64,000 nucleotides of DNA from positions 4,099,092 through 4,163,091 of the forward strand of contig NZ_SIRP01000001.1 of the NCBI RefSeq assembly GCF_011634835.1. Reading direction: 5' to 3'. Made by a program: the position numbers and the translations under genes. Origin of the DNA: Isoptericola sp. BMS4. GTDB taxonomy: Bacteria > Actinomycetota > Actinomycetes > Actinomycetales > Cellulomonadaceae. Below the pieces are notes generated by a model that did not search any database, was not told the origin of the DNA, and saw only the letters and a program-made list of their open reading frames with translations. Positions 1 to 64,000 of the stretch are shown here, piece after piece. Positions within the stretch are counted from its first letter, which is position 1. Every line of letters starts with the position of its first letter.

Positions 1-950
<950 letters not shown>

Positions 951-1115
951 GCGGTTTTCACAACCTTCGTCTCGCCGGCCTCCGTCTTTCTCAACGGTCC
1001 GCCGGGATGGATGTTGGCACGACGATGGTAATCGCCAGACCCGCCATAGACGAAACCACCTGGTCAACCCCGCACCCAGGCGGCGCGACGGCGGCCGCGG
1101 ACGCACTGCCGGCTG

Positions 1116-1874
1116 TCACCAGGGCGCACGCGTCCCGTCCCAGGACCAGAGAGCGCCCGTCGGGGCGTCGTCGGGGAGGAGCGCGAGGCGGGCGGCTCCC
1201 GCGGCGGCCTCGGCGGGGTCGCCGCCGGCGGTCGTGCCGGCGAGGAGGTTGGTCCGGCGCAGGCCGGGTGCGAGAGCGTTCACCTTGACGTCGTCGCCGA
1301 GCGACTGGGCCGTCAGCAGCGTGATGGCGTTGACGGCGGTCTTCGAGCTCCGGTAGGCGAGACCGGAACCCCGCACGCGCTCCCAGTCGAACTGCGGGTT
1401 CGGTCCGGCGTTCCAGGCCAACGACCCGGTCCCGCTCGACACGTTGACGATGCGGGGGTGCGCCGACCGGCGCAGCGCGGGCAGGAAGGCCTGTGTCACC
1501 GCGACGAGCCCGAAGACGTTGGTCTCGTAGGCGAGTCGCAGCTGTTCGGGCGTCGTCCTGGCGATGTCCTCGCCGCCAGGGTTCACTCCCGCGTTGTTCA
1601 CGAGGACGTCCAGGTCGCCGACCTGCGCGGCCGCCGCGGCGACGGACGAGGGGTCCGTCACGTCGAGCTGCACGACGTGCACGCCCGGACCGAGGCCGGT
1701 CGCTGCCCGCCGGCCCTTGTCGACATCACGCGCACCCATCCATACCTCGAGGCCGTGATCGAGCAGCTGTCGCGCCGTGTCGAACCCGATGCCGCCGTTT
1801 CCTCCGGCCACCAGCGCGACCAGCCCGGGCGCCGGCGGGCGGACCTGCGCGGGAAGACGGTCGATGTCGGTCAT
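1116..1874 (-). CDS. SDR-family NAD(P)-dependent oxidoreductase
   Basis: MTDIDRLP...LVALVAGGNGGIGFDTA (Rossmann glycine motif) and ...YRSSKTAVNAI (YxxxK catalytic motif). It is divergent from the adjacent TetR gene. The start was chosen within the minus-frame ORF 1116..2399. Confidence 0.8.
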   Translation of the reverse strand: MTDIDRLPAQVRPPAPGLVALVAGGNGGIGFDTARQLLDHGLEVWMGARDVDKGRRAATGLGPGVHVVQLDVTDPSSVAAAAAQVGDLDVLVNNAGVNPGGEDIARTTPEQLRLAYETNVFGLVAVTQAFLPALRRSAHPRIVNVSSGTGSLAWNAGPNPQFDWERVRGSGLAYRSSKTAVNAITLLTAQSLGDDVKVNALAPGLRRTNLLAGTTAGGDPAEAAAGAARLALLPDDAPTGALWSWDGTRAPW

Positions 1875-1964
1875 GACTCCTCCTTCAACTCCAACGTTGC
1901 GGTTGGAAACGACCGTAGACCTCCTCCTCGCCATCTCCAACTCGAGCGTTGGTAATCTGGTGCG

Positions 1965-2597
1965 ATGGCGTGGGACACGGAGGGGACGCGGCGGAGACTT
2001 CGCGAGGCCGCGCTGGTGGAGTTCGCCGCACGGGGCTTCGACGGCACCACCGTCGCCGCGATCGCCGCCCGGGCCGGGGTGAACAAGGAGAGGCTCTACA
2101 GCTACTTCGGGGACAAGAAGGCCCTGTGGGACCTCGTCCTGTCCACCGAGCTGGAGCGACTCGCGGCCGCCGTCGATCTCGCGGGCGTCGGCCTGGACGA
2201 CGTCGGGGAGTTCGCCGGGACGACCTACGACTACCACGCCGCCCACCCCGAGCTGAGCCGCCTGCTGCAGTGGGAGGGCCTGCAGGGTGGCCCGACCGCC
2301 CGTGCGACAGCCCGCACGACGCACTACCGCGAGAAGGTGGCGCGGTTCGCCGCCGCCCAGCGCGACGGCGTCCTCGACGACGGCATCAGCCCCGCGCACC
2401 TCGTCTTCGTGCTCATCGCCCTCGCCGCCTGGTGGCAGACCGTGCCGCAGCTCGCCGAGATGATCACCGACGCCGGACCGGACGACCGGCGGGAGCGCGC
2501 GGCGCGCCGGCGATCCGTCGTCGAGGCGGCGAAGCGGCTCGCGTCACCCGTCGCCCGCCCCGGCGGTCAGGCGCCCCAGTCCCGCACGACGTCGTAA
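1965..2597 (+). CDS. TetR/AcrR family transcriptional regulator
   Basis: N-terminal helix-turn-helix LREAALVEFAARGFDGTTVAAIAARAGVNKERLYSYFGDKKALW. Its divergent arrangement with the SDR gene is a classic pair. Confidence 0.85.
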   Translation: MAWDTEGTRRRLREAALVEFAARGFDGTTVAAIAARAGVNKERLYSYFGDKKALWDLVLSTELERLAAAVDLAGVGLDDVGEFAGTTYDYHAAHPELSRLLQWEGLQGGPTARATARTTHYREKVARFAAAQRDGVLDDGISPAHLVFVLIALAAWWQTVPQLAEMITDAGPDDRRERAARRRSVVEAAKRLASPVARPGGQAPQSRTTS

Positions 2598-3349
2598 CCC
2601 AGCTTGCAGATCAACGCGCCCACCACGACGACGAACACGACGCGCACGAACGCACTGCCCCGGGCGACCGCCATCCGGGCCCCGACGTACGCGCCGACGA
2701 GGTTGGCCGCGCCCATCGCGAGCCCGAGGCCCCAGATCACGGCGCCGTGCGGGACGAAGAACAGCAGCGCGCCCAGGTTCGTGGCGAAGTTGACGATCTT
2801 CGCGAGCGCCGACGCCGGCAGGAACGCGTACCCGAGCACGCTCACCAGGGCGATCACGAGGAAGGTGCCCGTGCCGGGCCCGAGGAGCCCGTCGTAGGCG
2901 CCGATGACCAGGCCGATCCCGGCGGCGGTCCACCGGTGCCGGTTGCCCTCCCAGCGCAGGTTCGTGTGCTCGCCCATCCTCGGCTTGAGCACGGTGTACG
3001 TGGCGACGGCGACCAGCACGACGAGGATGATCGGCGTGAACAGGTCCGCGGGGATCTGCGCGGCGAGCGCCGCTCCCCCGCACGCGCCGGCCAGCGCCGC
3101 GAGCGCCATCGGGCCCGCGGTCGTGAGGTCCGGCCCCACCCGCCGGTAGTAGGTGATCGCGCTGGTCGAGGTGCCCATGATGGACGCGACCTTGTTGGTG
3201 GCCAGCGCCTGCACCGGCGAGATGCCGGGGACGAGCAGCAGCGCGGGCAGCTGGACCAGCCCGCCGCCGCCGACCACGGCGTCGATCCAGCCGGCGGTCA
3301 GCCCGGCGAGCACCAGCAGGACGATGGTCAGGACGTCGAGATCGAGCAC
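2567..3349 (-). CDS. TauE/SafE (DUF81) family sulfite/anion exporter membrane protein
   Basis: Multi-pass hydrophobic 260-aa protein with the two-repeat TauE/SafE pattern (GGGGLVQLPALLL...; GPGTGTFLVIAL). Confidence 0.75.
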   Translation of the reverse strand: MLDLDVLTIVLLVLAGLTAGWIDAVVGGGGLVQLPALLLVPGISPVQALATNKVASIMGTSTSAITYYRRVGPDLTTAGPMALAALAGACGGAALAAQIPADLFTPIILVVLVAVATYTVLKPRMGEHTNLRWEGNRHRWTAAGIGLVIGAYDGLLGPGTGTFLVIALVSVLGYAFLPASALAKIVNFATNLGALLFFVPHGAVIWGLGLAMGAANLVGAYVGARMAVARGSAFVRVVFVVVVGALICKLGYDVVRDWGA

Positions 3350-3379
3350 GCGGCGATCCTGCCACGCCCGGGCCGGCCG

Positions 3380-3949
3380 TCAGGAGTGCAGCGCGTCGTA
3401 CTCCGCCTCGGCGGCGACGTCGTCCGCGACGTCGAGCCGCAGGTGTGCGAGGACGCCCTGCAGCACGCGCAGGGCGGACGCCGCCCGCTCGCCCCACACC
3501 GACAGGTAGCTGAACTGCCACCACCAGAGGCCCTCGAGCTCGTGGCCGTCGTCGTAGTGCTGCAGCCCCTTGGCGATCTCCTCGGCGACGCACGCGAGGT
3601 CGCCGGAGAGGGTCGCGGGCGCGACGTCGGCGCTGAGAGCCGGGTCGGACACCTCGACGTAGTCGTCGAAGCCGTCGAACATCTTCGCGAGCGCGTCGCG
3701 CAGCGGGTCGACGTCGGTCTCGGGCCCGGCGTCGGGCTCGAACCGCTCGGCCGGCACGACGTCGACGATGGCGGCCAGCCGCGCGCCCACGGCGAGCAGG
3801 TCGGACGTGGCGAGGATCAGCAGGGACAGCTCGGCGCCCGGAGCCGCGCCGGAGGCGACCTGCGTCGTCGTCGACAGGAAGGTGCGCGCCTGTGCCGACA
3901 TCTGCTCTGCCACGTCGCGGAACTCCGAGCCCGGCTCGATCTCCCCCAC
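3380..3949 (-). CDS. DUF5063 domain protein (conserved actinobacterial protein commonly found next to recR)
   Basis: 189-aa acidic protein with WWWQFSYLSVWGERA. The assignment rests on position downstream of recR and family resemblance. Confidence 0.55.
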   Translation of the reverse strand: MGEIEPGSEFRDVAEQMSAQARTFLSTTTQVASGAAPGAELSLLILATSDLLAVGARLAAIVDVVPAERFEPDAGPETDVDPLRDALAKMFDGFDDYVEVSDPALSADVAPATLSGDLACVAEEIAKGLQHYDDGHELEGLWWWQFSYLSVWGERAASALRVLQGVLAHLRLDVADDVAAEAEYDALHS

Positions 3950-4021
3950 GGTCCTCCTCGCTCCCTGCGCCGTGATCCCCGGCGCGCTCGGTGTCCGGTC
4001 GTCCGCCCGACGGCGGCATGG

Positions 4022-4621
4022 TCAGCCGCCGACGACCCGCCGACCCTCGAACGCACGGCCGAGCGTGACCTCGTCCGCGTACTCCAAGTCTCCCCCGACG
4101 GGCAGGCCCGACGCGAGGCGGGAGACGGTCACGCCCATCGGGGCGATGAGGCGCGACAGGTAGGTGGCGGTGGCCTCGCCCTCGACGTTCGGGTCGGTGG
4201 CGATGATGACCTCGGTGACGGCGCCGTCGGCCAGGCGGGACATGAGCTGGCTGATGCGCAGGTCGTCGGGGCCGACGTTCTCGATCGGGTTGATGGCCCC
4301 GCCGAGCACGTGGTAGCGGCCGCGGAACTCGCGCGTGCGCTCGATCGCGACGACGTCCTTGGGCTCCTCGACCACGCAGAGGACCTCGTCGCTGCGGCGC
4401 GGGTCGGCGCACACGCGGCAGGTGGCCGACTCGGCGACGTTCCCGCACGTCTCGCAGAACTGCACGCGCGCCTTGACCTCGGTGAGCGCGTCGGCCAGAC
4501 GCCGCACGTCGGCGGCGTCGGCCGCGAGCAGGTGGAACGCGATCCGCTGCGCGCTCTTGGGCCCGACGCCGGGAAGACGGCCGAGCTCGTCGATCAGGTC
4601 CTGGACTGCGCCCTCGTACAC
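4022..4621 (-). CDS. recR: Recombination protein RecR
   Basis: [32 protein letters not shown] (helix-hairpin-helix), a C4 zinc finger CETCGNV...CRVC, and the Toprim domain. Confidence 0.95.
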
Positions 4622-4756
4622 AAGGGATCAGCCTACGTGCCGGCACCGACGCCCGACGCGCCCATGACATCCGTCACGGCCCCGCGGTGCGTCCCTCACG
4701 CGAACCGGTGATCGGCGGCACTACCTGCGGCGACGCCCGCTCGCCAGGCTGGAGCC

Positions 4757-5788
4757 ATGACACCAGAACCGACTGACAGGCCGTACGCCGGACCGGTCGT
4801 CTCCGTCCGGGAGGCGCGACGCCGCTACGGCGCGTTCGAGGCCGTGCGCGGCGTCGACCTCGAGGTGGGGCGCGGCGAGCTCGTCGCCCTGCTCGGCACG
4901 AACGGCGCCGGCAAGACGTCCCTGGTCGAGCTGGTCGAGGGCCTCGCCCCGGCCGACGGGGGCCAGGTCCGCGTGCTCGGCCGGGACCCCTACCGCGAGC
5001 GCCGCGCCGTCGTCCCGCACGTCGGGGTGATGCTGCAGAACGCGGGCTTCTCCGCCGACCTCACCGTGGCAGAGACGGCCCGCATGTGGGCGGGCACGCT
5101 GACCCGGCCGCGGCCGGCGGGCGAGGTGCTCGACGCCGTCGGGCTCTCGCACCGCGCCCAGGTGCGCGTCGTGAGCCTGTCGGGCGGCGAGCGACGCCGC
5201 CTCGACCTCGCCCTGGCGGTCCTGGGCCGGCCCGACCTGCTCGTCCTCGACGAGCCGACCACCGGCCTGGACCCGGAGAGCCGGCAGGCCACCTGGCGCC
5301 TGGTGCGCGGCCTCCTGGACGACGGCGTGACCGTGCTGCTGACCACCCACTACCTGGCGGAGGCGGAGGAGCTCGCCGACCGGATCGCCATCATGGACGC
5401 GGGCCGGGTGGTGCGCTCCGGCACGGTCGCGGACGTCGTCGCTGCCGAGCCCGCGCGGATCGAGTTCGTGCCCCACGACGCGGGCGGCGCACCGCTCGTG
5501 CTCACCCCGGACGACCTGCCGGTGCTGGCGGGCGTCCCGAGCACGGGACATGCCCCGGACCGCGGTCCGACGGCGGAGCGCGGCCGGGTCCGGCTGCGCA
5601 CCGAGCGCCTGCAGGAGGACCTGACCACGGTGCTGCTCTGGGCGCGCGAACGTGGGCTGCGACTGCACGAGCTGGAGGCCCGCCCGGCGTCGCTGGAGCA
5701 GGCGTTCCTGGCGCTCGCCGAGGCCGGCGGTGCGCCGGACCACCAGACCGGTCGGACCACGCACGTCACCGAAGGGACGGCAGCATGA
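4757..5788 (+). CDS. ABC transporter ATP-binding protein
   Basis: Walker A GTNGAGKTS, ABC signature LSGGERRRL, Walker B LLVLDEP, plus a C-terminal extension. The start overlaps the downstream permease gene by ATGA. Confidence 0.85.
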   Translation: MTPEPTDRPYAGPVVSVREARRRYGAFEAVRGVDLEVGRGELVALLGTNGAGKTSLVELVEGLAPADGGQVRVLGRDPYRERRAVVPHVGVMLQNAGFSADLTVAETARMWAGTLTRPRPAGEVLDAVGLSHRAQVRVVSLSGGERRRLDLALAVLGRPDLLVLDEPTTGLDPESRQATWRLVRGLLDDGVTVLLTTHYLAEAEELADRIAIMDAGRVVRSGTVADVVAAEPARIEFVPHDAGGAPLVLTPDDLPVLAGVPSTGHAPDRGPTAERGRVRLRTERLQEDLTTVLLWARERGLRLHELEARPASLEQAFLALAEAGGAPDHQTGRTTHVTEGTAA

Positions 5789-6618
5789 GCACCTCCACCA
5801 CCACCCCCGCGCGCCGCTCCCCCGCCGTCGCGGGCGGACGCCGCATCGCCGCACTCGCCCGCGCCGAGACGACCCTGCTGGTGCGCAACCGCACGGCGCT
5901 CATGAACGCGATCCTCCTGCCGCTGGCGTTCGTCGGGGCGTTCGCCATGGTCGCCGACCCGGGCGGCGCGGGCGCCGACGAGGCCACCACCGCCACGGCC
6001 GTCCTGGCCATGCTCGTGGTGATGGGGCTGCTGTTCGTCGTGTACTACAACCTCACCACCGCGTACGTCGCCCGGCGGGAGGACCGGGTGCTGCAGCGGC
6101 TGCTCACCGGGGAGTGCACGCGTGGCGAGATCCTGCTCGCCCCCGCCGTCCCCGCGGCCGCTGTCGTCGTCGCGCAGGTCCTCGTCGGCCTCGCGGCCGT
6201 GACCGCGCTCCTCGACCCGCCGGGGCTGGTCAACCCGCTGCTGGTGGTCGTGGGCCTGCTGGGCGGCCTCGCCGTGATCGGCCTGTTCGCCGTCGCGACG
6301 TCGGGCCTGTCGCGGACGGTCGAGTCGGTGCAGCTCACCACCCTGCCCCTGGTGGTCGTGATGCTCCCGTTCGCGGGCATGTTCACGGCGCCGGGGGCGA
6401 ACGACGGCGTCTTCGGCCAGATCGCGCGGTTCACGCCGCTGCGCCCCGTCGTCGAGCTGTGCTGGCTCGGTCTCGCGGGCACCGACGCGAGCGGCCGCAC
6501 GCTGACCCTCGCCGAGACGTTCCCCGCCGCCGCGGTGCCGGTGGCCGTGCTCGCCGCGTGGGCCGTCGTCGGCGTCCTCGCCGCCCGGCGGTGGATGCGC
6601 TGGGAGCCGCGCCGGTGA
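5785..6618 (+). CDS. ABC-2 family transporter permease
   Basis: Six hydrophobic segments, translationally coupled to the ATPase. The start is the ATG in frame with tool ORF 5086..6618. Confidence 0.7.
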   Translation: MSTSTTTPARRSPAVAGGRRIAALARAETTLLVRNRTALMNAILLPLAFVGAFAMVADPGGAGADEATTATAVLAMLVVMGLLFVVYYNLTTAYVARREDRVLQRLLTGECTRGEILLAPAVPAAAVVVAQVLVGLAAVTALLDPPGLVNPLLVVVGLLGGLAVIGLFAVATSGLSRTVESVQLTTLPLVVVMLPFAGMFTAPGANDGVFGQIARFTPLRPVVELCWLGLAGTDASGRTLTLAETFPAAAVPVAVLAAWAVVGVLAARRWMRWEPRR

Positions 6619-6643
6619 CGCCCAGACGTGGCAGGGTGGCGCC

Positions 6644-7888
6644 GTGACGACACCGACCCCGACGTCGAGCGTCGCCGTCGGCGTGCGCCGTCTCGACGCC
6701 TATACGCGGTCCAGCCTCTACCTCCTTCCGGTGTTCGAGCCGCTCGCGGCGCTGGTCCCGGTCACCAGCGCCCGCTCGTGGCCCGCCTCGGACGTGTGGC
6801 TCGTTGTGGCGGCGATGGCCGTCCTGGCCCATACCGGGTCGTGTCTCGCGGTCGTGCACCTCGGGATCGGCGGCTCGTTGCGTCGTTCGACGGCGACGCG
6901 CCGGGCCGCGGTCGCGCTCGGCGTGACGACAGCGGCCGTACTGGTCCTGGGGCTGACGATCCTGCCGCCGTACGACCCCGACAGCCCGGCCGACAGCCTC
7001 TTCGCGATCGACCCCAGGACGTTCTGGATCGCCTGGGCGGCCGCGTTCACCTTGGGCGCCCTCGCGTCACGGTTCACCGTCCGGTGGCTCGGTGCCGGGG
7101 TCGTCGTCACGGGCGCGCTGATCCTCGCGGTCCGGCTGCCGGCCGACCCGCCCCCGGTGGCGGGCTCCGTCGTCGTCGCGGTGCTGGCGTGCTGCGTCCC
7201 CGCGTTCTGGGCCGGGACGATGCGCCTGTCCGTATGGAGCCTGGAGGTGATCCGCGAGCTCGACGCCGCCCGCCAGGTGAGCGCCCGGCTCGCCGTCGCC
7301 GAGGAGCGGCTGCGCATCTCCCGGGACATGCACGACGTCGTGGGGCGCGCGCTGTCCGCGGTCGCCGTCAAGAGCGAGCTCGCGGCGGCCCTGGCGAGGC
7401 GGGGCGACCCGCGCGCCGCCGACGAGATGGACTCGGTCCGGGCGCTGGCCCAGGAGTCGCAGCGCGAGGTGCGGGGCGTCGTCGCCGGCTACCGCGCCGC
7501 CGACCTGGCGACCGAGCTGGCCGGCGCGCGCTCGGTGCTGCGCGCCGCGGGCATCAGGGCGCGCGTGGTGGGCGACGTACCGCCGCTGTCGGTCTCCCAG
7601 GCCGAGGCCCTCGCGTGGGTGGTGCGGGAGTCGGTGACCAACGTGGTGCGCCACTCGGAGGCGGGCGAGTGCGTGCTGCGCCTGGACGTCGAGGACGGCA
7701 CCGCCGTCCTGCGGGTGACGAACGACGGCGTCGGTGACGCCGTCGTCACGACCTCCGGCGGCAACGGCCTGGCCGGCCTGCGGGAGCGCCTCGCCGCCGT
7801 CGGCGGCACCCTGGACGTCGACCGGGCCGACGGCCGGTTCACGCTCACCGCCCGCCTGCCCGGGCCCGACAGGAGGGATGACGCATGA
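6644..7888 (+). CDS. Sensor histidine kinase (HisKA_3 / NarL-type) with a multi-TM N-terminal domain
   Basis: N-terminal membrane segments; H-box ISRDMHDVVGRALSAV; HATPase_c (VRESVTNVVRHS, GNGLAGLRERLAAVGG). Probable GTG start. Confidence 0.8.
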   Translation: MTTPTPTSSVAVGVRRLDAYTRSSLYLLPVFEPLAALVPVTSARSWPASDVWLVVAAMAVLAHTGSCLAVVHLGIGGSLRRSTATRRAAVALGVTTAAVLVLGLTILPPYDPDSPADSLFAIDPRTFWIAWAAAFTLGALASRFTVRWLGAGVVVTGALILAVRLPADPPPVAGSVVVAVLACCVPAFWAGTMRLSVWSLEVIRELDAARQVSARLAVAEERLRISRDMHDVVGRALSAVAVKSELAAALARRGDPRAADEMDSVRALAQESQREVRGVVAGYRAADLATELAGARSVLRAAGIRARVVGDVPPLSVSQAEALAWVVRESVTNVVRHSEAGECVLRLDVEDGTAVLRVTNDGVGDAVVTTSGGNGLAGLRERLAAVGGTLDVDRADGRFTLTARLPGPDRRDDA

Positions 7889-8490
7889 TCCGGCTGGTGC
7901 TCGCCGACGACGAGACCCTCATCCGCGACGCGGTCGCCGCACTGCTGGCGCTCGAGGACGACCTGGACGTCGTCGCGGTCGCGGGGGACGGCCCGGCGGC
8001 CGTCGACGCCGTCGTGCGCCACCGCCCGGACGTCGCCGTGCTCGACCTGCAGATGCCCGGGGCGGACGGGATCGCCGTCGCCGAGGAGGTGGGGCGGCGC
8101 GAGCCCGGGTGCCGGGTCGTCATCGTGACGGGCCACGGCCGTCCGGGGCACCTGAAGAAGGCCCTGTCCGCGGGGGTGCGCGGTTTCCTGCCCAAGACGG
8201 CGCCGGCGACCGTGCTGGCGGACGCCGTCCGCCAGGTCGCGGCCGGCGGGCGCTACGTCGACCCCGAGCTCGCCGCGGACGCCATCGCGGCCGGGGACTC
8301 CCCGCTGACGGCCCGCGAGGCCGACGTGCTGGAGCTCGCCGCCGACGGCGCCCCCGTGGACGAGATCGCCGAGCGCGCCGCGCTCGCCCCCGGCACGGTG
8401 CGCAACTACCTGTCGTCCGCCGTCGCGAAGCTCGGCGTGACGAACCGGCACGAGGCGGCGCGCGTGGCCCGCGGCCAGGGCTGGCTCTGA
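7885..8490 (+). CDS. Response regulator, LuxR/NarL family
   Basis: Receiver domain MIRLVLADDETLIRD...VAVLDLQMPG and a C-terminal LuxR helix-turn-helix LTAREADVLELAADG...VRNYLSSAVAKLGV. It overlaps the kinase stop. Confidence 0.9.
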   Translation: MIRLVLADDETLIRDAVAALLALEDDLDVVAVAGDGPAAVDAVVRHRPDVAVLDLQMPGADGIAVAEEVGRREPGCRVVIVTGHGRPGHLKKALSAGVRGFLPKTAPATVLADAVRQVAAGGRYVDPELAADAIAAGDSPLTAREADVLELAADGAPVDEIAERAALAPGTVRNYLSSAVAKLGVTNRHEAARVARGQGWL

Positions 8491-8557
8491 CCGTTCTCCA
8501 GGCACCCGGCTGAGTCCACCCACGACCGAGTTATCGTGAAATTCCTTCAACTTTTGA

Positions 8558-8586
8558 TTGACGTTCGTCAAAACCCTCCTTAGGCT
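8558..8586 (+). promoter_or_regulatory. Candidate sigma70-type promoter TTGACG-N17-TAGGCT, overlapping the palindrome TTGACGTTCGTCAA, upstream of the PA14 gene
   Basis: A locally AT-rich patch (8530-8590) in a roughly 73% GC genome. A perfect 6+2+6 inverted repeat overlaps the -35 hexamer. The RBS GAGGAGGA lies 7 nt before the ATG at 8625. Confidence 0.4.
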
Positions 8587-8624
8587 CACGTCACGTCGAG
8601 GACGACGCACTTCGAGGAGGAAGC

Positions 8625-11600
8625 ATGCAGCCACGACGGTCCCCCGCCCGGCGACGAGCAGCCGGGCTCACCACGACGGCCGTGCTCGGTGCACTGGCCG
8701 CGCTGGGCCCCCTCCCGGCGGCGGGTGCCACCGGGCTCCCCACCGCCACCGCCGAGGACCTTCCCCCACAGGAGCCCGGCGTCACGCTGCGGACGTACGA
8801 CCTGCGGCAGGGCATCGACAGCCTCTGCACGCTCAAGGACGGGCAGACACCGAACGTCGACAAGCTCATGCCCACCGTCGACTGGACGACGGCGGGCGAG
8901 TTCGGGCTCGAGGACAACTTCCTCACCCACGCCCTCGGCAACCTCCAGGTGCCCGCCGACGGCGAGTACACCTTCCGGCTCACCAGCGACGACGGCTCCC
9001 GGCTCTCGATCGACGACCAGGTGGTCGTCGACAACGACGGGCTGCACGGCGAGGAGTCGGTGGACGGCACCGTCACCCTCACCGCGGGGTACCACGAGCT
9101 CCTCGTCGAGTTCTTCGAGGCCGGCGGCGGCCAGGTGCTGCGCCTCGAGTGGCGGCCGCCGGGCGCCGACTCCTTCACCGTCGTGCCGAACGACGTGCTG
9201 AGCACCGAGGCCGGCGTCGTCCGTGTCACCGCCCCCGGCACCAAGTACTGCGAAGGCGCCGAGGACACCGCCGGCGACGGCCTCCCGCTCGACGCCGTGC
9301 ACCCGGCCTACGACCTCACCGACCTGCGGCCCGAGGGCTTCGAGCCGATGGTCTCGGGCATGGACTGGACCGCCGACGGCGACCTCGTCGTCGCGACGTC
9401 CGGGGACGTGAGCCCCGCCGGATGGGAGGACGACCCCCGGACCGGCGAGCTCTTCGTGCTCGACGAGGTCACGGGCGAGACCAGCGCCGACCAGGTCACC
9501 GCGACCCCCGTCGCCGACGGCCTGTTCAACCCCATGGGCGTGGACGTCGTCGGCGACTCGATCTTCGTCTCCGAGCGCGACGGCCTCACCGAGCTGACCG
9601 ACCCCGACGGCGACGGCTTCTACGACACGCGCGAGACCTTCGCCCGGTGGCCGTTCGGCGGCAACTTCCACGAGTTCGCGTTCGGCCTGCAGCACGACGA
9701 GGACTTCTTCTACGTCAACCTCTCCGTCGCCATCAACAACGGCGGCGCGACGACCGACCCGCAGCCGGCGGAGAACCGCGGCACCAGCATCAAGGTCGAC
9801 CGGGACACGGGCGAGGTCACGTACGTCGCCGGCGGGCTGCGCACCCCCAACGGGATGGCGTTCGGGCCCGAGGGCGACCTCTTCGTCACGGACAACCAGG
9901 GCGCCTGGCTGCCGGCCTCCAAGCTCGTGCACGTCAAGCAGGACCGGTTCTTCAACCACTACACCAACCCGGACGGGCCGTTCGACGACCAGCCCGTCAC
10001 CCAGCCCGTCCTGTGGATCCCGCAGAACGAGATCGGCAACTCGCCCAGCGAGCCCGTGCAGCTCACCGAAGGGCCGTTCGCGGGGCAGATGCTCTTCGGC
10101 GACGTCACCTACGGCGGCCTGCAGCGCGGCTTCCTGGAGAAGGTCGACGGGGAGTACCAGGGCGCCGTCTTCCGCCACACCGCCGGCCTGGAGGCCGGGG
10201 TCAACCGCACCACCATCGGGCCCGACGGCGCGATCTACGTGGGCGGCATCGGCGAGGCCGGCAACTGGAGCGAGCCGAACAAGCTGAAGTACGGCCTGCA
10301 GAAGCTCGCCCCGAACGGCGAGGAGTCGTTCGACATCCTCGAGGTGCGCGTCCGCGAGGGCGGCTTCGAGCTCGAGTACAGCCAGCCCCTGTCCGACGAG
10401 ACCGTGGCGAAGATCGCGGAGGACGCCGGGGCGGCCTACGACGTCGACCAGTGGCGGTACGTGCCCACCCAGCAGTACGGCGGGCCGAAGATCGACGAGG
10501 AGGTGCTGCACGTCGCGAGCGCCGCCGTGTCGGAGGACCACACGACCGTCACGCTCGACATCGACGGGCTCAAGCCCGGCCGCGTCGTGCACCTGCGCTC
10601 CCCGCGCCCGTTCAGGGACTCAGACGGCCGCGAGCTGTGGAACACCGAGGCCTGGTACACGCTCAACAGCCTGCCGGGCTACGTGGCACCCGCCGACCGC
10701 GGATACTACGAGGCCGAGGAGGCCGTGCTGCTCGGCTCCGCGGGCCTCGACAGCGAGCACAACGGGTACTCGGGCTCCGGGTTCGTCGACGGCATCCAGT
10801 CCGAGGGCGCCGGGGTCTCCTTCACGGTGACCGCCGACGAGGCCGGTAGCCAGCCCGTCAACCTGCGCTACGCCAACGGGCCGAACCCGTTCGAGGGCGA
10901 CAAGTCCGTGTCGGTCCGCGTCAACGGCACCGAGGTGGACCCGTGGGTGCTGCCCAGCACCGGGGACTGGAAGACGTGGGACTTCGTCACCCGCGACCTC
11001 GACCTGCGGGCCGGCGCCAACACGATCACGCTGCGGTTCGACGAGGGCGACGACGGCAACGTCAACTTCGACGTCCTGTCGCTCGGCGAGGACCCGGACC
11101 TGTGCACCGCCACGGAGCCGGACGCGGGCTACACCGCGCTGTTCGACGGCACGCTGGCCAGCTTCGGCGACTGGCGCCTCGCCGGCGCCGGGTCGTTCGG
11201 CCGCCAGGACGACTGCGTGCTGCGCAGCGACGGCGGTATGGGGCTGCTCTGGCACACCGACGGGCTGGAGGGCTCCTACAGCCTGAAGCTCGACTGGAAG
11301 CTCGTGAAGGACGACAACGGCGGCGTGTTCGTCGGCTTCCCCGACCCGGGGAACGACCCGTGGGTGGCCGTGAACGAGGGCTACGAGATCCAGGTCGACG
11401 CCTCCGACGAGGCCGACCGCACCACCGGGGCGATCTACACGTTCCAGGGCGCCGACCCGGACGCGATCGCCGAGGCGCTGAATCCGGTGCCCGAGTGGAA
11501 CTCCTACGACATCCGTGTCGTGGGCGACACCATCCGGGTCTTCCTCAACGGGGTGCTGGTCAACGACTTCACCAGCACCGACCCGGCGCGGGACCTGTCC

Positions 11601-11972
11601 CGCGGCTTCCTGGGCGTGCAGAACCACGGCGCGGGAGAGCGGATCTTCTACCGCGACATCCAGGTCGCGCCGATCGGGGACGTCGCTCCCACCCTGCGCG
11701 CGCAGCTCGCGCCGCCGAAGGTGAGGTCCGGGAAGGACACCAAGGTGATCACCTGGGTCACCGGCCCCGAGGAGGACGCCCCGGTCGCGACCGGCACCGT
11801 CCGCGTCACCCTCGGCGACGAGGTCGTCACGGGGCAGCTGGTCGACGGTCAGGCGAACGTCGACGTGCCGACGTCGGGCCTCGCACCCGGCGAGCACCCC
11901 GTGACCGTGGAGTACCTCGGTGACGGGCACTACGGCGAGGGGACGACGACGCAGGAGCTGACGGTGCGCTGA
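8625..11972 (+). CDS. Secreted multidomain protein: signal peptide, PA14, GSDH-like beta-propeller, CBM6/35-like, DUF1080 (3-keto-disaccharide hydrolase-like), Ig-like
   Basis: Signal peptide [24 protein letters not shown]; PA14 ([35 protein letters not shown]); propeller motifs ([23 protein letters not shown]); carbohydrate-binding-like ([23 protein letters not shown]...ITLRF); DUF1080-like ([15 protein letters not shown]...YEIQVDAS...TGAIYTF); C-terminal Ig-like. Confidence 0.75.
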   Translation: [1115 protein letters not shown]

Positions 11973-12001
11973 CGGGCACCGAGCGCGCCGTCGGACACAG
12001 G

Positions 12002-12037
12002 CAGGCCGGCTCCGCCCCCCAGGGCGGGGCCGGCCTG
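12002..12037. terminator. GC-rich hairpin between convergent genes (candidate bidirectional terminator)
   Basis: CAGGCCGGCTCCGCCCC-cca-GGGGCGGGGCCGGCCTG, about 17-bp arms, lying between the PA14 gene stop and the VOC gene stop. Confidence 0.4.
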
Positions 12038-12063
12038 AGTGTCGACCGGCCGTTCCCGCCCTG

Positions 12064-12140
12064 ATCAGCGCGGCAGTTCCGGATCCGGGCGGCAGTTCGA
12101 ACTGCCGCTCAGATACTGAGCTGCCGACGCGATCCGGGCC
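12064..12140. repeat. Intergenic repeat family B, copy 1 (contains the perfect palindrome GGCAGTTCGAACTGCC)
   Basis: About 80% identical over roughly 72 bp to 42596-42672. Both copies sit directly 3' of a plus-strand gene. Confidence 0.5.
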
Positions 12141-12168
12141 GAATCGGCCGCCCCACCCGCCGGTGGCG

Positions 12169-12573
12169 TCAGCCGGCGACGAGCTCGACCTCGAACCCGT
12201 CGCCGTCCTCCAGGTACCCCGCGTCGTGCTCGGGGCCGCCGGCGTTCGGGTAGCGGTCGGCGAAGAGCGGCCGCCAGCCGTGGGACGGCGCCGCGTCGAC
12301 GAGCGCGTCGAGCTGCGCGCGCGTGCCGGCGTGCAGCGCGACGTGGTTGAGGCCGGGACGGCGGCGGTCGTGCGTGCCGGCTCTCATCGCCGGGCTCTCC
12401 TCGACGACGACGTACGCCGTGCCGAGACGCCACGAGCGCCCGTGCTCCCAGGACTGGAACGGTGCGTAGCCGAGCTCACCGAGCAGCCAGCCCCACGACC
12501 GTTCCGCACGGGCGAGGTTCGGAACCCAGAGCTCGAGGTGGTGGACGGTGCCGCGCGGCGCCCCGCCCGTCAC
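12169..12573 (-). CDS. VOC / glyoxalase-bleomycin resistance family protein
   Basis: TVHHLELWVPNLARAERSWGWLLGELGY...LNHVALHAG...GYLEDGDGFEVELVA. Probable GTG start overlapping the upstream NUDIX stop (GTGA). Confidence 0.65.
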   Translation of the reverse strand: MTGGAPRGTVHHLELWVPNLARAERSWGWLLGELGYAPFQSWEHGRSWRLGTAYVVVEESPAMRAGTHDRRRPGLNHVALHAGTRAQLDALVDAAPSHGWRPLFADRYPNAGGPEHDAGYLEDGDGFEVELVAG

Positions 12574-13007
12574 GACGTGCCCGTACCGGCCCGTGCCGCC
12601 GTGCGGGAGAGCAGCTCGACGGACAGGGGCGCGATCGGGTGGGTGGTCACCGGGCGGGCGGGGTCCACCCAGACGTGCTCGGCGAGCTCGGCCCGGACGG
12701 TGGGCTCGAAACCGGCAGGCAGGTCGACGGCGTAGACGTGGGCGTCGACGACGTGGTCCGCCTCGTTGGCGGCGACCGCGGAGAACCGGCCCAGCGGACG
12801 GACCGCAGCGGGGTCGACGTCGAGAGCGATCTCCTCCGCGCACTCGCGCACGAGCGCGCCGACGGGGTCCTCGCCCGGCTCGATCTTGCCGCCCACCTGC
12901 ATGAAGGCGGTGGTGCCGTGCTTGCGGACGAGGAGCGCGCGCCCGTCGTCGCGGACGATCACCGCGGCGACGATGTGCAGCGTGGCGGGGGTCGTTCCGG
13001 TGGTCAT
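12570..13007 (-). CDS. NUDIX hydrolase
   Basis: Nudix box GGKIEPGEDPVGALVRECAEEIAL. Its ATG overlaps the dnaX stop (ATGA), implying co-transcription. Confidence 0.8.
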   Translation of the reverse strand: MTTGTTPATLHIVAAVIVRDDGRALLVRKHGTTAFMQVGGKIEPGEDPVGALVRECAEEIALDVDPAAVRPLGRFSAVAANEADHVVDAHVYAVDLPAGFEPTVRAELAEHVWVDPARPVTTHPIAPLSVELLSRTAARAGTGTS

Positions 13008-15586
13008 GGCTGCTCCGCCTGCTCGTCGATGATCGTGCCGCCGAGAACCTTCATCACGAGCGGGACGCCGACGAGGCCGGACGCCGTGATGTCGGGGTCG
13101 TCGTCGGAGGCCTCGTCGTAGTCCGCCGCGGGGGAGGCCGGTGCCGCCGCGGGCCTGGCCGCCGGTTCCTGCGTCCGGGCGCGGGATGCGGCGAGCGCCT
13201 GCTCGGCCGCCAGCCGGGCCGCCTGCGCCCCCGAGGGTGCCGCGGCGGGCGGACCCGGGTCGGGCGCGGGCTCCGGGGTGGGCTCCGCGACCGGGGCGGA
13301 CGACTCGTCCGGGGACCACGCCGCCGGCGACGACGCGACGGGGGACGACGGCGGGGCCGTGTCGGGCGCGGCGAGCGCGGCCGCCGCGTCCGGCCGGGCG
13401 GGTTCTGGTGCCGCCGCGGCCTCCGGCGGCACCGTGCGGACCGCGGCGGGGGGCGACCCCGCGAGCCATGCGGCATCCGCCTCGTCCGCCGCAGACCGTG
13501 CCGGGGCCACCCGCTCGGCGACCGCGACGCCCCCGCGCGGCACCTCGGCCGCGGACACCGTCGCGGCACCCTGCGCACCACCGCGCGGGTCGCGGCCCGT
13601 GACGCCGCTGCGTGGCTGTGCTTCTCCGGGCGGCGGGACGTCGGGCCACTCGGGTCGGTCGGGTTCCTCGGGAGCATCGTCACCCGGGTCGGGCCGGGCC
13701 GGAGCATCGTCAGCCTCCCGGGGGCTCGGGCCGGCGTCGAGCTCGACGATCTCGATCCGTACCGCGATGCCGAGCGCCTGGTAGACGGCGTCCGAGATGG
13801 TCTCCGGGCGCCCTTGACGCGCCAGCGCGACGACGGCCGGCGCGAACCCGAGGCGCAGCACGTCGCCCTCGAGGGTCAGCACCCGGGCGTTCTCGCCCAG
13901 GAACGTGGCGGCTCGCGGACTCGGGATCGCGGTGAGGACCTCGCGCCAGCGCCTCCGCACCACCTCGGAGGTGACGGCGCTCTCGGGAGCCGACGGCGCA
14001 GGATCGGGTGCGGTGGACGGCGCCTCGTCGACCGGCTCCGGTTCCGCCTGGTCGACCGGCTCGACCTCGACCGGCTCCGGTTCCGGCACGCGCTCCGGCT
14101 CACCGGACGGCGCTTCGTCGAACGGTTCGAGCTCGGGCGGCTCCTGATCGACCGGCGGCACCTCATCGGTCCGGTCCGCCTCGGCGGGTCCCGGTGCAGC
14201 AGGCGACGGTTCGACAGCCGGCTCCGGTGCTGCGGCCGGCTCCGGTTCTGCGGCCGGGCGCCGGCTCGCCTGCAGGGCGGCCCGGACGGCGGCGGCACCG
14301 CTCACCCCTACGGCCGCGCCCGTCGTCGCGGGTTCGGAGACGGTCCCCGCCGCCGGCTCCGGCGCCGAGGAACGGTCGTCGACGGACGCGGACGCGACGG
14401 GCGCACCACCCGCGGCGATGGCGCCGCGCTCCAGGCGGTCGATCCGCGCGGCGAGGCCCACCGTGCCGTCGTCGGCGCCCGGGAGCAGCAGGCGCGCGCA
14501 GAGCAGCTCGAGGTGCAGCCGCGGCGACGTGGCGCCGGTCATCTCCGTCAAGGCTGTGTTGACGAGGTCGGCGGCGCGCGAGAGCTCGGCCATCCCCAGC
14601 CGGGACGCCTGGGCGCGCATGCGCTCGAGCTGGTCCGGCGGCAGGCCTCGCAGCACCGCGTCGGCGGCGTCGCCGGACACCGCGATGACGATGAGGTCGC
14701 GCAGCCGTTCGAGCAGGTCCTCCACGAACCGCCGCGGCTCGTGGCCCGTGGCGACGATCTGGTCCACGACGCGGAAGATCGACGCGCCGTCGCGCGCGGC
14801 GAGCGCGTCCACGACGTCGTCGAGCAGCGTCGCGTGGGTGAAGCCCAGCAGGCCCACGGCCGTGTCGTACTCCACCGTGCCCTCGGTGGCCCCCGCGATG
14901 AGCTGGTCCAGCACCGACAGGGAGTCGCGCACGGAGCCGCCGCCCGCACGCGTGACCAGCGGCACCACGCCGCCACCCAGCCGGATGCCCTCGGCCTCGC
15001 AGAGCTGCTCCAGGTAGGGCCCGAGGACGTCCGGCGGCACGAGGCGGAACGGGTAGTGGTGGGTGCGCGAGCGGATGGTGCCGATGACCTTGTCCGGCTC
15101 GGTGGTCGCGAAGACGAACTTGATGTGCGGCGGGGGCTCCTCGACGATCTTGAGCAGCGCGTTGAACCCCTGCGGCGTCACCATGTGCGCCTCGTCGAGG
15201 ATGAAGATCTTGTACCGGTCGCGCGCCGGGGCGAACGTGGCCCGCTCCCGCAGGTCGCGCGCGTCGTCGACGCCGTTGTGGCTGGCCGCGTCGATCTCCA
15301 CGACGTCGAGCGACCCGGGGCCGCCGCGCGCCAGCTCGACGCACGAGGCGCACTCGCCGCACGGCACGGCGAGCGGGCTCTCGGGGGTGTTGCGCGCGCA
15401 GTTGAGGGTGCGCGCCAGGATGCGCGCCGACGTCGTCTTGCCGCAGCCGCGCGGGCCGGAGAACAGGTAGGCGTGATTGACGCGCCCGCTGCGCAGCGCC
15501 TGCATCAGCGGTGCGGTGACGTGCTCCTGGCCGATGACCTCGGCGAACGTCTCGGGCCGGTAGCGGCGGTACAGAGCGGTGGTCAC
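13004..15586 (-). CDS. dnaX: DNA polymerase III subunits gamma/tau
   Basis: MTTALYRRYRPETFAEVIGQEHV...AYLFSGPRGCGKTTSARILAR, a zinc module, and a long Pro/Ala/Glu-rich tau linker. Confidence 0.95.
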   Translation of the reverse strand: MTTALYRRYRPETFAEVIGQEHVTAPLMQALRSGRVNHAYLFSGPRGCGKTTSARILARTLNCARNTPESPLAVPCGECASCVELARGGPGSLDVVEIDAASHNGVDDARDLRERATFAPARDRYKIFILDEAHMVTPQGFNALLKIVEEPPPHIKFVFATTEPDKVIGTIRSRTHHYPFRLVPPDVLGPYLEQLCEAEGIRLGGGVVPLVTRAGGGSVRDSLSVLDQLIAGATEGTVEYDTAVGLLGFTHATLLDDVVDALAARDGASIFRVVDQIVATGHEPRRFVEDLLERLRDLIVIAVSGDAADAVLRGLPPDQLERMRAQASRLGMAELSRAADLVNTALTEMTGATSPRLHLELLCARLLLPGADDGTVGLAARIDRLERGAIAAGGAPVASASVDDRSSAPEPAAGTVSEPATTGAAVGVSGAAAVRAALQASRRPAAEPEPAAAPEPAVEPSPAAPGPAEADRTDEVPPVDQEPPELEPFDEAPSGEPERVPEPEPVEVEPVDQAEPEPVDEAPSTAPDPAPSAPESAVTSEVVRRRWREVLTAIPSPRAATFLGENARVLTLEGDVLRLGFAPAVVALARQGRPETISDAVYQALGIAVRIEIVELDAGPSPREADDAPARPDPGDDAPEEPDRPEWPDVPPPGEAQPRSGVTGRDPRGGAQGAATVSAAEVPRGGVAVAERVAPARSAADEADAAWLAGSPPAAVRTVPPEAAAAPEPARPDAAAALAAPDTAPPSSPVASSPAAWSPDESSAPVAEPTPEPAPDPGPPAAAPSGAQAARLAAEQALAASRARTQEPAARPAAAPASPAADYDEASDDDPDITASGLVGVPLVMKVLGGTIIDEQAEQP

Positions 15587-15646
15587 CGGAGCAACTCTAG
15601 ACGCCGGGGCCGACAGCCACGAGGCCGGTGCGCACGGGGCGCGACC

Positions 15647-16519
15647 TCACATCCGTTCCTTGATCCCCGCGCGCAGCAGGTACCAGTTGACCGGGTAGCT
15701 CGTGGCGAAGCCGACCAGCATGGCGACCTGCATCGCCGCCCAGAACACCGGCGTGCTCACGGCCGCGCGGCCGCCGAGGACGGCGGGCAGCACGGCCAGC
15801 TGCACCGCCGCCATCGTGCCGTACATGCCGACCTGCCAGGCCGTGATCGACAGCGCGTCCGCCTTGACGGCCTCCCGCAGCCCGGCGCGGACGCCCAGCC
15901 CGCGCATGGGCGCGATCGCGAAGAACTGGAACGCGACGCCGATGGCGAACGCGGCCACGTAGTCGAGCACCCACGTGCCGAAGATCCGGTCGGCGAACAG
16001 CCAGTCGTACCCGCCCAGGACCAGCAGACCCGGCAGCGCGAGCACCGTCCACTCCACGACCAGGTCGCCGAGGGTGCACCCCGCGCCGCAGTGGTTCGTC
16101 CCGAGGAACACCGACACCGCCGTGGGACGGCGCGGCCGGTCGCCGCCGTCCGCGCCGCGCGGCGACGCTCTCCCCCACCGCAGGTACGCCGCGACCCACA
16201 GCACCGAGCCGAACAGGGCCGTCACCGGCCACACCACGTTCATGACCCCCATGGGCTGGGGCCGCCGCGCCACGTCCACCGCGAGCAGGACGGCGCACAC
16301 CACGCCCAGGGCGAGGGTGGCCGTGCTCACCGCGACGAGCGTGGTCGGCAGCTCGGCCGTGCTCAGCTCCGTGGCCCGGGCGGCCACGGCGGTGGCCGCG
16401 CCCGTCGTCGTACCGATACCGATCGTCGTCACCTCCTCGATGCCGTCGACCCACCGCGGCACGACGCCGCGGTGTCGGGTCGGCCCTCCCAGGGTGGGCG
16501 CGCCCCTCGACGCCTGCAC
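15647..16519 (-). CDS. DUF4396 family membrane protein (start uncertain, probably internal to the tool ORF)
   Basis: GTNHCGAGCTLGD motif plus several transmembrane segments. It is divergent from the TetR gene; alternative starts lie near 16462 or 16252. Confidence 0.6.
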   Translation of the reverse strand: MQASRGAPTLGGPTRHRGVVPRWVDGIEEVTTIGIGTTTGAATAVAARATELSTAELPTTLVAVSTATLALGVVCAVLLAVDVARRPQPMGVMNVVWPVTALFGSVLWVAAYLRWGRASPRGADGGDRPRRPTAVSVFLGTNHCGAGCTLGDLVVEWTVLALPGLLVLGGYDWLFADRIFGTWVLDYVAAFAIGVAFQFFAIAPMRGLGVRAGLREAVKADALSITAWQVGMYGTMAAVQLAVLPAVLGGRAAVSTPVFWAAMQVAMLVGFATSYPVNWYLLRAGIKERM

Positions 16520-16539
16520 GCGCGACGGAAATGTGAGTG
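16519..16539. promoter_or_regulatory. Perfect 10-1-10 palindrome AAATGTGAGT-G-ACTCACATTT (candidate TetR operator)
   Basis: It lies in the divergent region between the DUF4396 gene and the TetR gene at 16566, an unusual AT-containing palindrome in GC-rich DNA. Confidence 0.5.
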
Positions 16540-16565
16540 ACTCACATTTGGGCTATCCTCGAACC

Positions 16566-17183
16566 ATGGCCGCCCTGACGACCCCCCGCGCGCTGCGCAC
16601 CCGGGCCCGGATCCTCGACGCCGCGCTCGACCTCTTCGAGCACCAGGGCTACGACGCGACGACGGTGACACAGGTCGCGGACGCGGCCGGCGTCACGCAG
16701 ATGACGTTCTTCCGCCACTTCCCCACCAAGGACGCCGTCCTCGTCTCCGACCCCTACGACCCGCTCATCGCCGAGGCGGTCGGGGCCCAGCCACGCGGCC
16801 TGCCGCCGTTCGAGCGGGTGCGGCGCGGGATGCTGGCCGCGCTCGCCACGATCGGCCCGGTCGAGGACGCCACCGCGCGGCGCCGCGTCGCCCTCGTCGC
16901 CCGGCTCCAGCGGGACGCCCCCGCCCTGCGCGGCGCCGTCGTGGCCGCGACCGGCGCGACGGAGGACGCGATCGCGGACCGTCTCGCCGCCGACGGCACA
17001 CCCCCGCTCGACGCGCGGGTCGCCGCGGCCGCCTGCCTCGGCGCGGCCACCGCGGCCCTGCTCGCGCTGCCCGACGACGGGCGCCCGCTCGCCGACGCCG
17101 TCACCCACGCCCTCCGGCTGCTCGGGCCGCCCGACGACGCGACGACGACGGGCACGACGGCCGCGGGACGGGAGCGGTCGTGA
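16566..17183 (+). CDS. TetR/AcrR family transcriptional regulator
   Basis: ILDAALDLFEHQGYDATTVTQVADAAGVTQMTFFRHFPTKDAV. It is followed by ABC genes with overlapping start codons. Confidence 0.85.
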   Translation: MAALTTPRALRTRARILDAALDLFEHQGYDATTVTQVADAAGVTQMTFFRHFPTKDAVLVSDPYDPLIAEAVGAQPRGLPPFERVRRGMLAALATIGPVEDATARRRVALVARLQRDAPALRGAVVAATGATEDAIADRLAADGTPPLDARVAAAACLGAATAALLALPDDGRPLADAVTHALRLLGPPDDATTTGTTAAGRERS

Positions 17184-17941
17184 GCGCGCCGGCCACGGAG
17201 CCCCGCACCGCCGTCCGGCTCACCGACCTCCACCACGCGTTCGGCCGCCGTGCCGCGCTGACCGGCCTGTCGCTGACCGCCGACCACGGCGAGGTCGTCG
17301 CCGTCGTGGGCCTCAACGGCGCCGGCAAGACGACCGCCCTGCGCGTGCTCGCGGGCCGGCTGCGCCCGGCGTCCGGGTCGGCGCGGGTACTCGGCCAGGA
17401 CCCCGCCCGCCTGGACGCCGCCGCTGCGCGCCGCTTCGGCCAGCTCGTCGGCTCCCCGCTCGTGGACCTCGCGCTGACCGTGACCGAGAACCTCCGCACC
17501 GCCGCCGCGCTGCACGGGGTACCCCGGGGCGACGTCGGGCCCGCCGCCCTCGGGACGCTGGACCGGCTCGGCCTCGCGCCGTGGGCGGCGGTCCGGGCCC
17601 GCGCGCTGTCGCTCGGCAACGCGCAACGGCTGGCGATCGCGTGCACCGTCGCGCACGGCCCGGACGTGCTCGTCCTCGACGAGCCGACGTCGGCGCTCGA
17701 CCCGCAGGGCGTCGTGCTGGTCCGCGAGCTGGTGCGGGAGCGTGCCGACGCCGGCGCGGCCGTCCTGGTCTCCAGCCACCACCTCGACGAGGTCGCCCGC
17801 GTGGCCGACCGGGTCGTCGTCGTGCACGGCGGCCGCGTGGTGGGCACGCTCGACCCCGGCGGGGCGGACCTGGAGCGCCGGTTCTTCGCCATGGTCCTCG
17901 CCGCCGACGAGTCGGCGGCCGCACCCGGGAGCGCCTCATGA
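17180..17941 (+). CDS. ABC transporter ATP-binding protein
   Basis: GLNGAGKTT, LSLGNAQRL, VLVLDEP. GTG start overlapping the TetR stop. Confidence 0.85.
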   Translation: MSAPATEPRTAVRLTDLHHAFGRRAALTGLSLTADHGEVVAVVGLNGAGKTTALRVLAGRLRPASGSARVLGQDPARLDAAAARRFGQLVGSPLVDLALTVTENLRTAAALHGVPRGDVGPAALGTLDRLGLAPWAAVRARALSLGNAQRLAIACTVAHGPDVLVLDEPTSALDPQGVVLVRELVRERADAGAAVLVSSHHLDEVARVADRVVVVHGGRVVGTLDPGGADLERRFFAMVLAADESAAAPGSAS

Positions 17942-18726
17942 CCTCGCTCGCGACGGCGCTCCGCACGGAGGCGCTCGCCTGGCGCCGCTCGACCGTGCAG
18001 CGCCTGGCCACCCCGCTGCTCATCCTCCTCGTCCCGATCGCGTCGGTGGGGATGACGGCGCTGGCCCGGTCGGGGGCGGTAGCCGGCACGGGCGCCGCGA
18101 AGCTCGCGGACTACGCCACCGGCGACCTCGCGACGACGCACCTGGTCGTCGCCGGACAGGTGCTGTCCGTCGCCGTCCTCATGGCCGGCGGGTTCGGCGT
18201 GGCGGCCGCGTTCGGCCAGCCCCTCGCCGACGGCCGCGCCGGCGCCTGGTTCGGGCTGGCGACCCCGCGCGGCACGCTGGCGCTGGCCCGGTGTCTCGTG
18301 GTGCTGGGCTGGGTGCTGGCCTGCGCGCTGGCTGCCGTGGCCCTGACCGTCGCGGCGTCCGCGGCCGCCGCGGCGTCGGTGGCGGAGCCGTTCGACCCGA
18401 CGGCGTGGGCGGCGGCCGGGCGGGCGCTGGCGGCCGGCTCGCTCGGCGCGGGCCTCGCGCTGCCGTTCGCCGTCGTGGCCACCGCCACCCGCAGCCCGCT
18501 CGCGACCGTCGGCTCCCTGATCGGCATGGTCGCCACGACGCAGCTCGTCGTCCTGCTCGGCGCCGGCTCGTGGTTCCCCTACGCGGTGCCGTCCCTGTGG
18601 ACGGGGACGGGCGGCCCGGAGGCCGCGGCCGCGATCGCACCCGGCGCCCTGTGGCTGACGGCGGCTATCGCGCCCGCGGCGTGCGCCGTCGTCGTGCACC
18701 AGTGGCGGCGCCTCACGGACGTCTGA
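17938..18726 (+). CDS. ABC-2 family transporter permease
   Basis: Hydrophobic 262-aa protein, ATGA-coupled to the ATPase. Confidence 0.7.
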   Translation: MTSLATALRTEALAWRRSTVQRLATPLLILLVPIASVGMTALARSGAVAGTGAAKLADYATGDLATTHLVVAGQVLSVAVLMAGGFGVAAAFGQPLADGRAGAWFGLATPRGTLALARCLVVLGWVLACALAAVALTVAASAAAAASVAEPFDPTAWAAAGRALAAGSLGAGLALPFAVVATATRSPLATVGSLIGMVATTQLVVLLGAGSWFPYAVPSLWTGTGGPEAAAAIAPGALWLTAAIAPAACAVVVHQWRRLTDV

Positions 18727-18733
18727 GGCGCGC

Positions 18734-19396
18734 TCAGCGGTGCAGCGCCTTGCGCGCCAGCCGGTTGCCCAGCCACTGCACCACCTGCACGATGACGACG
18801 ATCACCGCGACCGTCACCAGCACCACCATCCAGTTGTAGCGCTGGTAGCCGTACCGGATGGCGAAGTCACCGAGGCCGCCGGCGCCGATGATGCCGCCGA
18901 TCGCGGACATGTCGAGCACGGCGATGAACAGGAAGGTATACCCGAGGATCAGCGGCGCCAGAGCCTCGGGCACCAGCACGGTCGTGATGATGCGCCACGG
19001 CGAGGCGCCCATGGCGCGGGCGGCCTCGACCACGCCGGGGTCGATGCCGACGAGGTTCTGCTCCACGATGCGCGACGTGCCGAACGCCATCATCACCGAC
19101 AGCGGGAAGATGAACGCCTCGGTGCCGAGCGTCGTGCCCACCACCTGCAGCGTCACCGGCCCCATCAGGGTCACGAAGATGACGAACGGGATGGGCCGCA
19201 CGATGTTGACGATCGCGTTGAGGATGCCGAACACGACCCGGTTGGCCAGCAGGTTGCCCGGGCGCGTGCAGTACAGCAGGAGGCCGAGCGCCAGCCCGCT
19301 GAGCCCGCCGGCGACCATCGCGATCGCGACCATCTGCAGGGTCTCGCCGAGCGCGCCGACCAGCAGCGGCCACAGGGTGTCCCAGTCGCGGTTCAT
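18734..19396 (-). CDS. metI: Methionine ABC transporter permease
   Basis: MetI-type transmembrane domain. It sits immediately downstream of a MetN-like ATPase. Confidence 0.9.
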   Translation of the reverse strand: MNRDWDTLWPLLVGALGETLQMVAIAMVAGGLSGLALGLLLYCTRPGNLLANRVVFGILNAIVNIVRPIPFVIFVTLMGPVTLQVVGTTLGTEAFIFPLSVMMAFGTSRIVEQNLVGIDPGVVEAARAMGASPWRIITTVLVPEALAPLILGYTFLFIAVLDMSAIGGIIGAGGLGDFAIRYGYQRYNWMVVLVTVAVIVVIVQVVQWLGNRLARKALHR

Positions 19397-20595
19397 CAGG
19401 CGCCTCCGAAGTTGCGCAGGTTGCCGCGCACGACGTCGTCACGCGCGGCGCCGTACGGGTCGCCGGGCTCGTCGCCGGGCTCGGGCGCGGCCGGCCCGGC
19501 GGCGGGACGCCACGCCCGCGGGTCGTCGAGCGGGCGCTCGGCGGTGCCGAGGTCGACGACGTCGGCCCGCTCGCGCAGCGCGGCGAGGAACGCCGCGATG
19601 CGCTCGTCGGGCGCGTCGAGCTCGACGGTCAGCGACCCGAAGGGCCGGTCGCCGACCTCGCTGATGCCGCCGTACACGACCGCGCCGTCGACCTCGTGCT
19701 CGCGCAGCAGCCGGAACAGGTCCGTGCCGGTGCTCGCGCCCTCGCGGACGCCGACGGTGACCAGTCGGCCGGGGTGCCGCTCGCGCAGACGGGCGAGGGC
19801 CTCCGGAGAGGGCCGGTCGTGCAGGGCCGTCCCGACGAACCGCTGCGCGGCGTCCGCCTGCGGCGCGGCGAAGACGTCGTACACGTCGCCGAGCTCGACC
19901 ACGCGCCCCTGCTCCATCACCGCGACCCGGTCGCAGATCGACCGCACCACGTCCATCTCGTGCGTGATCACGACGATCGTGATCCCCAGCTCGGCGTTCA
20001 CACGCCGCAGCAGACCGAGCACGTCGCGGGTCGTCTCGGGGTCGAGGGCCGACGTCGCCTCGTCGGCGAGCAGGATGGTGGGCGACGTCGCGAGCGCCCG
20101 GGCGATGCCCACGCGCTGCTTCTGCCCGCCGGAGAGCTGCCGCGGGTACGCCTTCGCCTTGTCGGCCAGGCCCACGAAATCGAGCAGCTCGGCCACCCGC
20201 GCCGCCCGCTTCTCCCTGGGCCAGCGCGCCACCCTCAGCGGGTAGGCGACGTTCCCCGCCACGGTGCGCGACGTCAGCAGGTTGAACTGCTGGAAGATCA
20301 TGCCGATCCGCGCACGCACGCCGCGCAACCGCCGCTCCGGCAGCGCGGTGAGGTCCGCGCCCTCCACGAGCACCTGACCCGCCGTCGCCGTCTCGAGCGC
20401 GTTGACCAGCCGCACGAGCGTCGACTTGCCGGCGCCGGAGTACCCGATGACGCCGAAGATCTCGCCCGCGCGCACGGTCAGCGAGACGTCGTCGACGGCG
20501 CGCACCGCGCCGTCTCCCTCGCCGAAGGCCTTCGACACACCGCGCAGCTCGATCACGGGCGTGCCCGCCCCTGCCCCGACCCTGCTCTCGCTCAC
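19396..20595 (-). CDS. metN: Methionine ABC transporter ATP-binding protein with a C-terminal NIL domain (GTG start)
   Basis: GYSGAGKSTL, LSGGQKQRVGIARAL, ILLADEATSALD, plus a C-terminal NIL/ACT-like regulatory domain. Confidence 0.9.
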   Translation of the reverse strand: MSESRVGAGAGTPVIELRGVSKAFGEGDGAVRAVDDVSLTVRAGEIFGVIGYSGAGKSTLVRLVNALETATAGQVLVEGADLTALPERRLRGVRARIGMIFQQFNLLTSRTVAGNVAYPLRVARWPREKRAARVAELLDFVGLADKAKAYPRQLSGGQKQRVGIARALATSPTILLADEATSALDPETTRDVLGLLRRVNAELGITIVVITHEMDVVRSICDRVAVMEQGRVVELGDVYDVFAAPQADAAQRFVGTALHDRPSPEALARLRERHPGRLVTVGVREGASTGTDLFRLLREHEVDGAVVYGGISEVGDRPFGSLTVELDAPDERIAAFLAALRERADVVDLGTAERPLDDPRAWRPAAGPAAPEPGDEPGDPYGAARDDVVRGNLRNFGGA

Positions 20596-20682
20596 CTGGT
20601 TCGTCCTCTCGTCGCGCCGCCATCCCGCACAGCGCCGCGGCCGGGGTGCGCGGGCTCGCCCGCCCACCCCGGCCGCAGCGGC

Positions 20683-21588
20683 TCAGGAGGCGTCGCGGAT
20701 GTCGTCCTCGAGGCCGGTCAGGATCTCCTGGAGCTCCTGGGGCGAGTTGTCCTTAATGACGGCGGTGTCGCCGGAGGCCTCCTGCTCGGCAGCGACGACA
20801 TCGTCCGAGTGCGAGATCTCGACGAGCTTCTTCAGGTCCGGGTCGTCGGCGACCTCGGCGCGGGTCACCCACACGTTGATGTAGGGCTTGGCCGCGTCGG
20901 AGTCGGGGTCGTCCTGGAACAGCGCGTCGTCGGGGCTGAGCCCGGCGTCGTCGACGAAGTCGTTGTTCACCACCGACGCGTCGACCGACTGGAGCTGGAT
21001 CGGGGTCTGCTCCGCGGCCACCGGGGTCACGGTCACCTTCGAGCTCGGCAGCACGTCGGCCTCGGTCGAGACGGCGCTGCCGCCGTCCTCGAGCTCGACC
21101 AGGCCGGCGTCCTGGAGCACGAGGAGCGCCCGCGCGAGGTTGGTCGGGTCGTTCGGCACCGCGACCTCTCCGCCGTCGGGGATCTGCTCGAGCGAGTCGT
21201 GCTCGGTGGAGTAGAGGGCCAGCGGGTACACGGCGGTGGCGCCGATCGGCGTGAGGTCGTCGTCGGCGTCGACGTTGTAGCCCGCGAGAAACTGCAGGTG
21301 CTGGAACTGGTTGGCGTCGAGCTCGCCCTGCGACAGGGAGGGGTTGGCCTGGGTGTAGTCCTGCAGGTCGACGAGCTCGATCGTGAGGCCCCCGGCCTCG
21401 GCCTGCTCCTGGAAGACGGCCCACTTGTCGTCGGAGGCACCGACGACGCCGATGCGCAGGGTGCCGTCGCTCTCGGCCGAGCCGGAGCCACCGCAGGCGG
21501 TGAGGGCGAGCGTCGTGGCGGCGACGGCGGCGGTCACGGCGACCGCACGGGTGGTGCGGGCGGTCCGGGGGGTGGTGCTACGGGACAT
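20683..21588 (-). CDS. metQ: MetQ/NlpA family methionine-binding lipoprotein
   Basis: Lipobox LALTACGG and an NlpA-family solute-binding fold. It is the first gene of the metQNI operon. Confidence 0.85.
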   Translation of the reverse strand: MSRSTTPRTARTTRAVAVTAAVAATTLALTACGGSGSAESDGTLRIGVVGASDDKWAVFQEQAEAGGLTIELVDLQDYTQANPSLSQGELDANQFQHLQFLAGYNVDADDDLTPIGATAVYPLALYSTEHDSLEQIPDGGEVAVPNDPTNLARALLVLQDAGLVELEDGGSAVSTEADVLPSSKVTVTPVAAEQTPIQLQSVDASVVNNDFVDDAGLSPDDALFQDDPDSDAAKPYINVWVTRAEVADDPDLKKLVEISHSDDVVAAEQEASGDTAVIKDNSPQELQEILTGLEDDIRDAS

Positions 21589-22233
21589 CGGAGGTCCTTC
21601 CGGGCGGGCGCCGGGTGCGGCGCCGGAGAGGGCAGGCAGGGTGAGAGGGTCAGGAAGTGAGGCGGCGGCCACGGCCATCAGCTCGAGCCGGCGAGGAACA
21701 GGGTCCCGGGCGGACCGGGGCGACGACGACGTCGTCTGGGCACGATGCCGGTGAGGTCAGTCGAGCTCGCACATTCGACCCGCGGACACCGCGCGACAGC
21801 ACATCGCGCCGCGACGGCAGGTGCGCGCGGTCGTCGGTGCGGCGGGAGCGGTGCGGGGCATGGCCCCACAGGACCATCCGCGATCGACCTTCGCCAAGCG
21901 GGACGCCCGGGAATCTCGCTATGCGAGCCAAAATGCGTCCGCATCGCGAGAAGTGTGGCGTGGGCCACTCTCAGGGACGCAAAGGACCCCTCGCGCACCC
22001 ACCAGAGCTCACCTACCCTTGCTGCCTTCCGGCCCTGGGGGAGTTCGGCGAGATGATGCCGCACGAGGGGTCTGCCACCAGCCTAACCGAGACCCGCGCC
22101 GAGGAGAAAACCCGCGCCGCGCGCGGCGTCCCCGAGCGCGCCCGACCTGCCGATTTCCAGCCACCGGCCACCGTCCGGTAGGCTTCTGGGGCTGCCAGCG
22201 CACCGTTCTCGACGACGGGCGCCGGCTGCTCCA

Positions 22234-22318
22234 GGAGGATTCGCCTAGCGGCCTATGGCGCACGCTTGGAAAGCGTGTTGGGTTCACGCCCTCGGGGGTT
22301 CGAATCCCCCATCCTCCG
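22234..22318 (+). tRNA. tRNA-Ser (anticodon GGA)
   Basis: Acceptor stem GGAGGAT/ATCCTCC, 3-bp D-stem, anticodon loop TTGGAAA, long variable arm (class II), T-arm GGGGGTTCGAATCCCCC, discriminator G. CCA is not encoded. Confidence 0.85.
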
Positions 22319-22323
22319 CCGCA

Positions 22324-22362
22324 CGAAGGGGCCCGCACCGGTACGCCGGGGCGGGCCCCTTC
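22324..22362 (+). terminator. Hairpin immediately 3' of tRNA-Ser
   Basis: CGAAGGGGCCCGC-(13 nt)-GCGGGCCCCTTCG, 13-bp arms. Confidence 0.4.
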
Positions 22363-22376
22363 GCCGTCCCGGCCCC

Positions 22377-22463
22377 GATGCCGAACATGGCCCCCCTCGA
22401 TGCCGAACATGTGGTTGGTCCGGAACTCGGGGTTCCAGATCCGGACCAACCACATGTTCGGCA
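22377..22463. repeat. Palindromic repeat family A, copy 1 (24-bp perfect arms TGCCGAACATGTGGTTGGTCCGGA / TCCGGACCAACCACATGTTCGGCA with a 15-nt spacer, plus a partial extra arm)
   Basis: Perfect inverted repeat; related copies lie at 23301-23380 and 36464-36549. Confidence 0.6.
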
Positions 22464-22513
22464 GCCCGCCGAGGACCGAATTCTGATGGCGGCCCCTGCA
22501 CCGCCCGGCGACG

Positions 22514-23296
22514 ATGGCGCTCATGGACCGATCGTTCGACGAGCTCGTCGCCGAGGCAGTGGCCGCCCCGATGTCCGGCTGGGACTTCGGCTGGCTCGAG
22601 GGCCGCGCCACCGAGGAGCGCCCGTCGTGGGGCTACGCCGGCCTGCTGCACGCACGGCTCGCCACCGTCGACGCCGCCCTCGACCTGCAGACGGGCGGCG
22701 GCGAGGTGCTCGCCGCCGCCCCCGAGCTCCCCCGCCTGGCCGTCGCGACCGAGGGATGGCCGCCGAACGTCGCGGCCGCGACCGCGCTCCTGCACCCCCG
22801 TGGTGTCGCCGTCGTCGCGCACGACGACTCCGGGCCCGACCCCGCCCCGCTGCCGTTCGCCGACGCCGCGTTCGACCTCGTGACCAGCCGCCACCCCGTG
22901 GTGCCGCGGTGGGCCGAGATCGCCCGCGTGCTGCGACCCGGCGGCACCTACCTCGCGCAGCACGTCGGCCCTGCGAGCGTGTTCGAGCTGGTCGAGCACT
23001 TCCTCGGGCCGCAGCCCGACGAGGTGCGTCGCGGCCGGCACCCCGACGACGAGGTCGCCGCCGCGCGGGAGGCCGGGCTGGAGCTCGTCGACCTGCGCGC
23101 CGAACGGCTCCGGGTCGAGTTCCGTGACGTCGGCGCCGTCGTGTGGTTCCTGCGCAAGGTCGTGTGGTTGGTCCCGGGGTTCACCGTGGACGCCTACCGG
23201 CCCGCGCTGCACACCCTCCACGACCTGATCCGCACGGAGGGCCCGTTCGTCGCGCACTCCGCACGACACCTCGTGGAGCTGCGCCGCCCTGCGTGA
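22514..23296 (+). CDS. Class I SAM-dependent methyltransferase
   Basis: MALMDRSFDEL...LDLQTGGGEV (SAM motif I)...GGTYLAQHVGP. Confidence 0.8.
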   Translation: MALMDRSFDELVAEAVAAPMSGWDFGWLEGRATEERPSWGYAGLLHARLATVDAALDLQTGGGEVLAAAPELPRLAVATEGWPPNVAAATALLHPRGVAVVAHDDSGPDPAPLPFADAAFDLVTSRHPVVPRWAEIARVLRPGGTYLAQHVGPASVFELVEHFLGPQPDEVRRGRHPDDEVAAAREAGLELVDLRAERLRVEFRDVGAVVWFLRKVVWLVPGFTVDAYRPALHTLHDLIRTEGPFVAHSARHLVELRRPA

Positions 23297-23300
23297 ACCC

Positions 23301-23380
23301 ACCATGCCCTCCCTCGACGCCGACCATGTGGTAGAGCAGGCATTCCGTCCCTGAGTCCCTGATCAACCACATGTTCGGCA
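23301..23380. repeat. Palindromic repeat family A, copy 2 (degenerate left arm)
   Basis: ACCATGCCCTCCCTCGACGCCGACCATGTGGT...TGATCAACCACATGTTCGGCA, starting immediately after the methyltransferase stop. Confidence 0.5.
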
Positions 23381-23425
23381 CCGGTGTGCGGACGGTCCCG
23401 ACCGTGGACGGCTTCACCCCCTACG

Positions 23426-23731
23426 ATGGCGCGCATGATCTTCAAGGCCGTGGGGGACGGTCGCCCGTACCCCGACCACGGGCACGTGCGTGCCAAGGAC
23501 TGGGTGGACGTGCCCCCGCGGCAGGTCCGCCTCGACGAGCTCGTGACGACCAAGCGCACGCTCGACCTCGACCACCTGCTCGCCGAGGACTCCACGTTCT
23601 TCGGCGACCTGTTCGCCCACGTCGTCGAGTACCAGGGCACGCTCTACCTCGAGGACGGCCTGCACCGCGCCGTGCGCGCCGCGCTGCAGCAGCGCCCGGT
23701 GCTGCACGCTCGCGTGCTCACGGTCCGGTGA
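23426..23731 (+). CDS. Conserved hypothetical protein (101 aa)
   Basis: In-frame ATG with a non-repetitive composition (MARMIFKAVGDGRPYPDHGHVRAKDWVDVPP...). No family was recognised. Confidence 0.45.
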   Translation: MARMIFKAVGDGRPYPDHGHVRAKDWVDVPPRQVRLDELVTTKRTLDLDHLLAEDSTFFGDLFAHVVEYQGTLYLEDGLHRAVRAALQQRPVLHARVLTVR

Positions 23732-23786
23732 CCGAGACCACGCGCCCGGAACGGCCCGCCCACGTGAACTCAGGTAGTTTCTTCGC

Positions 23787-24431
23787 GTGACATCACCAGC
23801 CCAGGAACCGGCACGCTCGGCTCGCCGACGGCGTGAGCACGAGCGGCAGGCCGTCGTCTTCGGGCTCCTCATCACGGCTCTGCTGGTCGCGGCGGTCGGG
23901 GCGCTGGCCGCCTACACCGGCGCGCTCCACACGCCCTTCTCGCGGCCGATCTACACCCCGGCCGCCGCCGCACCGCAGCCCGAGCCCTGCCTGCCGCCCG
24001 TCGACGGCCAGCCCGACGGCGCGCTGCCGGTGTCGTACGACAACACCCGGGTGCGGGTCTTCAACGCGTCGGAGACCATCGGCATCGCCAGCGCGAACGC
24101 CGAGGTGCTCGCAGAGCGCGGCTTCGACGTCGTCTCGACGGGCAACATGAGCACCACGATGGAGGCGACCCAGCTGCGTTTCGGGGTCAAGGGCATCACA
24201 CGCGCGTACACCCTGGCCGCGCAGTACCCCGACCTGCGGCTGGTGCTCGACGACCGCACCGGCAACGTCGTCGACATGCTCATCGGCGACCACAACAGCC
24301 CGCCCCTGCAGGAGGACCAGGTGCTGCTCACCGCCGACACCCCCATGCAGGACGTCCAGGGCTGCCTCCCGGCCGACGAGATCACCCCGATCCCGCGCGA
24401 GAAGCCTCAGACCAGCGCCGAGTACAACTGA
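23787..24431 (+). CDS. LytR_C (LytR/CpsA/Psr C-terminal) domain membrane-anchored protein
   Basis: N-terminal Arg-rich segment plus one transmembrane helix, then RVRVFNASETIGIASANAEVLAERGFDVVSTGN...GDHNSP (LytR_C fold). Confidence 0.6.
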   Translation: MTSPAQEPARSARRRREHERQAVVFGLLITALLVAAVGALAAYTGALHTPFSRPIYTPAAAAPQPEPCLPPVDGQPDGALPVSYDNTRVRVFNASETIGIASANAEVLAERGFDVVSTGNMSTTMEATQLRFGVKGITRAYTLAAQYPDLRLVLDDRTGNVVDMLIGDHNSPPLQEDQVLLTADTPMQDVQGCLPADEITPIPREKPQTSAEYN

Positions 24432-24433
24432 CG

Positions 24434-25798
24434 TCAGCCCTCGCGCCCGGCCTCGTCCCCGGCGGGCACGGAGGCCGGCGACGCCGGCTCGTGGGAGGTG
24501 CCCCGCCAGCGGGCGATCCCCCGCATGCCGTGGAAGATCACCAGGGCCGACGCCGTCCCCAGGGCGATGCCCTCGAACGCCAGGTCGCCGACCGTCCACG
24601 AGTAGTTCGCGATGCCGACGACCAGCGGTACGGCCGCCGTCGTGAGGTTCACCGGGTCGGAGAAGTCCACGCGGTTCTGCACCCAGATGCGCGCGCCGAG
24701 GATGCCGATCATCCCGTACAGCATGGTCGTCGCGCCGCCCAGCACGCCCGCCGGGATCGTCGCGATGAGCGCCCCGAACTTCGGTGACATCGACAGCACG
24801 AGCGCCGTCGCCGCCGCCACCCAGTACGCGGCCGTCGAGTACACCCGGGTCGCGGCCATGACGCCGATGTTCTCGGCGTACGTCGTGGTGCCGGAGCCGC
24901 CGCCCACCCCCGCGAACGTCGTCGCCAGGCCGTCGCTCAGCAGCGCCCGGCCCGTGAGGCGGTCGAGGTTGCGGCCCGTCATCGCCGCCACCGACTTCAC
25001 GTGCCCGACGTTCTCCGCGATCAGCACGAGGACGACCGGCACGAACAGCCCCAGGACAGACGGCTCGAACGACGGGGTGACGAAGTGCGGGAACCCGACC
25101 CACGACGCCTCGCGCACCGACGAGAAGTCCACCTCGCCGCGGATCATCGCCACGACGTAGCCGACGAGCACGCCCACCAGGATCGACAGTCGGCCCAGGA
25201 TGCCCTTGAACAGGACCGTGACCAGGAGGATCGCCGCCAGCGTGATCGCCGCCGTCACGGGCGCGGCGCGGAACCCGCTGTCGCAGGTCTGGACGATCTG
25301 ACCGTCGACGACGGACTCCGTGCAGGTCCCCCACGCCGCCGGGGCGAGGTTCAGCCCGATGAGCGCGACGATCGTGCCCGTGACCACCGGCGGCATGACG
25401 ACGTCGATCCACCGCGCGCCCGCGAAGTGCACCAGCACGCCGACCCCTGCCAGCACCAACCCCGTGGCGAGGATGCCGCCGACGGCGACCGACTCCCCGT
25501 GCGACGCCGTCGCCGCGATGATCGGCGCGATGAACGCGAAGCTGGACCCGAGGTAGCTGGGCAGCCGGTTGCGCGTGATCAGCAGGAACAGCGCCGTGCC
25601 GATCGCCGAGAAGAACAGCGTCGTGGCGGGCGAGAAGCCGGTGAGCAGCGGCACCAGGAACGTCGAGCCGAACATGGCCACGACGTGCTGCATGCCGATG
25701 CCGACCGTGCGCGGCCAGCTCAGCCGCTCCTCGGGCGCGACGACGTCGCCCGGTCCGATGCGGGTGCCGTCTCCGTGCAGGGTCCAGCCGAGGCTCAT
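24434..25798 (-). CDS. NCS2 family nucleobase (uracil/xanthine-type) permease
   Basis: GMQHVVAMFGSTFLVPLLTG...TFAGVGGGSGTTTYAENIGVMAATRVYS, with about 12 transmembrane segments. Confidence 0.85.
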   Translation of the reverse strand: MSLGWTLHGDGTRIGPGDVVAPEERLSWPRTVGIGMQHVVAMFGSTFLVPLLTGFSPATTLFFSAIGTALFLLITRNRLPSYLGSSFAFIAPIIAATASHGESVAVGGILATGLVLAGVGVLVHFAGARWIDVVMPPVVTGTIVALIGLNLAPAAWGTCTESVVDGQIVQTCDSGFRAAPVTAAITLAAILLVTVLFKGILGRLSILVGVLVGYVVAMIRGEVDFSSVREASWVGFPHFVTPSFEPSVLGLFVPVVLVLIAENVGHVKSVAAMTGRNLDRLTGRALLSDGLATTFAGVGGGSGTTTYAENIGVMAATRVYSTAAYWVAAATALVLSMSPKFGALIATIPAGVLGGATTMLYGMIGILGARIWVQNRVDFSDPVNLTTAAVPLVVGIANYSWTVGDLAFEGIALGTASALVIFHGMRGIARWRGTSHEPASPASVPAGDEAGREG

Positions 25799-26020
25799 GG
25801 TGCTCCGTCCGTCGGGCCCGGGATGACGGGCCGTGCTCGCCGTCGCCGCTCGCCCGTGAACGTCCGACGCAGATTGCCGCCGCACAGCGTAGCGGCACGC
25901 CCCCTCCGGGCCGACACCTCGGCCGGGGCTGCCGGGCCGAAACCTCGGCCAGGGCCGTGAGGTCGGCAGGCCCTCGTCATGGTTCTCTCACGGACCGACT
26001 CGCTCACGCCCCTGCCCGGT

Positions 26021-28756
26021 TCAGGTCAGGCGGTCGACTACCTGCAGCCGGTGGCCGATGAGGGCGAGGTTCTGGATGGTGGCGAGGCTGCACTGGGCGG
26101 CGTCGTTGGTGGACAGGGTCCTGGCCTCGTCGACGGGCGCGAGGACGGCGGGCGGGTCGATGCGGACCGGGTGGAACGCCTCCTCCCCCATGAACTCGCC
26201 GCCGTCGTAGTAGGCGCGCCAGGCGCGGTCCGCCAGCCCGTCGTCGCCGAGCCGGTGCGCGGCGTAGGCCGCGAGCCGGGAGTGCGCCTGCTCCAGGTTC
26301 GTGCCCGTCAGCGCCGTGCCGACCTCGGCCTCCTGCTCGGCGGGGGTGGCGAGGTAGAGGCGGCAGTACTGCAGCCAGGCCTCACGGAAGCCCGGCGCCT
26401 CGACCAGCCCGGCGTCGACCAGCGACACGAGCTCGGAGCAGATCTCGACCAGGCCGAAGACGGCGGACAGGTGCGAGACGACGACGCGGTCGCGGGTGGT
26501 GTCGAAGCGCCCGGTGTCGAGGTCGTACAGCGCCTCCCCAGTGAGGAAGCCGCGCGGCAGGGCGCCGATGTCGGTCATGGTGCCGACCAACCGGTCGCGG
26601 GAGTGCTCGTTGCCGGTGATCTCCCAGTCCGCGAGCCAGGTCGCGGCCAGCGCGCTCCAGTCGGTGCCCAGCCCGACGGCGAGGGCGTCGCGGCGCGGGC
26701 GGTAGGTGGCGGCGTCGGGCCGCACCTTGCGCGTGGGGTCGAGCCCCAGGAAGTTCCGGTCGGAGTCGCGCAGCTCCAGCATGAGGTCGCGCGTGTGCTC
26801 GTCGCCGGTGAGGAAGTAGTGCGGCCGCCGGTACGCGGGCGTCGAGATGCGCACCTGCTTGGCGCTGCACCCCCAGTGCTGCACGTTGTGCCGGCTGCCG
26901 AGGCCCTGCCACGGGCCGGCGTGGTAGACGTCCACGTCGCCCGTGTGGCGGGTCATGCGCTCCGCGAGCCGGAACACGTCCGCCCGGCCGGTGCGCAGGA
27001 ACGACGTCCACAGCCACAGGTCCGGCGACAGCTCCGAGTTGTCCCACGCGTACCCGCCGACGTCGTAGCGCCAGGTGTGCCGGTCGGGGTCGTAGGCGTG
27101 CATCACGTCGCCGTGGTTCCAGAAGCCGTACCACGACCGCTGGTCCACCTGGCCGACGTAGAAGTCGAGCAGGGTCTCGAGGCGGTCCTCGAGCCCGGCC
27201 CGCTCCGGCGTGCCACGGTCCACGAGGTCCCAGTCGCCCAGGACGCCGGTGCCGTGCAGCGCCTCGGGCGTCGGGACGAGCTGCGGGCGGACGGCGGTTC
27301 CCGCGGCGAGCCGGGCGAGCGTCCCGGCGTCCGGGGTGCCGGGGCAGGCGGTGACGGTCAGCTCGTGGGTGCGGCCGATGCCGTGCGCGCTGCCGAACCC
27401 GGGCTCGTAGTCCTCGTACGTGATCTCGAGGGCGTCGAGCTGGTCGTCGTACGTGTCCTGCCCGAGGCCGTCGTGGTAGAAGCGCAGGTCCATGGGCGCC
27501 GCGTCGGGCGACCAGAGCCACGTCGTCAGCGTGCCGACGTCGGACGACGCCCCCTCGACGTCGATCCCGGTGGGGTGCGACTGCCAGAAGCCGGTGAGCC
27601 CGACGGCGAGCCCGCCGCCGGTGTCGCCGAGGTAGCCGAGCCCCTCGGACCGCGTGCCCTGGGCGACGTCGATCCACGGGCGGTCCGGCGCGGTGCGCTT
27701 GTGCACCGTGAAGCCGTGCGCGGTGGGCTGGCGCAGCGACCAGTCCGACCAGGTGGGCACCCACCGCAGCCGGTCGGAGACGCGCGTGTCCCACGTGTCC
27801 AGGGGCGGGGCGGGCCGGCCCGCGACCTGGGCGGCGCGGACGTCGGCGCCCGGGTCGCGGCGCAGCCCCGTCACCCCCTGGACGGCCTCGCTCAGGACAC
27901 CGCCGTCCGCGCCGGCGAGGCGCACGTGCCGGTCGTACGGGGCGGCGCGCAGCGGGACGTCGAACCGCAGGCCGAGCGACGACAGGAAGTCGCGCTCGGG
28001 GTCGCCGTCCCAGACGAACGAGTGCACCACACGGAACGTCGGCGCCCCGGCCGCGAGCACGAGCCGCACGGTGAACGGCAGCCAGCCGGGCGCGCCGTCG
28101 TCGTGGGACGACGCCACGTCGCGGTGCAGGCCGGTGATCCGCACGACGGCGCGCACCGGCCCGGCCTGCTCGACGACGACGTCGTCCACCACCCCGACGG
28201 CGTCGCGGCGGGCGCGGTGGTCGGGCTCCGGGTGGTCCTGCCGGCTGGAGACGAAGCGGCCCGCGCGGGCGACCTCGACCCGCTCGTGCGCCGCGCCGAC
28301 CTGCACGGAGCGCACCACGTCCGGCCCGGAGCGTCCGACCACGACGACGCACGCGCCGGTGTCGACGACCACCTCGTCGGCGCGCTCGGCGACCGTGGCC
28401 CGAGGGCCGGCGTCGGCGTCCTCCGTCGCGCCACCGGTCACCCGGTACGACGCGCTCGCCGGCGCCGTCGCGCCCAGCGCCACGCCCGCCCACTTGACAC
28501 TGCCGTCGGGCCAGGTCGCCAGCGGCCAGGTCTGCGCCGCCGCGGGGGCGCCGTCGGCGTCCACGACGGCGAGGGTGCCGGCGTCGCGCACCGCGCCCGG
28601 GCGCAGCGGGACACCGCAGGTGACGCCGCCCAGGGTCAGGTCGGGCGCGACGTCGTCGAGCCAGCGCAGGGGGACGTCGACGCCGTCCCGGGGACGGCCG
28701 TCGGCAGGGCTGTCCTCGTCGGTGCGGGTACCGGTCGGGAGCGTGGTGGTGGTCAT
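26021..28756 (-). CDS. Large YetA-like protein (911 aa), putative polysaccharide-active enzyme of the rhamnogalacturonan-type cluster
   Basis: Resembles Bacillus YetA-family proteins. It is last in the operon with DUF1961, SGNH and sugar ABC genes. Start ATG is MTTTTLPTG. Confidence 0.55.
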   Translation of the reverse strand: MTTTTLPTGTRTDEDSPADGRPRDGVDVPLRWLDDVAPDLTLGGVTCGVPLRPGAVRDAGTLAVVDADGAPAAAQTWPLATWPDGSVKWAGVALGATAPASASYRVTGGATEDADAGPRATVAERADEVVVDTGACVVVVGRSGPDVVRSVQVGAAHERVEVARAGRFVSSRQDHPEPDHRARRDAVGVVDDVVVEQAGPVRAVVRITGLHRDVASSHDDGAPGWLPFTVRLVLAAGAPTFRVVHSFVWDGDPERDFLSSLGLRFDVPLRAAPYDRHVRLAGADGGVLSEAVQGVTGLRRDPGADVRAAQVAGRPAPPLDTWDTRVSDRLRWVPTWSDWSLRQPTAHGFTVHKRTAPDRPWIDVAQGTRSEGLGYLGDTGGGLAVGLTGFWQSHPTGIDVEGASSDVGTLTTWLWSPDAAPMDLRFYHDGLGQDTYDDQLDALEITYEDYEPGFGSAHGIGRTHELTVTACPGTPDAGTLARLAAGTAVRPQLVPTPEALHGTGVLGDWDLVDRGTPERAGLEDRLETLLDFYVGQVDQRSWYGFWNHGDVMHAYDPDRHTWRYDVGGYAWDNSELSPDLWLWTSFLRTGRADVFRLAERMTRHTGDVDVYHAGPWQGLGSRHNVQHWGCSAKQVRISTPAYRRPHYFLTGDEHTRDLMLELRDSDRNFLGLDPTRKVRPDAATYRPRRDALAVGLGTDWSALAATWLADWEITGNEHSRDRLVGTMTDIGALPRGFLTGEALYDLDTGRFDTTRDRVVVSHLSAVFGLVEICSELVSLVDAGLVEAPGFREAWLQYCRLYLATPAEQEAEVGTALTGTNLEQAHSRLAAYAAHRLGDDGLADRAWRAYYDGGEFMGEEAFHPVRIDPPAVLAPVDEARTLSTNDAAQCSLATIQNLALIGHRLQVVDRLT

Positions 28757-29415
28757 GACAGCGGGGTCACCTCGAGGTCGCGGTAGTGGGCGACGAGCGG
28801 GGACATCTGCCGGAACCCGATCCGGCCGGCGCCCAGGGGCTCCTCGTCGTGGAACGTGAACAGGGTCAGGTCGTCGATCGCGAACGTGACGTCGCCGCCG
28901 CGCTTGGTGACGCGCACGCGGTAGTGGCCGTCGGCGTCCTCGGGCCCGGGCAGCGGGTCGGCGCCCTGCGCCACCAGCCGGAAACCCGGGCTCTTGCGCA
29001 GGTTGCACGTGCGGAACCGCTTCTCGGTCGGCCACTTGCGGCGCAGGTACGACACGTGCAGCGTCGACACGTCGCCCGAGTGGTACTGCGGGTAGTACCC
29101 CGTGCGCTCGGCCAGCGACGGGTCGAAGAGGTCGCGCCCCTCGGTCCCGGTGGCGGCGAAGAACAGCATCGCGAGGCCGTCGCCCGCGAGGGGGCGGAAG
29201 TCCCAGGAGATCTCCACGTCCGCGGCGAAGACCTCGGGGCACCAGTACGTGAAGTGCGCGTGGTCGCCGCGACCGTCGGCGACGAGCGCGGCCTCGTCGG
29301 CGGTGCTGCGCAGCACGAGGCCGCCGTCCCGGTGCTCGGCGCCCACGGGACCCTCGGCGACCCAGCCGGCGAGGTCGCCGGGCCCGGCGAGCGGGTTGCG
29401 GTAGCGGCCCGTCAC
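28753..29415 (-). CDS. DUF1961 (YesU-like) family protein
   Basis: GGLVLRSTADEAAL...HFTYWCPEVFAADVEISWDF...YYPQYHSGDVSTLHVSYLRRKWPTEKRFRTCNLRKSPGFRLVAQG. GTG start overlapping the upstream stop. Confidence 0.65.
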   Translation of the reverse strand: MTGRYRNPLAGPGDLAGWVAEGPVGAEHRDGGLVLRSTADEAALVADGRGDHAHFTYWCPEVFAADVEISWDFRPLAGDGLAMLFFAATGTEGRDLFDPSLAERTGYYPQYHSGDVSTLHVSYLRRKWPTEKRFRTCNLRKSPGFRLVAQGADPLPGPEDADGHYRVRVTKRGGDVTFAIDDLTLFTFHDEEPLGAGRIGFRQMSPLVAHYRDLEVTPLS

Positions 29416-30116
29416 GGCTGCACCACCCACGCCCCGAGCGGCTCCGCGCCGTCGTGCGCGCCGTCGATCGACGCCAGCGCCTCCGCGACGTAGGCCGCGA
29501 CCGCGCGGGCGCCCGCCGTCGTGAAGTGGGTGTTGTCCTTGCCGAGCGCGTCGTCGACGGGCAGGCCCGCCTTCGCCGCCGCGCCGTGCGGGAACAGCGC
29601 GGCCGACGCTTCCTCGCCCAGCCACCGGTACAGCCAGCGCGTGAGCACGGTGAGGTCGATGACCGGGACGTCGAGCTCGTCGCCGAGCGCCCGCACCGCC
29701 GCGGGGTACGGGCCGTGCGACCAGCGCAGCGCGCCGTCGTCGCCGAAGAGCCGCCGCTCCACGCTGGTGGCCAGCACCGGGCGGGCGCCGGCGGCCCGCG
29801 CCTCGGCCACGAAGTCGGCGAGCCGGCGCCGGTACCCGCCGTCGGCGGCGAGCTCCTCGGGCTCCTTCTGGTCGTTGTGGCCGAACTGGATCACGACGGT
29901 GTCGCCGGGCCGCAGCTGGGCGACCAGGGCGTCCCAGCGCCCCTCGGCGCGGAAGGACGCCGTGGTCGCCCCGCCGATCGCGTGGTTGCGCACCTCCGCG
30001 TCGACGAGGGCGGCGAGCTCGTCGCCCCAGCCGAGCAGCGGGATCGTGTCGTGGCCGGAGGTGCGGCCGTCGTCGGTGGGGGCGACGGTCGAGTCGCCCG
30101 CGAGATGGATGGTCAT
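29412..30116 (-). CDS. SGNH/GDSL hydrolase (rhamnogalacturonan acetylesterase-like)
   Basis: MTIHLAGDSTV (GDS block)...GGATTASF...VVIQFGHNDQ...DNTHFT. Confidence 0.8.
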   Translation of the reverse strand: MTIHLAGDSTVAPTDDGRTSGHDTIPLLGWGDELAALVDAEVRNHAIGGATTASFRAEGRWDALVAQLRPGDTVVIQFGHNDQKEPEELAADGGYRRRLADFVAEARAAGARPVLATSVERRLFGDDGALRWSHGPYPAAVRALGDELDVPVIDLTVLTRWLYRWLGEEASAALFPHGAAAKAGLPVDDALGKDNTHFTTAGARAVAAYVAEALASIDGAHDGAEPLGAWVVQP

Positions 30117-31000
30117 CAGCCCTTCACGCTCCCGATCAGCATGCCCTTGGCGAAGTGCTTCTGCAGGAACGGGTAGGCCAGGAGCACGGGGATCGTCGCG
30201 ACGATCACGACGGCGAACTTGATGCCCTGCGCGGGCGGGGGCACGTCGGCGTTGATGTCCTCCGCCGACATCTGCGCGGACGCCGTCACCTGGCGCAGGA
30301 TCATCTGCAGCGTCCACTTGCTCGTGTCCGACAGGTACAGCAGTGGCGACATGTAGTCGTTCCAGATGCCGACGGCGTAGAACAGCGCGAACGTCGCCAG
30401 CACGGGCTTGGACAGCGGCAGCACCACGTGCCGCAGCACCTGCAGCTCGTTCGCGCCGTCGATCGTCGCCGACTCCTGGAGCTCGATCGGCAGCTGCTGG
30501 AAGAAGTTCTTGATGATGATGAGGCTGAACGGGTTGATCGCCATCGGCAGGAACAGCGCCCAGTACGTGTCGAGCAGCCCGAGCTGCTTGACGACGAGGA
30601 ACATCGGGATCATGCCCGCGCTGAACACCATCGCGAAGACGACGAGCATCATGATGGTGCGCCGGCCCGGCAGATCGACCTTCGACAGCGGGTAGGCCAT
30701 GAGCGCCGTGAGCCCGAGCTGGACCAGCGTGCCGACGAACGTGACGACGACGGTGGTGACGAACGCACGCAGGAAGATGTCCGAGGACAGGATCGACGCG
30801 TACGAGTCCGTCGTGATCTCGTGCGGCCACAGGAAGAACGGCCGCGTGGTGATCTCGTACTCGGTGGCCAGCGACCCGGCGAGCACGTACACGAACGGGA
30901 CGACGGCGAGCAGGCCGACCGCGACCAGCAGCAGGACGTTGACGACGTCGAACGCCCGGCCGGCCCTCGTGTTGAACCGTTGATAGGTCGTCGAGGCCAT
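30116..31000 (-). CDS. Carbohydrate ABC transporter permease (CUT1; YesQ/LplC-like)
   Basis: MalG-type permease with the EAA loop region (ESATIDGANELQVLRHVVLPLSKP). Confidence 0.9.
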   Translation of the reverse strand: MASTTYQRFNTRAGRAFDVVNVLLLVAVGLLAVVPFVYVLAGSLATEYEITTRPFFLWPHEITTDSYASILSSDIFLRAFVTTVVVTFVGTLVQLGLTALMAYPLSKVDLPGRRTIMMLVVFAMVFSAGMIPMFLVVKQLGLLDTYWALFLPMAINPFSLIIIKNFFQQLPIELQESATIDGANELQVLRHVVLPLSKPVLATFALFYAVGIWNDYMSPLLYLSDTSKWTLQMILRQVTASAQMSAEDINADVPPPAQGIKFAVVIVATIPVLLAYPFLQKHFAKGMLIGSVKG

Positions 31001-31974
31001 CAGAAGATCCCTTGCTGGTTGAAGCGCTTCGCGAGCCAGTTGGTGCCGAAGATGAGGATCACGCCCACGATCGCCTTCGACAGCCCGACGGCGGTCGAGT
31101 AGCTGTAGGCACCCTGCTCGATGCCGGTGAAGTACACGTAGGTGTCGAAGACGTCAGCCACCGACCGGTTGAGCGCGTTCGACATGAGGTAGATCTGCTC
31201 GAACCCGGTGTTGAGGATCTCGCCGGTCTGCAGGATCAGCATGACGACGATGGTCGGCCGGATCGCCGGAAGAGTGATGTGCCAGGTGCGCTGCCAGCGC
31301 CCGGCGCCGTCGATGATCGCCGCCTCGTACTGCTCCTGGTCGACGCTCGCGAGCGCGGCCAGGAAGATGATCGTCCCCCAGCCGGTGGACTTCCAGATCG
31401 TCTGCAGCAGGATCAGCGGGCGGAACCAGTCCGGGTCGGTGAGGAAGTCCGTGCTGGTGCCGAAGATCCCGTTGAGGGCCGTCCACAGCGGCCCGGTGCC
31501 GACGGCGAACAGCAGCCCGGTGAGCGAGACCACGACGGTCCACGACAGGAAGTGCGGGATGTAGACCAGTGTCTGCACCGTGCGCTTGAGGATCGTCAGC
31601 CGCAGCTCGTTGAGCAGCAGCGCCAGCACGATCGTCAGCGGGAACGCCACCAGCAGGCCGAGGGCCGCGAGGATCAGGGTGTTCGTCAGCAGCCGCGGGA
31701 AGTCCGGGTTGGAGAAGAAGTCGGTGAAATGCTTCAGGCCCACCCACTCGCTGCCCTGGATGCCGAGGAACGGCACGTAGTCCTTGAAGGCGATCTGCGC
31801 GCCGTACATCGGCCAGTACTGGAAGAGCAGGAAGTAGACGACGCCCGGGAGCATCATCAGGAACAGCCACTTGTACCGGGCCATCCTGCGGCCGAGCGTG
31901 CGCTGACGGCGGGGCGGTGCGGGTGGTGGCGACGGTGCCGCGGGCGCGGCCCGGACGTCGGCGACGGTGGACAC
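31000..31974 (-). CDS. Carbohydrate ABC transporter permease (CUT1; YesP/LplB-like)
   Basis: MARYKWLFLMMLPGVVYFLLFQYWPMYGAQIAFKDY...EAAIIDGAGRWQRTWHITLPAIRP. GTG start preceded by GAAGGAGA. Confidence 0.85.
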   Translation of the reverse strand: MSTVADVRAAPAAPSPPPAPPRRQRTLGRRMARYKWLFLMMLPGVVYFLLFQYWPMYGAQIAFKDYVPFLGIQGSEWVGLKHFTDFFSNPDFPRLLTNTLILAALGLLVAFPLTIVLALLLNELRLTILKRTVQTLVYIPHFLSWTVVVSLTGLLFAVGTGPLWTALNGIFGTSTDFLTDPDWFRPLILLQTIWKSTGWGTIIFLAALASVDQEQYEAAIIDGAGRWQRTWHITLPAIRPTIVVMLILQTGEILNTGFEQIYLMSNALNRSVADVFDTYVYFTGIEQGAYSYSTAVGLSKAIVGVILIFGTNWLAKRFNQQGIF

Positions 31975-32063
31975 GCGGGTCTCCTTCGGTCTCGCGGGGT
32001 GCCGGGCGGCCGGCGGTCGGCCGCCCGGCACCCGCCGTGGGGGTCGGTCGAGGCGGTGAGCCG

Positions 32064-33608
32064 CTACCGGCCCTCGTACTTCGCGTTGACCTCCTCGATG
32101 ACGGCGTCGCCACCGGACTCGCGCCACCGCTGGATCGCCGCGTCTAGGCCGGCGTCGTCGATCTGCCCCGCGAGGTACTGCACGCGGGCGTCCGCCATGA
32201 TCAGGCCGAGCTGGGCACCCTGGGTCATGGAGGTCTCGGAGACGATCGGCGCGGCCGGGTTGAACACCGCGGTCTCGAGGCCCTTCGCCTGCAGCTCGAG
32301 GCGCTCGTCCGCGAGCTCCTCGTCGTACTTCGTCTCCGGCTTCGCCTTGTACGTCTTGTCACCGGCGACGTTCATGCCGAGCTGCGCCCACGAGCCCGCG
32401 ACCTGCTCCTGGTACTCGGCCTGGTCCTCCGGGACCACCAGGTAGCCCTCGTCGTCCACGGTGTAGGTGTCGCCCTCGATGCCGTTGGTGATGAGGTTCT
32501 GCCCCTCGGCGGTGTTGAGAGTGTCGAGGACCTCGAGGACCTGCTTGAGCTGCTCCTCCGTCTTCACGCCCGACTTGGTGACGGCGAGGAACCCGGAGTA
32601 GCCCTCCGTCGGCAGGGTGTACTTGCCGTTCGGGCCCTCGAGCTGGTCGACGAGCGCCACCTTCTGGTCGTACGTCTTCGGGTCCTCGTCCTTGAAGAGC
32701 CCGGCGAGCTGCGAGGCTCGCGACTGGACGTCGATGATGATGCCGCCCTTGCCGTTGAGGAACGGCTCGTTCCACGTCGCCGGGTCCATCGTGGCGTAGT
32801 CGGGGTTGATGTAGCCGTTCTCGACGATCTCGCGCTCGAACTCGACGGCGTCACGCCACTCCGGGGTGGTGAACGACGGGACGAGCTCCCCGCCGTCGTC
32901 CTTCCACACGTTGCCCGCGCCATACCAGGTCTCGATGGAGTCGTAGGGGCTGGAGCTGCCGATGCCGCCGGGCCACTGCGGCACGATGAGGCCGTACGTG
33001 TCGTCCTTCCCGTTCCCGTCGGGGTCGTCCTCGGTGAAGGCCCGCGCGACCTCCATGAGGTCGTCCGTCGTCGCGGGCTCCTCCATCCCCAGGTTCTTCA
33101 GCCAGTCCTTGCGCACGATCACGCAGGTGCGGATGACGTCGCGCGCCCGGTAGACCCCGTAGACCTTGCCGTTGACGCTGGCGGCCTCCTGGACCTCGGG
33201 GTTCTCCGGCACCAGGTTGGGGTAGTCGCCCGAGGCGAGGTACTCGGTGAGGTCCCAGAAGCCGCCCGCCTCCGCCGTGGAGACGAAGCTCTGGTCCTTG
33301 CCCTGGATCACCATGACGTCGGGGATGTCGTCGCCGGCGAGCACGACGTTGGTCCTCTCGCCGTACTCGGCGTTCGGCACCCACTGGACATCCATGTCCA
33401 CCCCGGTGAGCTCGTCGAGCGCGGCGCCGACGGCGTCGTCGTCCTCGGGGGGCGTCGCGGAGAAGTACGGGGACATGAAGGTCAGCGACTCCAGGTCGCC
33501 GCCCTCTCCTCCGCCGTCGTCACCGGACCCGCCGCTGCAGGCGGAGAGCACCAGGCTCCCCGTCGCGAGGAGGGCGAGCGGGGCTGCCAGCCGTCGTGTA
33601 CGCATCAT
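32064..33608 (-). CDS. Extracellular solute-binding lipoprotein (CUT1; YesO/LplA-like)
   Basis: MMRTRRLAAPLALLATGSLVLSACSGG lipobox, about 500 aa, family-1 solute-binding protein. RBS GAAAGGA. Confidence 0.85.
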   Translation of the reverse strand: MMRTRRLAAPLALLATGSLVLSACSGGSGDDGGGEGGDLESLTFMSPYFSATPPEDDDAVGAALDELTGVDMDVQWVPNAEYGERTNVVLAGDDIPDVMVIQGKDQSFVSTAEAGGFWDLTEYLASGDYPNLVPENPEVQEAASVNGKVYGVYRARDVIRTCVIVRKDWLKNLGMEEPATTDDLMEVARAFTEDDPDGNGKDDTYGLIVPQWPGGIGSSSPYDSIETWYGAGNVWKDDGGELVPSFTTPEWRDAVEFEREIVENGYINPDYATMDPATWNEPFLNGKGGIIIDVQSRASQLAGLFKDEDPKTYDQKVALVDQLEGPNGKYTLPTEGYSGFLAVTKSGVKTEEQLKQVLEVLDTLNTAEGQNLITNGIEGDTYTVDDEGYLVVPEDQAEYQEQVAGSWAQLGMNVAGDKTYKAKPETKYDEELADERLELQAKGLETAVFNPAAPIVSETSMTQGAQLGLIMADARVQYLAGQIDDAGLDAAIQRWRESGGDAVIEEVNAKYEGR

Positions 33609-33648
33609 CGTCCTTTCGTGAGTGCGCGTCATCGGTCACTCGTGTCGG

Positions 33649-34374
33649 TCAGTGGGTCGGTCGGTGGTGGGTCGGTCCGTCCGCGGCGCCGGTGGGCGCC
33701 GGGGAGAGGTGGCGGTCGTTCGCCGCGAAGAAGGACAGGCACAGCGCGGTGCACAGGTGCAGCCAGACGCCGACGGAGAGCGTCGGCGCCAGGCCGGGGA
33801 CGAGGGCCGTGACGACGGCGACCAGGGCCGTCGTGGCCGCGAGGAGCAGCGGCGCGCCCGGGAACCGGACCAGGAAGGCCCAGGCCAGGCGGAGGCAGTC
33901 GCGGCGCCGCAGGTCGTAGTGGGCGTCCATGCTCAGCACGAGAAGCAGGTGGACGAGGCAGACGGCGCCCGCGGTCACCAGGGCCGCGACGAGGGCGCCG
34001 GTGCCGGGACGGTCGCGCAGGGCGAGGACGCTGGTGGTGAGCAAGGTCAAGGCCACCGCGGAGGGTGCGGCCAGCAGGTTCGCGTGCCAGAAGCTCGTCC
34101 GCCACCGTGCGGCGAAGGTACGCACCAGGGGGAACGCCCTGCCGCGGACGCGGTCCCGGGCGCAGGCCGTGGCCGCCGCGGCGGCCGGGGCCCAGCCGAG
34201 GACGACGGCTCCGGCGAGCGTCAACGTCAGGACCAGCAGGTTCAGGACGGCGAGGTGCAGCAGCGTGTCGAGCCATCCGTACCAGCGCTCCACGCGGGCC
34301 GCCCCGGCCGCGCTCCCGGACCGGACGCCGGACGCCACCGCGGGGCGAGAGGGCTCGACCGTCCTGACACCCAT
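33649..34374 (-). CDS. YesL-like (DUF624) membrane protein; start uncertain
   Basis: VERWYGWLDTLLHLAVLNLLVLTL..., hydrophobic, first gene of the operon, matching Bacillus yesL context. Confidence 0.6.
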   Translation of the reverse strand: MGVRTVEPSRPAVASGVRSGSAAGAARVERWYGWLDTLLHLAVLNLLVLTLTLAGAVVLGWAPAAAAATACARDRVRGRAFPLVRTFAARWRTSFWHANLLAAPSAVALTLLTTSVLALRDRPGTGALVAALVTAGAVCLVHLLLVLSMDAHYDLRRRDCLRLAWAFLVRFPGAPLLLAATTALVAVVTALVPGLAPTLSVGVWLHLCTALCLSFFAANDRHLSPAPTGAADGPTHHRPTH

Positions 34375-34708
34375 GTCACCGTCCCCATCTCCATCGATGC
34401 ACGGGAACGGCCACCAGCTCCCCCGCCCGCGATCCTCGGCGGCGAGGTGTCCAGGTAAGCCCTTCCCCGTTGAATGGATTCACCGTAGGGGGCGAACTTC
34501 ACCCCGTCAACCCCGGACCCGAACCTCGCGGGCGGGGCGGGACAGCACGTCGCACGGCCTGGCCGCCGGGGCCGCCTCCGACCGTCCGCACGGGCCGCTC
34601 CGGTGGCGTGCGCGTCTCCCGGGAGGCCGGGCGGGACGCCGGACGCACGTCGACCGCCATGGGCGGGTGGCTGCACCCGACGCCCACGGCGCGACGTCCG
34701 GACGCGGA

Positions 34709-34755
34709 CACGTGAGCGGCCGCCGCCGGGGATGCCGGCGACGGCCGCTCACGTG
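34709..34755 (-). terminator. Hairpin 3' of the LLM oxidoreductase gene (14-bp perfect arms CACGTGAGCGGCCG, 19-nt loop)
   Basis: Located 36 bp downstream of the minus-strand stop at 34791. No U-tract, as is common in high-GC genomes. Confidence 0.35.
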
Positions 34756-34790
34756 CGATCTCGGGGGCGCTCCCCCTCTGCGCGCCTCGG

Positions 34791-35714
34791 TCAGAGGTGC
34801 GGGGCGACCTCCCGCGCGACCAGGTCGAGGTGGTCGAGGTCCTGCAGGTCCAGGACCTGCAGGTACACGCGCTCCACGCCCTGGTCGCGCAGCGAGCCCA
34901 GCAGGTCGACCGCCTCGGGGACCGTGCCCGCGACGCCGTGCTCGCGCAGCTCGGCGGGCTCGCGCCCGATGGCGGCCGCCCGGCGCGCGAACTGTGCCTC
35001 GTCCTTGCCGAGCGCCAGCACGAGCGCCACCGACTGCGTGAGCGACTCCGGGGCGCGCCCCGCCGTCTCCAGCGCCTCGTGGATCGTCGCGATCCGCTTG
35101 CCGATCGTGTCGAGCTCCGGGAACGCCTGGTTGTACTCCGTCGCGAAGCGCGCGGCCAGCGCCGGCGTCCGCCGGGGGCCGCCGCCGCCCACGATCACGG
35201 GCACCTGGGCCTGCACCGGCTTCGGCAGGGCGGGCGCGTCGGTGAGCGTGTAGTGCTCGCCGGCGAAGGAGTACGTCTGGCCCACCGGCGTGCCCCAGAG
35301 CCCGGTGAGGATCTCGAGCTGCTCGGTCAGGATCCCGAACCGCTTGGCCGGGAAGGGGATGCCGTACGCCTGGTGCTCCCGCTCGAACCAGCCCGTCCCC
35401 AGGCCGATCTCCACGCGGCCGCCGGACATCTGGTCCACCTGGGCCACCTGGATCGCGAGCGGCCCGGGCAGCCGGAACGTCGCCGAGGACACCAGCGTGC
35501 CCAGGCGGATCGTGGACGTCTCGCGGGCCAGTCCGGCGAGCGTCGTCCAGGCGTCCGTGGGGCCGGGCAGGCCGTCGCCGCCCATCGAGAGGTAGTGGTC
35601 GGAGCGGAAGAAGGCGCTGAAGCCCAGCTCCTCGGTCGCCCTCGCGACCGCGAGCAGGTCGTCGTACGACGCGCCCTGCTGGGGCTCGGTGAAGATCCGC
35701 AGGTCAAGGGTCAT
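34791..35714 (-). CDS. LLM-class (luciferase-like) F420/flavin-dependent oxidoreductase
   Basis: MTLDLRIFTEPQQGASYDDLLAVARATEELGFSAFFRSDHY...VEIGLGTGW (TIM-barrel LLM motifs). Confidence 0.85.
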   Translation of the reverse strand: MTLDLRIFTEPQQGASYDDLLAVARATEELGFSAFFRSDHYLSMGGDGLPGPTDAWTTLAGLARETSTIRLGTLVSSATFRLPGPLAIQVAQVDQMSGGRVEIGLGTGWFEREHQAYGIPFPAKRFGILTEQLEILTGLWGTPVGQTYSFAGEHYTLTDAPALPKPVQAQVPVIVGGGGPRRTPALAARFATEYNQAFPELDTIGKRIATIHEALETAGRAPESLTQSVALVLALGKDEAQFARRAAAIGREPAELREHGVAGTVPEAVDLLGSLRDQGVERVYLQVLDLQDLDHLDLVAREVAPHL

Positions 35715-35790
35715 GGGTTCGCCTCTCGGGAGTGCCGCCCGGTGCGTCGTGGTCCGCGCGCCCGGGGCGGCTGCGATCGTGGGGCCGGCG

Positions 35791-36444
35791 TCAGCCGAAC
35801 GCCGGGGAGCTCGTGCGCGAGCGCTTGAGCTCGAAGAAATCGGGGAAGGCCGCCAGCGCGACGGCGCCGTCGAAGATCCGCAGCGCGTCCTCGCCGCGCG
35901 GGATCCGCGTGAGCACGGGGCCGAAGAACGCCACGCCGTCCACGTGGATCGTGGGGGTGCCGACGTCGTCGCCCACCGGGCCCATGCCCGCCTCGTGCGA
36001 CTCGGCGAGGCCGGCGTCGTACGCGTCGGAGGTCGCGGCGTCGGCGAGCGACGCGGGGAGCCCGGCCTCGGCGAGCGCCTCGACGGCGACCGCGTCGTAG
36101 TCCTTGCGCCCGCCCGGGTGTATACGCGTGCCGGCCGCCGTGTAGAAGGCGGAGAAGGCCTCCGGTCCGTGGTCGGCCTGCACGGCGGCCGCGACCCGGC
36201 CGATGCCGCGCGACGACTCGATCCTGGCGCGGTAGTCGGCGGGGATGTCGCGATCCTTGTTGAGCAGGTAGAGGCTCATCAGCCGGAACGTGAGGCGCAC
36301 GTCCCGGTGCGCGGCGACCTCCAGCGCCCAGCGCGAGGTGATCCACGCGAACGGGCACAGCGGGTCGACGTAGACGTCGACGGCGGGCCCGGCGGCGGTG
36401 GAGGTGGGGGCGGTCTCAGGCACGGTGGCGGTCCCGGAAGTCAC
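35791..36444 (-). CDS. DsbA-family thioredoxin-fold protein (2-hydroxychromene-2-carboxylate isomerase / FrnE-like)
   Basis: [18 protein letters not shown] (CPxA thioredoxin-like motif). GTG start. Confidence 0.7.
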
Positions 36445-36463
36445 GGTCGCCACCCTACCGACC

Positions 36464-36549
36464 CTTCTCCGGCACCCCTGTGGTGCCGAACATGTGGTTG
36501 ATCCCGTTCTCGGCAACTCGATCCCGGACCAACCACATGTTCGGCAGCG
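36464..36549. repeat. Palindromic repeat family A, copy 3
   Basis: TGCCGAACATGTGGTTGATCCCG-(15 nt)-TCCCGGACCAACCACATGTTCGGCA, in a divergent intergenic region. Confidence 0.6.
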
Positions 36550-36558
36550 AGGATCCGC

Positions 36559-36828
36559 ATGCTCGACAGGTGGCGGAGCGGGAGCGATACCCTCGGGCCC
36601 GTGGGCAACGTCCTGTGGAAGAGCGTCGCGACCGTCGTCGGTGCCGCGGCGGTCGCCCTCGTCATGCTCTGGGTCGTCCTGCGCGGGCGCGCCTGGGCCT
36701 GGATCCCCTTCATCATCGCCTTCGGCATCTTCGTGCGCGAGCTGCGCTACCTGCAGCGTCGGCGGCGCCCGCCGGACGCCCGCTTCGACGAGCCTCGCCG
36801 GGAGCGCGGCCCCGACCGCCGGGCGTAG
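36559..36828 (+). CDS. Small hypothetical membrane protein (89 aa, two predicted transmembrane helices)
   Basis: An ORF beginning 10 bp after repeat A copy 3; hydrophobic core with an Arg-rich tail. Weak support. Confidence 0.35.
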
Positions 36829-36923
36829 CCCCCACGGACTCCCTGCACGGAACTCCCGCCCAACCCCCCGGGGGGCGCGACGCCGACGCGCCCGGCCTGC
36901 GCCGCCCACTCCTTCCTCTGCCC

Positions 36924-36952
36924 TTGACGCCTCCGGCGCCGCCTCGTACTGT
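36924..36952 (+). promoter_or_regulatory. Candidate promoter TTGACG-N17-TACTGT with the overlapping inverted repeat ACTGTCAA-N12-TCGACAGT
   Basis: Consensus-like hexamers about 210 bp upstream of the GH87-like gene, followed by a relatively AT-rich leader. Confidence 0.4.
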
Positions 36953-37160
36953 CAATCACGCAAAAACTCGACAGTCAGCCAGCACAAAGCAGTGCATCAT
37001 CTGCAACTCTCGAATTTGAGCCTGTACCACAAGTCCGGGACATCCCTCCGGGCCGTGTCCAGGCCGACCGACCCACCCCTGACCACGCGCGGCCCACGCA
37101 CCGCCGCTCGGCCGTCGGCCAGGGCTGGCGACCCCGCACGGGCGGGAGGACGAGGACGTC

Positions 37161-40100
37161 ATGAGAAGACCCTGGAAGCACACGATCGTGGCAGGGGCGA
37201 CAGCCGCGCTGATCGCACCCCTGGGCGCCGTCGCCGTCGCGGGCGCCGCCGAGTCCGCCGACCTGGCGGCCGACCGCCCCGTCACCGCGTCGTCGACGAC
37301 GCAGACCTATGCCGCGCACCACGCCACCGACGGCGACACCGGCACCTACTGGGAGGGAGCCGGCGGGCAGTACCCGGCGCACCTGACGGTCGACCTCGGC
37401 GCCGAGGCGACCGTCGACCGCGTCGTCGTCGCTCTCCCGCCTCTCTCGGTGTGGGCCCCACGCACCCAGACGTTCAGCGTGCTCGGTCGCAGCGACGGCG
37501 AGGCCTCGTTCCGGGTCCTCGAGGCGTCCGCCGAGCATTACTTCGACCCGGCCGACGGCAACACGGTCGACATCCCGCTCGACGCCGAGGTCGACGAGGT
37601 CCGCCTCGCCTTCACCGCCAACACCGGCGCCGGCAGCGGCCAGGTCGCCGAGCTGCAGGTCTGGGGAACGCCGACCGATGACCCCGACCCGACGGACCCG
37701 CCGACCGACCCGAGCGGGCCGAACCGCGCGGCGGACCGACCGGTGTCGGCCTCGTCGACGCAGTGGACCTATGCCGCCGCGAACGCCGTCGACGACGACG
37801 TCACCACCTACTGGGAAGGCGCGGCCGGCCGCTACCCGTCGACGCTCGACGTGAACCTCGCCGGGCCGACGCAGCTCAGCACGGTGCGCGTGCGCCTCGA
37901 CCCCTCCGACGCGTGGGGGCCGCGCACACAGACCTTCTCCGTGTGGGGGCGCACCGGGACGGAGGAGTGGCACGAGCTCTCCGCGTCCGCCGGTCATGCC
38001 TTCGCGCCCGCTGACGGCAACGTCGTCGACGTCCCCGTCAGCGGGACCGCGACGGACGTGCGGGTACGGTTCACCGGCAACACCGGGGCGGGCAACGGAC
38101 AGGTCGCCGAGCTCGAGGTCTACGGAGCACCGGAACCGAACCCCGACCTCACCGTCACCGCGATTGCGACGTCCCCCGCGCAGCCCACGGCGACGATCCC
38201 CGTGACCCTCACCGCGACCGTCGAGAACGTCGGAGACCTCGCCTCGACGCCGACCACCGTCGAGGCCGCCGTCGACGGGAGCACCGCCGGCTCGGCGGAC
38301 GTCGGCGCGCTGGAGCCCGGCGCGAGCGGCCAGGTGGAAATCGCCACCGGGACGCACCGCGCCGGGGAGCACACGGTGGGCGCGGTCGTCGACCCCCAGG
38401 ACGCCGTCGCCGAGCTCGACGAGACGAACAACGCGCGCACCCGGTCCGAGAAGCTCACCGTCGGCGAGGCCCCGGGACCGGACCTCGAGGTCGTCGCGGT
38501 GTCCTCGACCCCGTCGTCCCCTGCCCCCGGCGACGACGTGACCTTCGGCGTCCAGGTGCGCAACCGCGGGGACGAACCGGTCACCGCGGGTTCGGTGACG
38601 CGCGTCGTCGCGGGCGAGATCACCCTCGACGCCACGACTCCGGCGATCGGTCCCGGCGAGACGGTCACGGTCACGCCGGACGGGACGTGGACCGCGACGG
38701 ACGGCGGGGCCACCGTCACCGCGACGGCCGACGCGACCGACGTCGTCGACGAGACCGACGAGGACAACAACACCGGCACGCTCAGCGTGACCGTGGGGCG
38801 CGGCGCTCCCGTGCCCTACACGACGTACGAGGCCGAGGACGGGCGGTACGAGGGCGAGCTGCTGCAGACGGACCCGCTGCGCACGTTCGGGCACACCAAC
38901 TTCGCCACCGAGTCCTCCGGCCGCGAGTCGGTGCGGCTCACGAGCACCGGCGAGCACGTCGCGCTCACCTCCACCGTGCCGACGAACTCGATCGTCGTGC
39001 GCAGCTCGATCCCGGACGCCCCCGGGGGCGGGGGCCAGGAGAAGACGATCAGCCTCTACGCGGACGGCGAGTTCGTGCAGAAGCTGACCCTGTCCTCGCA
39101 GCACTCGTGGCTGTACGGGACGACGGACGCCCCCGAGGGGCTCACGAACACCCCCGGGGGCGACGCGCGCCGGCTCTTCGACGAGTCGCACGCGCTGCTC
39201 GACCGGGACTTCCCCGCCGGGACGGAGTTCCGTCTCCAGCGCGACGCCGACGACGACGCGGAGTTCTACGTCATCGACCTCGTCGAGCTCGAGCAGGTCG
39301 CACCCCCGTCACAGAAGCCCGCGCAGTGCACCTCCATCACGGAGTACGGCGCCGTGCCGGACGACGGCGCCGAGGACACCGACGCCATCCAGGCCGCGGT
39401 CACCGCCGACCAGCAGGGCGACATCGACTGCGTGTGGATCCCTGCCGGCCGGTGGCGCCAGGAACGCAAGATCCTCACCGAGGACCCCGACCGCACCGGG
39501 TACAACCAGGTCGGCATCCGCGACGTGACCATCCGTGGGGCCGGCATGTGGCACTCGCAGCTCTACAGCCTGATCGAGCCGCAGGACGCCGACGGCATCA
39601 ACCACCCGCACGAGGGCAACTTCGGGTTCGACATCGACGACGACGTCCAGATCTCCGACATCGCGATCTTCGGCTCGGGCCGCATCCGCGGTGGCGACGG
39701 CGGCGCGGAGGGCGGCGTCGGGCTCAACGGACGGTTCGGCAAGGACACGAAGATCTCGAACGTGTGGATCGAGCACGCGAACGTCGGCGTATGGGTCGGT
39801 CGCGACTACTCGAACAAGCCGGAGCTGTGGAACCCCGCCGACGGGCTCCGGTTCTCCGGCATGCGGATCCGCAACACCTACGCGGACGGCATCAACTTCT
39901 CCAACGGCACGCGCAACTCGTCTGTGGTGGGCTCGGCCCTGCGCAACACCGGCGACGACGCCCTGGCCGTGTGGGCGAACCCGTACGTGAAGGACACGTC
40001 CGTGGACATCGCGCACGACAACACGTTCCGCAACAACACCGTGCAGCTCCCGTGGCGCGCCAACGGCATCGCCATCTACGGCGGCCGCGACAACTCGATC

Positions 40101-40541
40101 GAGAACAATCTCGTGTACGACACCATGAACTACCCCGGCATCATGCTGGCGACCGACCACAGCCCGCTCCCGTTCTCCGGGACCACGCTCGTCGCGAACA
40201 ACGGGCTGTACCGCACGGGTGGGGCGTTCTGGAACGAGGACCAGGAGTTCGGCGCCATCACGCTGTTCCCGCAGACGCACGACATCGTCGGGGTCACGAT
40301 CCGCGACACCGAGATCGTCGACTCGACCTACGACGGCATCCAGTTCAAGAACGGCGGCGGCGCCATGCCCGACGTCCGGATCACGGACGTGCGGATCGCG
40401 GACTCCACCAACGGCTCCGGGATCCTCGCGATGGGCGGGGCGCGCGGCAACGCGATCCTGGAGAACGTCACCGTGACCGGGTCCGCCGAGGGCGACGTCG
40501 TGACGGAACCCGGCTCGACCTTCGAGATCACCGGGACGTGA
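37161..40541 (+). CDS. Secreted GH87-like (mycodextranase / alpha-1,3-glucanase-type) protein with two discoidin (F5/8 type C) domains and CARDB repeats
   Basis: Signal peptide; two discoidin-like modules (TYAAHHATDGDTGTYWEG...; WTYAAANAVDDDVTTYWEG...); CARDB-like repeats (LTVTAIATSPAQP..., LEVVAVSSTPSSPAPGD...); C-terminal beta-helix catalytic region (NTGDDALAVWANP..., NGIAIYGGRDNSIENNLVYD). Confidence 0.6.
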   Translation: MRRPWKHTIVAGATAALIAPLGAVAVAGAAESADLAADRPVTASSTTQTYAAHHATDGDTGTYWEGAGGQYPAHLTVDLGAEATVDRVVVALPPLSVWAPRTQTFSVLGRSDGEASFRVLEASAEHYFDPADGNTVDIPLDAEVDEVRLAFTANTGAGSGQVAELQVWGTPTDDPDPTDPPTDPSGPNRAADRPVSASSTQWTYAAANAVDDDVTTYWEGAAGRYPSTLDVNLAGPTQLSTVRVRLDPSDAWGPRTQTFSVWGRTGTEEWHELSASAGHAFAPADGNVVDVPVSGTATDVRVRFTGNTGAGNGQVAELEVYGAPEPNPDLTVTAIATSPAQPTATIPVTLTATVENVGDLASTPTTVEAAVDGSTAGSADVGALEPGASGQVEIATGTHRAGEHTVGAVVDPQDAVAELDETNNARTRSEKLTVGEAPGPDLEVVAVSSTPSSPAPGDDVTFGVQVRNRGDEPVTAGSVTRVVAGEITLDATTPAIGPGETVTVTPDGTWTATDGGATVTATADATDVVDETDEDNNTGTLSVTVGRGAPVPYTTYEAEDGRYEGELLQTDPLRTFGHTNFATESSGRESVRLTSTGEHVALTSTVPTNSIVVRSSIPDAPGGGGQEKTISLYADGEFVQKLTLSSQHSWLYGTTDAPEGLTNTPGGDARRLFDESHALLDRDFPAGTEFRLQRDADDDAEFYVIDLVELEQVAPPSQKPAQCTSITEYGAVPDDGAEDTDAIQAAVTADQQGDIDCVWIPAGRWRQERKILTEDPDRTGYNQVGIRDVTIRGAGMWHSQLYSLIEPQDADGINHPHEGNFGFDIDDDVQISDIAIFGSGRIRGGDGGAEGGVGLNGRFGKDTKISNVWIEHANVGVWVGRDYSNKPELWNPADGLRFSGMRIRNTYADGINFSNGTRNSSVVGSALRNTGDDALAVWANPYVKDTSVDIAHDNTFRNNTVQLPWRANGIAIYGGRDNSIENNLVYDTMNYPGIMLATDHSPLPFSGTTLVANNGLYRTGGAFWNEDQEFGAITLFPQTHDIVGVTIRDTEIVDSTYDGIQFKNGGGAMPDVRITDVRIADSTNGSGILAMGGARGNAILENVTVTGSAEGDVVTEPGSTFEITGT

Positions 40542-40690
40542 CGACCGGCGGTCGGGCGCCGGCCCGGCCGTCCTCGTCCCGGGGCCGGCGCCGCCGTCGC
40601 GGCGCCGGCCCCGCTGCCCGCGAGACAGCGGCGGCCCGCAGGGTAGGCCCGCGACACGACTCCCGGCCGTCCCGGAGTAGCCTCCTGCAC

Positions 40691-41545
40691 ATGACCGCCG
40701 TCCGGACGCACACCCACGCCCAGGCCGTCGTCGCCGCGATCGACCTCTTCTCGCGACAGGGCTACGAGCAGACCACCGTCGAGGAGATCGCCGACGCCGC
40801 GCAGGTGAGCCGCGCGACGTTCTTCCGCCGGTTCCGGTCCAAGGAGGACGTCGTCTTCGCGGACCACGAGATCCTCCTCGAGGAGGTGGTGGTCATGCTC
40901 GCCGAGACCCGTCCCGAGGCGCGCGGGGGCAGCGAGCAGGGGAACGGCACCGAGCGTTCGTGGAACCCGTCCGTCGACCCGTACCTCGAGGTCTGCCGCG
41001 CCGCGCGCCTCGTGTTCGACCACCACGTGGGCCAGCGGGAGACGTCGCTCGCACGCCACCGGCTGCTGCAGCAGGTGCCCGCGCTGCGGGACCGCGAGCT
41101 CGTGACCACGCACCGCTACGAGCGGGCCTTCACGGCCTACCTGCGGGACACGCTGCCGCCGGACCGGTCGATGACGACGACGTCGATCGCGTTCGCCGCC
41201 TCCGTCGTCGCCGTGCACAACGCGATCCTGCGCCGGTGGCTGCGCAACCCGCTGCTGGACCTGCGGCCCGAGCTCGAGGAGGCGTTCGCCGACCTGCGCC
41301 GGGGCGCGATGCGGGACACCAGCGACGCGGCCGACGCTCCCGACACGGCCGGCGGCGCGCCGGCGTCCGCTGCCCCCGGTGCGCCGCCCGCCGGCACGGC
41401 CGGCGGGGCGGGTGTCCCGGCGGACGAGCCGGCGTCGACCCCCCGCGTGACCGGCACGGACGGACGCCGCGTCGTCGTCACCGTGCTGGAGCCGGGCGCC
41501 GGGCCCGACGACGTCGCCCGTGCCGTGCGGGACGCCCTCGCCTAA
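40691..41545 (+). CDS. TetR/AcrR family transcriptional regulator with a long Ala/Pro-rich C-terminal tail
   Basis: AVVAAIDLFSRQGYEQTTVEEIADAAQVSRATFFRRFRSKEDVVF. Confidence 0.8.
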   Translation: MTAVRTHTHAQAVVAAIDLFSRQGYEQTTVEEIADAAQVSRATFFRRFRSKEDVVFADHEILLEEVVVMLAETRPEARGGSEQGNGTERSWNPSVDPYLEVCRAARLVFDHHVGQRETSLARHRLLQQVPALRDRELVTTHRYERAFTAYLRDTLPPDRSMTTTSIAFAASVVAVHNAILRRWLRNPLLDLRPELEEAFADLRRGAMRDTSDAADAPDTAGGAPASAAPGAPPAGTAGGAGVPADEPASTPRVTGTDGRRVVVTVLEPGAGPDDVARAVRDALA

Positions 41546-41881
41546 GAGGTCGGGGAGGGAATGCGGCTGTGGCATCCTGCGTTGTGCAGGACGCCGCCGG
41601 GACCTCCGGCGGCCACAGACACGCAACGTACGTGCTCCGGGGTCGGTGAGATTCCGAGCCGGCGGTGACAGCCCGCGACCCGCGCCTCCTCCGCGAGGCC
41701 GGTTGACCTGGTGGAACTCCAGGGCCGACGGTCAGAGTCCGGATGGGAGGAAGCACGTGCGGCACGCGCCCGGCGACGGGTGGGTGCCGCCGGGCGCCGT
41801 GTCGCCGGCGAGGGCCCCGCGCTCCCGGCGGACGGCCGCCCCTCACCCCGGCAGCCGCTCGACGGACCGGGAGAGTGAACG

Positions 41882-42592
41882 ATGGACGCGATCGACGCGT
41901 TCTTCCACGCCACGCTGACCATCGGCGACCAGTCGCTGCTGTGGCGCGAGATCGTCGGCAACGGCTTCGGCCTGGCCTCCGCGCTGGGCGGGATGCGCCG
42001 CAAGGTGTGGGCCTGGCCCGTCGGCATCGCCGGCAACCTCGTGCTGTTCACCGTCTTCATGGGCTCGTGGTTCGGAGACACGGGCCGCGCCGACATGCTC
42101 GGCCAGGCGGGCCGCCAGGTGATGTTCCTCGTCGTGTCCGTGTACGGATGGGTGCAGTGGCGTCGTACACGACGCGCCGACCTGGAGGTGCGCGCCGACG
42201 GCAAGGTACCGGCGTCGGGCGGGGCGGCCGTGCACCCGCAGTGGGCGACGTGGCCGCAGCGACTCGGCATCGTGGTGGTGATGGTCGGCGGCACCCTCCT
42301 CCTCACCCCGCTGTTCCGCGCCCTCGGCTCGTACGAGCCGGTCTGGTCGGACGCCTGGATCTTCATGGGATCGCTGGTCGCCACGTACGGCATGGCGAAG
42401 GGGTGGGTCGAGTTCTGGCTCGTGTGGGTCGCGGTCGACGTCGTCGGTGTCCCGCTGCTCTGGTCGGCCGACTACTTCGCCACGGCCCTGATGTACGTCT
42501 TCTACGGCGCCTTCACCCTGGTCGGCTTCTTCGTGTGGTGGCGCATCCACCGCCGCGAGCAGGACCGCACCGAGGTTCCCACGGCGACGTGA
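41882..42592 (+). CDS. pnuC: Nicotinamide riboside transporter PnuC family
   Basis: LWREIVGNGFGLASALGGMRRKVWAWPVGIAGN...WVQW...; seven transmembrane segments. Confidence 0.85.
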   Translation: MDAIDAFFHATLTIGDQSLLWREIVGNGFGLASALGGMRRKVWAWPVGIAGNLVLFTVFMGSWFGDTGRADMLGQAGRQVMFLVVSVYGWVQWRRTRRADLEVRADGKVPASGGAAVHPQWATWPQRLGIVVVMVGGTLLLTPLFRALGSYEPVWSDAWIFMGSLVATYGMAKGWVEFWLVWVAVDVVGVPLLWSADYFATALMYVFYGAFTLVGFFVWWRIHRREQDRTEVPTAT

Positions 42593-42595
42593 CGC

Positions 42596-42672
42596 CATCA
42601 GCGCGGCAGTCCGGGATCCGATCGGCAGTCGGAACTGCCGCGCCGATCCGGACATGCCGACGCGATCGTCAC
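42596..42672. repeat. Intergenic repeat family B, copy 2 (GGCAGTCGGAACTGCC variant)
   Basis: About 80% identity to 12064-12140; it lies directly 3' of pnuC. Confidence 0.5.
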
Positions 42673-42704
42673 TCGTGCGCTCGACCCTCGGCGATGATCG
42701 GACC

Positions 42705-43397
42705 ATGATCATCGCCGAGGACCTGCTGCTGCTCGCCTACGACGACGACTCCGGCAGGCCCCAGGTCGGCGCCGACGAGCTGGACTACCGCCTCGCCGGG
42801 GCGCTGCTGATCGAGCTCGCGCTGGACGGCCGCGTGGACGTCGCCGGCCCCGGCGACGTCACGGTCGACGGGGGCCCGGCGCGCGCGGGACGCGTCGTCG
42901 TGCGCGACCCGTCCCCGGCCGACCACCCGGCGCTGGACCGCGCGCTCGCCGTCGTCGCCGAGAGACCGAGACGGCCGAAGGAGCTCGTGCGCCCGCTGAG
43001 CAAGGGCCTGCGCGACGCCCTCCTGACCGGGCTCGCCGAGCGCGGCGTGCTGCGCCGCGAGGAGGGCCGGGTCCTCGGGATCTTCCCGCGGACGTCGTGG
43101 CCGGCGCGGGACTCCACGCACGAGGAGCTGCTGCGCGCGGCGTGCCGCGCCGCCCTGCTCGACCACGCGGCACCGGACGCCCGCACCGGCGCGCTCATCG
43201 CCGTCGCCCACGGGTCTGGGGTGGTGCGCGGACTGGTGCCGCGCGAGCATCGCAGGGCCGCCGAGACGCGGGCGAAGGAGCTGTCGACGCAGAGCTGGGC
43301 GAGCGGTGCGGTGAAGAAGGCCGTCGACGAGATGCTCGTCGCCGTCATGGTGCCGGTGATGGTCGCCGCGACGGCCGCGACCGTCACGACGACCTGA
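42705..43397 (+). CDS. GPP34/GOLPH3 family protein
   Basis: MIIAEDLLLLAYDDDSGRP...YRLAGALLIELALDGRV, characteristic of bacterial GPP34. Confidence 0.7.
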   Translation: MIIAEDLLLLAYDDDSGRPQVGADELDYRLAGALLIELALDGRVDVAGPGDVTVDGGPARAGRVVVRDPSPADHPALDRALAVVAERPRRPKELVRPLSKGLRDALLTGLAERGVLRREEGRVLGIFPRTSWPARDSTHEELLRAACRAALLDHAAPDARTGALIAVAHGSGVVRGLVPREHRRAAETRAKELSTQSWASGAVKKAVDEMLVAVMVPVMVAATAATVTTT

Positions 43398-43426
43398 CGC
43401 CCCGAGGCCAGTACCCCCGCTGCGCC

Positions 43427-44671
43427 TCAGGCGAACGCGGAGACCCCGGTGATGTCGCGGCCCACGATCAGGGCCTGCATGGACTCGGTGCCCTCGTAGG
43501 TGTGGAGGGCCTCGATGTCCGCGAAGTGCCGCGCGACGCGGTTGCCGAGCAGGATGCCGTTGCCGCCGAGCATGTCGCGGGCGACCGACGCGACCTCGCG
43601 GGCCTGCCGCGTGGTCGTGTACTTGGCGAGCGACGCCTGCTCGCCGGTGAGCGTGCCGGCGTCGGCGAGTCGCGTGACCTGCGCGACCAGCAGCTGCATC
43701 TGCGTGATCAGCGACAGCATGCGGGTGAGCCGCTCCTGCACCATCTGGTTGGCGGCCAGCGGCCTGCCGAACTGGATGCGCTGCGTCGCGTAGGCGGCCG
43801 CGGCCTCGTAGCAGGCGATCGCGTGCCCGACGGCGGACCACGCGACGGCCAGGCGGGTCGCGAACAGCACGGCCGCGGTGGCCTTGAAGGACGTGGCGCC
43901 GGGCAGCGCGGCGTCGGCGGGCACGAAGACGTCGTCGAGCACGATGTGCGCCTGCCAGATGGCGCGCAGCGACACCTTGCCCTCGATCGTCGTGGCGGAG
44001 TAGCCGGGGGCGTCCTGCGGGACCAGGAAGCCGTGCACCTGGCCGTCGCCGTCGTCGCCCACGAGGCGGGCCCAGACGACGGTGACGTCGCCGCAGGAGC
44101 CGAAGCCGATCCACTTCTTCTCGCCGCTGATCACGTAGCCTTCGACGCCGTCGCGGGTCTCGCGGCGGGCCGCCGTCTCGAGCGACACGGAGTCCGAGCC
44201 GTGGGTGGGCTCGGTGAGCGCGAACGCGCCGAGGATCTCCCCGCGCGCCATCGGCTCGGCGTACCGCTCGACCTGCTCGGGCGAGCCGTGCATGACGATC
44301 GAGCGCAGCGCGAGCCCGCCCTGGACGCCGCAGATCGTGGCGACGGAGCCGTCGCCGCGGGACATCTCCATGCTGGCCAGGCCCTCGGCCATGAAACTGA
44401 TCCGCGGGCGCCCGGGCACGTCGACGCCGTCGCGCAGGAAGTCGTGCTCGGCGAGCTTCTTCACGAGGTCGAACGGGACCTCGGCGCGCTCCCAGTACGC
44501 GTCGATGACGGGGAGCACCTCGTCCTGGACGAACGCGCGGACGGCGAGCTGGTGCTCGCGCGCCTCGGGGGCGACGTCGGCGAACGCGCCGACGTAGTCG
44601 AGGTCCAGCGGCTGCGACACGTCGTAGTCGGGGGCGGTCACGCCGGGCATGACGGGAGCGGTGCGGGGCAT
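43427..44671 (-). CDS. Acyl-CoA dehydrogenase (glutaryl-CoA dehydrogenase-like)
   Basis: GAFALTEPTHGSDS...EKKWIGFG...YEGTESMQALIVGRDITG. Confidence 0.85.
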   Translation of the reverse strand: MPRTAPVMPGVTAPDYDVSQPLDLDYVGAFADVAPEAREHQLAVRAFVQDEVLPVIDAYWERAEVPFDLVKKLAEHDFLRDGVDVPGRPRISFMAEGLASMEMSRGDGSVATICGVQGGLALRSIVMHGSPEQVERYAEPMARGEILGAFALTEPTHGSDSVSLETAARRETRDGVEGYVISGEKKWIGFGSCGDVTVVWARLVGDDGDGQVHGFLVPQDAPGYSATTIEGKVSLRAIWQAHIVLDDVFVPADAALPGATSFKATAAVLFATRLAVAWSAVGHAIACYEAAAAYATQRIQFGRPLAANQMVQERLTRMLSLITQMQLLVAQVTRLADAGTLTGEQASLAKYTTTRQAREVASVARDMLGGNGILLGNRVARHFADIEALHTYEGTESMQALIVGRDITGVSAFA

Positions 44672-44812
44672 CGTCGGCCTCTCTCTGCGCGGGGGTCCGG
44701 CGGTCCCGGGCCCGGGTGAGAAGGACGACCGGCGCCGCCAGGCTGGTGACTGCGACGCCGGTCTGCACCCATGGTGGCCCGCGACCGCGTCTCACGTCAA
44801 CCGATACTCGGT

Positions 44813-44890
44813 CTCACCTTCGAGGTCGAGGTGCGGGCTCGAGGTCGAGGTGCGGGACCTCGACCTCGAGCCCTCACCTCGACCTCGCGC
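44813..44890. promoter_or_regulatory. Long imperfect palindrome / tandem (GAGGTCGAGGTGCGGG)x2 in the divergent promoter region between the acyl-CoA dehydrogenase and NUDIX genes
   Basis: CTCGAGGTCGAGGTGCGGG repeated twice, then its near-complement CCTCGACCTCGAGCCCTCACCTCGACCTCG. Confidence 0.35.
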
Positions 44891-44913
44891 CCTGGCCCCG
44901 GCACGATGAGGCG

Positions 44914-45399
44914 ATGGCGACGACGAGCGCGGGGCTGCTCCTGTACCGGGTCACGCCCGACGACCGGCTCGAGGTGCTGCTCGGGCACATGGGCGGCCCG
45001 TTCTGGGCGCGCAAGCACGCCGGCGCGTGGACGGTCCTCAAGGGCGAGCTCGAGCCGGGCGAGGAGCCGCACGACGGCGCGGTGCGCGAGGCCGTCGAGG
45101 AGCTGGGACGGCCGGTCCCCGCGGCCTCGACCCCGGACCTCGACCTCGGCGAGGTGCGCCAGCGCGCCGGCAAGAGAGTCCTGGCCTGGGCGCGCCGGTG
45201 GCCCGCCCCGGTGCCGGACCTCACCGCGATCCACGGGAACACGGTGGAGATCGAGTGGCCCCCGCGGTCGGGCCGGCGCGTCGAGGTCCCCGAGATCGAC
45301 CGCGTCGCCTGGTTCTCCCCCGACGACGCGCGGGAGGTCGTCGTCAGCGCGCAGGCCGCGTTCGTCGACCGGCTCCAGGAGTCGCTCGCGGCGTCGTGA
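44914..45399 (+). CDS. NUDIX hydrolase
   Basis: Nudix box GELEPGEEPHDGAVREAVEELG. Confidence 0.8.
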   Translation: MATTSAGLLLYRVTPDDRLEVLLGHMGGPFWARKHAGAWTVLKGELEPGEEPHDGAVREAVEELGRPVPAASTPDLDLGEVRQRAGKRVLAWARRWPAPVPDLTAIHGNTVEIEWPPRSGRRVEVPEIDRVAWFSPDDAREVVVSAQAAFVDRLQESLAAS

Positions 45400-45462
45400 G
45401 CGAGCGCACCGGCACGAAGGGGCGTTCGCGCACCGGGGACGGCTCGCGGCCCGGAAAGGTTG

Positions 45463-46872
45463 TCAGCCGGTGAGGGTCAGCCAGAGCAGCACGACGTTCA
45501 GCGCGACGATCACCGCCGCCACGGCCCACGCCACGACCTGCGTGGCGACGCCGTTGCGGTACCGGCCGAGCAGCCCCGCCTCCCGGGTCAGGCGCACGAG
45601 CGGGACCATCGCGAACGGGATGCCGAAGCTGAGCACCACCTGGCTGACCACCAGCAGCCAGGTCGGCGAGATCCCCGTCGCCAGCAGCACGATCGCCGGC
45701 ACCAGCGTGACGAGGCGCCGGGTGAGCAGGGAGACGCGCACCCGCAGCAGCCCGGACATGATCTCGGCCCCGGCGTACGCGCCGACGGACGACGACGCCA
45801 GCCCGGAGGCCAGCAGCCCGATCCCGAAGAGGACCGCGACGGCAGGGCCGAGCGACGACGCGATGGCGGCGTGGGCGCCCTCGATCGTGTCGGTGCCGGT
45901 CCGCCCGGGCAGGTTGGCGGCGGCGAGGAGCAGCATCGCGATGTTCACGCCGCCGGCGACGACCAGGGCCGCGACGACGTCCCACCGGGTCGCGGCCAGG
46001 AGGCGCCGCACGGTCGCCGCGGGCGCCTCGACCGTGGCGAGCGCCGCGTCGTCCCGGGCGGAGGTGAGTCGACGGAGCTCGCGCACGCGGGCGTCGTGGC
46101 GCACCCGGTCTCGCGCCAGGGACGAGTGCAGGTAGATCGCGTGCGGCATCACGGTGGCGCCGAGCATCGAGGCGGCCAGCAGCACCGACTCGGGGCCCGC
46201 GAGGCGCGGGACGAGCCCGCCCAGGACCGCGCCCAGGTCGGGCGGGGAGAAGAAGAGCCCCGCGCAGAAGCCCACGGTCAGCACGACGAGCATCGAGGTC
46301 ACGACGCTCTCGAAGACCCGCTGCCCGCGACGCTGCTGCACGGACAGCACGACCATCGACACGACGCCGGTGATGACGCCGCCGAGCGCGAGCGGCACAC
46401 CGAACAGCAGGTGCAGCGCGATGGCGCCGCCGATCACCTCGGCGACGTCGGTCGCCATCGCGACCAGCTCGGCCTGCACCCAGTACGCGATCCGGCCTCG
46501 GCGGGACAGCCGCTCGCCGAGCAGCTCCGGCAGGGAGCGCCCGGTGACGACGCCGAGCTTGGCGGACAGGTACTGCACCAGCACCGCCATCGCGTTCGCG
46601 GCGACCAGGACCCACACGAGCAGGTACCCGAACCGTGCTCCCGCCGTGAGGTTGGCGGCGACGTTGCCGGGGTCGACGTATGCGATGGCGGCCACGAAGG
46701 CGGGGCCGAGCAGGGTCACGAGGCGGGCCGCGCCGGGCCTCCGGCGGCCTGCCTGCCGTCCGGGCCGCCCGCTCGTGGCGGCCCCGCCCCTGCCGAGAGC
46801 CCGCATCGCGTCGCTCACCGTGCTCCGATCGTCCACGTTCGCTCCGTCCGAGTTTCGTCTACCCGAAATCAT
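45463..46872 (-). CDS. mntH: Nramp family divalent metal (Mn2+/Fe2+) transporter
   Basis: LGPAFVAAIAYVDPGNVAANL...GATVMPHAIYLHSSL (Nramp signature). Start chosen at the ATG with GGGAGG 8 nt upstream. Confidence 0.85.
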   Translation of the reverse strand: MISGRRNSDGANVDDRSTVSDAMRALGRGGAATSGRPGRQAGRRRPGAARLVTLLGPAFVAAIAYVDPGNVAANLTAGARFGYLLVWVLVAANAMAVLVQYLSAKLGVVTGRSLPELLGERLSRRGRIAYWVQAELVAMATDVAEVIGGAIALHLLFGVPLALGGVITGVVSMVVLSVQQRRGQRVFESVVTSMLVVLTVGFCAGLFFSPPDLGAVLGGLVPRLAGPESVLLAASMLGATVMPHAIYLHSSLARDRVRHDARVRELRRLTSARDDAALATVEAPAATVRRLLAATRWDVVAALVVAGGVNIAMLLLAAANLPGRTGTDTIEGAHAAIASSLGPAVAVLFGIGLLASGLASSSVGAYAGAEIMSGLLRVRVSLLTRRLVTLVPAIVLLATGISPTWLLVVSQVVLSFGIPFAMVPLVRLTREAGLLGRYRNGVATQVVAWAVAAVIVALNVVLLWLTLTG

Positions 46873-46954
46873 AGACGCGGCCTCCCACATTCTCCGGGAT
46901 GGTGCGACCGGCCACGAGGGGCGGCCCCGGGAACGCTCGGGAAGATCTGGGAAC

Positions 46955-48283
46955 ATGGCCCGCGTGCCGCACCCCGTGAGCTCGCCCGCGCCGCCACCCG
47001 CACGCCGTCCCGCGGCGCTGCCGCGGCTGCTGCGCTCGCCCTGGCTGCTGGCGGCCGGGTTCGTCGCGGTGCACACGTGGGTGGTGCTCGCGGCGATCGC
47101 CTGGGCGTACACGGTCTACGGCGACGTCACGCTGTACGAGTGGTGGGCGCGGCACGGCCTGACGGCCGGCGAGTGGCCCGTGCTGGATTACGACTGGGTC
47201 TACCCCGCCGGCGCCCTGGTCCCCGTGGTCCTCCCCGCGCTCGTCACCGGCGGCCTGCTCGGGTACAAGATCGCCTGGACGGCGATGATCGTCCTCCTCG
47301 ACGCCGTGGCGACGGTCGTGCTGGTGCGGTGCACGCGGCACGGCGTGCTCGGCGCCTGGTGGTGGCTGGTGTTCCTGCTCGCGCTCGGCCCCATCTTCGT
47401 CGGCCGGCTCGACGGCGTGATCGCACCGATGATCCTCGTCGCGCTCGTGCTCGCCGGCCGGCGCCCCGCGCTCGCCACGGCGATCGCCACCGCCGGCGCC
47501 TGGATCAAGATCGCCCCGGGCGCCGTCGTCGTGGCGCTGGCCGCGACCCGCGGACGGGTGCGGGACCTGTGGCGCTCGGTCATGGTCCCCGGCGCGGCGG
47601 TGAGCGTCGTGGTGGTGGGCCTGGCGATCGCCGGCGGGGCGGGCATGCGGGCGTTCAGCGTCTTCGGCCAGCAGGGCGCGCGCACCCTCCAGGTCGAGTC
47701 GGTCGCGGCCACCTGGTTCAGCGTCGCCCGCCTGTGGGACCCGGCCGTGTCCGTCGAGTACAACGACGAGATCTTCACGTACGAGGTGCAGGGCGAGGTC
47801 GCGCAGCGGGTCGCGGGCGCCCTCGACTGGCTGCTCCCCCTGGCCGTGCTGGCGCTCGCCGCGCTGACCTGGTGGGCGGCGCGGCGTCGCCCGGACCACA
47901 CCGCCGACGTCCTCCTCCTCGGGGCGGCGGCGCTGCTCCTCGCGCTCATCGTGTTCAACAAGGTCGGCTCCCCCCAGTTCGTCGCGTGGATCGGGCCGCC
48001 GATGGCCGCCGCGATCGCGCTCGCCACACCGGGACACCGCCGCATCTGGGTGCCGCCCGCCGTGGGCGTGGTCCTCACGGCGCTCGCCACCCACCTGGTC
48101 TACCCGGTCGCGTACGGGGAGTTCCTGTCGGCCGTGCCGTGGATCGTCGTGGTGGAGGCGCTGCGCAACCTCGCGCTGGTCGTGCTGCTCGGCGGCGCGG
48201 CCTGGCGTATGGCCCAGCTCGCCCGCGGCGGGGTGCGTGACAGCCGGGAGCCCCGCGACGAGGCAGGGTCAGCCCTGACCTGA
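46955..48283 (+). CDS. Glycosyltransferase family 87 (DUF2029) integral membrane mannosyltransferase-like protein
   Basis: Polytopic 442-aa protein with ...DYDWVYPAGA...GRLDGVIAPMILVAL...IKIAPG, typical of GT87/PimE-like proteins. Confidence 0.7.
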   Translation: MARVPHPVSSPAPPPARRPAALPRLLRSPWLLAAGFVAVHTWVVLAAIAWAYTVYGDVTLYEWWARHGLTAGEWPVLDYDWVYPAGALVPVVLPALVTGGLLGYKIAWTAMIVLLDAVATVVLVRCTRHGVLGAWWWLVFLLALGPIFVGRLDGVIAPMILVALVLAGRRPALATAIATAGAWIKIAPGAVVVALAATRGRVRDLWRSVMVPGAAVSVVVVGLAIAGGAGMRAFSVFGQQGARTLQVESVAATWFSVARLWDPAVSVEYNDEIFTYEVQGEVAQRVAGALDWLLPLAVLALAALTWWAARRRPDHTADVLLLGAAALLLALIVFNKVGSPQFVAWIGPPMAAAIALATPGHRRIWVPPAVGVVLTALATHLVYPVAYGEFLSAVPWIVVVEALRNLALVVLLGGAAWRMAQLARGGVRDSREPRDEAGSALT

Positions 48284-48805
48284 GGCGGCCTGGCGCTCGG
48301 CGTACGACCGGAACCAGTCCAAGGCGAACCGGTGGGCGGCGATGCCGTAGTCGAGCGTCGCGCGCTGGGAGGCGGCGACGTCGTCGTACCCCGGCGGCAC
48401 CTCCTCGGTGTCGAGCTGCGCGTCCAGCGCGGTGAGCCGGTCCAGGTCGGTCTCGATCCGGTGCGTGACGAGCGGCAGCACCCGGGCCCGGTCGGCCGGC
48501 TCCAGCAGCCCGAGGAAGAAGAGGCGTGGCAGGGCGGCCGCCTCGGCGTCGGGACCGGTGAGCGGGCCGGTCATCCAGGCGTGGAACTCCCGGCTGCCCG
48601 CGTCGGTGACCCGATAGACCGTACGGCCCCGCGCGCCGGCCTCGCCCGCCTCGACGAGGCCCTGGTCCAGGAGCCGGTCCAGGGCGCGCCGGATGCTCCC
48701 GGAGCTCGCGCTGTAGAAGAGCATCACGCCCGCCTCGAAGCTCTTGCCGAGGTCGTACTGGCTCTGCGGCGCGATGAGCAGCAGCCCGAGGATGACGTGT
48801 CCCAT
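48269..48805 (-). CDS. PadR family transcriptional regulator
   Basis: MGHVILGLLLIAPQSQYDLGKSFEAGVMLFYSASSGSIRRALDRLLDQGLVE (winged helix-turn-helix of PadR). Confidence 0.85.
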   Translation of the reverse strand: MGHVILGLLLIAPQSQYDLGKSFEAGVMLFYSASSGSIRRALDRLLDQGLVEAGEAGARGRTVYRVTDAGSREFHAWMTGPLTGPDAEAAALPRLFFLGLLEPADRARVLPLVTHRIETDLDRLTALDAQLDTEEVPPGYDDVAASQRATLDYGIAAHRFALDWFRSYAERQAASGQG

Positions 48806-48823
48806 GCCCCGAGCCTAGCCAAT

Positions 48824-48862
48824 CTGTCTCTGAGACAGGTCTAGTAGACATGTCTCAGAGAC
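48824..48862. promoter_or_regulatory. Candidate PadR operator: two palindromes TGTCTCTGAGACA and TGTCTCAGAGACA flanking AGACATGTCT
   Basis: Located 20-57 bp upstream of the PadR start. All three elements are perfect palindromes. Confidence 0.5.
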
Positions 48863-48989
48863 ACAACGAGAGATTCGCCCGCGACGTCACGGTCGCGCAG
48901 GCGCGTTCACCGCCGGGTCGCGCGTCGTTCACCCGGCACGCCCCCGGCCGCAACCCGCACTCCCTACGGTCACCGCGACGGCGCGTGAC

Positions 48990-50816
48990 GTGCGCCGTCG
49001 GCCGCCGACCGAGGGAGCCCCCGTGCCTCGCACCCCAGCCCGCACCGCCTCACCGACCCGCCGCCGCGCCCGCGGGCCCGCCGCGCTGACCGCCGCCGTC
49101 GCGGCCGTCGGCCTCGCGGCGCCGGGCGCGCACGCCTGGAGCCCCGCCGGCGTCGTCGACGACCCGGTCACCGTGGTCGCGGACGACGCGCGGATCTCCC
49201 TGGAGCCGCTCGGCTCCTACGCGACCGGCGTCTTCGACGAGTCCGCCGCGGAGATCGTCGCCTACCACGCGCGCTCCGAGCGCCTGTTCTCCGTGAACGC
49301 GCGGGCGGCCGAGGTCACCGCGCTCGACGTGTCGGACCCGGGCGCCCCGCGCCGCCTCTTCGCCGTGCAGACCGCGGGGTTGCGCGCCGCCGACGGCTCG
49401 CGGATCCCCGCGGGGGCCGTGGCGAACTCGGTCGCGGTGCGCGCGGACGGCCTCGGCGTCGTGGCCGTCGAGTCCGACGTGAAGACCGACGCCGGCTGGC
49501 TCGTGCTCTTCGACGCCGCGGGCGACGGGAGCGCGCTGGCCGCCGTGCGCGTCGGGGCCCTGCCGGACATGGTGACCGTCGCGCCCGACGGGCGCACCGC
49601 CGTCGTCGCGAACGAGGGCGAGCCCGCCGACGACTTCTCCGTGGACCCGGAGGGGTCCGTCTCGGTCGTCGACCTCCCCCGCCGGCTCACGGGGAAGCAC
49701 TCCGCGATCACTCAGGAGGACGTGCGCACGGCCGGTTTCCACGCGTTCGAGGGCGACGCGCTGCCGGACGGCGTCCGCGTCACCGGGCCGGACGTCGCGG
49801 ACGCGTCGGGGTCGTCGGCGTTCCGCGTCTCGCGCAACCTCGAGCCCGAGTACGTCACCGTGCCGAAGGGCTCGCGCACCGCGTACGTGACGCTGCAGGA
49901 GGCGAACGCGGTCGCCGTCGTCGACCTGCGCTCCGCCACGGTGACTGACGTGCTGCCCCTGGGCACCAAGGACCACTCGCTCCCGGGCCAGGGCCTCGAC
50001 CCCTCCGACGAGGACGGCGCCGCCGACGTGCGCGAGCTGCCGGTGCGCGGCCTGTACATGCCGGACGGGGTCGCGTCGTACACGTCCCGCGGCGAGACGT
50101 ACCTCGTCACGGCGAACGAGGGCGACGCCCGCGAGTGGGGCGACTACGAGGACGCCGCGCGCGTCAAGGACCTCGGCGACGACGGGCTGGCGCCGGTCTG
50201 CGACGACTCCCCCGCGGCCGGCCTGCTCGACGACGCCGACCTGGGCCGCCTCGACGTCTCCGTCGAGGACGGGCTGCGGCCCGACGGCTCGTGCTACGGC
50301 GAGCTGTACGCCTTCGGCGCCCGGTCCTTCTCCGTCTGGACCACCGACGGCGAGCAGGTCTTCGACTCGGGCGACGACTTCGAGCGGGTCACGGCGGACG
50401 CGCTCGGCGACGCGTTCAACACGGACCACTCCGAGACGAGCTTCGAGGGACGCAGCGACAACAAGGGCCCGGAGCCCGAGGCCGTGACGGTCGGGAAGGT
50501 GGCCGGCCGCACGTACGCGTTCGTCGGGCTGGAGCGCGCGAGCGGGATCATGGTCTACGACGTCACCGTCCCGGCCGAGTCGTCCTTCGTCACCTACGTG
50601 TCGAACCGGGACTACTCCGTGTCCGTCGAGGACGCCGTGGACGACGGCGCGGACCCGGCGTCGACCCTGGCGTCCGCCGGTGACCTGGGGCCGGAGGGCA
50701 TGGCGTTCGTCCCCGCGGGCGCGTCCCCGACGCACCGCCCGGTGCTCGCCGTCGCGAACGAGGTGTCCGGTACGACGACGCTGTTCGAGGTGGACCGCCT
50801 CACCGGGCGCCGCTGA
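48990..50816 (+). CDS. Secreted beta-propeller protein (choice-of-anchor I / phytase-esterase-like family); start uncertain
   Basis: Signal peptide ALTAAVAAVGLAAPGAHA; repeated VANEGEP / VTANEGDA / AVANEVSGT propeller-blade motifs. Confidence 0.55.
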   Translation: MRRRPPTEGAPVPRTPARTASPTRRRARGPAALTAAVAAVGLAAPGAHAWSPAGVVDDPVTVVADDARISLEPLGSYATGVFDESAAEIVAYHARSERLFSVNARAAEVTALDVSDPGAPRRLFAVQTAGLRAADGSRIPAGAVANSVAVRADGLGVVAVESDVKTDAGWLVLFDAAGDGSALAAVRVGALPDMVTVAPDGRTAVVANEGEPADDFSVDPEGSVSVVDLPRRLTGKHSAITQEDVRTAGFHAFEGDALPDGVRVTGPDVADASGSSAFRVSRNLEPEYVTVPKGSRTAYVTLQEANAVAVVDLRSATVTDVLPLGTKDHSLPGQGLDPSDEDGAADVRELPVRGLYMPDGVASYTSRGETYLVTANEGDAREWGDYEDAARVKDLGDDGLAPVCDDSPAAGLLDDADLGRLDVSVEDGLRPDGSCYGELYAFGARSFSVWTTDGEQVFDSGDDFERVTADALGDAFNTDHSETSFEGRSDNKGPEPEAVTVGKVAGRTYAFVGLERASGIMVYDVTVPAESSFVTYVSNRDYSVSVEDAVDDGADPASTLASAGDLGPEGMAFVPAGASPTHRPVLAVANEVSGTTTLFEVDRLTGRR

Positions 50817-50940
50817 CGCGCGAACGGGTGTCGCGGTGCGTCAGGATCCGGCTCCTGACGGACCGCGACGCCCATTCGAAGCTCGGCCTGGCGGTGGCCC
50901 TCAAACCTGGATATGTTTTGTCCAGTAAGGAGGTGGCGAC

Positions 50941-51420
50941 GTGCGGATGAACGAGGGCGTCGAGTGGGCGGCGCACGTGTGCGTGCTGCTGCACTGGGCC
51001 GAGGAGGGCGGCGACGCCCCGGTGCCGGCCACCCGGCTCGCGGCGGCCTACGACCTGCCCACGGCCTACCTCGTCAAGCAGCTCCAGGCCCTCGGCCGGG
51101 CCGGGCTGACGGAGTCGGTGCCGGGCCGGCGCGGCGGGGTGCGTCTCGCACGGCCGGCGGCGCGGATCACCCTGATGGACGTCGTCGCGGCGATCGAGGG
51201 CCCCGACGACGCCTTCGCCTGCACGGAGATCCGCCGGCAGGGCATGAACGCCGAGCGCCCCGCGCGCGACTTCGCGCAGCCCTGCGGCGTCGCGCACGCG
51301 ATGCGCGAGGCCGAGCTCGCCTGGCGGCGCGCCCTGGCCGCCACCTCGATCGCCGACCTGGCGGGCTCCACGCCCGCCGGGCGCGCCGCCGACGCGCGCC
51401 GCTTCCTCGCGGCGCCCTGA
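50941..51420 (+). CDS. Rrf2 family transcriptional regulator
   Basis: VEWAAHVCVLLHW...ATRLAAAYDLPTAYLVKQLQALGRAGLTESVPGRRGGVRLARP. Confidence 0.85.
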   Translation: MRMNEGVEWAAHVCVLLHWAEEGGDAPVPATRLAAAYDLPTAYLVKQLQALGRAGLTESVPGRRGGVRLARPAARITLMDVVAAIEGPDDAFACTEIRRQGMNAERPARDFAQPCGVAHAMREAELAWRRALAATSIADLAGSTPAGRAADARRFLAAP

Positions 51421-51496
51421 TCCCGGCCACGGCCGCCCCCGACGGCGCACCGTGGTCGATACCTGGATATCCGATATCTGCTTTGAAGGAGACAGC

Positions 51497-51952
51497 ATGA
51501 CGGTCACCGCCGCACGAGAGCCCCGCACCCCCACCCGGACGGCCAGCCCGGAGACGTTCCGGCTGCTGAGGGCGCTCGACGCCCGGATGAGCGAGTCGCT
51601 CGGCGCCGTCCTGTACGACCTCGTCAAGCTGCGCGCGTCCCAGCTCAACGGCTGCGCCTACTGCGTCGACACCCACGCCCGCGACCTCGAGCGGCGCGGC
51701 GTGCCGACCCGTACCGTCCACGGCGTCGCGGCCTGGCAGGAGAGCCCGTTCTTCGACGAGGAGCAGCGCGTCGCCCTCGCGTTCACCGAGACGCTCACCG
51801 CGGGCGTCGGCCACGTGGACGACCACCTGTGGGAGGAGGCCGGGCGCCTGCTGGGCACGGAGCGCCGCGCCGACCTCGTCGTCGCGGTCGGGGTCATCAC
51901 CACCTGGAACATGAGCGCCATCACGACCGGGCTGCGCCCCTCCGCGACCTGA
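51497..51952 (+). CDS. Carboxymuconolactone decarboxylase (AhpD-like) family protein
   Basis: LVKLRASQLNGCAYCVDTHARDL (CxxC / AhpD-core motif). RBS GAAGGAGA. Confidence 0.8.
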   Translation: MTVTAAREPRTPTRTASPETFRLLRALDARMSESLGAVLYDLVKLRASQLNGCAYCVDTHARDLERRGVPTRTVHGVAAWQESPFFDEEQRVALAFTETLTAGVGHVDDHLWEEAGRLLGTERRADLVVAVGVITTWNMSAITTGLRPSAT

Positions 51953-52153
51953 CGGAGAGCTCCCGCCGAGATCTCCGCCGACATCTCCCCGTGGGCGGCG
52001 ACAGGAATGGTGGCCGGCGGCCGGACGGCGGGCGACGCCGCCGTCCGGCTCGACCATCGGTGCAGGTCAGCGGCCTAGCCGCGCCGATTCCGGGCCGACA
52101 CGAGCCCTCAAGATCTCGAACGTGTCACAACTTCCGAGAATGTGAAGAAATGC

Positions 52154-52182
52154 TGGACACCTTTCGGAGGAGTTGCGATAGT
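52154..52182 (+). promoter_or_regulatory. Candidate promoter TGGACA-N17-GATAGT (copy 1 of a duplicated 5' cassette)
   Basis: The same hexamers, spacing and RBS-ATG context (CCAGGGGGGAAGyATGCAG) recur at 54024-54052. Confidence 0.4.
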
Positions 52183-52262
52183 CACTGAGAAGGTCTCTGC
52201 CTCTCGATTCGCCGCGCGCGACCGAGGGGCACCGGTCTTCGACGGACAACCAGGGGGGAAGC

Positions 52263-53852
52263 ATGCAGAGTGCAACGTGGGGTGCCGGGGGGCGCCCCCG
52301 GGGCAGGCCGCGGTGGACACGTGCCACCTCGCTCGTGGTCGCGATGGGGGTCGCGGGCACGATGGTCGGCCCGACCGGCGCGATGCCCGCCGCCGGTCTC
52401 GAGACAACGCAGGTCATACGGTCGCACGGCGCCGTCGCGCACCAGGTCCCCGCGGACCCGCACGTCGATCGGCCCGGCCCGGAGAAGCGTCCGGACGGAC
52501 GGCCCGCGCCCGGCGAGGGACGCCGCGACCGGTCGGAGCGTCCCGGCGAGCACGCGCCGCGCCCGGGCCCCGAGACCACCGACAAGACCACCGACGAGAC
52601 CCGGGTCGTGGACGCCGCGTCGCCGGTGCCGGCCGGCGGCGCGTCGCGCATCCGCTCCTCGGGATGGCGCCCGAAGGCCGACGTCTCGCTCTCGCTCGTC
52701 GGGCCGGACGGCGGCCCCGTCGGCGGTGCGGTGGCCGTGACCGCGAACGCGGAGGGCCGCGTCACGGGCCACGTCACGGTCCCGGTGCCCGCCGGCGCCG
52801 CCGCGGGCGCGTACACCGTGGTCGGCACCGACGAGGACGGCGGTTCCGCGACGGCGCGGATCGACGTGTACGCCCCGTCGCTGGAGGCCACGTCCCCGGT
52901 CCCCGCCGCGGGCCGCACCGGGATCGCCTCGGGCGGCTGGAGGGCGGCGTCCGACGTCACGCTGCGGCTGGCCGACCTCGACGGCAACCCCGCCGGAGAC
53001 CCGACGACCGTGACGACCGACGAGGACGGCGACGTCCCGGCCGGCACCGTCCTCGCCGTCCCCGCCGTGCCGGCGGGAACGACCCTGACGGTCGTCGCCC
53101 GCGACGACGCCGGGGCACGGGTCACGGACGAGGTCACGGTGATCGCGGCCAACGACCCGGTGGTCGACGTGTCGTCGCCGGTGCCGGCCGGCGGCGAGAT
53201 CCCGGTGACGTCCTCGGGATGGCCCGGCGAGACCGACCTCGTGCTGCGGCTGGCGGACGCTGCGGGAGCTGCCGCCGGCGACCCGGTGACCGTGACGACG
53301 GACGCGGACGGCACCGTCCCGGCCGGCACCACCGTTCCCGTGCCGGCCGGCACCGTGGCGGGCGTCCACACGCTGACGGCCGCCGACGGCGCCGGCCGCA
53401 CCGTGTCCGACGAGCTGCGGGTCTACGCGCCGTCCCTGGAGGTCGAGCCGTCGGACGACCCGGACGCGTGCGCCCGGGTCGCGTCGAGCGGCTGGCTCCC
53501 GAGGTCCGAGGTCACCCTGCGGGCGACCTCCACCGACGGGGCACGCCAGGGCGCCCCGACCACCGCGACCGCCGACGAGGACGGGACGCTGACCGACGTG
53601 TGCGCACCCGTGCCCGACGACGTGCCGCGGGACGACGTCACCGTCGTCGCCGTCGACGACGAGGGCGGGCGCGCCACGACCACACCGGCCGCGGACCCGA
53701 TGTCGGGCACACCGGCGCGGACGGTCGGGGCCGGGCTCGAGGTGGGCGACGGTGCCCGCTCGGCCGGCACGCCCGTCGCGGTGCTCACGCTCGTGGTCGA
53801 CGCCGCGACGCTCGTCGCGGCCCGGCTCGCGTCCCTCTTCCCCACCGGATAG
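52263..53852 (+). CDS. Secreted repeat protein with four ~88-aa tandem Ig-like modules (SPVPAGG...SSGW...)
   Basis: Signal peptide LVVAMGVAGTMVGPTGA; four internal repeats; C-terminal hydrophobic segment. Confidence 0.6.
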   Translation: MQSATWGAGGRPRGRPRWTRATSLVVAMGVAGTMVGPTGAMPAAGLETTQVIRSHGAVAHQVPADPHVDRPGPEKRPDGRPAPGEGRRDRSERPGEHAPRPGPETTDKTTDETRVVDAASPVPAGGASRIRSSGWRPKADVSLSLVGPDGGPVGGAVAVTANAEGRVTGHVTVPVPAGAAAGAYTVVGTDEDGGSATARIDVYAPSLEATSPVPAAGRTGIASGGWRAASDVTLRLADLDGNPAGDPTTVTTDEDGDVPAGTVLAVPAVPAGTTLTVVARDDAGARVTDEVTVIAANDPVVDVSSPVPAGGEIPVTSSGWPGETDLVLRLADAAGAAAGDPVTVTTDADGTVPAGTTVPVPAGTVAGVHTLTAADGAGRTVSDELRVYAPSLEVEPSDDPDACARVASSGWLPRSEVTLRATSTDGARQGAPTTATADEDGTLTDVCAPVPDDVPRDDVTVVAVDDEGGRATTTPAADPMSGTPARTVGAGLEVGDGARSAGTPVAVLTLVVDAATLVAARLASLFPTG

Positions 53853-54023
53853 CGGACGGCGGCAGCCCGGAGAACGGTCGCCCGCGGCCCGTCGCCGCCG
53901 TTCTCCGGGTCCCGCCGCGGGCGGCGGCCGGGACGTCCGGGCCGCCGTTCCGGCGCGCCCCGGACCGCGATCGCGCTGGTGGGACCGCGATCCTCAGTTC
54001 GTGATCAAAATGTGACGAACCCC

Positions 54024-54052
54024 TGGACACGGCCGTCGGGAGTTGCGATAGT
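54024..54052 (+). promoter_or_regulatory. Candidate promoter TGGACA-N17-GATAGT (copy 2)
   Basis: See 52154-52182. The shared string GGAGTTGCGATAGT sits 72-81 bp upstream of the two ATGs. Confidence 0.4.
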
Positions 54053-54123
54053 TCCCCCAGGGCCCCTTTTCCGGCACTTCGGACTCGGGGCCTTGATCTC
54101 TGAAATACCACCAGGGGGGAAGT

Positions 54124-55838
54124 ATGCAGAGGAAAGTACGCAGCCTGAAGCGGTCACAGACCGTTCTGGCAGGTGTCGCGATGGGGGTCGCGGGCACCAT
54201 GGTCGCCTCGACGGGGGTCGCGTTCGCCGACACCGTCGACGTCGACCCGCAGGGCTCCGCGGGCGTCGAGGCCGACGCCCTCGCCTCGGACCTGCTGGGC
54301 ACCGCCCTGGCCGGGGCGGACGACTCGGAGAAGGCCGGGGCCGCCGCGAGCGTCTTCGGTTCGAGCCTGCTCGGCAAGGACGTCGCCGGACTCGCGCAGT
54401 CGGAGGCGACGTTCCCGTCGAACCCCGGCCCGAACACGGCCGACCTCGACGTCGAGGCGCTCGGCGACAAGAGCATCAGCGTCGACGGTGTCGACGTCCC
54501 GCTCGACCAGATCATCGACTTCGGCCAGCTGGGCGCGCTGCAGAGCGAGTCCACGGCGACCGACGAGCTCAACACCGAGGCGATCTCCGGCCTGCTGGGC
54601 GCCGACGGCGCCATCACGCTCGACGGCGAGGACGGCGACTTCGGCGCCGCCGAGATCGACCTGCTCTCGCTCTTCGACGAGCTCGAGGTCAACTCGCTGA
54701 CCGACGGCGTCGTCGACGAGGCGACGCTCCGGCTCGGTGCGGGCGGCGCGCGCGTCGTCACCGAGGACGGCGAGTTCGTCGACCCGGACGGCGTGGGTGG
54801 TCCCGGCGAGTACCGCGTCGGCGAGGCGAGCGCCATCGCGCACTCGCCGCTCATCGAGCAGGCCGCCGGCCAGCTCTACGACGCGATCGGCACCTACGAG
54901 AAGCAGCTCGTGGGCAAGGTCAACGAGCTGATCGACACCACGGCGATCACCGGCACCCTGCCGGCCGGCGTGGACCTCAGCGAGACGTGGATCGAGTCGG
55001 ACATCCAGGACAAGGTGTTCGCCGCCGTCCTGGACGAGCCGATCACGACGAAGAACAAGTTCCTCACGATCGACTTCTCGACGGGGACCGCGACGATCCA
55101 CCTCGACCAGCTGCTCTCGGGCGAGCTGCGTCCGGGCCAGCCGACGGGTCTCAACGCGCAGAACCCGAACACGGAGCTCATCGACGACGAGATCTACCCG
55201 ATGATCGCCGAGAGGCGCAGAACCCGAACACGGAGCTCATCGACGACGAGATCTACCCGATGATCGCCGAGAGCGTGCACGACGCCATGAACGAGGCGAC
55301 GCACATCGCGCTCGGTGCGGTCGAGGGCGCGCTCGAGAGCGTCACGATCCACTTCGTCGCGGACGTCACTACGCCGCTGCTCGGCAACGCCACCGCCAAG
55401 TGGGACGTCAACCTCATGAGCGGTGACCTCACCAACGTCACCTGCGAGGGCGAGGGCCTCCTCGGTGGTCTGGGCTGCACGACGCTGAAGACCACGGTGA
55501 GCACGCTGGGCCCGGTCGTCGAGACGGCGCTCGTCCCGGCGCGCGACTTCGTGCTCGGCGACGGCGGTCAGCAGCTCTTCGACACGCTGATCGGCGACAT
55601 CAAGACCGGCGCCATCACGGTGCCGGTGCGTCAGGCGCTGGAGCCGTTCATCGAGCAGGTCGCCCAGGTCGTCTCGGTGCAGGTGAACCACCAGGCGACG
55701 CAGACGTGCACGGCGGACGACGGTTCGGAGCGGACCAGCGGTCTGCAGGTCTCGGCGCTCAGCGTCGGCCTCGTGCCGGCCTCGGACGCCGGGCGGCTCA
55801 ACCTCGGCAACGCCGGGGCGAGCATCACCGCCTGCTGA
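54124..55838 (+). pseudogene. Secreted protein gene disrupted by a perfect 59-bp tandem duplication that shifts the frame
   Basis: ORF 54124..55263 and ORF 53979..55838 both encode the peptide QNPNTELIDDEIYPMIAE in different frames. Removing one 59-bp copy gives a single 551-aa ORF. Signal peptide VLAGVAMGVAGTMVASTGVAFA. Confidence 0.6.
55156..55273 (+). repeat. Perfect 59-bp direct tandem duplication (2 x GCGCAGAACCCGAACACGGAGCTCATCGACGACGAGATCTACCCGATGATCGCCGAGAG)
   Basis: Read directly from the sequence: 55156-55214 equals 55215-55273. Confidence 0.85.
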
Positions 55839-56025
55839 TGCGCGACCGTCGCGCCGGGCACCGGCGCGACCCGCACTGACGCGGGCGTGACCGTGCGGCA
55901 CCACCGCCCGGTCACCCGCACGGAGAACGGCGGTCCGGTACGTCCGGGCCGCCGTTCTCGCGTTGCGCGTCCGCCGTCGTCACGCCCACCATCTCGCCAC
56001 ATATCTCGCCACGTTCGGAGCAAGC

Positions 56026-57384
56026 ATGTCCTCTCGTCGTCTCCTCACGTCGCTGGTCGCCGCCGGGGCCCTCGCGTCGCTGCTCGCCGGGTGCACGGAC
56101 CAGGGCGACGAGTCCCCGCCCGCCGCGGCCGATCCCTCGGCGCCGGGCGCGGCGCAGGAGTGCGAGGACGGCGAGCCCGTCACGCGGACGCTCGACAACG
56201 GCGCGTCGTGGTCGATGTGCTGGTCCGTGGACCCCAAGCTGGGGCTGGTGCTCCGCGACGTCCGGTTCACGCCGACGGGCGCGGACCCGATCCCGATCCT
56301 CGCGTCGCTGTCGGTCGCGCAGCTCGAGGTGCCGTACGACGACGGGGGGCGGTCGACCTCGGACATCACGGAGGCCGGGTTCGGCGGCACGAAGATGAAG
56401 ACCCTCACGGACACGGAGTGCGCCGGCGAACGGCTCGAGACCGCCGTCCCGAACATCGGCGACGGCACGTTCGGCGAGGCGCCGGTGCGCGAGGTGCTCT
56501 GCTCGGAGACCGTGGACACCGGCGTCGGCTACCGGTCCAGCGACGGCGGCACCCTGGTGGCGGACCGGAGCAGCGCGTGGCAGCTCTCGTCGATCTCGAA
56601 GGTCGGCTGGTACGAGTACATCGCGCAGTACTCCTTCGGCTCCGACGGCAGCATCCGGCCGGCCCTCGGCGCGACGGGCGACATCTCCCCCGTCGACTTC
56701 ACCGACCCCGAGCACGGGTGGCCCGTCGGCGAGGGCGACGAGGCCCACGCCGCGAGCCACTCGCACAACGTCGTGTGGCGCGCCCACTGGGACCTCGGCG
56801 CCGGGGGCGAGCTCGCGGCCGAGCAGTACGACGCCGAGCCCACCGGCGAGATGGGCAGCGAGTCCCCCGTCCTGGAGGGGGCGCTGACCCGGCTGCCGAG
56901 GCCGACCACCGCCGAGTGGACCGACCGGCGCTGGTGGCGCGTCCTGGCCCCCGACGTGCTCAACGATGACGGCCACCCCGTCTCGTACGAGATCGACCTG
57001 GGGAAGACCGACTCGTTCGAGTTCACGCACGACCACCACGAGCACGGCGACGACGCCGGCTACGACGTCGCGTTCACGAACGCGGACGAGTGCCAGGTCT
57101 TCGCCACCCACAACGACGGCCAGTGCGGCAGCGGCGTCCTCGACTACGTCGACCGGGGGAAGGGCGACGACCTGGGCGACGTCGTCTCGTGGGTCGCCGT
57201 CGGCTTCCACCACGTGGTGCGCGACGAGGACCAGTCCCCCATGGACACGCACTGGCAGGGGTTCACCCTGCTCCCCCGCGACCTGACGGCGCAGCGCGTC
57301 GCGGTCCCGCCCGAGCGCGAGGAGCTCAACGGCGTCCCGTCCAACGAGTGGACCGAGGAGTACGAGGAGCTGCTCGACGACTGA
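56026..57384 (+). CDS. Putative lipoprotein with a copper-amine-oxidase-like C-terminal fold (low confidence)
   Basis: Lipobox SLLAGCTDQG; HSHNVVWRAHWDLG and VGFHHVVRDED His clusters; acidic C-terminus. Confidence 0.5.
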   Translation: MSSRRLLTSLVAAGALASLLAGCTDQGDESPPAAADPSAPGAAQECEDGEPVTRTLDNGASWSMCWSVDPKLGLVLRDVRFTPTGADPIPILASLSVAQLEVPYDDGGRSTSDITEAGFGGTKMKTLTDTECAGERLETAVPNIGDGTFGEAPVREVLCSETVDTGVGYRSSDGGTLVADRSSAWQLSSISKVGWYEYIAQYSFGSDGSIRPALGATGDISPVDFTDPEHGWPVGEGDEAHAASHSHNVVWRAHWDLGAGGELAAEQYDAEPTGEMGSESPVLEGALTRLPRPTTAEWTDRRWWRVLAPDVLNDDGHPVSYEIDLGKTDSFEFTHDHHEHGDDAGYDVAFTNADECQVFATHNDGQCGSGVLDYVDRGKGDDLGDVVSWVAVGFHHVVRDEDQSPMDTHWQGFTLLPRDLTAQRVAVPPEREELNGVPSNEWTEEYEELLDD

Positions 57385-57548
57385 GGCCGTTCCGTACGGT
57401 GTGCGCGGGCGACCGAGCCGATGACCGTCCGGCGGCGAGATCACCCGGGGATATGGCGGTGTCGAGGAGATCCGGTCACTAGGGTGTGAAGGTTCGCCGC
57501 ACGCCGCCACCGGGGTCGCGTGCCGGGCGGGCCGGGAGAGGGAGCAAC

Positions 57549-59084
57549 GTGGAGGGGTTCTTTGCCGCCGTCGGCGGTGCAGGGCTGGCCGTGGGCATCG
57601 TGGTGCTGGTCGCCGTCGCGGCGGTCGTCGCGCTGGTCGTCATGCTCGTGATGCGCGCCTGGTACAAGGTCGCGCGAGCCGACGAGGCGCTCGTGATCGT
57701 GGGGCGCAAGCGGCGCAGGTCGGACGGGCCGACGGCGAGCTTCTCGGTGATCCGGGGCGGCGGCGCGGTCGTCAACCCGATCACGCAGCGCGCGGAGACG
57801 CTGTCGCTGCGGGCGCGCCAGATCATGGTGCAGCCGACCGCGCAGTCGATCCAGGGCGTCACCGTGGACGTCACCGGGGTGGCGCTCGTGAAGGTCGGCT
57901 CGGACGACCAGTCGATCGCCCGGGCGGCCGAGCGTTTCGTGTCGCAGGACAACGCGATCGAGGTGTTCACCACCGAGCAGCTCGAGGGCGCCCTGCGCGG
58001 CGTCGTCGCGACCCTGTCGGTCGAGCAGCTCATGCGCGACCGGCAGGAGCTGTCCGACCAGATCGCGACGCTCATCAAGAGCGACCTGGCGGAGCAGGGC
58101 CTCGTGCTCGACAGCTTCCAGATCCAGGGCATCACCGACGCGAACGGCTACGTGCACGCGCTGGGCGCCGAGGAGGTCTCGAAGGTCAAGCGTCAGGCGG
58201 AGATCGCCCGCATCGACGCCGAGCGGCAGATCAAGGCGCGCGAGATCTCGACCAGCGAGGAGACGCTGATCGAGCAGACGCAGTACGACAAGAACCAGGC
58301 GGCGGCCGCGTCCGACGTCGGCGAGGCGCGCGCCGAGGCCGAGCAGGCGGAGGCGCTCGCACGGGCCCGCGCCGAGCAGGGCGTCCTCATGCAGCAGGCC
58401 GAGAACCGCCAGGCCCAGCTCGACGCGGACGTCAAGCGTGTCGCCGACGCCGCGCAGTACGAGGAGCAGAAGAAGGCCGACGCCCGCGCGTACGCGCGGA
58501 TGAAGGACGCCGAGGCGGCGGCCGAGGTGCAGCGCCGCGAGGCCGACATCAACGAGTACGAGCGGCAGAAGAAGGCCGACGCGGACGCGTACGCCCAGGT
58601 CAAGGCGGCGGAGGCGGAGGCCCGCAAGGCCCAGCGCGAGGCCGAGGCGACCCGACTGCAGGCGGAGGCCGAGGCGGACGCCGCCCGAGCGCGGGCGCAG
58701 GCGGAGGCCGACGCGATCCGCCTGGCCGGCGAGGCGAAGGCCGCGGCGATCGAGGCCGAGGCCGAGGCACTCATGAAGAACCAGGAGGCGGTGCTCGCGC
58801 AGCGGTCGCTCGACGTGCTGGTGCCGATGATGACGGAGTTCGCCAAGGGGTACGGGAACGTCGGCAACGTCATGGTGCTCTCGGGCTCCGGCGAGAGCGG
58901 CGCGTCGTCGCACATGGCGGGCGAGGCCGCGATGGGCATGCGCGCCATGTTCGACACCGTGCGCGAGGCGACCGGCATCGACCTGTCCAGCGTGATCCAG
59001 GGCAACGCCGTGGGGCGGGGCATCGCCAACGCTCAGCAGGGACCGGCCGAGCCGGAGCGCCCGGTGGACCCGACCGACAACTGA
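57549..59084 (+). CDS. Flotillin / SPFH (band 7) domain protein
   Basis: N-terminal transmembrane helix, SPFH domain, and a long Ala/Glu-rich coiled coil (AEAEQAEALARARAEQ...). GTG start after GGGAGAGGGAG. Confidence 0.85.
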   Translation: MEGFFAAVGGAGLAVGIVVLVAVAAVVALVVMLVMRAWYKVARADEALVIVGRKRRRSDGPTASFSVIRGGGAVVNPITQRAETLSLRARQIMVQPTAQSIQGVTVDVTGVALVKVGSDDQSIARAAERFVSQDNAIEVFTTEQLEGALRGVVATLSVEQLMRDRQELSDQIATLIKSDLAEQGLVLDSFQIQGITDANGYVHALGAEEVSKVKRQAEIARIDAERQIKAREISTSEETLIEQTQYDKNQAAAASDVGEARAEAEQAEALARARAEQGVLMQQAENRQAQLDADVKRVADAAQYEEQKKADARAYARMKDAEAAAEVQRREADINEYERQKKADADAYAQVKAAEAEARKAQREAEATRLQAEAEADAARARAQAEADAIRLAGEAKAAAIEAEAEALMKNQEAVLAQRSLDVLVPMMTEFAKGYGNVGNVMVLSGSGESGASSHMAGEAAMGMRAMFDTVREATGIDLSSVIQGNAVGRGIANAQQGPAEPERPVDPTDN

Positions 59085-59109
59085 CGCACCGTCCGCCGAG
59101 GCGCCCGAG

Positions 59110-59148
59110 CGGCCCGGACCCGCAGCCGCGGGCCCGGGCCGCTCGCGT
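59110..59148. terminator. GC-rich hairpin between the convergent flotillin and GNAT genes
   Basis: GAGCGGCCCGG-(loop)-CCGGGCCGCTC. Confidence 0.35.
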
Positions 59149-59159
59149 GTCCCGCAAGC

Positions 59160-59651
59160 TCAGCGCACGAGGCGGACCTCGGCGAGCCCCAGACCGTCGT
59201 CGACGTAGCCGGCTCCGTCGGGGAGGAACCCGTTGCGGCCGTAGAACCGGCGCGCCCGCGGGTTGTCCTCGGCGACCCACGGCTGGGCGGGCGTCCCTGG
59301 TGCGACGACGGCGTCGAGCAGCGCCTGCCCGACCCCGGTGCCGTGGTGCGCCGACAGCACGTACAGCGAGAGCAGCTCGCGGTCGCGGACGGGCTCGTGG
59401 TCCCCGATCCTTCGCCCCTGCCCGTCGATGGCGAACCCGACGACCTGCCCACCGCGCTCGGCCACCGTGACCGCGGCGCCGTCGTCGAGCCGGCGCTGCC
59501 ATCGTGCGGTCCGTCGCTCCAGCGTGTCCGTCTCCCAGTGGTCGGCCGGCAGCAGCCGCGAGTACGTCTCCACCCACGACGTGTGGTGGACGAACGCGCA
59601 GCCGGCGGCGTCGTCGGGGGCGGCGGGGCGGATCACGGCCGGGAGGGTCAT
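59160..59651 (-). CDS. GNAT family N-acetyltransferase
   Basis: LYVLSAHHGTGVGQALLDAVV (acetyl-CoA-binding motif A). Confidence 0.8.
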   Translation of the reverse strand: MTLPAVIRPAAPDDAAGCAFVHHTSWVETYSRLLPADHWETDTLERRTARWQRRLDDGAAVTVAERGGQVVGFAIDGQGRRIGDHEPVRDRELLSLYVLSAHHGTGVGQALLDAVVAPGTPAQPWVAEDNPRARRFYGRNGFLPDGAGYVDDGLGLAEVRLVR

Positions 59652-59771
59652 GTCGACGATCCTGCCGCACACCGCGGTCCCGGCCGCGCGTCGGCTCGGC
59701 ATGGCCGACGCTCCCGCGGGCGAGGCGACGGCGTCGTCACTAGCGTCGGGGGCCTCGACCACTGGAGGTGC

Positions 59772-60554
59772 ATGATGACGACGGAGGGCAGGGTCGCGCT
59801 GGTCACGGGCGCGGGGTCGGGCATCGGCCGCGCGACGGCGGTGCGCCTGGCACGCGACGGCGCGACGGTGGTCGCGCTCGGGCACCGCCAGGAGAGCGCG
59901 GACGACGTCGCCGACGAGATCCGCCGTGACGGCGGCAGGGTGCTGCCGGTGTCGGCCGACGTCGGGGACGTCGCCGCGGTGCGCGCCGTGCTCGACCGGG
60001 TGGAGCGCGAGCTCGGGCGGCTGGACACCGTCGTCGCGAACGCCGGGGTCAACGGCGTCTGGGCCCCGCTCGAGGAGCTGGAGCCGGAGGAGTGGGACAG
60101 CACGATCACCACGAACCTGACCGGCACGTTCCTCACCGTGCGGTACGCGGTCCCCCTGCTCGTGCGGCAGGGCGGCGCTGTCGTCGTCGTGTCGTCGATC
60201 AACGGCACCCGCACGTTCAGCAACTCCGGCGCGTCGGCGTACGCGGCGAGCAAGGCCGGCCAGGTCGCGTTCGCCCGCATGGCCGCCGTCGAGCTCGGCC
60301 CGCGAGGCGTGCGCGTCAACTCCGTGTGCCCCGGCGCCATCGACACGGAGATCGGCGACAACACCGAGCACCGCGACACCGGCAACCTCGGCGTGGACGC
60401 CGACTATCCCGAGGGGCAGATCCCGCTGACCGGCCAGGAGCCCGGCGTGGCCGCGCAGGTCGCCGACACCATCGCCTACCTCGTCTCCGACGCCGCGAGC
60501 CATGTGACCGGCACCGAGGTGTTCGTCGACGGGGGCCAGTCGCTCATCGCGTGA
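59772..60554 (+). CDS. SDR family oxidoreductase
   Basis: ALVTGAGSGIGRA...NAGV...YAASKAG. Confidence 0.9.
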   Translation: MMTTEGRVALVTGAGSGIGRATAVRLARDGATVVALGHRQESADDVADEIRRDGGRVLPVSADVGDVAAVRAVLDRVERELGRLDTVVANAGVNGVWAPLEELEPEEWDSTITTNLTGTFLTVRYAVPLLVRQGGAVVVVSSINGTRTFSNSGASAYAASKAGQVAFARMAAVELGPRGVRVNSVCPGAIDTEIGDNTEHRDTGNLGVDADYPEGQIPLTGQEPGVAAQVADTIAYLVSDAASHVTGTEVFVDGGQSLIA

Positions 60555-60570
60555 CGGCGTCCGCGCCCGG

Positions 60571-60951
60571 CTAGACGGAGAGCGCCTCGACGGTCCACGC
60601 GGCCTGGATCAGGACCGTCGAGGCGAGTACCACCCGAGTGCCGTCGCGTCGGCGGACCGCCAGCTCGACGAGCTCATTGGCGACGGCTGCGACGACGGCC
60701 GCGGCCGTCGTCACGCTCACCCACGCCGGGACGGTCGCGGCCCCACCGGCCCGCCCGTCGACGTTGGCGAGCCACGCTGCGACGTAGAGCGACCCGAGCA
60801 CGACCTGCAGCAGCAGGAGGCCGATCATCCACGCTCTCCTGACCGGCTCGTCCGCCGGGGTCCCCGGCCTCTCGGCCGTCGACGCGGTCGGCTCGCCGAC
60901 TCGGCGATCGGTGTCCATGCATCGGCCTCCGGGACGGTTGACTCCGGCCAC
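60571..60951 (-). CDS. Hypothetical small membrane protein; start uncertain
   Basis: Three hydrophobic stretches. Weak support. Confidence 0.3.
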   Translation of the reverse strand: MAGVNRPGGRCMDTDRRVGEPTASTAERPGTPADEPVRRAWMIGLLLLQVVLGSLYVAAWLANVDGRAGGAATVPAWVSVTTAAAVVAAVANELVELAVRRRDGTRVVLASTVLIQAAWTVEALSV

Positions 60952-60957
60952 CGTACG

Positions 60958-61605
60958 TTACGGGTTGAGCCGGCGTGATCGGAGTTCTGTCATCGCTGCG
61001 GAGACCGCAGCGCGCGCCACCGCCTCAAGCCCCTCGGTGCTCAGACTCGTCCGGCTGAGGACGGCCAGGGACTGGTTGGCAGCCGCCAGCTGCAGCGCGA
61101 CGTCGTCCGCGGTCGATGCGGCGACCCCAGCACCGAGAAGTGCCGTCGTGATCCGCTTGCGCTGCGACCCGAGGAGGGCGTCCGCCTGGGCAGCGGCACT
61201 CGCCGGCAGGGTCGGACTGGCGATCACGGACTGCGCGACCAAGCATCCGCGCGGCACGTCGGGGTCCGCGATGCGCTCGAGCGTCACGTCGAAGAACGAC
61301 GTCAACGCGGCGCGGACGTCCGCCGTCTGCGATCCGAGTGCCTGCTCGTACCGTTCGCCGTACCGGCTCCCGTACCGCGCCAGGCACCGCTGGAACAGCG
61401 TGGCCTTGTCGCCGAAGGCGTTGTAGAAGGAGCTGCGCCCCAGGCCCATCGCGGCGCCGAGGACGTCGATGGAGGAATCCGCGTACCCGCGCTCCCAGAA
61501 GACGAGCATCGCCGCCTCCACCGCCACGTCGGCGTCGAACGCCTTCTTCCCGGCCACCCTCGACCACCTTCCCGCTGAGTCGCTCCACCGCTCGCCTCGA
61601 TCCAC
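60958..61605 (-). CDS. TetR/AcrR family transcriptional regulator; start probably internal
   Basis: DVAVEAAMLVFWERGYADSSIDVLGAAMGLGRSSFYNAFGDKATLF. It is divergent from the alpha/beta hydrolase gene. Confidence 0.8.
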   Translation of the reverse strand: MDRGERWSDSAGRWSRVAGKKAFDADVAVEAAMLVFWERGYADSSIDVLGAAMGLGRSSFYNAFGDKATLFQRCLARYGSRYGERYEQALGSQTADVRAALTSFFDVTLERIADPDVPRGCLVAQSVIASPTLPASAAAQADALLGSQRKRITTALLGAGVAASTADDVALQLAAANQSLAVLSRTSLSTEGLEAVARAAVSAAMTELRSRRLNP

Positions 61606-61739
61606 CCTATCTTGGATCGATCAGTACAAGATGGCTATGGTAGCCCGGTGACCACCGACCTGACCTCCTTCGAGCGCCCGTCCCGGAGTGGAAGCAACGG
61701 CGTGCCGATCCCCGTCGTCGACGAACACGGAGCATCACG

Positions 61740-62624
61740 ATGACCACGACCATCCCGCACCTGGACGAGACAGGCTTGGCCACCGAGTACCGTCACGTCG
61801 ACGGCGTCCGTCTCCACGCCCTCGTGGGCGGGAACCCTGCAGGCCGGACCCTCGTGCTCCTGGCCGGGTTCCCCCAGGACGCCCGGGCCTGGCTCAAGAC
61901 CGCGGCCCACCTCGCCGAGCACTACCGGCTGGTCATCCCCGATCTCCCCGGGCAGGGCCGATCCGGCCGGCCGGCGGACGGCTACGACACCCAGACGATG
62001 GCGGCCCGTGTCCATGGCCTCCTCCAGCAGCTCGGCGTCACCCGATATGCGCTGGTCGCGCACGACGTCGGCGCGTGGACCGCGTTCCCCTACGGCCTCC
62101 TCTACGGCGACGAGGTCCAACGCCTCGCGCTCCTCGACGCCGGCATCCCCGGCATCACCCTGCCCGACTCGGTCCCGCTCGATCCCGAGCGAGCGTGGAA
62201 GACGTGGCACTTCGCCTTCCACCAGGTGCCGGAGCTCCCCGAGGTCCTGCTCAAGGGCAACGAACGGGACTACATCGCATGGTTTCTCCGGGCGAAGACG
62301 CACGACCGGACAGCCTTCTCGGATGCCGACGTCGATGCCTACGCGGCGTCTTTCGCCTCGGACGGCGGCGTCAACGCCGGGCTCGCCTACTACCGCGAGG
62401 CCGCGCGCTCCGCCGAGCAGAACCGTGCGCTCCTGGAGACGAGGCGTTTCACGATGCCCGTCCTCGGCGTCAGTGCAGAGTTCGGCAGCATCCCCGACAT
62501 GACGGCGCCCGTCCAGCCCTACGCGGACGACGCTCGGAACGTCACCATCCCGGGTTCGGGGCACTTCATCCCCGAGGAGCAGCCCGAGCTCCTCGCCGCC
62601 GCCCTCCGGGAGTTCGTGGGCTGA
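61740..62624 (+). CDS. Alpha/beta hydrolase (epoxide hydrolase / haloalkane dehalogenase-like)
   Basis: LLAGFPQ...HDVGAW (nucleophile elbow)...GSGHFIPEE. Confidence 0.85.
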   Translation: MTTTIPHLDETGLATEYRHVDGVRLHALVGGNPAGRTLVLLAGFPQDARAWLKTAAHLAEHYRLVIPDLPGQGRSGRPADGYDTQTMAARVHGLLQQLGVTRYALVAHDVGAWTAFPYGLLYGDEVQRLALLDAGIPGITLPDSVPLDPERAWKTWHFAFHQVPELPEVLLKGNERDYIAWFLRAKTHDRTAFSDADVDAYAASFASDGGVNAGLAYYREAARSAEQNRALLETRRFTMPVLGVSAEFGSIPDMTAPVQPYADDARNVTIPGSGHFIPEEQPELLAAALREFVG

Positions 62625-62689
62625 GACTCGTTCTGCTCGTCTGTCGGCCGCCGCCAGGTGGTCGACAGACGAGCGCACGCTGCCGTGCC

Positions 62690-63106
62690 CTACAAGACGT
62701 CGAAGCCGACGAACGCCAGGACAGCCGTCGCGGCAGCGACCAGGGCGGCGAGCAGGACTCGAGCGCGAAGACGCCGGTGCGTGTCGAGGATCAGGCCGAC
62801 ACCAAAGATGCCCGCCGCGACGACGACGCCGTAGGCGACTCCGCCATGCTCCACGCCGGCGCCCCAGCCCATCCACGAGCCTGTCGCGAGAGCGGCGACA
62901 CCGGCGGTGAACCACATCGGCAGCTCGACGTCCGTCACGAGCGTGATCAGGAACGTGATCGCGAGCGTGACCAGCACGGGCAGCACGGCCCAGATCAGGA
63001 GCGAGTAGCCCACGAACGCGAACCAGCCGAGGTCCACCATCCGCCAGCCGCCGTCGGCGACGACGACCGCGGCGACAGCCGCGGATGCCAAGGACGCGCG
63101 CCGCAT
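62690..63106 (-). CDS. Hypothetical membrane protein; start set at the internal Met because the N-terminal part of the tool ORF looks non-coding
   Basis: Four transmembrane-like segments. Weak support. Confidence 0.3.
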   Translation of the reverse strand: MRRASLASAAVAAVVVADGGWRMVDLGWFAFVGYSLLIWAVLPVLVTLAITFLITLVTDVELPMWFTAGVAALATGSWMGWGAGVEHGGVAYGVVVAAGIFGVGLILDTHRRLRARVLLAALVAAATAVLAFVGFDVL

Positions 63107-63221
63107 GCTCGGCAGAGCGGCGTCCGCGCGGCCCCAGAGGTGCGCGGGAGGTGTCGTCGGCGTCGGTGCTGACACATCGATCACGCTACGCCGACCGTGG
63201 GCTCGCGCGCTCTCACGCGGC

Positions 63222-63659
63222 TCACCGCAGCTTCTCGATCGCGTCGGCCAGCTCGCCGACGGGCAGGCGACCGTCAAGCTCGACGGTCGCTCCTCGCCGA
63301 AGCAGAGGTTCGACGTCCACGACATACTGGCGAATCTCGGCCCGCTGCTCCGCTGAGTGTCCATACGGATTGTTGGTCCGTGTCGCGGCGCGCTCGACCA
63401 GTACCCCGACAGGGGCGCTCAGCAGCACCACATGCTCGAACCGGCCATAGAAGCGGCCCTGGTTCTCGACCGTCCCCGAGACCACCACGTCGCCGTGACG
63501 ATCCAGCAGCTCGCTCATCCGAGCCTCGTCCCACACCGCGCCGGGCAACTCCCAGCCGTCATAGTCGGTGTCGACGGTCAGACGCCCACGCCGAGCAAGC
63601 TCCTCCAGCAAAGTCGACTTCCCCGCGCCCGACATCCCAGTGACGAGAACGCGCACCAT
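63222..63659 (-). CDS. P-loop NTPase (AAA / shikimate-kinase-like small kinase)
   Basis: MVRVLVTGMSGAGKSTLLEELARRG Walker A at the N-terminus; 145 aa. Confidence 0.7.
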   Translation of the reverse strand: MVRVLVTGMSGAGKSTLLEELARRGRLTVDTDYDGWELPGAVWDEARMSELLDRHGDVVVSGTVENQGRFYGRFEHVVLLSAPVGVLVERAATRTNNPYGHSAEQRAEIRQYVVDVEPLLRRGATVELDGRLPVGELADAIEKLR

Positions 63660-63869
63660 GCCATGAGCGTACGCACTCGACAGGTCGAGCGACTGTCCAC
63701 GTTCGCGGGCATCGCGACCATGCCCAATTCGATCGAGGACGAGGATCGTGCCGTGGTCATCACGATGCGTCGCCGCGCTCCCGACGAGGCTGTCGCCCCT
63801 ACCGGTGCGAAACGGACGACGGCGCCGCGCGACCCGTTTCTTTGCGACTGTTGCGGGACCAGCACCAAA

Positions 63870-63915
63870 GATTCGAGCCCCTGACCGGCGTTTGCGCTGG
63901 TCAGGGGCTCGAATC
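63870..63915. terminator. Perfect 17-bp-arm hairpin GATTCGAGCCCCTGACC-(11 nt)-GGTCAGGGGCTCGAATC
   Basis: A strong inverted repeat with no adjacent gene inside the window. Confidence 0.3.
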
Positions 63916-63938
63916 CCACTGTGGGTGCGGTAGCGGTG

Positions 63939-64000
63939 GTGTCCAGTCTCAGGACATCGGAATGGGGTGTCTCAAGACATCGGCATAGCGTGTCTCGAGT
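63939..64000. repeat. Tandem operator-like repeats GTCTCA(R)GACATCGG at the window edge
   Basis: TGTCCAGTCTCAGGACATCGG ... TGTCTCAAGACATCGG ... TGTCTCGAG. Motif related to the PadR-operator palindromes at 48824-48862. Confidence 0.35.

What the first reader, a model, noticed from the sequence alone, without database searches (positions are those of the whole stretch)
22377..23380. Perfect 24-bp-arm palindromic repeat element (family A) on both sides of a SAM methyltransferase gene, immediately downstream of tRNA-Ser
Between tRNA-Ser(GGA) with its hairpin (22234-22362) and the methyltransferase gene there is a perfect inverted repeat, TGCCGAACATGTGGTTGGTCCGGA-N15-TCCGGACCAACCACATGTTCGGCA, with an extra partial arm upstream. 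A degenerate copy of the same element starts 5 bp after the methyltransferase stop. A third copy sits at 36464-36549. Perfect 24-bp arms in 73% GC DNA, in three copies, are not expected by chance. The arrangement tRNA gene, repeat, single cargo gene, repeat looks like a MITE/REP-type element or the hairpin ends of a small mobile unit that captured or delivered the methyltransferase. No integrase or transposase is present, so any mobility would need a trans-acting enzyme (IS200/IS605-type TnpA enzymes act on such hairpins). Because the element is palindromic, translated ORFs across it mimic each other on both strands (PNMWLVR...TNHMFG); this is an artefact of the symmetry, not coding.
Basis: seen in the sequence. 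Interest (0 to 1): 0.7.

Follow-up and report, generated by a model that had tools for sequence, protein, structure and literature searches.

The report
REPIN-like palindromic repeat family in Isoptericola
The perfect palindrome is real and is one of three copies of a roughly 60-bp repeat family found in one actinobacterial lineage; it comes and goes independently of the methyltransferase gene, and in relatives it repeatedly brackets a nuclease gene that may act on it.

Summary
There are three copies: 22401-22463 (perfect 24-bp arms), 23318-23380 and 36484-36546. The "cargo" reading is not supported. The methyltransferase is a syntenic resident in Isoptericola relatives that have no palindromes, and a close relative (MTase 95% identical, same gene order) lacks all the copies.

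The palindromes belong to a family specific to Promicromonosporaceae. I found 16 strong copies in about 234 kb from 9 genomes. Each is 60-61 bp, with conserved outer arms (GCCGAACAKGYRGTT), a variable but complementary centre, and often a "partial arm" 22 nt upstream. Changes are strictly Watson-Crick on both arms, with no G·U excess. Copies are more alike within a genome than between genomes. Most lie 1-37 nt from stop codons.

This is the REPIN architecture, but no RAYT or IS200-type gene was seen. Instead, at three independent loci the palindromes bracket genes encoding an AbiEi-like winged-helix domain fused to a Vsr/DUF559-type nuclease. One bracketed gene is inverted in I. cucumis.

I propose, by inference only, that this dimeric nuclease is the trans-acting partner. 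The window has no such gene, so its copies are solo elements.

The parts
22380..22390 (+). Partial arm of copy 1 (GCCGAACATGG). It is a direct repeat of the outer part of the left arm, 22 nt upstream of it. It aligns with GCCGCTCAGGTGG in the relative L020, which lacks the palindrome.
22401..22463 (.). Copy 1. A 63-bp palindrome with perfect 24-bp arms and a 15-nt centre. It lies between the tRNA-Ser terminator hairpin and the MTase start.
23298..23308 (+). Partial arm of copy 2 (CCCACCATGCC). It starts 2 nt after the MTase stop codon. The same motif precedes copies in L028.
23318..23380 (.). Copy 2, a decayed palindrome (19 of 22 stem pairs Watson-Crick). Two positions differ from copy 1 on both arms. 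It lies between the MTase stop and the VapB-like gene.
36484..36546 (.). Copy 3, a palindrome with 19 of 20 stem pairs Watson-Crick. It lies in the divergent intergenic region between the Rv2466c-like gene (start at 36444, minus strand) and a small membrane-protein gene (start at 36601). The orthologous region in L012 lacks it, and excising 64 nt restores colinearity.
36555..36566 (-). Partial arm of copy 3 (TCGAGCATGCGG read on the minus strand), 8 nt from the palindrome. Copy 3 is therefore in the opposite orientation to copies 1 and 2.
22514..23296 (+). Context only, not part of the element: class I SAM methyltransferase (Methyltransf_11). Alternative starts are at 22487 and 22523. It is a resident, syntenic gene.
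22234..22363 (+). Context only: tRNA-Ser(GGA) at 22234-22320 and its own GC-rich hairpin at 22324-22363.

Best explanation
SHOWN. The three palindromes are solo members of a repeat family restricted to Promicromonosporaceae (Isoptericola, Cellulosimicrobium). The unit is a 60-61-bp palindrome, often preceded by a direct repeat of the arm's outer ~11 nt (the partial arm) and an 8-11 nt spacer. The outer 15 bp of each arm are conserved (GCCGAACAKGYRGTT), the inner ~30 bp vary freely but stay complementary, and the length is fixed. This is the REPIN architecture. Copies are gained and lost independently of neighbouring genes, so the methyltransferase is not cargo. Copies persist at orthologous sites across species, decay to half-palindromes, are more alike within a genome than between genomes, and can bound an inversion.

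INFERRED. The trans-acting partner is a family of proteins with an AbiEi-like winged-helix N-terminal module fused to a Vsr/DUF559-type PD-(D/E)xK nuclease. At three independent loci the genes for these proteins are bracketed by the palindromes. I propose the protein binds as a dimer, as the Vsr-like homing endonuclease I-Bth0305I does on its ~60-bp footprint. The two DNA-binding modules would sit on the conserved outer arms and the nuclease dimer over the unconstrained centre. Nicking or cleavage followed by templated repair (from the other arm or from another copy) would then keep the arms perfectly symmetrical, homogenise copies within a genome, seed new copies next to arm-like sequences, and promote recombination between neighbouring copies. 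Effects on transcripts, such as 3'-end hairpins just after stop codons, are likely by-products or secondary functions.

The window contains no such gene, so its copies would depend on a gene elsewhere in the genome.
For: Reality and family: (perfect arms, z = -8). Searches show the same outer arms with unrelated but complementary centres in C. composti, Isoptericola sp. F-RaC21 and I. peretonis. Covariance-model hits give 16 strong copies (33-87 bits) in about 234 kb.

Symmetry: 91.6% of cells paired, 15 of 26 pairs changed on both sides, 42 doubly changed cells, and 0/500 shuffles reaching the observed covariation score. Stems hold 283 Watson-Crick pairs against 2 G·T, 6 A·C and 7 other mismatches. 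Two copies are perfect through the centre.

Indel independent of the MTase.

Homogenisation: within-genome identity is 0.83 against 0.68 between genomes. Paralogues flanking one gene are 0.80-0.90 identical, against 0.67-0.82 for orthologous sites.

Decay: half-palindromes are present in L024 and L025.

Inversion: the segment bounded by two copies is inverted in I. cucumis.

Association with the nuclease gene: the palindromes flank the gene at the glf/AT3 locus in four Isoptericola genomes. They also flank paralogues at two unrelated loci that were fetched only because of the gene: L028 (both sides, plus a third copy 0.5 kb away) and L029 (strong at the 3' end, weak upstream). In those 42 kb, 3 of 4 strong copies lie within 100 nt of the gene.

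Precedents: I-Bth0305I is a homodimer with a ~60-bp footprint (PMC3239194). AbiEi and Rv2827c bind inverted repeats (PMC7319586). For REPINs, conserved ends, a variable hairpin spacer and compensatory changes are described, and rayt genes are always flanked by REPs (PMC3116915, PMC2817692).
Against: No binding or cleavage has been tested; the link to the nuclease rests on adjacency at three independent loci.

The window has no homologue of the gene, and I could not obtain the rest of its genome, so the presence of a partner there is assumed.

AbiEi-type domains are known autoregulators, so the upstream palindrome (54-123 nt before the start codon) could simply be an operator.

Perfect symmetry can arise without any dedicated enzyme, through intrastrand template switching at quasi-palindromes (my own knowledge).

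Fourteen of 16 copies sit 1-37 nt from a stop codon, as expected for terminator or stabiliser hairpins.

No target-site duplication or consistent target sequence was found, so the copying step is undefined.

The gene in L002 is frameshifted, yet its palindromes are near perfect.
Confidence: 0.5

Rival explanations
1. These are purely cis-acting hairpins at gene ends. They would be a Promicromonosporaceae counterpart of the mycobacterial TRIT motif or of REP as an mRNA 3'-end stabiliser or bidirectional terminator. They would spread and be kept symmetrical by ordinary recombination and template switching, with no dedicated enzyme. The neighbouring nuclease genes would be incidental, or would use the hairpins as operators.
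For: Fourteen of 16 copies lie 1-37 nt from a stop codon, and several lie between convergent genes. The stems are very stable. Copies persist at orthologous sites across species with compensated changes. TRIT is a conserved palindrome present in 147 copies at gene ends, restricted to one genus and mostly bidirectional (PMC3152330). A requirement to function on both strands would also explain the absence of G·U pairs.
Against: There is no U-tract and no terminator-like site. Copy 3 lies between two divergent start codons and copy 1 lies after a tRNA that has its own hairpin. A 15-bp conserved arm sequence, a fixed 60-bp length and a recurring partial arm are not needed for a hairpin to function. 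Enrichment next to one gene family at unrelated loci is unexplained. In M. tuberculosis, predicted terminators including TRIT overlapped only 2-4% of mapped 3' ends (bioRxiv 10.1101/2022.06.01.494293).
Confidence: 0.25
2. The palindromes are operator sites of the AbiEi-like DNA-binding protein, forming a small regulon. The conserved arms would be half-sites for a dimeric repressor and the nuclease domain would be irrelevant or inactive.
For: AbiEi and Rv2827c autoregulate by binding inverted repeats in their own promoters (PMC7319586). Upstream copies lie 54-123 nt before the start of the bracketed gene, and window copies lie 39-54 nt before start codons. There are three arm motifs per element, two direct and one inverted.
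Against: Copies also sit at the 3' end of the gene and between convergent stop codons, where there is no promoter. The nuclease motif residues are invariant in 39 sequences. An operator does not need a complementary 30-bp centre, nor would it show presence/absence polymorphism and within-genome homogenisation.
Confidence: 0.1
3. One reading: the two repeats are the hairpin ends of a small mobile unit that carried the methyltransferase to the tRNA-Ser locus, moved in trans by an IS200/IS605 TnpA or a RAYT.
For: The layout is repeat, single gene, repeat next to a tRNA gene. I. dokdonensis lacks the MTase and both repeats at this locus.
Against: The MTase sits at the same locus without repeats in I. 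cucumis, I. hypogeus and L020. Copy 3 is a solo insertion elsewhere. No Y1/HUH transposase appears in any locus table or in the window. There is no GTAG/CGTC head.
Confidence: 0.03
4. These are integron-like attC sites bounding gene cassettes. GCCGAAC...GTTCGGC resembles the inverse core RYYYAAC and the core GTTRRRY.
For: The outer 7-mers are one mismatch away from the attC consensus. The ends are conserved and the centre is variable and structured. A single gene lies between two sites.
Against: The GTT is not invariant: GCTCGG occurs in L026 and GGTCGG in L025. The stems are fully paired, with no unpaired central spacer and no extrahelical bases. No integrase was seen. The bracketed genes are syntenic residents. 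Many copies lie between convergent genes.
Confidence: 0.02

Closest known systems
[quoted passage not shown] 2010, PMC2817692)
   Same: Both have a symmetrical unit made of two conserved inverted ends and a less conserved spacer, in which length and hairpin capacity are what is kept. Both show frequent compensated changes, an extragenic location close to gene ends, singlet remnants, similarity within a genome, and an associated nuclease gene bracketed by copies.
   Different: There is no GT(A/G)G or CGTC head. The bracketed gene is not an IS200/IS605-like HUH tyrosine transposase but an AbiEi-like winged helix fused to a Vsr/DUF559 PD-(D/E)xK nuclease. The host is an actinobacterium. Copy density seems lower, at roughly one per 15-40 kb in the sequence sampled. 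The bracketed gene has several paralogues per genome.
TRIT, the Tuberculosis Rho-independent terminator motif (Gardner et al. 2011, PMC3152330)
   Same: Both are genus-level, sequence-conserved palindromes of high-GC actinobacteria, scattered in many copies right at gene termini and mostly bidirectional. In both cases the conserved stem sequence prompted the idea of a binding factor.
   Different: The sequence family is different (no Rfam hit) and so is the lineage. No associated gene has been reported for TRIT. Two of the three window copies are not at the 3' end of a protein-coding gene.
I-Bth0305I and the EDxHD (Vsr-like) homing endonucleases (Taylor et al. 2011, PMC3239194)
   Different: I-Bth0305I is encoded in a phage group I intron, and its specificity lies in the central 14 bp. 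Here it is the centre that varies and the outer arms that are conserved. There is no intron or intein, and the DNA-binding module is of the AbiEi type, not NUMOD.
AbiEi / Rv2827c antitoxins of type IV AbiE systems (PMC7319586, PMC3985639)
   Same: The N-terminal ~200 residues match AbiEi in sequence and fold. AbiEi proteins bind inverted repeats.
   Different: No AbiEii (DUF1814) toxin gene lies next to any of the genes (locus tables). The C-terminal addition is a nuclease.
MITEs such as Correia elements and ERIC
   Same: These too are small non-coding intergenic repeats with inverted ends and presence/absence polymorphism between relatives, and they affect neighbouring transcripts.
   Different: No target-site duplication and no parent IS with matching ends were seen. 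Here the whole element is a near-perfect palindrome, not just its termini.

Membership tests
REP/REPIN-RAYT | Extragenic palindromic repeat present in many copies per genome | tested here: inconclusive
   There are 16 strong copies in about 234 kb from 9 genomes, 3 of them in the 64-kb window. Whole-genome counts could not be made. An exact two-arm pattern found only one match per representative genome, but the arms vary, so that scan undercounts.
REP/REPIN-RAYT | REPIN architecture: two conserved inverted ends, a less conserved spacer of fixed length that forms a hairpin, and compensatory changes | tested here: met
   The outer 15 bp are conserved, the inner ~30 bp vary, and the length is 60-61 bp in 15 of 16 copies. 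Fifteen of 26 pairs carry changes on both sides.
REP/REPIN-RAYT | Conserved GT(A/G)G (or CGTC) head next to the palindrome | tested here: not met
   The flanks of 12 copies show no such tetranucleotide.
REP/REPIN-RAYT | Associated RAYT gene (IS200/IS605-like HUH Y1 transposase) flanked by two REPs | tested here: not met
   The gene flanked by copies at three loci is AbiEi-like plus Vsr/DUF559. No Y1_Tnp domain appears in any locus table or window ORF. A RAYT elsewhere in these genomes cannot be excluded.
MITE | Target-site duplication and a parent IS with the same terminal inverted repeats | tested here: not met
   At site 3 the insert is exactly the palindrome (64 nt) and no duplicated flank is present. 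No IS was seen in the sampled DNA. A genome-wide search was not possible.
Integron attC site | RYYYAAC / GTTRRRY cores, an unpaired central spacer, extrahelical bases, and an IntI integrase | tested here: not met
   The cores are one mismatch off and the GTT is not invariant. The stems are fully paired. No integrase is present (Pfam and the locus tables).
Canonical intrinsic terminator | GC-rich hairpin followed by a U-tract, downstream of a gene | tested here: not met
   No terminator-like site was found around the copies. The sequence after the stems is GC-rich. The position near stop codons is met for 14 of 16 copies.
TRIT (Mycobacterium) | Homology to the TRIT covariance model; restricted to Mycobacterium | not testable with these tools
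   No TRIT model was available. Rfam gave no hit at gathering score and only miRNA-like hairpin noise at permissive thresholds. The resemblance is functional and positional only.
AbiE type IV toxin-antitoxin (for the bracketed gene) | AbiEi antitoxin gene in an operon with an AbiEii (DUF1814) nucleotidyltransferase toxin gene | tested here: not met
   The AbiEi-like N-terminal module is present, but there is no DUF1814 neighbour in L024-L030.
Vsr/DUF559-type PD-(D/E)xK nucleases (for the bracketed gene) | Vsr-like fold with conserved acidic and histidine catalytic residues | tested here: met

The most novel reading that the evidence does not exclude
A second, convergent kind of "palindromic repeat plus resident nuclease" system. 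REPIN-like 60-bp palindromes in Actinobacteria would be maintained, copied and recombined not by an HUH tyrosine transposase (RAYT) but by a dimeric AbiEi-winged-helix/Vsr-type nuclease whose genes sit between two copies. The wider protein family is large (4,210 clusters at 50% identity with E<=1e-10), so other actinobacterial lineages may each have their own cognate palindromes. That could conceivably include orphan motifs such as the mycobacterial TRIT, and it would give a function to the many unexplained DUF559/AbiEi-fusion genes.
Probability: 0.3. Interest if true: 0.8.

Novelty: new variant of a known kind. Interest (0 to 1): 0.55.

Why it matters
REP/REPIN elements with their RAYT genes are the textbook case of a bacterial repeat family living with a domesticated nuclease, and they are essentially a proteobacterial story. 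A family with the same architecture and dynamics, in a high-GC actinobacterium and paired with a nuclease of a different fold, would show that this lifestyle evolved more than once.

It would also offer a testable function for a large group of uncharacterised AbiEi-DUF559 proteins.

In addition, it would bear on the open question of why conserved-sequence hairpins such as TRIT sit at actinobacterial gene ends.

On the practical side, these palindromes cause local rearrangements (an inversion is seen here) and spurious mirrored ORFs, and both matter for annotation.

Tried and rejected
1. Exact two-arm pattern scans of genome, metagenome and viral collections. These gave only three real genomes. 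All other hits were foldback or chimeric palindromes whose flanks are also palindromic. The arms later proved variable, so these scans undercount, and the initial impression of an extremely rare element was wrong.

2. Rfam at gathering and at permissive thresholds: no family, only miRNA-hairpin noise.

3. BLASTN against plasmids and phages: chance hits only.

4. Literature search for the arm sequence: primers only.

5. LexA/SOS-box, parS, dif and other operator consensus sequences were considered from memory and rejected, because the arm does not fit them.

6. attC reading: rejected (see membership test).

7. RNA-level structure: disfavoured, because mismatches show no G·U excess (2 G·T against 6 A·C and 7 other).

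8. A weak model hit at window 58902-58960 lies inside a coding region and has different arms, so I treated it as chance.

9. L020 site 1 was first read as an older nested family member (arms 13/16 and 14/16). Once the partial arm was recognised in other genomes, the left arm-like motif is better read as the orthologue of the window's partial arm. Whether L020 lost the palindrome or the window gained it remains unresolved.

10. Looking up the window's own VapB-like protein found nothing, so the source genome was not identified.

11. Profile search of solved-structure sequences with the nuclease family: no hits. Only fold comparison worked.
Full report
**1.
Copy 1 (22401-22463) is a perfect inverted repeat with 24-bp arms around a 15-nt centre. 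It folds at -52.8 kcal/mol, z = -8.1 against shuffles. An 11-nt partial arm, GCCGAACATGG, lies at 22380-22390. Copy 2 (23318-23380) and copy 3 (36484-36546) share the outer boxes GCCGAMCATGTGGT and ACCACATGTTCGGC at an identical 47-nt start-to-start spacing. The six best matches to the arm 14-mer in the 64-kb window are exactly these six arms, against a background of about 5 loose matches expected. tRNA-Ser(GGA), its own hairpin, an SRP RNA and an FMN riboswitch were confirmed. No Rfam family covers the palindromes.

**2. The methyltransferase is not cargo.**
Pfam annotation gives this order: NlpA lipoprotein, SRP RNA, tRNA-Ser, copy 1, a Methyltransf_11 protein, copy 2, a VapB-like (PF23719) protein, LytR_C, and a permease. 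Copy 3 lies between a divergent Rv2466c-like gene and a small membrane-protein gene.
- The host belongs to Promicromonosporaceae and is closest to Isoptericola.
- The MTase has orthologues at the same locus in I. cucumis and I. hypogeus (MTase, GH6, VapB-like). It also occurs in a contig, L020, whose MTase is 95% identical and whose gene order equals the window's.
- None of these loci has a palindrome, apart from a weak model hit at site 1 in L020 (see section 9).
- I. dokdonensis lacks both the MTase and the palindromes.
- Testing every possible excision showed that removing 57, 52 and 64 nt at sites 1, 2 and 3 (essentially the palindromes) restores colinearity with L020 and L012.

So the repeats themselves are the polymorphism, at three separate sites. 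No transposase or integrase is encoded in the window.

**3. The family.**
An exact two-arm pattern found the element in Cellulosimicrobium composti and two Isoptericola species. These have the same 15-bp outer arms, unrelated but perfectly complementary centres, and the same length. The remaining collection hits were foldback artefacts.

Covariance models built from these copies then found diverged members whose arms also vary (GCCGAACAGGCGGTT, GCCGAACAGGCAGTT, GCCTACCATGCAGTT, GCCGAACATGCCCTGG). The exact scans had therefore undercounted.

In about 234 kb of non-redundant DNA from nine genomes there are 16 strong copies.
- Fifteen are 60-61 bp long.
- On an 11-copy alignment, 91.6% of cells pair, 15 of 26 pairs show changes on both sides (42 cells), and no shuffle reaches the observed covariation.
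- Stems contain 283 Watson-Crick pairs and 15 mismatches, of which only 2 are G·T. Two copies are perfect 60-bp palindromes through the centre.

This is strict DNA-type symmetry, not an RNA signature. It would, however, also be expected if both strands had to fold.

**4. Dynamics.**
- Copies at the glf/gene X junction are retained at the orthologous site in four Isoptericola genomes, while their sequence drifts symmetrically.
- Half-palindromes remain where one arm has been lost.
- Copies within a genome are more alike (mean 0.83) than copies between genomes (0.68). Two copies flanking one gene are more alike (0.80-0.90) than orthologous copies in different species (0.67-0.82). This indicates conversion or recent spread within genomes.
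- In I. cucumis the 1.1-kb segment between two copies is inverted relative to both flanks. The breakpoints fall in the intervals that contain the palindromes.
- The element is asymmetric. A direct repeat of the arm's outer ~11 nt lies 8-11 nt outside one arm in window copies 1, 2 and 3 (on the opposite side for copy 3), and in L003, L028 (three copies) and L029.

**5. Position.**
Fourteen of 16 copies lie 1-37 nt from at least one stop codon, and several lie between convergent genes. Copy 1 follows a tRNA that already has a hairpin. Copy 3 lies between two start codons. No U-tract terminators or sigma-70-type promoters are predicted at the window copies.

**6. An unexpected partner.**
In Isoptericola sp. 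F-RaC21 two copies 1.2 kb apart bracket a gene with no Pfam hit. Its homologues are confined to Promicromonosporaceae and Cellulomonadaceae. At that locus the gene is syntenic, and it is bracketed by copies or their remnants in three more genomes.

I then fetched two paralogues at unrelated loci, chosen only because of the gene.
- In Isoptericola CP182942 the paralogue between a luciferase-like gene and acpS has a copy on each side and a third copy 0.5 kb away.
- In a Cellulosimicrobium genome the paralogue between an S9 peptidase gene and copD has a strong copy at its 3' end and a weak one upstream.

In those 42 kb, three of the four strong copies lie within 100 nt of the gene. By my estimate this has a probability of about 0.001-0.004 under random placement.

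The protein family has these properties:
- An AbiEi_4 winged-helix N-terminus (30/39 members) and a REase_MTES_1575/DUF559 C-terminus, with invariant D244, E258, D260, G261 and H265.
- A confident AlphaFold model (pLDDT 91.5). Its N-terminal ~200 residues match AbiEi.
- No AbiEii toxin gene next to any member.
- A large wider family (252 clusters at E<=1e-30 and 4,210 at E<=1e-10).

The window has no homologue, so its three copies are solo elements.

**7. Interpretation.**
The architecture and dynamics are those described for REPINs: conserved inverted ends, a variable spacer whose length and hairpin capacity are preserved, frequent compensated changes, singlet remnants, and a nuclease gene always flanked by copies (PMC3116915, PMC2817692). 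The family fails two defining tests for REP/RAYT membership. It has no GTAG/CGTC head, and the bracketed gene is not an HUH Y1 transposase. I therefore file it as working like a REPIN family but not as a member of REP/RAYT.

My proposed mechanism is inference. A dimer of the AbiEi-Vsr protein would bind the two conserved outer arms at their fixed spacing and place its nuclease dimer over the free-varying centre. This would resemble I-Bth0305I, a homodimer that contacts about 60 bp (PMC3239194), and AbiEi proteins, which bind inverted repeats (PMC7319586). Cleavage and templated repair would then explain the perfect symmetry, the homogenisation within genomes, the new copies and the inversion.

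The main rival is that these are cis-acting gene-end hairpins like the mycobacterial TRIT (PMC3152330), kept symmetrical by template switching, with the nuclease gene association reflecting operator use. The two readings are not exclusive.

**8. Verdict.**
- The [quoted passage not shown] part is not supported.
- The added value is the family definition, its evolutionary behaviour, and a candidate partner of a new enzyme class.

Confidence is about 0.85 for the shown part and about 0.4 for the proposed partner and mechanism.

**9. Limits.**
- The window's genome was not identified.
- Whole-genome copy counts were impossible.
- The association rests on three independent loci.
- The direction of change (gain or loss) at sites 1 and 2 is not resolved, because L020 retains an arm-like motif at site 1.
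- No insertion signature such as a target duplication was found.

Noticed in passing
L026 9867-11186 (I. cucumis) compared with L024, L025 and L002: The 1.1-kb segment carrying the AbiEi-Vsr gene and its promoter is inverted relative to glf and the AT3-SGNH acyltransferase gene in I. cucumis only. The breakpoints fall in the two intervals that hold the palindromes.
   Followed up: yes
window 22511-22525 and 23423-23437: The 15-nt motif ACGATGGCGC(T/G)CATG is repeated at the starts of the MTase and VapB-like genes. CTACGATG upstream of the VapB-like gene is conserved in L012, L016, L018 and L020. It looks like a TACGAT -10 box 7 nt before a leaderless ATG (23435).
   Followed up: partly
window 23296-23435 compared with L021 and L022: I. 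cucumis and I. hypogeus have a GH6 glycoside hydrolase gene (minus strand) between the MTase and the VapB-like gene. The window and L020 lack it, L012 has GH6 but no MTase, and I. dokdonensis has neither. This tRNA-Ser-proximal locus is a rearrangement hotspot, and copy 2 sits exactly at the junction.
   Followed up: partly
window 25979-34479: About 8.5 kb is absent between the permease and luciferase-like genes in the relative L012. It carries a PcRGLX-like protein gene (26021-29242, minus strand), ABC sugar-transporter permease genes, a solute-binding protein gene and a DUF624 gene. GC content drops to 0.66 at 30-32 kb.
   Followed up: no
window 41629-41759: An FMN riboswitch (89 bits) lies upstream of a PF04973 (NMN_transporter/PnuC-like) gene at 41879-42592, presumably a riboflavin-family transporter.
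   Followed up: no
window 21979-22075 (minus strand): Bacterial small SRP RNA (69 bits), next to tRNA-Ser. dnaX (13004-15646) and recR (4022-4627) lie further along, the usual actinobacterial neighbourhood.
   Followed up: no
L002 4976-6053: The AbiEi-Vsr gene of Isoptericola sp. F-RaC21 is split into two reading frames (a frameshift, annotated as a 240-aa fragment). Even so, its two flanking palindromes are among the most perfect seen. Its ORF also reads through one palindrome.
   Followed up: partly
L020 22-104: In the palindrome-free relative, GCCGCTCAGGTGGTCGCC and GGCGACCGCCTGTCCGGC form an imperfect inverted repeat. Both arms match the family consensus (13/16 and 14/16) and the centre is 37 nt (R2: 20.9 bits). 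It is either a decayed member or the ancestral target. The left motif is orthologous to the window's partial arm.
   Followed up: partly
L004-L010 and L023: Most metagenome and viral contigs that matched the two-arm pattern are foldback (chimeric) assemblies whose flanks are palindromic as well. This is a caution for pattern scans that target palindromes.
   Followed up: yes
L028 11537-11596: A third palindrome lies between acpS and glmS, so acpS is also bracketed by two copies, just as the MTase is in the window. Clusters of copies 0.5-1.2 kb apart recur (window, L002, L026, L028).
   Followed up: partly

Follow-up and report, generated by a model that had tools for sequence, protein, structure and literature searches.

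Results

A 63-bp palindrome between two divergent start codons

The intergenic region between two divergently oriented genes of Isoptericola sp. BMS4 holds a long palindrome. The locus raises the question of whether this palindrome belongs to the promoters beside it or came to lie there as an element of its own, and, if so, to which protein such an element may be tied. This question was addressed in a stretch of 64,000 nucleotides with a base composition of 73% G+C, here called the window. Three elements of equal length were found in the window, at 22401-22463, 23318-23380 and 36484-36546, and are referred to as copies 1, 2 and 3. By inverted-repeat search, copy 3 was delimited to 63 bp (36484-36546) with arms at 36484-36504 and 36526-36546 that are 95% complementary. 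A preliminary description of this DNA had quoted the palindrome as 23 and 25 nt separated by N15. This 63-nt sequence proved exact and the palindrome real, and the coordinates that had been given for it (36464-36549) contain the element but start 20 nt early and end 3 nt late. The features of the region and the evidence used to place them are as follows.

35791-36444, minus strand: gene of an Rv2466c-like mycothiol-dependent reductase, previously termed DsbA-like (Pfam PF22234, E 1.5e-74)
36484-36546, no strand: copy 3, 63-bp palindromic element (inverted repeat and exact 63-bp gap versus L118)
36484-36500, plus strand: left 17-bp arm of copy 3, TGCCGAACATGTGGTTG, with the invariant core GA.CATG...T (17-mer count, 10-copy alignment)
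36530-36546, minus strand: right 17-bp arm of copy 3, an identical 17-mer (17-mer count, 10-copy alignment)
36550-36568, minus strand: third half-site of copy 3, tgtcgagCATGcggatcct (half-site scan, alignment of relatives)
36601-36828, plus strand: conserved gene of a 75-aa small membrane protein, WP_240930652.1 (homologs, NCBI annotation, codon GC)

The arm 17-mer TGCCGAACATGTGGTTG occurs six times in the window compared to 0.07 occurrences expected, a count that was reached by none of 100 shuffles. When folded as RNA, copies 1 to 3 were found to have energies of -36 to -52 kcal/mol (z of -5 to -11 versus shuffles), and folding of copy 3 as DNA gave z-scores of -6.6 and -8.2. At gathering score, Rfam left the palindromes unmatched, and its matches in the window were limited to an FMN riboswitch, an SRP RNA and a tRNA-Ser.

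Genes and predicted promoters beside copy 3

The start codons of both flanking genes were examined for their distance to copy 3. The first in-frame GTG of the Rv2466c-like gene, at 36456, is an alternative start; the GTG at 36444 is favored by most gene callers and by a conserved -10 box, and the block around its start region is kept in all relatives examined. The 20 bp reported earlier between the element and this gene is therefore approximate, the distance being 27 nt from GTG 36456 and 39 nt from GTG 36444. The same holds for the 10 bp reported to the small open reading frame, which lies 12 nt away if read from ATG 36559 and 54 nt away if read from the conserved GTG 36601. NCBI annotates this gene as 75 aa from GTG 36601, where its conserved part begins; a reading of 89 aa from ATG 36559 places 14 codons without conservation in front of it and over-extends the gene. 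The CATG of the third half-site is positioned 22 nt outside the CATG of the right arm and overlaps ATG 36559.

The small gene had been suspected of being an artefact created by, or carried with, the insertion. Its homologs, however, share 74-76% identity and are found at syntenic positions in relatives that lack the palindrome; the gene is conserved independently of the repeat and has a third-position G+C of 0.96. ATG 36559 falls in the GGATCCGCATGC stretch. L126, itself lacking the element, has this stretch, and in L127 and L128 it carries mutations. This stretch was therefore neither created nor carried by the insertion.

In relatives, the intergenic spacer is conserved in blocks by both start codons and hypervariable in its center. 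The minus-strand block reads TAGGGT-N7-GTG (start 36444), with TAGGGT being the reverse complement of 36452-36457, and the plus-strand block reads TACCCT-N7-GTG (start 36601), with TACCCT at 36588-36593. We take TAGGGT and TACCCT to be TANNNT -10 boxes of the kind placed 7 nt before the start codon of actinobacterial leaderless genes. A simple scan of 36300-36750 for sigma-70 promoters and terminators returned no promoter, no terminator-like site and no T-tract. By this arrangement, copy 3 would lie at about -40 and -55, between two intact predicted core promoters, and should be absent from the mRNA on either side. Little if any RNA-level effect of copy 3 is likely; at the DNA level, it may act through protein binding or a cruciform at about -40 and -55.

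Empty sites in relatives

Loci syntenic to the copy 3 region were collected from Isoptericola sp. NPDC019693 (L116 and L117), JGI metagenomes (L118 and L119), I. cucumis (L123) and SRA assemblies (L126 to L128). Their common gene order is luciferase-like, Rv2466c-like, small open reading frame and TetR, and the palindrome was detected in none of them. Of the DNA compared, that of L122, L126, L127 and L128 is closest to the window (86-92% identical), with named Isoptericola species at about 80%. Copy 3 was found to be missing at seven orthologous loci (L116, L117, L118, L119, L126, L127 and L128). MAFFT alignment placed an exact 63-bp gap opposite copy 3, facing TGCCGAAC...GTTCGGCA of the window, and the empty site of L118 runs from ...CACCCCGGCGG directly into GCGACGG.... 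When the 63 bp of copy 3 were excised, the pairwise alignment score rose from 156.5 to 191.5. Comparison of empty and filled sites revealed no target-site duplication at copies 1 to 3. Sequence homologous to the third half-site (36550-36568) is present in the palindrome-free relatives.

Taken together, these comparisons mark copy 3, at the level of sequence, as a lineage-specific insertion without target-site duplication between two divergent promoter regions. A gain in BMS4 is favored over a loss in the relatives, by parsimony only. The view of copy 3 as an inserted member of a dispersed family, put forward in the preliminary description, was thus borne out, as was its distance of about 13 kb from copies 1 and 2 (copy 2 lies 13.1 kb away). 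The palindrome would then have arrived recently by insertion, rather than serving the oxidative-stress-type Rv2466c-like gene as a conserved operator, and elements of this kind can apparently land some 40-55 bp from predicted promoters without disrupting them.

The same alignments contain a second difference. A segment of about 3.8 kb between the small open reading frame and the TetR gene (window 36812-40632), which encodes a 1126-aa alpha-1,3-glucanase-type protein with CatAgl_D1/D2, F5/8 type C and CARDB domains, is missing from this position in all relatives examined, where the TetR gene follows the small open reading frame directly.

Copies 1 and 2

The two other copies in the window, each with an outlying half-site, flank a methyltransferase gene.

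22379-22397, plus strand: outlying half-site of copy 1, tgccgaaCATGgcccccct (half-site scan)
22401-22463, no strand: copy 1, a perfect 63-bp hairpin between the tRNA-Ser and methyltransferase genes
23296-23314, plus strand: outlying half-site of copy 2, aacccacCATGccctccct (half-site scan)
23318-23380, no strand: copy 2, an older copy with three mismatches in its left arm (17-mer scan, alignment)

Both sites are without the element in L122, the closest relative. Excision of 63 bp raised the alignment scores against L122 from 91.5 to 103 for copy 1 and from 93 to 110.5 for copy 2, and by this sequence comparison copies 1 and 2 are lineage-specific insertions as well. Copy 1 is nested in an older, variant-type palindrome that L125 retains intact (CCGACCAGGCGGTTG...CAACCGCCTGGTCGG) and that has decayed in L122 as well as in the window. 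The stretch at 22379-22397 may alternatively be the left-arm remnant of this older palindrome, with the right remnant at about 22488-22503. Directly upstream of copy 1, window 21979-22363 carries the SRP RNA (minus strand), the tRNA-Ser(GGA) and the tRNA's own 18-bp terminator hairpin, and the DNA downstream of the tRNA-Ser has been hit by palindromic elements at least twice (the older variant and copy 1).

Copy 2 begins 22 nt past the stop codon of the methyltransferase gene. The methyltransferase is 70-86% identical across Actinobacteria and is thus a conserved resident gene, not cargo of copies 1 and 2. An integron-cassette reading of copy 1, methyltransferase and copy 2 was considered and rejected, as the gene is resident and conserved and an integrase is absent. 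Among the approximately 45 window proteins scanned, no transposase or recombinase was detected.

Anatomy of the family

Other members of the family were found in I. peretonis (L095), I. hypogeus (L104, two copies), metagenomes (L120/L121, L129) and I. jiangsuensis (L130, three copies). By 17-mer scan of genome contigs, the genuine members among the matches listed were those of L095 and L104, both from Isoptericola, and the others were single-arm chance matches; a two-arm pattern scan of metagenomes added one more locus (L120/L121). Viral contigs and plasmids gave no relevant match to the family. The L095 copy lies 10 nt past the metE stop codon and the L120/L121 copy between convergent genes. 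A literature search with the arm sequence returned unrelated PCR primers only, and the family was not found in literature on Isoptericola repeats, actinobacterial MITEs or DUF559.

The element is 62-63 nt long in all ten aligned copies. Every copy measures 56-57 nt from CGAACATG to CATGTTCG, and the interiors are unrelated. In the 10-copy alignment, 89.6% of the 24 outer pairs are paired compared to 32-40% when the partner is slid; changes on both sides were detected in 14 of the 24, and the observed covariation score was reached by none of 500 shuffles. That unrelated interiors are still self-complementary suggests an intermediate that is single-stranded or cruciform, or a correction of one arm by the other. 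The invariant core, GA.CATG...T plus its mirror image, lies in the arms, and a lone 18-nt arm does not fold on itself (-0.9 kcal/mol, z = -0.25).

Beyond the arms, two further motifs were recognized. A third half-site of the type C-N-A-N-CATG, with its CATG 21-22 nt outside that of the arm, accompanies 9 of 22 sides and 8 of 11 copies (P about 4e-14, for a motif defined post hoc from the same data). Of 12 copies, 9 have the pentamer CCCTC, likewise defined post hoc from these data, at a distance of up to 25 nt from one end, versus a background of 3%. Since counterparts of both flanking motifs occur in the empty sites of relatives, the third half-site and the C-rich flank are suggested to be target features rather than inserted DNA.

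Comparison by eye of the arms to the LexA/SOS box (GAAC-N4-GTTC) and to KstR-like, CRP-like and ECF/SigH-type motifs gave misfits in spacing and half-sites, and these candidates were rejected.

Two single loci are recorded here in addition. The I. peretonis copy (L095 5565-5626) combines BMS4-type arms (...CATGTGGTTG) with an inner stem, CGGCCCGTCCG...CGGACGGGCCG, that recurs in all three I. jiangsuensis copies (e.g., L130 9817-9878), where the arms are of the CCCTGG type. This combination of arm and stem is a mosaic, for which simple descent is an insufficient explanation. In a metagenome-assembled genome ('bacterium isolate 2_bin.46', JAUHXC010000072.1; L090 1236-1320), three arm-like repeats, CAACCACATGTTCGGCAGGTGC, follow one another in tandem at a period of 22 nt, equal to the third-half-site phasing of the family. 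No wHTH-nuclease homolog (see below) was found in 8 kb of sequence from this locus, and the gene context of the repeats is unrelated (PckA, acyl-CoA synthetase). They probably represent a chance 17-mer match multiplied by local tandem repetition, the alternative being a distant relative of the family.

A solitary gene bracketed by the hairpins

At three loci, from three organisms and two independent chromosomal positions, hairpins of the family were found to bracket one solitary gene, here called the wHTH-nuclease gene.

L104, I. hypogeus: hairpin 112 nt before the start codon, second hairpin 2 nt after the stop codon
L129, metagenome (65%-identical homolog): hairpin 121 nt before the start codon with a third half-site; the contig ends 49 nt after the stop codon
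L130, I. jiangsuensis (56%-identical homolog): hairpin 122 nt before the start codon, hairpin 36 nt after the stop codon

L129 is orthologous to L104 (the neighboring gene is 79% identical). The L130 gene is located elsewhere on the chromosome, between a luciferase-like gene and acpS/glmS. A third copy of the hairpin follows after another 600 nt, and the 19 kb that remain contain no other. The upstream module can be aligned at all three loci and consists of arm, arm, third half-site, two GTCCACAG boxes and start codon. The background density of the family is about one copy per 30 kb, as estimated from about 163 kb of DNA chosen regardless of element or gene. The clustering of gene and hairpin is therefore not a matter of chance, in a sample of three loci that includes one recognized post hoc (L104) and its ortholog (L129).

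A pair of direct GTCCACA(G/C) boxes spaced about 28 nt apart was also observed between hairpin and wHTH-nuclease start at all three loci (L104 6875-6986 on the minus strand, L129 1840-1937 and L130 9879-10000). These boxes may act as elements of the promoter or form a second binding site.

The 64-kb window itself contains no homolog of the wHTH-nuclease. Isoptericola sp. BMS4 encodes an ortholog (P0128) outside the window that is 70% identical to the L104 protein, as well as two paralogs (P0222 and P0232). In the bracketed protein, an N-terminal AbiEi-type winged helix was the only part recognized by Pfam and PADLOC (AbiEi_4), and no NCBIfam model matched. Its AlphaFold2 model has a pLDDT of 91.7 and a pTM of 0.89. 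By Foldseek, the first two-thirds of the protein resemble the AbiEi antitoxin 6y8q (E 5.5e-5). The predicted structure contains a catalytic fold resembling that of Vsr, in which acidic and histidine residues are conserved, and residues E274, D276, H281, D290, R293 and N295 are invariant in 28 homologs. The protein is thus modeled as an AbiEi-type winged-helix domain joined to a Vsr/EDxHD-type (homing-endonuclease-like) nuclease domain, with the latter assigned from structure only.

Some sources label homologs of this protein 'DUF559 domain-containing'. Scores for Pfam DUF559 (PF04480) stayed below the gathering threshold (19.2 bits at best, in the paralogs, versus a cut-off of 20.6), no match was obtained for P0127, P0128 and P0146, and MTES_1575 was also below threshold. 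A gene for the AbiEii toxin (DUF1814 nucleotidyltransferase) was found beside the wHTH-nuclease gene in none of the gene tables and open reading frames of L104, L129 and L130. At E<=1e-30 the wHTH-nuclease family has 274 cluster representatives, a number that grows to 5,855 at E<=1e-10.

Other repeats and RNAs

Several distinct hairpin families were observed in Isoptericola genomes, and each genome encodes several paralogs of the wHTH-nuclease family. A second repeat family, unrelated to the first and about 75 nt long, is composed of CGGCAGTT half-sites, two direct and one inverted, at intervals of about 20 nt (e.g., ATCAGCGCGGCAGTTCCGGATCCGGGCGGCAGTTCGAACTGCCGC). It occurs at window 12064-12135 and 42597-42665 and at L116 12175-12242; one copy lies just past a pnuC-like gene and is present at the orthologous L116 site too. 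Its three-half-site layout resembles that of the 63-bp hairpins. An FMN riboswitch (41629-41759, 89.4 bits) directly precedes a gene of the PnuC/NMN_transporter family (41882-42592), presumably a riboflavin transporter of the PnuX type.

The DNA between acyl-CoA dehydrogenase and NUDIX genes contains, at window 44821-44887, a long palindrome made up of CGAGGTCGAGGT repeats, the stem of which measures 33 bp, and possibly related GTCGAG-type hairpins were found at L116 8105-8140 and L124 14864-14917. A low-GC palindrome at 48823-48865, with 21-bp arms TCTGTCTCTGAGACAGGTCTA and TAGACATGTCTCAGAGACA, separates a PadR-family regulator gene (48269-48805, minus strand) from a divergent choice-of-anchor-I gene and is probably the PadR operator. 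A further palindrome family (...GTAGCACC(C/T)GGTGA...) is found in two Isoptericola species (L124 429-478 and L125 6173-6230), at orthologous sites downstream of methionine ABC transporter genes.

Discussion

A candidate protein partner for the hairpins

The promoter of AbiEi contains two 23-bp inverted repeats to which the protein itself binds, and Rv2827c binds four such repeats within -1 to -131 (PMC7319586). Because proteins of the AbiEi family bind 23-bp inverted repeats in their own promoters, we infer that the arms of the hairpins are binding sites of the wHTH-nuclease. A precedent for the combination of domains is provided by I-Bth0305I, in which an HTH-type DNA-binding region and a Vsr-like nuclease drive DNA mobility (PMC3239194). 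By analogy to these systems, we consider it fairly probable that copy 3 and its relatives are REPIN-like, non-autonomous elements, the arms of which are predicted binding sites of the wHTH-nuclease, and that this protein would mobilize them. The wHTH-nuclease would bind the arms together with the third half-site, and the 22-bp phasing would place all of these on one face of the helix. The hairpin nearest to the gene would serve as operator of the wHTH-nuclease. The copies that are dispersed would represent non-autonomous derivatives, and the nuclease would assist in seeding them beside pre-existing arm-like and C-rich sites, through a single-stranded or cruciform intermediate or with arm-to-arm correction. 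We also propose, tentatively, that the hairpins may be the non-autonomous partners of an unrecognized class of mobility or domesticated endonuclease that binds three phased half-sites, regulates itself and seeds copies, which would make the pair a counterpart of RAYT-REPIN outside the HUH enzymes.

Alternative explanations

In one alternative, the hairpins are REP/REPIN-type elements moved as single-stranded DNA by a RAYT or by an HUH transposase of the IS200/IS605 type, with the wHTH-nuclease gene being just a frequent neighbor. The published anatomy of REPINs (PMC3116915) is matched in inverted ends, hairpin spacer, compensatory changes and lack of target-site duplication, and the apparent preference for insertion beside a short motif is like that of IS200/IS605. 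We nonetheless regard this explanation as unlikely, as no Y1/HUH gene was seen among the window proteins or next to any copy, a single arm does not form a foldable REP palindrome, and the gene that the repeats bracket at all three loci encodes a winged-helix, Vsr-like nuclease. In addition, a RAYT survey makes no mention of Actinobacteria.

The hairpins may instead be immobile operators, forming the regulon of an AbiEi-like wHTH protein that acts purely as a transcription factor, with copy 3 regulating the Rv2466c-like gene, the small gene or both. Such a role is difficult to reconcile with dispersed copies that are all-or-none blocks of 63 bp and are missing from the orthologous sites of relatives that are 86-92% identical. 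The flanking genes are functionally unrelated, several copies are located past stop codons or between convergent genes, self-complementarity runs through unrelated interiors, and the protein has a conserved nuclease core. We thus find the operator reading improbable, even though the palindrome and third half-site are conserved upstream of the wHTH protein's own gene, autoregulation through inverted repeats is known for the AbiEi family, and copy 3 would be at about -40 and -55 of two predicted promoters.

An ordinary MITE, derived by deletion from an insertion sequence and moved by a DDE transposase that recognizes the 17-bp terminal inverted repeats, would account for inverted repeats that start with TG and end with CA, and for the short length, intergenic location and variable presence of the element among relatives. 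It would not account for the undetectable target-site duplication at all three window copies. Searches of about 230 kb of Isoptericola DNA, and of collections of plasmids and viruses, gave no insertion sequence with these ends, and interiors that are unrelated across species yet self-complementary are unexpected for a cut-down insertion sequence. An origin of this type is very unlikely.

Last, copy 3 has been proposed to act at the RNA level, as a regulatory hairpin or by insulating the divergent genes from each other in the manner of a terminator. This proposal could draw on the high stability of the hairpin and on several members just past stop codons (that of metE for L095, of glmS for L130c and of the methyltransferase gene for copy 2). 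It is scarcely credible, since copy 3 is placed upstream of the two conserved -10 boxes and leaderless-type starts and its transcription from either gene is not expected, a T-run and terminator-like match are absent, and terminator function explains neither arms that are invariant across species nor a phased third half-site.

To our knowledge, REPIN-RAYT is the only well-described, long-lived bacterial population of hairpin repeats that is tied to a single-copy enzyme gene. If the arms are indeed partnered by the wHTH-nuclease, the hairpins would constitute a second REPIN-like system, with another enzyme and in high-GC Gram-positives, and this lifestyle would have evolved more than once. Thousands of orphan 'AbiEi antitoxin domain / DUF559' genes of Actinobacteria would gain a testable role, and the 17-bp arm with its 22-bp phasing would provide a defined protein-DNA pair for biochemistry.

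Comparison with known systems

Integron attC sites are imperfect palindromes of about 60 nt with R''/R' core sites RYYYAAC/GTTRRRY and extrahelical bases. The element is similarly a palindrome of about 60 nt, has GCCGAAC ... GTTCGGC outermost, and in copies 1 and 2 brackets a single open reading frame. By contrast to attC, it has one mismatch per core site and no extrahelical bases (the stems of copy 1 and L095 are perfect and bulge-free), the window has no attI and no integrase among its proteins, and copy 3 is a bare 63-bp insertion.

MITEs mobilized by DDE transposases (Correia/NEMIS, ERIC, RUP, BOX) have target-site duplications and conserved interiors that stem from the parent insertion sequence, and sometimes affect neighboring promoters. 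The family resembles these in being short, intergenic and variably present and in having terminal inverted repeats. It differs in that duplications are lacking and the interiors vary by lineage yet remain self-complementary.

The operators of AbiEi and Rv2827c (PMC7319586) are resembled in that inverted repeats of about 20 bp, with extra repeats in phase, are located some 60-190 nt upstream of the start codon of the wHTH-nuclease gene (the hairpin at 112-122 nt), and the N-terminus of the wHTH-nuclease is AbiEi-type. The wHTH-nuclease differs from AbiE systems in its added C-terminal nuclease domain and in the absence of an AbiEii toxin gene beside it, and its repeat is also dispersed over the chromosome as discrete insertions. 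Unlike EDxHD/Vsr-like homing endonucleases such as I-Bth0305I (PMC3239194), the gene is solitary between housekeeping genes, outside any intron or intein, its N-terminal module is AbiEi-like rather than NUMOD, and the associated DNA is a dispersed hairpin rather than a single homing site.

REPINs consist of conserved inverted ends and a less conserved, hairpin-forming spacer with compensatory changes, and insert without target-site duplication (PMC3116915). The family shares with REPINs two invariant inverted ends of about 16-17 nt, a spacer that keeps its length and hairpin potential through compensatory changes, an extragenic and dispersed distribution (three copies in the 64-kb window) without target-site duplication, copies that flank a single enzyme gene, and persistence within one lineage. 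It differs in having arms that do not form REP palindromes, a shorter length (46 nt from one arm start to the other, compared to 71 in REPINs), a phased third half-site and an actinobacterial host. The flanked gene also differs from that of REPIN-RAYT, encoding a wHTH protein with a Vsr-like nuclease of the PD-(D/E)xK type instead of an HUH tyrosine transposase. Given an anatomy that is close to that of REPINs in all but two defining features, the hairpins and the wHTH-nuclease are best viewed not as members of the REPIN class but as a system that may work like REPIN-RAYT, a putative functional analogue with a different enzyme.

Follow-up and report, generated by a model that had tools for sequence, protein, structure and literature searches.

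Several described systems resemble parts of the locus considered here. In some surface-protein families of Gram-positive and wall-less bacteria, such as the streptococcal emm-like genes and the vlp/vsp lipoproteins of Mycoplasma, the promoter, leader and signal peptide stay conserved among tandem paralogs whose mature parts diverge. Extended -10 (TGn) promoters of the sigma-70/SigA type are known in Gram-positive bacteria and actinobacteria, and contingency loci undergo phase variation through changes in the copy number of tandem repeats. The choice-of-anchor G (CoA-G) surface proteins of Actinomycetota form a family described by NF033766 and PF28433 (DUF8394). The family appears to have no published function, as a literature search on the general term 'choice-of-anchor' had nothing on it among the ten titles listed, and no confident structural relative was found.

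We analyzed a window of 64,000 nucleotides from Isoptericola sp. BMS4, to which all coordinates refer unless another contig is named. Two neighboring genes on the plus strand carry the same 5' elements: gene A (52263..53852, 529 aa, annotated as a hypothetical protein, exact match to protein P0038) and gene B (54124..55838, CoA-G family by NF033766; P0002, WP_166851092.1). An earlier note had described a promoter, RBS and signal peptide repeated upstream of both genes, and all of them lie where it placed them. We conclude that this repeat is very probably the inherited front end of tandem CoA-G paralogs, gene A having lost its main domain.

The pattern ATGTGA-N-G-N5-CTGGACA-N13-TTGCGATAGT is common to positions 52140-52182 and 54010-54052. 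Both sites read TGGACA-N17-GATAGT with a TG-extended -10: the hexamers lie at 52154-52159 and 52177-52182 for gene A and at 54024-54029 and 54047-54052 for gene B, each pair separated by a 17-nt spacer that has GGAGTTGC at its 3' end. Alignment of the two 5' regions confirmed a common block far above the chance expectation and longer than first described, namely AATGTGA[A/C]GAA-N3-CTGGACAC-N8-GGAGTTGCGATAGT. Upstream of gene A (plus strand), the consensus scan and the comparison of seven sequences delimit a -35 element (C-TGGACA, 52153..52159, invariant in the seven) and a TG-extended -10 (TTGC-GATAGT, 52173..52182). The conservation of ATGTGA-N-G marks a further element, ATGTGAAG (52140..52147, plus strand, about -49 to -42), inside the AT-rich AATGTGAAGAAATG; its putative role is that of an UP-element-like tract or of a half-site for an activator. 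The corresponding block of gene B (54010..54052, plus strand) comprises ATGTGACG (54010-54017), C-TGGACA (54023-54029) and TTGC-GATAGT (54043-54052).

The promoter, RBS and signal-peptide patterns of A and B have no further occurrence in the 64-kb window. With up to three mismatches, CTGGACA-N13-TTGCGATAGT gave two matches where 0.01 were expected, whereas the bare 14-mer GGAGTTGCGATAGT gave two against 2.5 expected and is uninformative alone. A sigma-70 consensus scan of 51400-56200 returned the A and B sites alone (0.1 expected), each with 9/12 consensus matches, a 17-nt spacer and the TG; a re-implemented scan found three sites in the entire 64 kb, with the TG extension at the A and B sites only. 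The A and B sites agree with the sequence definition of an extended -10 promoter (spacer of 16-18 nt, TG at -15/-14, a -10 hexamer with A as its second and T as its sixth base), with G rather than T at position 1 of the -10 hexamer. TAGTNN was considered as an alternative -10 hexamer and rejected because its last base varies (A/G/C). Three metagenome matches to CTGGACA-N9-GG-N2-TTGCGATAGT lie on unrelated contigs of 55-58% GC, two of them (L023 and L025) within apparent coding sequence; all three were taken as chance.

In a comparison of seven regions upstream of A or B, drawn from three lineages, ATGTGA-N-G, CTGGACA, GG at -21/-20 and TTGCGATAGT are invariant and the spacers vary; the 17-nt spacer between the hexamers is kept in length, not in sequence. 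Invariant hexamers with free spacers are what contacts with RNA polymerase would be expected to leave. The elements occur in three independent assemblies and are therefore not an assembly artefact. From consensus and conservation we infer that the hexamers represent a sigma-70/SigA-type promoter and not an operator. The earlier note had proposed an unknown regulator binding GGAGTTGCGATAGT, but this 14-mer includes the -10 hexamer together with the TG that extends it, and it is not invariant, since gene A of the metagenome contig L001 (L001-A) reads GGTCTTGCGATAGT there; conservation falls instead on CTGGACA, TTGCGATAGT and ATGTGA-N-G.

The block ATGTGA-N-G … CTGGACA … TTGCGATAGT might still be read by a dedicated regulator or by an alternative sigma factor, with a small lineage-specific regulon made up of A, B, a third BMS4 paralog (P0010) and perhaps others. 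The invariance of ATGTGA-N-G and of GG at -21/-20 besides the canonical hexamers points that way, as does the restriction of the block to this lineage: in a CoA-G alignment scan of genome contigs, the promoter (≤4 mismatches) and RBS (≤2 mismatches) were missing at 21 CoA-G loci from other genera, none of them Isoptericola. The -10 core CGATA also weakly resembles a sigma-28-type -10. We nevertheless consider this explanation unlikely. The block scores as a good housekeeping-type promoter, A and B share no dyad symmetry, the 14-mer differs in L001-A as noted, and neither the 64-kb window nor the 17-kb L001 contains extra copies. Moreover, every known carrier of the block is a paralog or ortholog, so that common descent is sufficient to explain its distribution. 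Two known site types, the CRP/GlxR-type site (TGTGA-N6-TCACA) and the sigma-28-type -10, were compared with the block and rejected, as spacing and -35 do not fit.

If transcription starts are placed from the -10 positions, gene A would have a leader of ~74 nt (52189..52262, plus strand) with a 5' stem-loop and the Shine-Dalgarno sequence CCAGGGGGGAAG at 52250-52261, and gene B a leader of ~65 nt (54059..54123, plus strand, fold z = -3.0). Alignment folding and pair counts predict for the latter a 5'-terminal hairpin (54058-54095) and a second hairpin whose loop displays the Shine-Dalgarno sequence CCAGGGGGGAAG (54111-54122) and whose 3' arm contains the AUG; this two-hairpin consensus has modest covariation support. 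The RBS/start context is CCAGGGGGGAAG[C/T]ATGCAGAG at 52250-52270 and 54111-54131 (two matches in the window scan, 0.00 expected), which extends the CCAGGGGGGAAGyATGCAG described before to CCAGGGGGGAAGyATGCAGAG. An Rfam scan of 51900-54400 detected no family, its sole match being chance-level (E = 0.7) and located in coding sequence on the opposite strand.

A GC-rich, terminator-like hairpin read from the sequence (52020..52049, plus strand, with a 12-bp stem GCCGGACGGCGG / CCGCCGTCCGGC) lies 3' of an upstream gene assigned to the CMD/AhpD family by family match (51452-51952) and sets that gene apart from the gene A promoter. Two further GC-rich, terminator-like hairpins are found between the gene A stop and the gene B promoter (53847..53960, plus strand, -78.8 kcal/mol, z = -2.3); they have no T tract, and a scan for T-tract terminators found none. 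Because such a hairpin precedes each gene, A and B probably form separate transcription units with similar expression, and they may be co-expressed. Of the earlier suggestion of a co-regulated pair under one regulator, the shared promoter-like, RBS and signal elements and the probably similar expression are retained, and the dedicated regulator at GGAGTTGCGATAGT is not.

The third region of similarity is the signal-peptide core, where 52338-52378 and 54175-54215 are identical at 37 of 41 nt and encode VVAMGVAGTMVGPTG and GVAMGVAGTMVASTG (two pattern matches in the window scan, 0.00 expected). By inspection, both signal peptides show the positively charged n-region, hydrophobic h-region and AxA-type cleavage site of Sec substrates. 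That of gene A (52263-52388) has the n-region RPRGRPRWTR and the h-region SLVVAMGVAGTMVG, with cleavage between AMPA and AG; that of gene B (54124-54228, …VAFA followed by DTV) consists of MQRKVRSLKRSQT, then VLAGVAMGVAGTMVASTGV, then AFA before the cleavage site and D after it. Sec export of both products is thus predicted.

Seen within the window only, the mature A and B proteins have no detectable homology, similarity is limited to three short islands, and gene A matches no CoA-G model. These features would suit the earlier proposal of a modular cassette, in which a promoter/RBS/signal-peptide module was copied or recombined before two unrelated secreted-protein genes. The metagenome contig L001, which is syntenic with the window (Rrf2, CMD, gene A, gene B, a Cu-amine-oxidase-domain gene, NUDIX and Band_7), leaves that proposal with very little probability. 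Its gene A agrees with the window gene in promoter, RBS, start context and signal peptide, and has directly after the signal peptide a full CoA-G domain (PF28433), 69-71% identical to the B proteins, followed by ~8 Ig repeats and LPVTG. The leader of L001-A is homologous to that of gene B, as is its signal-peptide n-region, LKRSRT, which still resembles LKRSQT of gene B. This makes A and B tandem paralogs, not proteins whose mature parts are of unrelated origin, and their 5' similarity is inherited. Simple domain loss accounts for the difference between them, and no mobile-element or recombination-site features are found beside the block. Nor is an acidic mature part peculiar to one protein, as had been thought: both are acidic, with pI values of 4.4 and 4.05.

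In a neighbor-joining tree, supported by the CoA-G identities, the B clade (window, L027 and L001) is sister to an A clade made up of L001-A and P0010, which are 88.7% identical. The two clades are reciprocally monophyletic and nested within outgroups from Georgenia, Aeromicrobium and Nesterenkonia, which indicates that the duplication is older than the split of BMS4 and L001. Homology past the 5' block (in L001) and a duplication that predates speciation mark the two genes as tandem paralogs. In the outgroups the CoA-G domain is fused to MG2-like Ig repeats (Georgenia homologs match MG2 at E 1e-19 to 1e-38), with an LPXTG anchor in Georgenia alba (L003), so the combination of CoA-G and Ig repeats is ancestral. 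When homologs of P0010 were sought, the sister lineage of BMS4 yielded no close ortholog. CoA-G genes and a gene for a Cu-amine-oxidase-domain lipoprotein occur as a conserved pair.

By blastn, window 52106-52402 corresponds to L001 1338-1633 and window 52611-53656 to L001 3684-4741. Between them, 208 nt without an L001 counterpart (52403..52610, plus strand) stand in place of ~2.05 kb that encode the CoA-G domain and ~4 Ig repeats (L001 1634-3683), for which blastn found no counterpart in the window. It is because of this loss of ~2 kb from gene A in the BMS4/L027 lineage that the A and B products are now unlike. Searches for the source of the 208-nt linker (blastx and blastn, with L001-A and the complete window as targets) gave noise-level matches only, and the event may for this reason have been more complex than a plain deletion. 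A duplication or translocation history is possible instead, given that the A-type P0010 lies at another BMS4 locus. The short form of gene A also occurs, with its frame intact (525 aa), in the sister lineage L027, which has 92% nucleotide identity to BMS4. An ENA contig of 2x coverage (L028) matches 52450-52980 with 91% identity, but its flanks are unrelated; it is probably chimeric and was not used.

The signal peptide of gene A is now followed by a low-complexity Pro/Arg/Glu linker (52401-52610), four Ig-like repeats starting at 52620, 52893, 53175 and 53439, a degenerate sorting signal, LEVGD (53736-53750), and a hydrophobic tail (53766-53849). The gene has no NCBIfam match and P0038 carries no precomputed Pfam, which places gene A outside the CoA-G family as defined by NF033766 / PF28433; its beta-sandwich Pfam matches are sub-threshold. 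It also falls outside the LPXTG sortase substrates: LEVGD (LVGGD in L027) stands where L001-A has LPVTG, the C-terminal helix holds an Asp and the basic tail is missing. Relative to L027, the dN/dS of gene A is 0.41, compared with 0.15 for gene B and 0.19 for a neighboring gene.

Under the preferred reading of inherited 5' ends, the ancestral gene A encoded a signal peptide, a CoA-G domain, ~8 Ig-like repeats and an LPXTG signal. In the BMS4/L027 lineage, the CoA-G domain and ~4 repeats were lost and the sorting signal degenerated, leaving the signal peptide, a 70-aa low-complexity linker, the last four Ig repeats and the remnant of the sorting signal. Each copy would have retained a sigma-70/SigA-type promoter, the AT-rich ATGTGA-N-G, a ~65-75-nt leader with a 5' stem-loop, a G-rich Shine-Dalgarno sequence and a Sec-type signal peptide. 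Purifying selection, possibly together with short gene-conversion tracts, accounts for the near-identity of these short functional elements, in contrast to the divergence of the spacers, of most of the leader and of the n-region of the signal peptide.

A larger part for gene conversion, with the 5' islands identical mainly through ongoing short conversion tracts between the tandem paralogs, is possible but on balance doubtful. One codon encodes Ala in A and B of BMS4/L027 (GCG in window A, window B and L027-A, GCA in L027-B/L026-B) and Val in A and B of L001 (GTC) and in P0010, a two-nucleotide difference. These shared lineage states hint at gene conversion, and part of the present A/B identity may therefore postdate the duplication. 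Consistent with this, the BMS4 paralogs B and P0010 have an identical 59-bp duplication, and the dS of gene A is 0.054 in the signal-peptide segment versus 0.19 for the whole gene. However, this is a single informative codon among very few sites, the GGAG/GGTC state of the promoter follows a different pattern, and strong codon bias at 73% GC raises synonymous-site identity.

Gene B matches NF033766 with 128.4 bits (cutoff 45) over model positions 3-283 of 283, and PF28433 is recorded as a precomputed match on P0002. The gene stops straight after the CoA-G domain, without an anchor. Its frame is broken at 55215, and the annotated product has 379 aa and ends at 55263. Repeat analysis identified a perfect 59-bp tandem duplication here (55156..55273, plus strand; copies at 55156-55214 and 55215-55273), which spans the most conserved motif of the CoA-G family, AQNPNTELIDDEIYPMIAE, and causes the frame shift and the stop codon at 55261-55263. 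When one copy is removed, the gene encodes 551 aa and ends at 55838; P0033, on L026/L027, is an intact 551-aa ortholog. The unit is present in two copies in BMS4 and one copy in L026/L027, with identical flanks. It is possible that the duplication arose as an artefact of assembly or polishing. P0010, the third CoA-G paralog, elsewhere in BMS4, ends in the same frameshift tail.

A more elaborate scheme would combine these elements: a 5' module of upstream element, promoter, two-hairpin leader and signal peptide, homogenized by conversion among at least three CoA-G paralogs, under a lineage-specific regulator, with the identical 59-bp duplication of two paralogs as a reversible on/off switch spread by conversion. 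We regard this combination as highly unlikely. If true, the module and switch would give an actinobacterium of soil or sea a small system of phase-variable surface proteins.

The result is mostly a correction: an apparent portable expression/secretion cassette is the conserved front end of tandem paralogs, and the repeat reflects ordinary gene duplication and decay, not a reusable expression cassette. The comparison of the A and B upstream regions provides a clear example of a promoter footprint and supplies usable candidates for the promoter, leader and signal peptide of an uncharacterized family of actinobacterial surface proteins. The 59-bp duplication common to two paralogs and the pairing of CoA-G with the Cu-amine-oxidase-domain lipoprotein are modest leads on the CoA-G family.

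Like the emm-like and vlp/vsp genes, A and B are neighbors with near-identical 5' signals and dissimilar mature regions. Here, however, the dissimilarity comes from one domain-loss event, without a hypervariable region or site-specific cassette switching, and the locus showed neither invertible elements nor recombinase sites. Compared with extended -10 promoters, the A and B sites agree in the -35 (TGGACA, 5/6 matches), the 17-nt spacer, the TG one base before the -10, the second (A) and sixth (T) bases of the -10, and the AT-rich tract upstream of the -35, and differ in the initial G of GATAGT. Gene B resembles contingency loci in that a perfect tandem repeat within the coding sequence turns the frame off while relatives carry one copy; in contrast to such loci, the unit is 59 bp long with just one or two copies, and the difference is between lineages of 92% identity, not between clonal variants. 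With respect to the CoA-G family (NF033766 / PF28433), the window gene A is without the domain and gene B without an anchor and frameshifted in this assembly, whereas gene B scores well above the model cutoff and the ancestral form of gene A, represented by L001-A and the Georgenia, Nesterenkonia and Arthrobacter homologs, has an N-terminal CoA-G domain, Ig-like repeats and a C-terminal sorting signal.

Two neighbouring genes on the plus strand, gene A (52263-53852, 529 aa, P0038, annotated as a hypothetical protein of Isoptericola sp. BMS4) and gene B (starting at 54124), share three conserved islands at their 5' ends, in a window with a GC content of 73%. The first is a promoter-like block, read in the sequence as AATGTGA[A/C]GAA-N3-CTGGACAC-N8-GGAGTTGCGATAGT (52140-52182 and 54010-54052, plus strand), in which 17 nt separate TGGACA from GATAGT and a TG lies one base 5' of the second hexamer in both copies. 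Sequence comparison also revealed an RBS/start island, CCAGGGGGGAAG[C/T]ATGCAGAG (52250-52270 and 54111-54131, plus strand), and a hydrophobic core of the signal peptide that is identical at 37 of 41 nucleotides (52338-52378 versus 54175-54215, plus strand). The stretches separating the islands show divergence and indels. The recurrence of promoter, RBS and signal-peptide elements described in the earlier note, including the hexamer pair before both genes, is confirmed: every one of these patterns has exactly two occurrences in the 64 kb searched, against 0.00-0.01 predicted from shuffled sequences. A sigma-70 consensus scan over 4.8 kb matched only the sites of genes A and B; when re-implemented for the entire window it returned three sites, and only these two carry the TG extension.

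The earlier note interpreted the repeat as a cassette reused in front of two different secreted proteins. Gene B belongs to the choice-of-anchor G (CoA-G) family (NF033766, 128 bits versus a cutoff of 45). The JGI metagenome contig L001 has the gene order of the window (Rrf2, CMD/AhpD, A, B, Cu-amine-oxidase-domain, NUDIX, Band_7), and its gene A likewise opens with this promoter block and CCAGGGGGGAAGTATG context, and with a signal peptide homologous to that in BMS4. In the L001 gene A product, the signal peptide is followed by an entire CoA-G domain, some eight Ig-like repeats and, as sorting signal, LPVTG; this CoA-G domain is 69-71% identical to those of the B proteins. In a neighbour-joining tree, the B proteins of the window, L001 and the sister-lineage contig L027 form one clade, the sister of which comprises the L001 A protein and P0010, a third BMS4 CoA-G paralog (88.7% identical to each other); Georgenia, Aeromicrobium and Nesterenkonia sequences fall outside both clades. 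The CoA-G domain in the L001 A protein and the tree topology identify A and B as tandem paralogs whose duplication is older than the split between the BMS4 and L001 lineages. The shared 5' end is thus inherited rather than captured. Given that the outgroups carry a CoA-G domain fused to MG2-like Ig repeats, to which Georgenia alba adds an LPXTG anchor, the fused architecture is assigned to the ancestor.

In BMS4, the gene A product runs from a signal peptide through a Pro/Arg/Glu-rich linker of 70 aa and four ~92-aa Ig-like repeats to a hydrophobic C-terminus, in which no LPXTG was found. Window positions 52106-52402, which span the promoter through the region of signal-peptide cleavage, align to L001 1338-1633, and the last four Ig repeats (52611-53656) align to L001 3684-4741. 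The intervening 2.05 kb of L001 correspond to 208 nt of unalignable sequence in the window, for which comparison with the L001 gene A and the whole window found no source. The LPVTG of the L001 protein is LEVGD in the window and LVGGD in L027, the helix after this degenerate sorting signal includes an Asp, and no basic tail is left. The short form of gene A, 525 aa long and with its frame intact, is also present in sister-lineage Logan contigs (L026 and L027, 92% nucleotide identity to the window). Between BMS4 and this lineage, dN/dS is 0.41 for gene A (0.34 for the Ig repeats and 0.69 for the linker), compared with 0.15 for gene B and 0.19 for a neighbouring gene. We also observed that dS in gene A is about three times that in gene B (0.19 versus 0.07), and that the 5' signal-peptide segment of gene A is unusually conserved (dS 0.05).

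The short frame that has been kept, its dN/dS and the lost LPVTG argue that gene A is derived by domain loss and that the constraint on it has been relaxed without disappearing. Cassette capture by an unrelated gene is contradicted by the L001 gene A. Of the earlier description of the mature parts, the four Ig-like repeats in A stand; their unrelatedness does not, since A and B are paralogs and A lost its CoA-G domain. The repeat is real and its explanation ordinary: tandem paralogs have kept their expression and export signals, and one has undergone domain loss. Separately, 0.5 kb of a contig with 2x coverage (ENA ERZ511489, 10500-11021) is 91% identical to window 52450-52980, the linker and first Ig repeats of gene A, with unrelated flanks and a different gene neighbourhood; this is probably a chimeric low-coverage assembly, the alternative being a real rearrangement.

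Gene B is interrupted by a perfect 59-bp tandem duplication (55156-55214 and 55215-55273, plus strand) at the most conserved motif of the family, AQNPNTELIDDEIYPMIAE. The duplication breaks the frame, so that the annotated product is 379 or 360 aa (P0002, WP_166851092.1); removal of one copy in silico restores 551 aa, ending at 55838. P0010 (WP_166851360.1), whose gene lies at another site on the BMS4 chromosome, has the frameshifted tail of truncated gene B, ERRRTRTRSSSTTRSTR, at its C-terminus; this tail can only arise by out-of-frame re-reading of the 59-bp unit. L026 and L027 have a single copy, identical flanks and an intact 551-aa gene B, and the BMS4 gene shows no decay 3' of the duplication (dN/dS 0.07). 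Two explanations fit these observations: a polishing artefact, or a duplication that arose very recently and was passed from one paralog to another by gene conversion. A single codon hints that the A and B 5' ends evolve in concert. BMS4 and L027 have GCG/GCA (Ala) at this codon in A as well as in B, the two L001 genes have GTC (Val), and P0010 likewise has Val.

An unknown regulator binding a 14-mer that includes the TG extension and the -10 hexamer had also been proposed as a possibility. The promoter block has no additional copy in L001 or elsewhere in the 64-kb window, the CoA-G genes at 21 loci from other genera are not preceded by a related promoter or RBS, and a metagenome scan for the motif gave chance-level matches only. 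As all known carriers are orthologs or paralogs, common descent is sufficient to explain the shared block. Across seven upstream regions (both genes from each of three lineages, and L026), invariance is confined to ATGTGA-N-G, CTGGACA, a GG dinucleotide and TTGCGATAGT, and the N5, N9 and N2 spacers differ. The 14-mer itself varies, GGAGTTGC being replaced by GGTCTTGC in the L001 gene A. Contacts with RNA polymerase, rather than a palindromic operator, would be expected to leave such a pattern, which argues against the proposed regulator. CTGGACA would serve as the -35 element, the TG-extended GATAGT as the -10, and ATGTGA-N-G, at about -49 to -42, as an UP-like or activator element; promoter activity, start sites (near 52189-52191 and 54059-54061) and, from the signal peptides, Sec export are inferred for both genes. 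GC-rich hairpins, identified by sequence and folding, precede each promoter (52020-52049 for gene A and 53847-53960 for gene B, plus strand), so the genes are probably separate transcription units. On the gene A side there is also a near-palindrome, TCAAGATCTCGA (52108-52119), and, at 52125-52145, an inverted repeat, TCACA-N11-TGTGA, part of which coincides with the shared ATGTGA element. Partial conservation of both is seen in L027 and L001, neither was found upstream of gene B, and they may represent an operator.

The predicted leaders are about 74 nt (gene A) and 65 nt (gene B) long. They have diverged in sequence, yet alignment folding yields a common two-hairpin consensus (window 52189-52275 and 54058-54136; L001 1420-1506 and 5257-5337), with a 5' stem-loop followed by a hairpin predicted to hold the Shine-Dalgarno in its loop and the AUG in its 3' arm. 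Four pairs show compensatory changes, and 93% of cells are paired, compared with 85% in shuffles (0 of 500 as high) and 39-62% in slid controls; the covariation score was matched by 3 of 500 shuffles. These counts come from five distinct sequences, from which the structure was itself derived, and the shared leader is thus suggestive only. An Rfam scan of the leader region matched no family.

Upstream of gene A, the window encodes a Rrf2-family regulator (50941-51420) and a CMD/AhpD-like protein (51452-51952), a pair also kept 5' of gene A in L001, as well as a 608-aa member of the choice-of-anchor I family (48990-50816). Directly 3' of the CoA-G gene is a gene whose product combines a Cu-amine-oxidase domain with a lipoprotein-like signal (…LLAGC), both in Isoptericola-like lineages (window 55963-57384, probable ATG at 56026; L001 7197-8552) and in two Georgenia species (L003, Georgenia alba, 11970-13301; L002 10181-11515). 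This conserved synteny suggests that the two genes are functionally linked; speculatively, the surface protein may be oxidatively modified by the Cu-amine-oxidase-domain protein.

Follow-up and report, generated by a model that had tools for sequence, protein, structure and literature searches.

A gene for a putatively secreted protein of the choice-of-anchor G family in Isoptericola sp. BMS4 is interrupted by a perfect tandem duplication of 59 bp, and the second copy of the repeated unit is probably a join artefact of the deposited BMS4 assembly that is not present in the DNA of the organism. This assessment draws on the duplication itself, on its absence in relatives, on the recurrence of its junction in a diverged paralog, as read from the protein sequence of the latter, and on its place within a block of DNA that the paralogs share. 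The gene lies in a stretch of 64 kb that was analysed as a whole (64,000 nucleotides, referred to here as the window), and all positions are given in the numbering of this stretch. The elements of the split gene are as follows:

54124..55838, + strand: the whole gene, which minus one 59-mer encodes a 551-aa choice-of-anchor G family protein
54124..55263, + strand: 5' ORF of 379 aa, with a putative signal peptide (by inspection), the choice-of-anchor G / DUF8394 domain and a 16-aa out-of-frame tail
55260..55838, + strand: 3' ORF of 192 aa, NCBI WP_166851094 (P0034), comprising the C-terminal helical and beta part
55156..55214, + strand: copy 1 of the 59-bp unit, read by the 5' ORF as AQNPNTELIDDEIYPMIAE
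55215..55273, + strand: copy 2 of the unit, the same 59 bp as copy 1 and the segment missing in relatives
54024..54052, + strand: candidate sigma-70-like promoter TGGACA-17-GATAGT upstream of the gene, a consensus match only

Direct comparison of 55156-55214 with 55215-55273 shows two identical 59-mers in tandem, and TRF recovers the same array with a period of 59, 2.0 copies, 100% matches and a score of 236, which is the top score of the 64-kb window. The perfect duplication that an earlier note on this DNA had described at these coordinates is thereby borne out. The period-59 identity reaches 0 nt beyond either side of the duplication, and this extension on both sides revealed no microhomology at the junction of copy 1 with copy 2 (GAGAG followed by GCGCAG). 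The 64-kb window holds no further occurrence of the 59-mer, no second perfect 2.0-copy duplication of such kind and no other exact dispersed repeats of at least 35 nt.

Since 59 equals 3n+2, the insertion leads to a premature stop after 16 out-of-frame codons. The 379-aa 5' ORF ends with ...AQNPNTELIDDEIYPMIAE from copy 1 and continues into RRRTRTRSSSTTRSTR, the reading of copy 2 in this frame, with the stop codon falling inside copy 2. In the frame of the 3' ORF, copy 2 encodes the conserved peptide, and the long ORF 53979-55838 reads it as AQNPNTELIDDEIYPMIAESVHD... in this other frame. The ORF geometry thus agrees with the earlier reading that the same peptide is encoded twice in different frames, with the 5' part stopping at 55263, and deletion of one 59-mer in silico gives the 551-aa ORF that had been proposed for the collapsed gene. 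The duplication also gives rise to an ATGA at 55260-55263, so that the annotated 3' ORF starts at an ATG overlapping the TGA that ends the 5' ORF; the arrangement looks like a junction for translational coupling and has probably arisen by chance.

The two halves of the split gene are annotated by NCBI as separate proteins in Isoptericola sp. BMS4, the 5' half in a version of 360 aa (WP_166851092, P0032); the 379-aa product of the 5' ORF is 100% identical to the database entry P0002. For the promoter candidate at 54024..54052, one site was found where 0.0 were expected in shuffles. The collapsed protein belongs to the NCBIfam family NF033766, which it matches with an E-value of 5e-37 and 128.4 bits (cutoff 45) over aa 71-352, corresponding to profile positions 3-283 of 283. 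The Pfam annotation PF28433 (DUF8394) is precomputed for P0002 and all homologs, and a Pfam scan of the collapsed protein run in this analysis matched no family. Its N-terminus, MQRKVRSLKRSQTVLAGVAMGVAGTMVASTGVAFA followed by DT, displays a basic n-region, a hydrophobic core and an AFA motif, judged by inspection only, and would accordingly represent a putative Sec-type signal peptide of the collapsed 551-aa protein. An alignment of 21 homologs identifies the duplicated peptide (aa 345-363) as the most conserved motif of the family, the invariant residues being N344, Q346, P348, N349, E351, Y358 and P359. In an AlphaFold model of moderate confidence (pLDDT 76, pTM 0.69; aa 1-55 of low confidence), the duplicated peptide is modelled as a loop entering a long helix formed by aa 357-386. 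A Foldseek comparison of the model with the PDB returned no similar solved structure (best E 0.08, TM <0.1), and a literature search returned no paper mentioning Isoptericola BMS4 or choice-of-anchor G.

In the closest relatives the gene is intact and carries the unit once. The 90%-identity cluster of the truncated BMS4 protein includes a member of 551 aa (P0033), whose gene is present in two independent assemblies of reads from Logan, L009 (SRR31240230) and L010 (SRR35255292). These assemblies stem from relatives at ~95% DNA identity and not from strain BMS4 itself; they are 92.6-96% identical to the DNA of the window and match it in their gene neighbours, namely a 525-aa upstream gene, a copper amine oxidase and a flotillin. 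The copper amine oxidase of the window is the gene downstream of the split gene:

Downstream gene: copper amine oxidase, WP_166851098 (NCBI annotation)

Both assemblies contain one copy of the unit: aligned with them, the window is longer by exactly 59 bases, the unit itself is identical at 59/59 positions, and BLAST aligns the single 59-mer of the relatives to both copies of the window. P0033 and the collapsed protein share 539/551 residues (98%) without gaps. The earlier note had expected intact orthologs of about 551 aa, and the closest orthologs are exactly 551 aa long with a single copy. A more distant syntenic ortholog of 532 aa (P0001, 76% identical), located on the JGI metagenome contig L012, likewise carries one copy. 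Each of the 21 aligned homologs, the 98%-identical ortholog among them, is one uninterrupted protein, and in the sets of 31 and 92 homologs retrieved, truncation at the site of the duplication is confined to the two BMS4 proteins. The neighbouring genes of the window are intact compared with the relatives. Between the 3' half of the split gene and that of the relative we counted 14 synonymous and 3 non-synonymous codon differences and no indels. The 3' half is thus without decay after the frameshift, which would make a real duplication a very recent one, as the earlier note had held.

BMS4 encodes a second choice-of-anchor G protein (P0010, WP_166851360, 362 aa), which is 64% identical to the first and is located on the same contig outside the 64-kb window. 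It ends with ...LRPDQPTGLNAQNPNTELIDDEIYPMIAERRRTRTRSSSTTRSTR, a frameshift tail as in the split gene: the 16-residue out-of-frame tail (...LNAQNPNTELIDDEIYPMIAERRRTRTRSSSTTRSTR) is common to P0010, whose C-terminal frameshift tail reads ...YPMIAERRRTRTRSSSTTRSTR, and to the 379-aa 5' ORF. Because of this identical tail, the gene of P0010 appears, judging from its protein sequence, to contain this duplication as well, with an identical junction. If copy 2 of the P0010 gene encodes the conserved peptide, its sequence is determined at 47/49 positions up to the stop, every one of which agrees with the window. P0010 is 87.6% identical to the N-terminal part of a 1140-aa protein of L012, here called A-type, whose gene sits just upstream of the P0001 ortholog. 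A search with the C-terminal half of the window's protein found only P0034, and a search with the C-terminal part of the L012 A-type protein found from BMS4 only P0039, the product of the window's upstream gene. The downstream half of the paralog may be unannotated, or it may be identical to P0034 and share its accession.

The gene upstream of the split gene (52263-53852, + strand; 529 aa, WP_166851089) encodes a signal peptide that resembles those of the choice-of-anchor G paralogs, and its segment 52338-52378 is 90% identical to 54175-54215. It is without the DUF8394 domain, and its similarity to the A-type protein is limited to the SSGW / MG2-like repeats at the C-terminus of the latter. 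In L012 its position is occupied by the 1140-aa A-type gene, while L010 keeps a 525-aa version; by its sequence, WP_166851089 looks like an internal-deletion derivative. A near-same G+C-rich hairpin (…GGCGG(C/T)CCGG(G/T)ACGTCCGGGCCGCCGTTC…) lies 3' of the upstream gene at 53920-53951 and 3' of the split gene at 55925-55957. The two hairpins are probably a shared terminator left from a tandem-paralog origin; the terminator scan missed both because they have no T-run.

The repeated unit occupies a particular place within the DNA that the paralogs have in common. The 59-mer is strongly conserved across genera at the DNA level (49-58/59 bases). When this gene is compared with the A-type paralog of L012, a proxy for the DNA of the BMS4 paralog on which the predicted block boundaries are based, the longest near-exact shared block spans 65 nt (positions 1030-1094 of the collapsed gene) and consists of the 59-mer with 3 nt on each side (3+59+3). 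The single mismatch of this block, at unit position 18, is ruled out for the BMS4 paralog by its tail. By our own calculation, the chance that a random 59-bp duplication would fit into the 65-nt block is ~7/1656 (~0.4%). The paralogs in L012 differ at 1/59 unit positions; position 18 of the unit is G in both BMS4 genes and C in both L012 genes, a sequence pattern that might hint at concerted evolution of the block. That an identical junction free of microhomology arose twice independently is not credible. As the junction is shared by genes of 64% identity and lies on their longest shared block, the process behind it must be driven by the identity of the paralogs.

The simplest process of this kind would be a technical one, an unmerged join of contigs. 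The gene and its diverged paralog would share one short identical block, the most conserved motif of the family, and graph-based contigs would stop at it, with the left and the right contig end both holding most of the block. If these ends were concatenated without merging, the shared part would be doubled in perfect tandem, and the same unmerged join at both paralogs would yield the same duplication twice. For an overlap o and a block of length L, the duplicated unit would comprise 2o-L bases and lie centrally in the block; an overlap of o=62 (k=63) with L=65, for example, would result in a unit of 59 flanked on either side by 3 bases that stay single. Both the concatenation and the numbers for k and L are inferred here, and the true gene would then encode an intact 551-aa secreted choice-of-anchor G protein. 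Unmerged contig overlaps produce perfect tandem duplications.

Of the options raised by the earlier note, namely pseudogenisation, a slippage switch and an artefact, we favour the artefact as the most likely because the paralog has the same junction and the unit coincides with the longest shared block, while the slippage switch has lost its footing. Further features expected of an artefact are present: the array consists of two perfect copies, exactly two units without divergence; the unit lies on a sequence that is repeated elsewhere in the genome, where, judging from the protein sequence, the other copy is likewise duplicated; and the independent assemblies of relatives at ~95% DNA identity are one-copy. 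As the Polypolish paper documents, repeats make short-read steps unreliable, and polishing can itself add structural errors (PMC8812927). A literature search on overlap-join duplications returned eukaryotic genome papers only, which were of little use. Against an artefact stands the single 4.32-Mb contig of BMS4, which suggests long reads; a long-read consensus would not break at a 65-bp repeat. Since long reads span such a repeat, the artefact requires a pipeline with short-read graph contigs or manual joins. The assembly is also otherwise clean here, with intact neighbours and no second such duplication in the window. A scan of JGI metagenomes gave 0 matches to the junction, and the one-copy control also gave 0 although L012 has this pattern twice, so that nothing follows from the empty result.

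The main rival to the artefact is a real, very recent duplication of 59 bp in one paralog that was copied to the other by gene conversion via the shared block. This course of events, which we consider unlikely, would likewise give the same junction in both paralogs, and it is in keeping with the undecayed 3' half, as well as with the near-identity of the paralogs across the unit within each genome, which hints at concerted evolution of the block; moreover, the single-contig genome may derive from long reads, which would not create an artefact of this sort. It needs, however, two rare events fixed in one clone, namely a microhomology-free duplication confined precisely to a block of 65 nt in a gene of 1.66 kb, followed by a conversion through less than ~65 bp of homology between genes that are only 64% identical in protein, and the duplication occurs in no other strain or homolog examined. 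Both surface proteins would be inactivated, and losing one copy would restore the gene, making the duplication a reversible null allele. Perfect tandem repeats of ~59-bp size delete readily, so the two-copy state would be short-lived unless the loss of both proteins were selected. If both duplications were real, by gene conversion or by a staggered cut, they could constitute a homology-coupled, reversible on/off switch of several genes, an outcome that we regard as quite improbable.

The identical, microhomology-free junctions at two loci sharing sequence would also be explained by an independent origin in both paralogs, if a sequence-specific enzyme had nicked the two strands of the conserved block 59 nt apart and the overhangs had then been filled in and end-joined. 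Ku/LigD end-joining is present in many actinobacteria, which lends this mechanism some support; nevertheless no enzyme or mobile element is in evidence, inspection of the two boundaries revealed no common or symmetric motif, and no other genome among the homologs retrieved bears the footprint, leaving such an origin with very little to recommend it. A mixed scenario, in which a duplication that is real at one locus was spread to the other by a read-mapping or polishing step, accords with the sharing of the unit by both loci and with the unreliability of short-read alignment in repeats and the errors of polishers (PMC8812927). Junction-spanning reads would carry locus-specific flanks and should, however, map correctly, and we therefore hold this scenario to be highly unlikely.

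A functional split, finally, would take the form either of a programmed -1 frameshift, yielding the full-length protein with a 20-residue insertion, or of two ATGA-coupled proteins. A -1 shift anywhere in 55215-55263 would indeed restore the frame, and the 3' ORF begins with an ATG that shares bases with the stop of the 5' ORF; yet the 3' half is without a signal peptide, and the continuity of the 21/21 aligned homologs, including the 98%-identical ortholog, makes a functional split scarcely conceivable. Programmed -1 frameshifting was rejected as no X XXY YYZ slippery heptamer occurs in 55150-55263. The fold of 55126-55303 is no better than that of shuffles (z = -0.09, DNA parameters); structure-driven slippage was rejected on this basis, and a stable downstream structure for a -1 frameshift was not found in the same segment. 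The slippage hotspot for on/off switching suggested by the earlier note is unsupported, since no other homolog is truncated here and there is neither microhomology nor a fold-prone structure. Copy number does not vary at the site either, all other homologs retrieved being single-copy.

The window contains several other repeats and RNA features. The RNA elements, all of them ordinary, are:

41629-41759, + strand: FMN riboswitch (89 bits)
21979-22075, - strand: small SRP RNA (69 bits)
22234-22320, + strand: tRNA-Ser(GGA)

An element of ~83 nt with inverted termini (GCCGAACATGTGGTTGG … CCAACCACATGTTCGGCA) is present in three copies (22381-22463, 23298-23380 and 36464-36546) and is reminiscent of small intergenic repeats of the MITE-like or palindromic type; two of its copies are located just downstream of tRNA-Ser and SRP RNA. 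A second palindromic repeat family (ATCAGCGCGGCAGT…GAACTGCCGC…) is found at 12034-12163 and 42597-42667, its copies being 83% identical and one of them a 69-nt palindrome by itself. At 44820-44893, a 19-nt unit TCGAGGTCGAGGTGCGGGC occurs twice and is followed by two copies of its near-complement, the whole forming a palindrome of ~74 nt that closely precedes an ATG near 44905. Close to the end of the window, a 23-nt unit of lower G+C content (GTCTCAAGACATCGGAATAGCGT) is repeated in 2-3 tandem copies at 63946-63996 (TRF 2.2), the array being cut by the window end and preceded by a strong hairpin near 63880-63915; these could be operator or iteron-like sites. The flotillin/SPFH gene at 57549-59081 contains imperfect in-frame repeats of 33 nt and 99 nt at 58443-58743, which encode an Ala/Glu/Lys-rich, coiled-coil-like segment.

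If the duplication is an artefact of the assembly, WP_166851092 and WP_166851094, as well as WP_166851360, probably do not exist in their annotated, truncated or split form; the three RefSeq proteins of BMS4 would probably be truncation products of an assembly error, and the real gene probably encodes an ordinary intact 551-aa choice-of-anchor G protein. Truncated BMS4 forms already serve as cluster representatives in protein databases. As representative of the 90%-identity cluster, the 379-aa product masks the intact P0033 (551 aa), so that homology searches with the C-terminal half miss P0033. A perfect 2.0-copy duplication centred on a block shared by paralogs, with an identical junction at both loci, offers a cheap flag for join artefacts in other deposited genomes that needs no sequencing reads. 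If the duplication is real, it would show how a reversible null allele can pass between diverged paralogs for surface proteins by gene conversion, and would imply no new kind of mechanism.

In relation to known systems, the protein shares with the choice-of-anchor G family (NF033766; PF28433, DUF8394) the domain, which is matched end to end; its N-terminus would be a putative signal peptide (by inspection). Within this family, C-terminal MG2-like repeats and an LPXTG-type anchor are present in some relatives and absent from others; the deposited BMS4 gene differs from them in being split just past the end of the domain model (aa 352). With phase-variable contingency loci it has in common that the gene encodes a surface or secreted protein, that the repeat unit is not a multiple of 3 and that unit loss restores the frame. 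Such loci, however, consist of many units of 1-10 nt that vary among strains, whereas here a single 59-bp unit is doubled and the other homologs recovered show no variation at the site. Frameshift pseudogenes that result from spontaneous short tandem duplication likewise exhibit an insertion (here of 59 bp), a premature stop and an intact ortholog in relatives, but they are single-locus and usually bounded by microhomology, while in BMS4 the paralog shares the junction and microhomology is lacking. False tandem duplications from unmerged contig ends have as their defining mark a lack of junction-spanning reads. The BMS4 duplication agrees with them in its two perfect copies, amounting to exactly 2.0 units without microhomology, in the position of the unit on a genome-repeated sequence whose other copy is duplicated too, and in its absence from independent assemblies of relatives together with the undecayed state of the interrupted gene.
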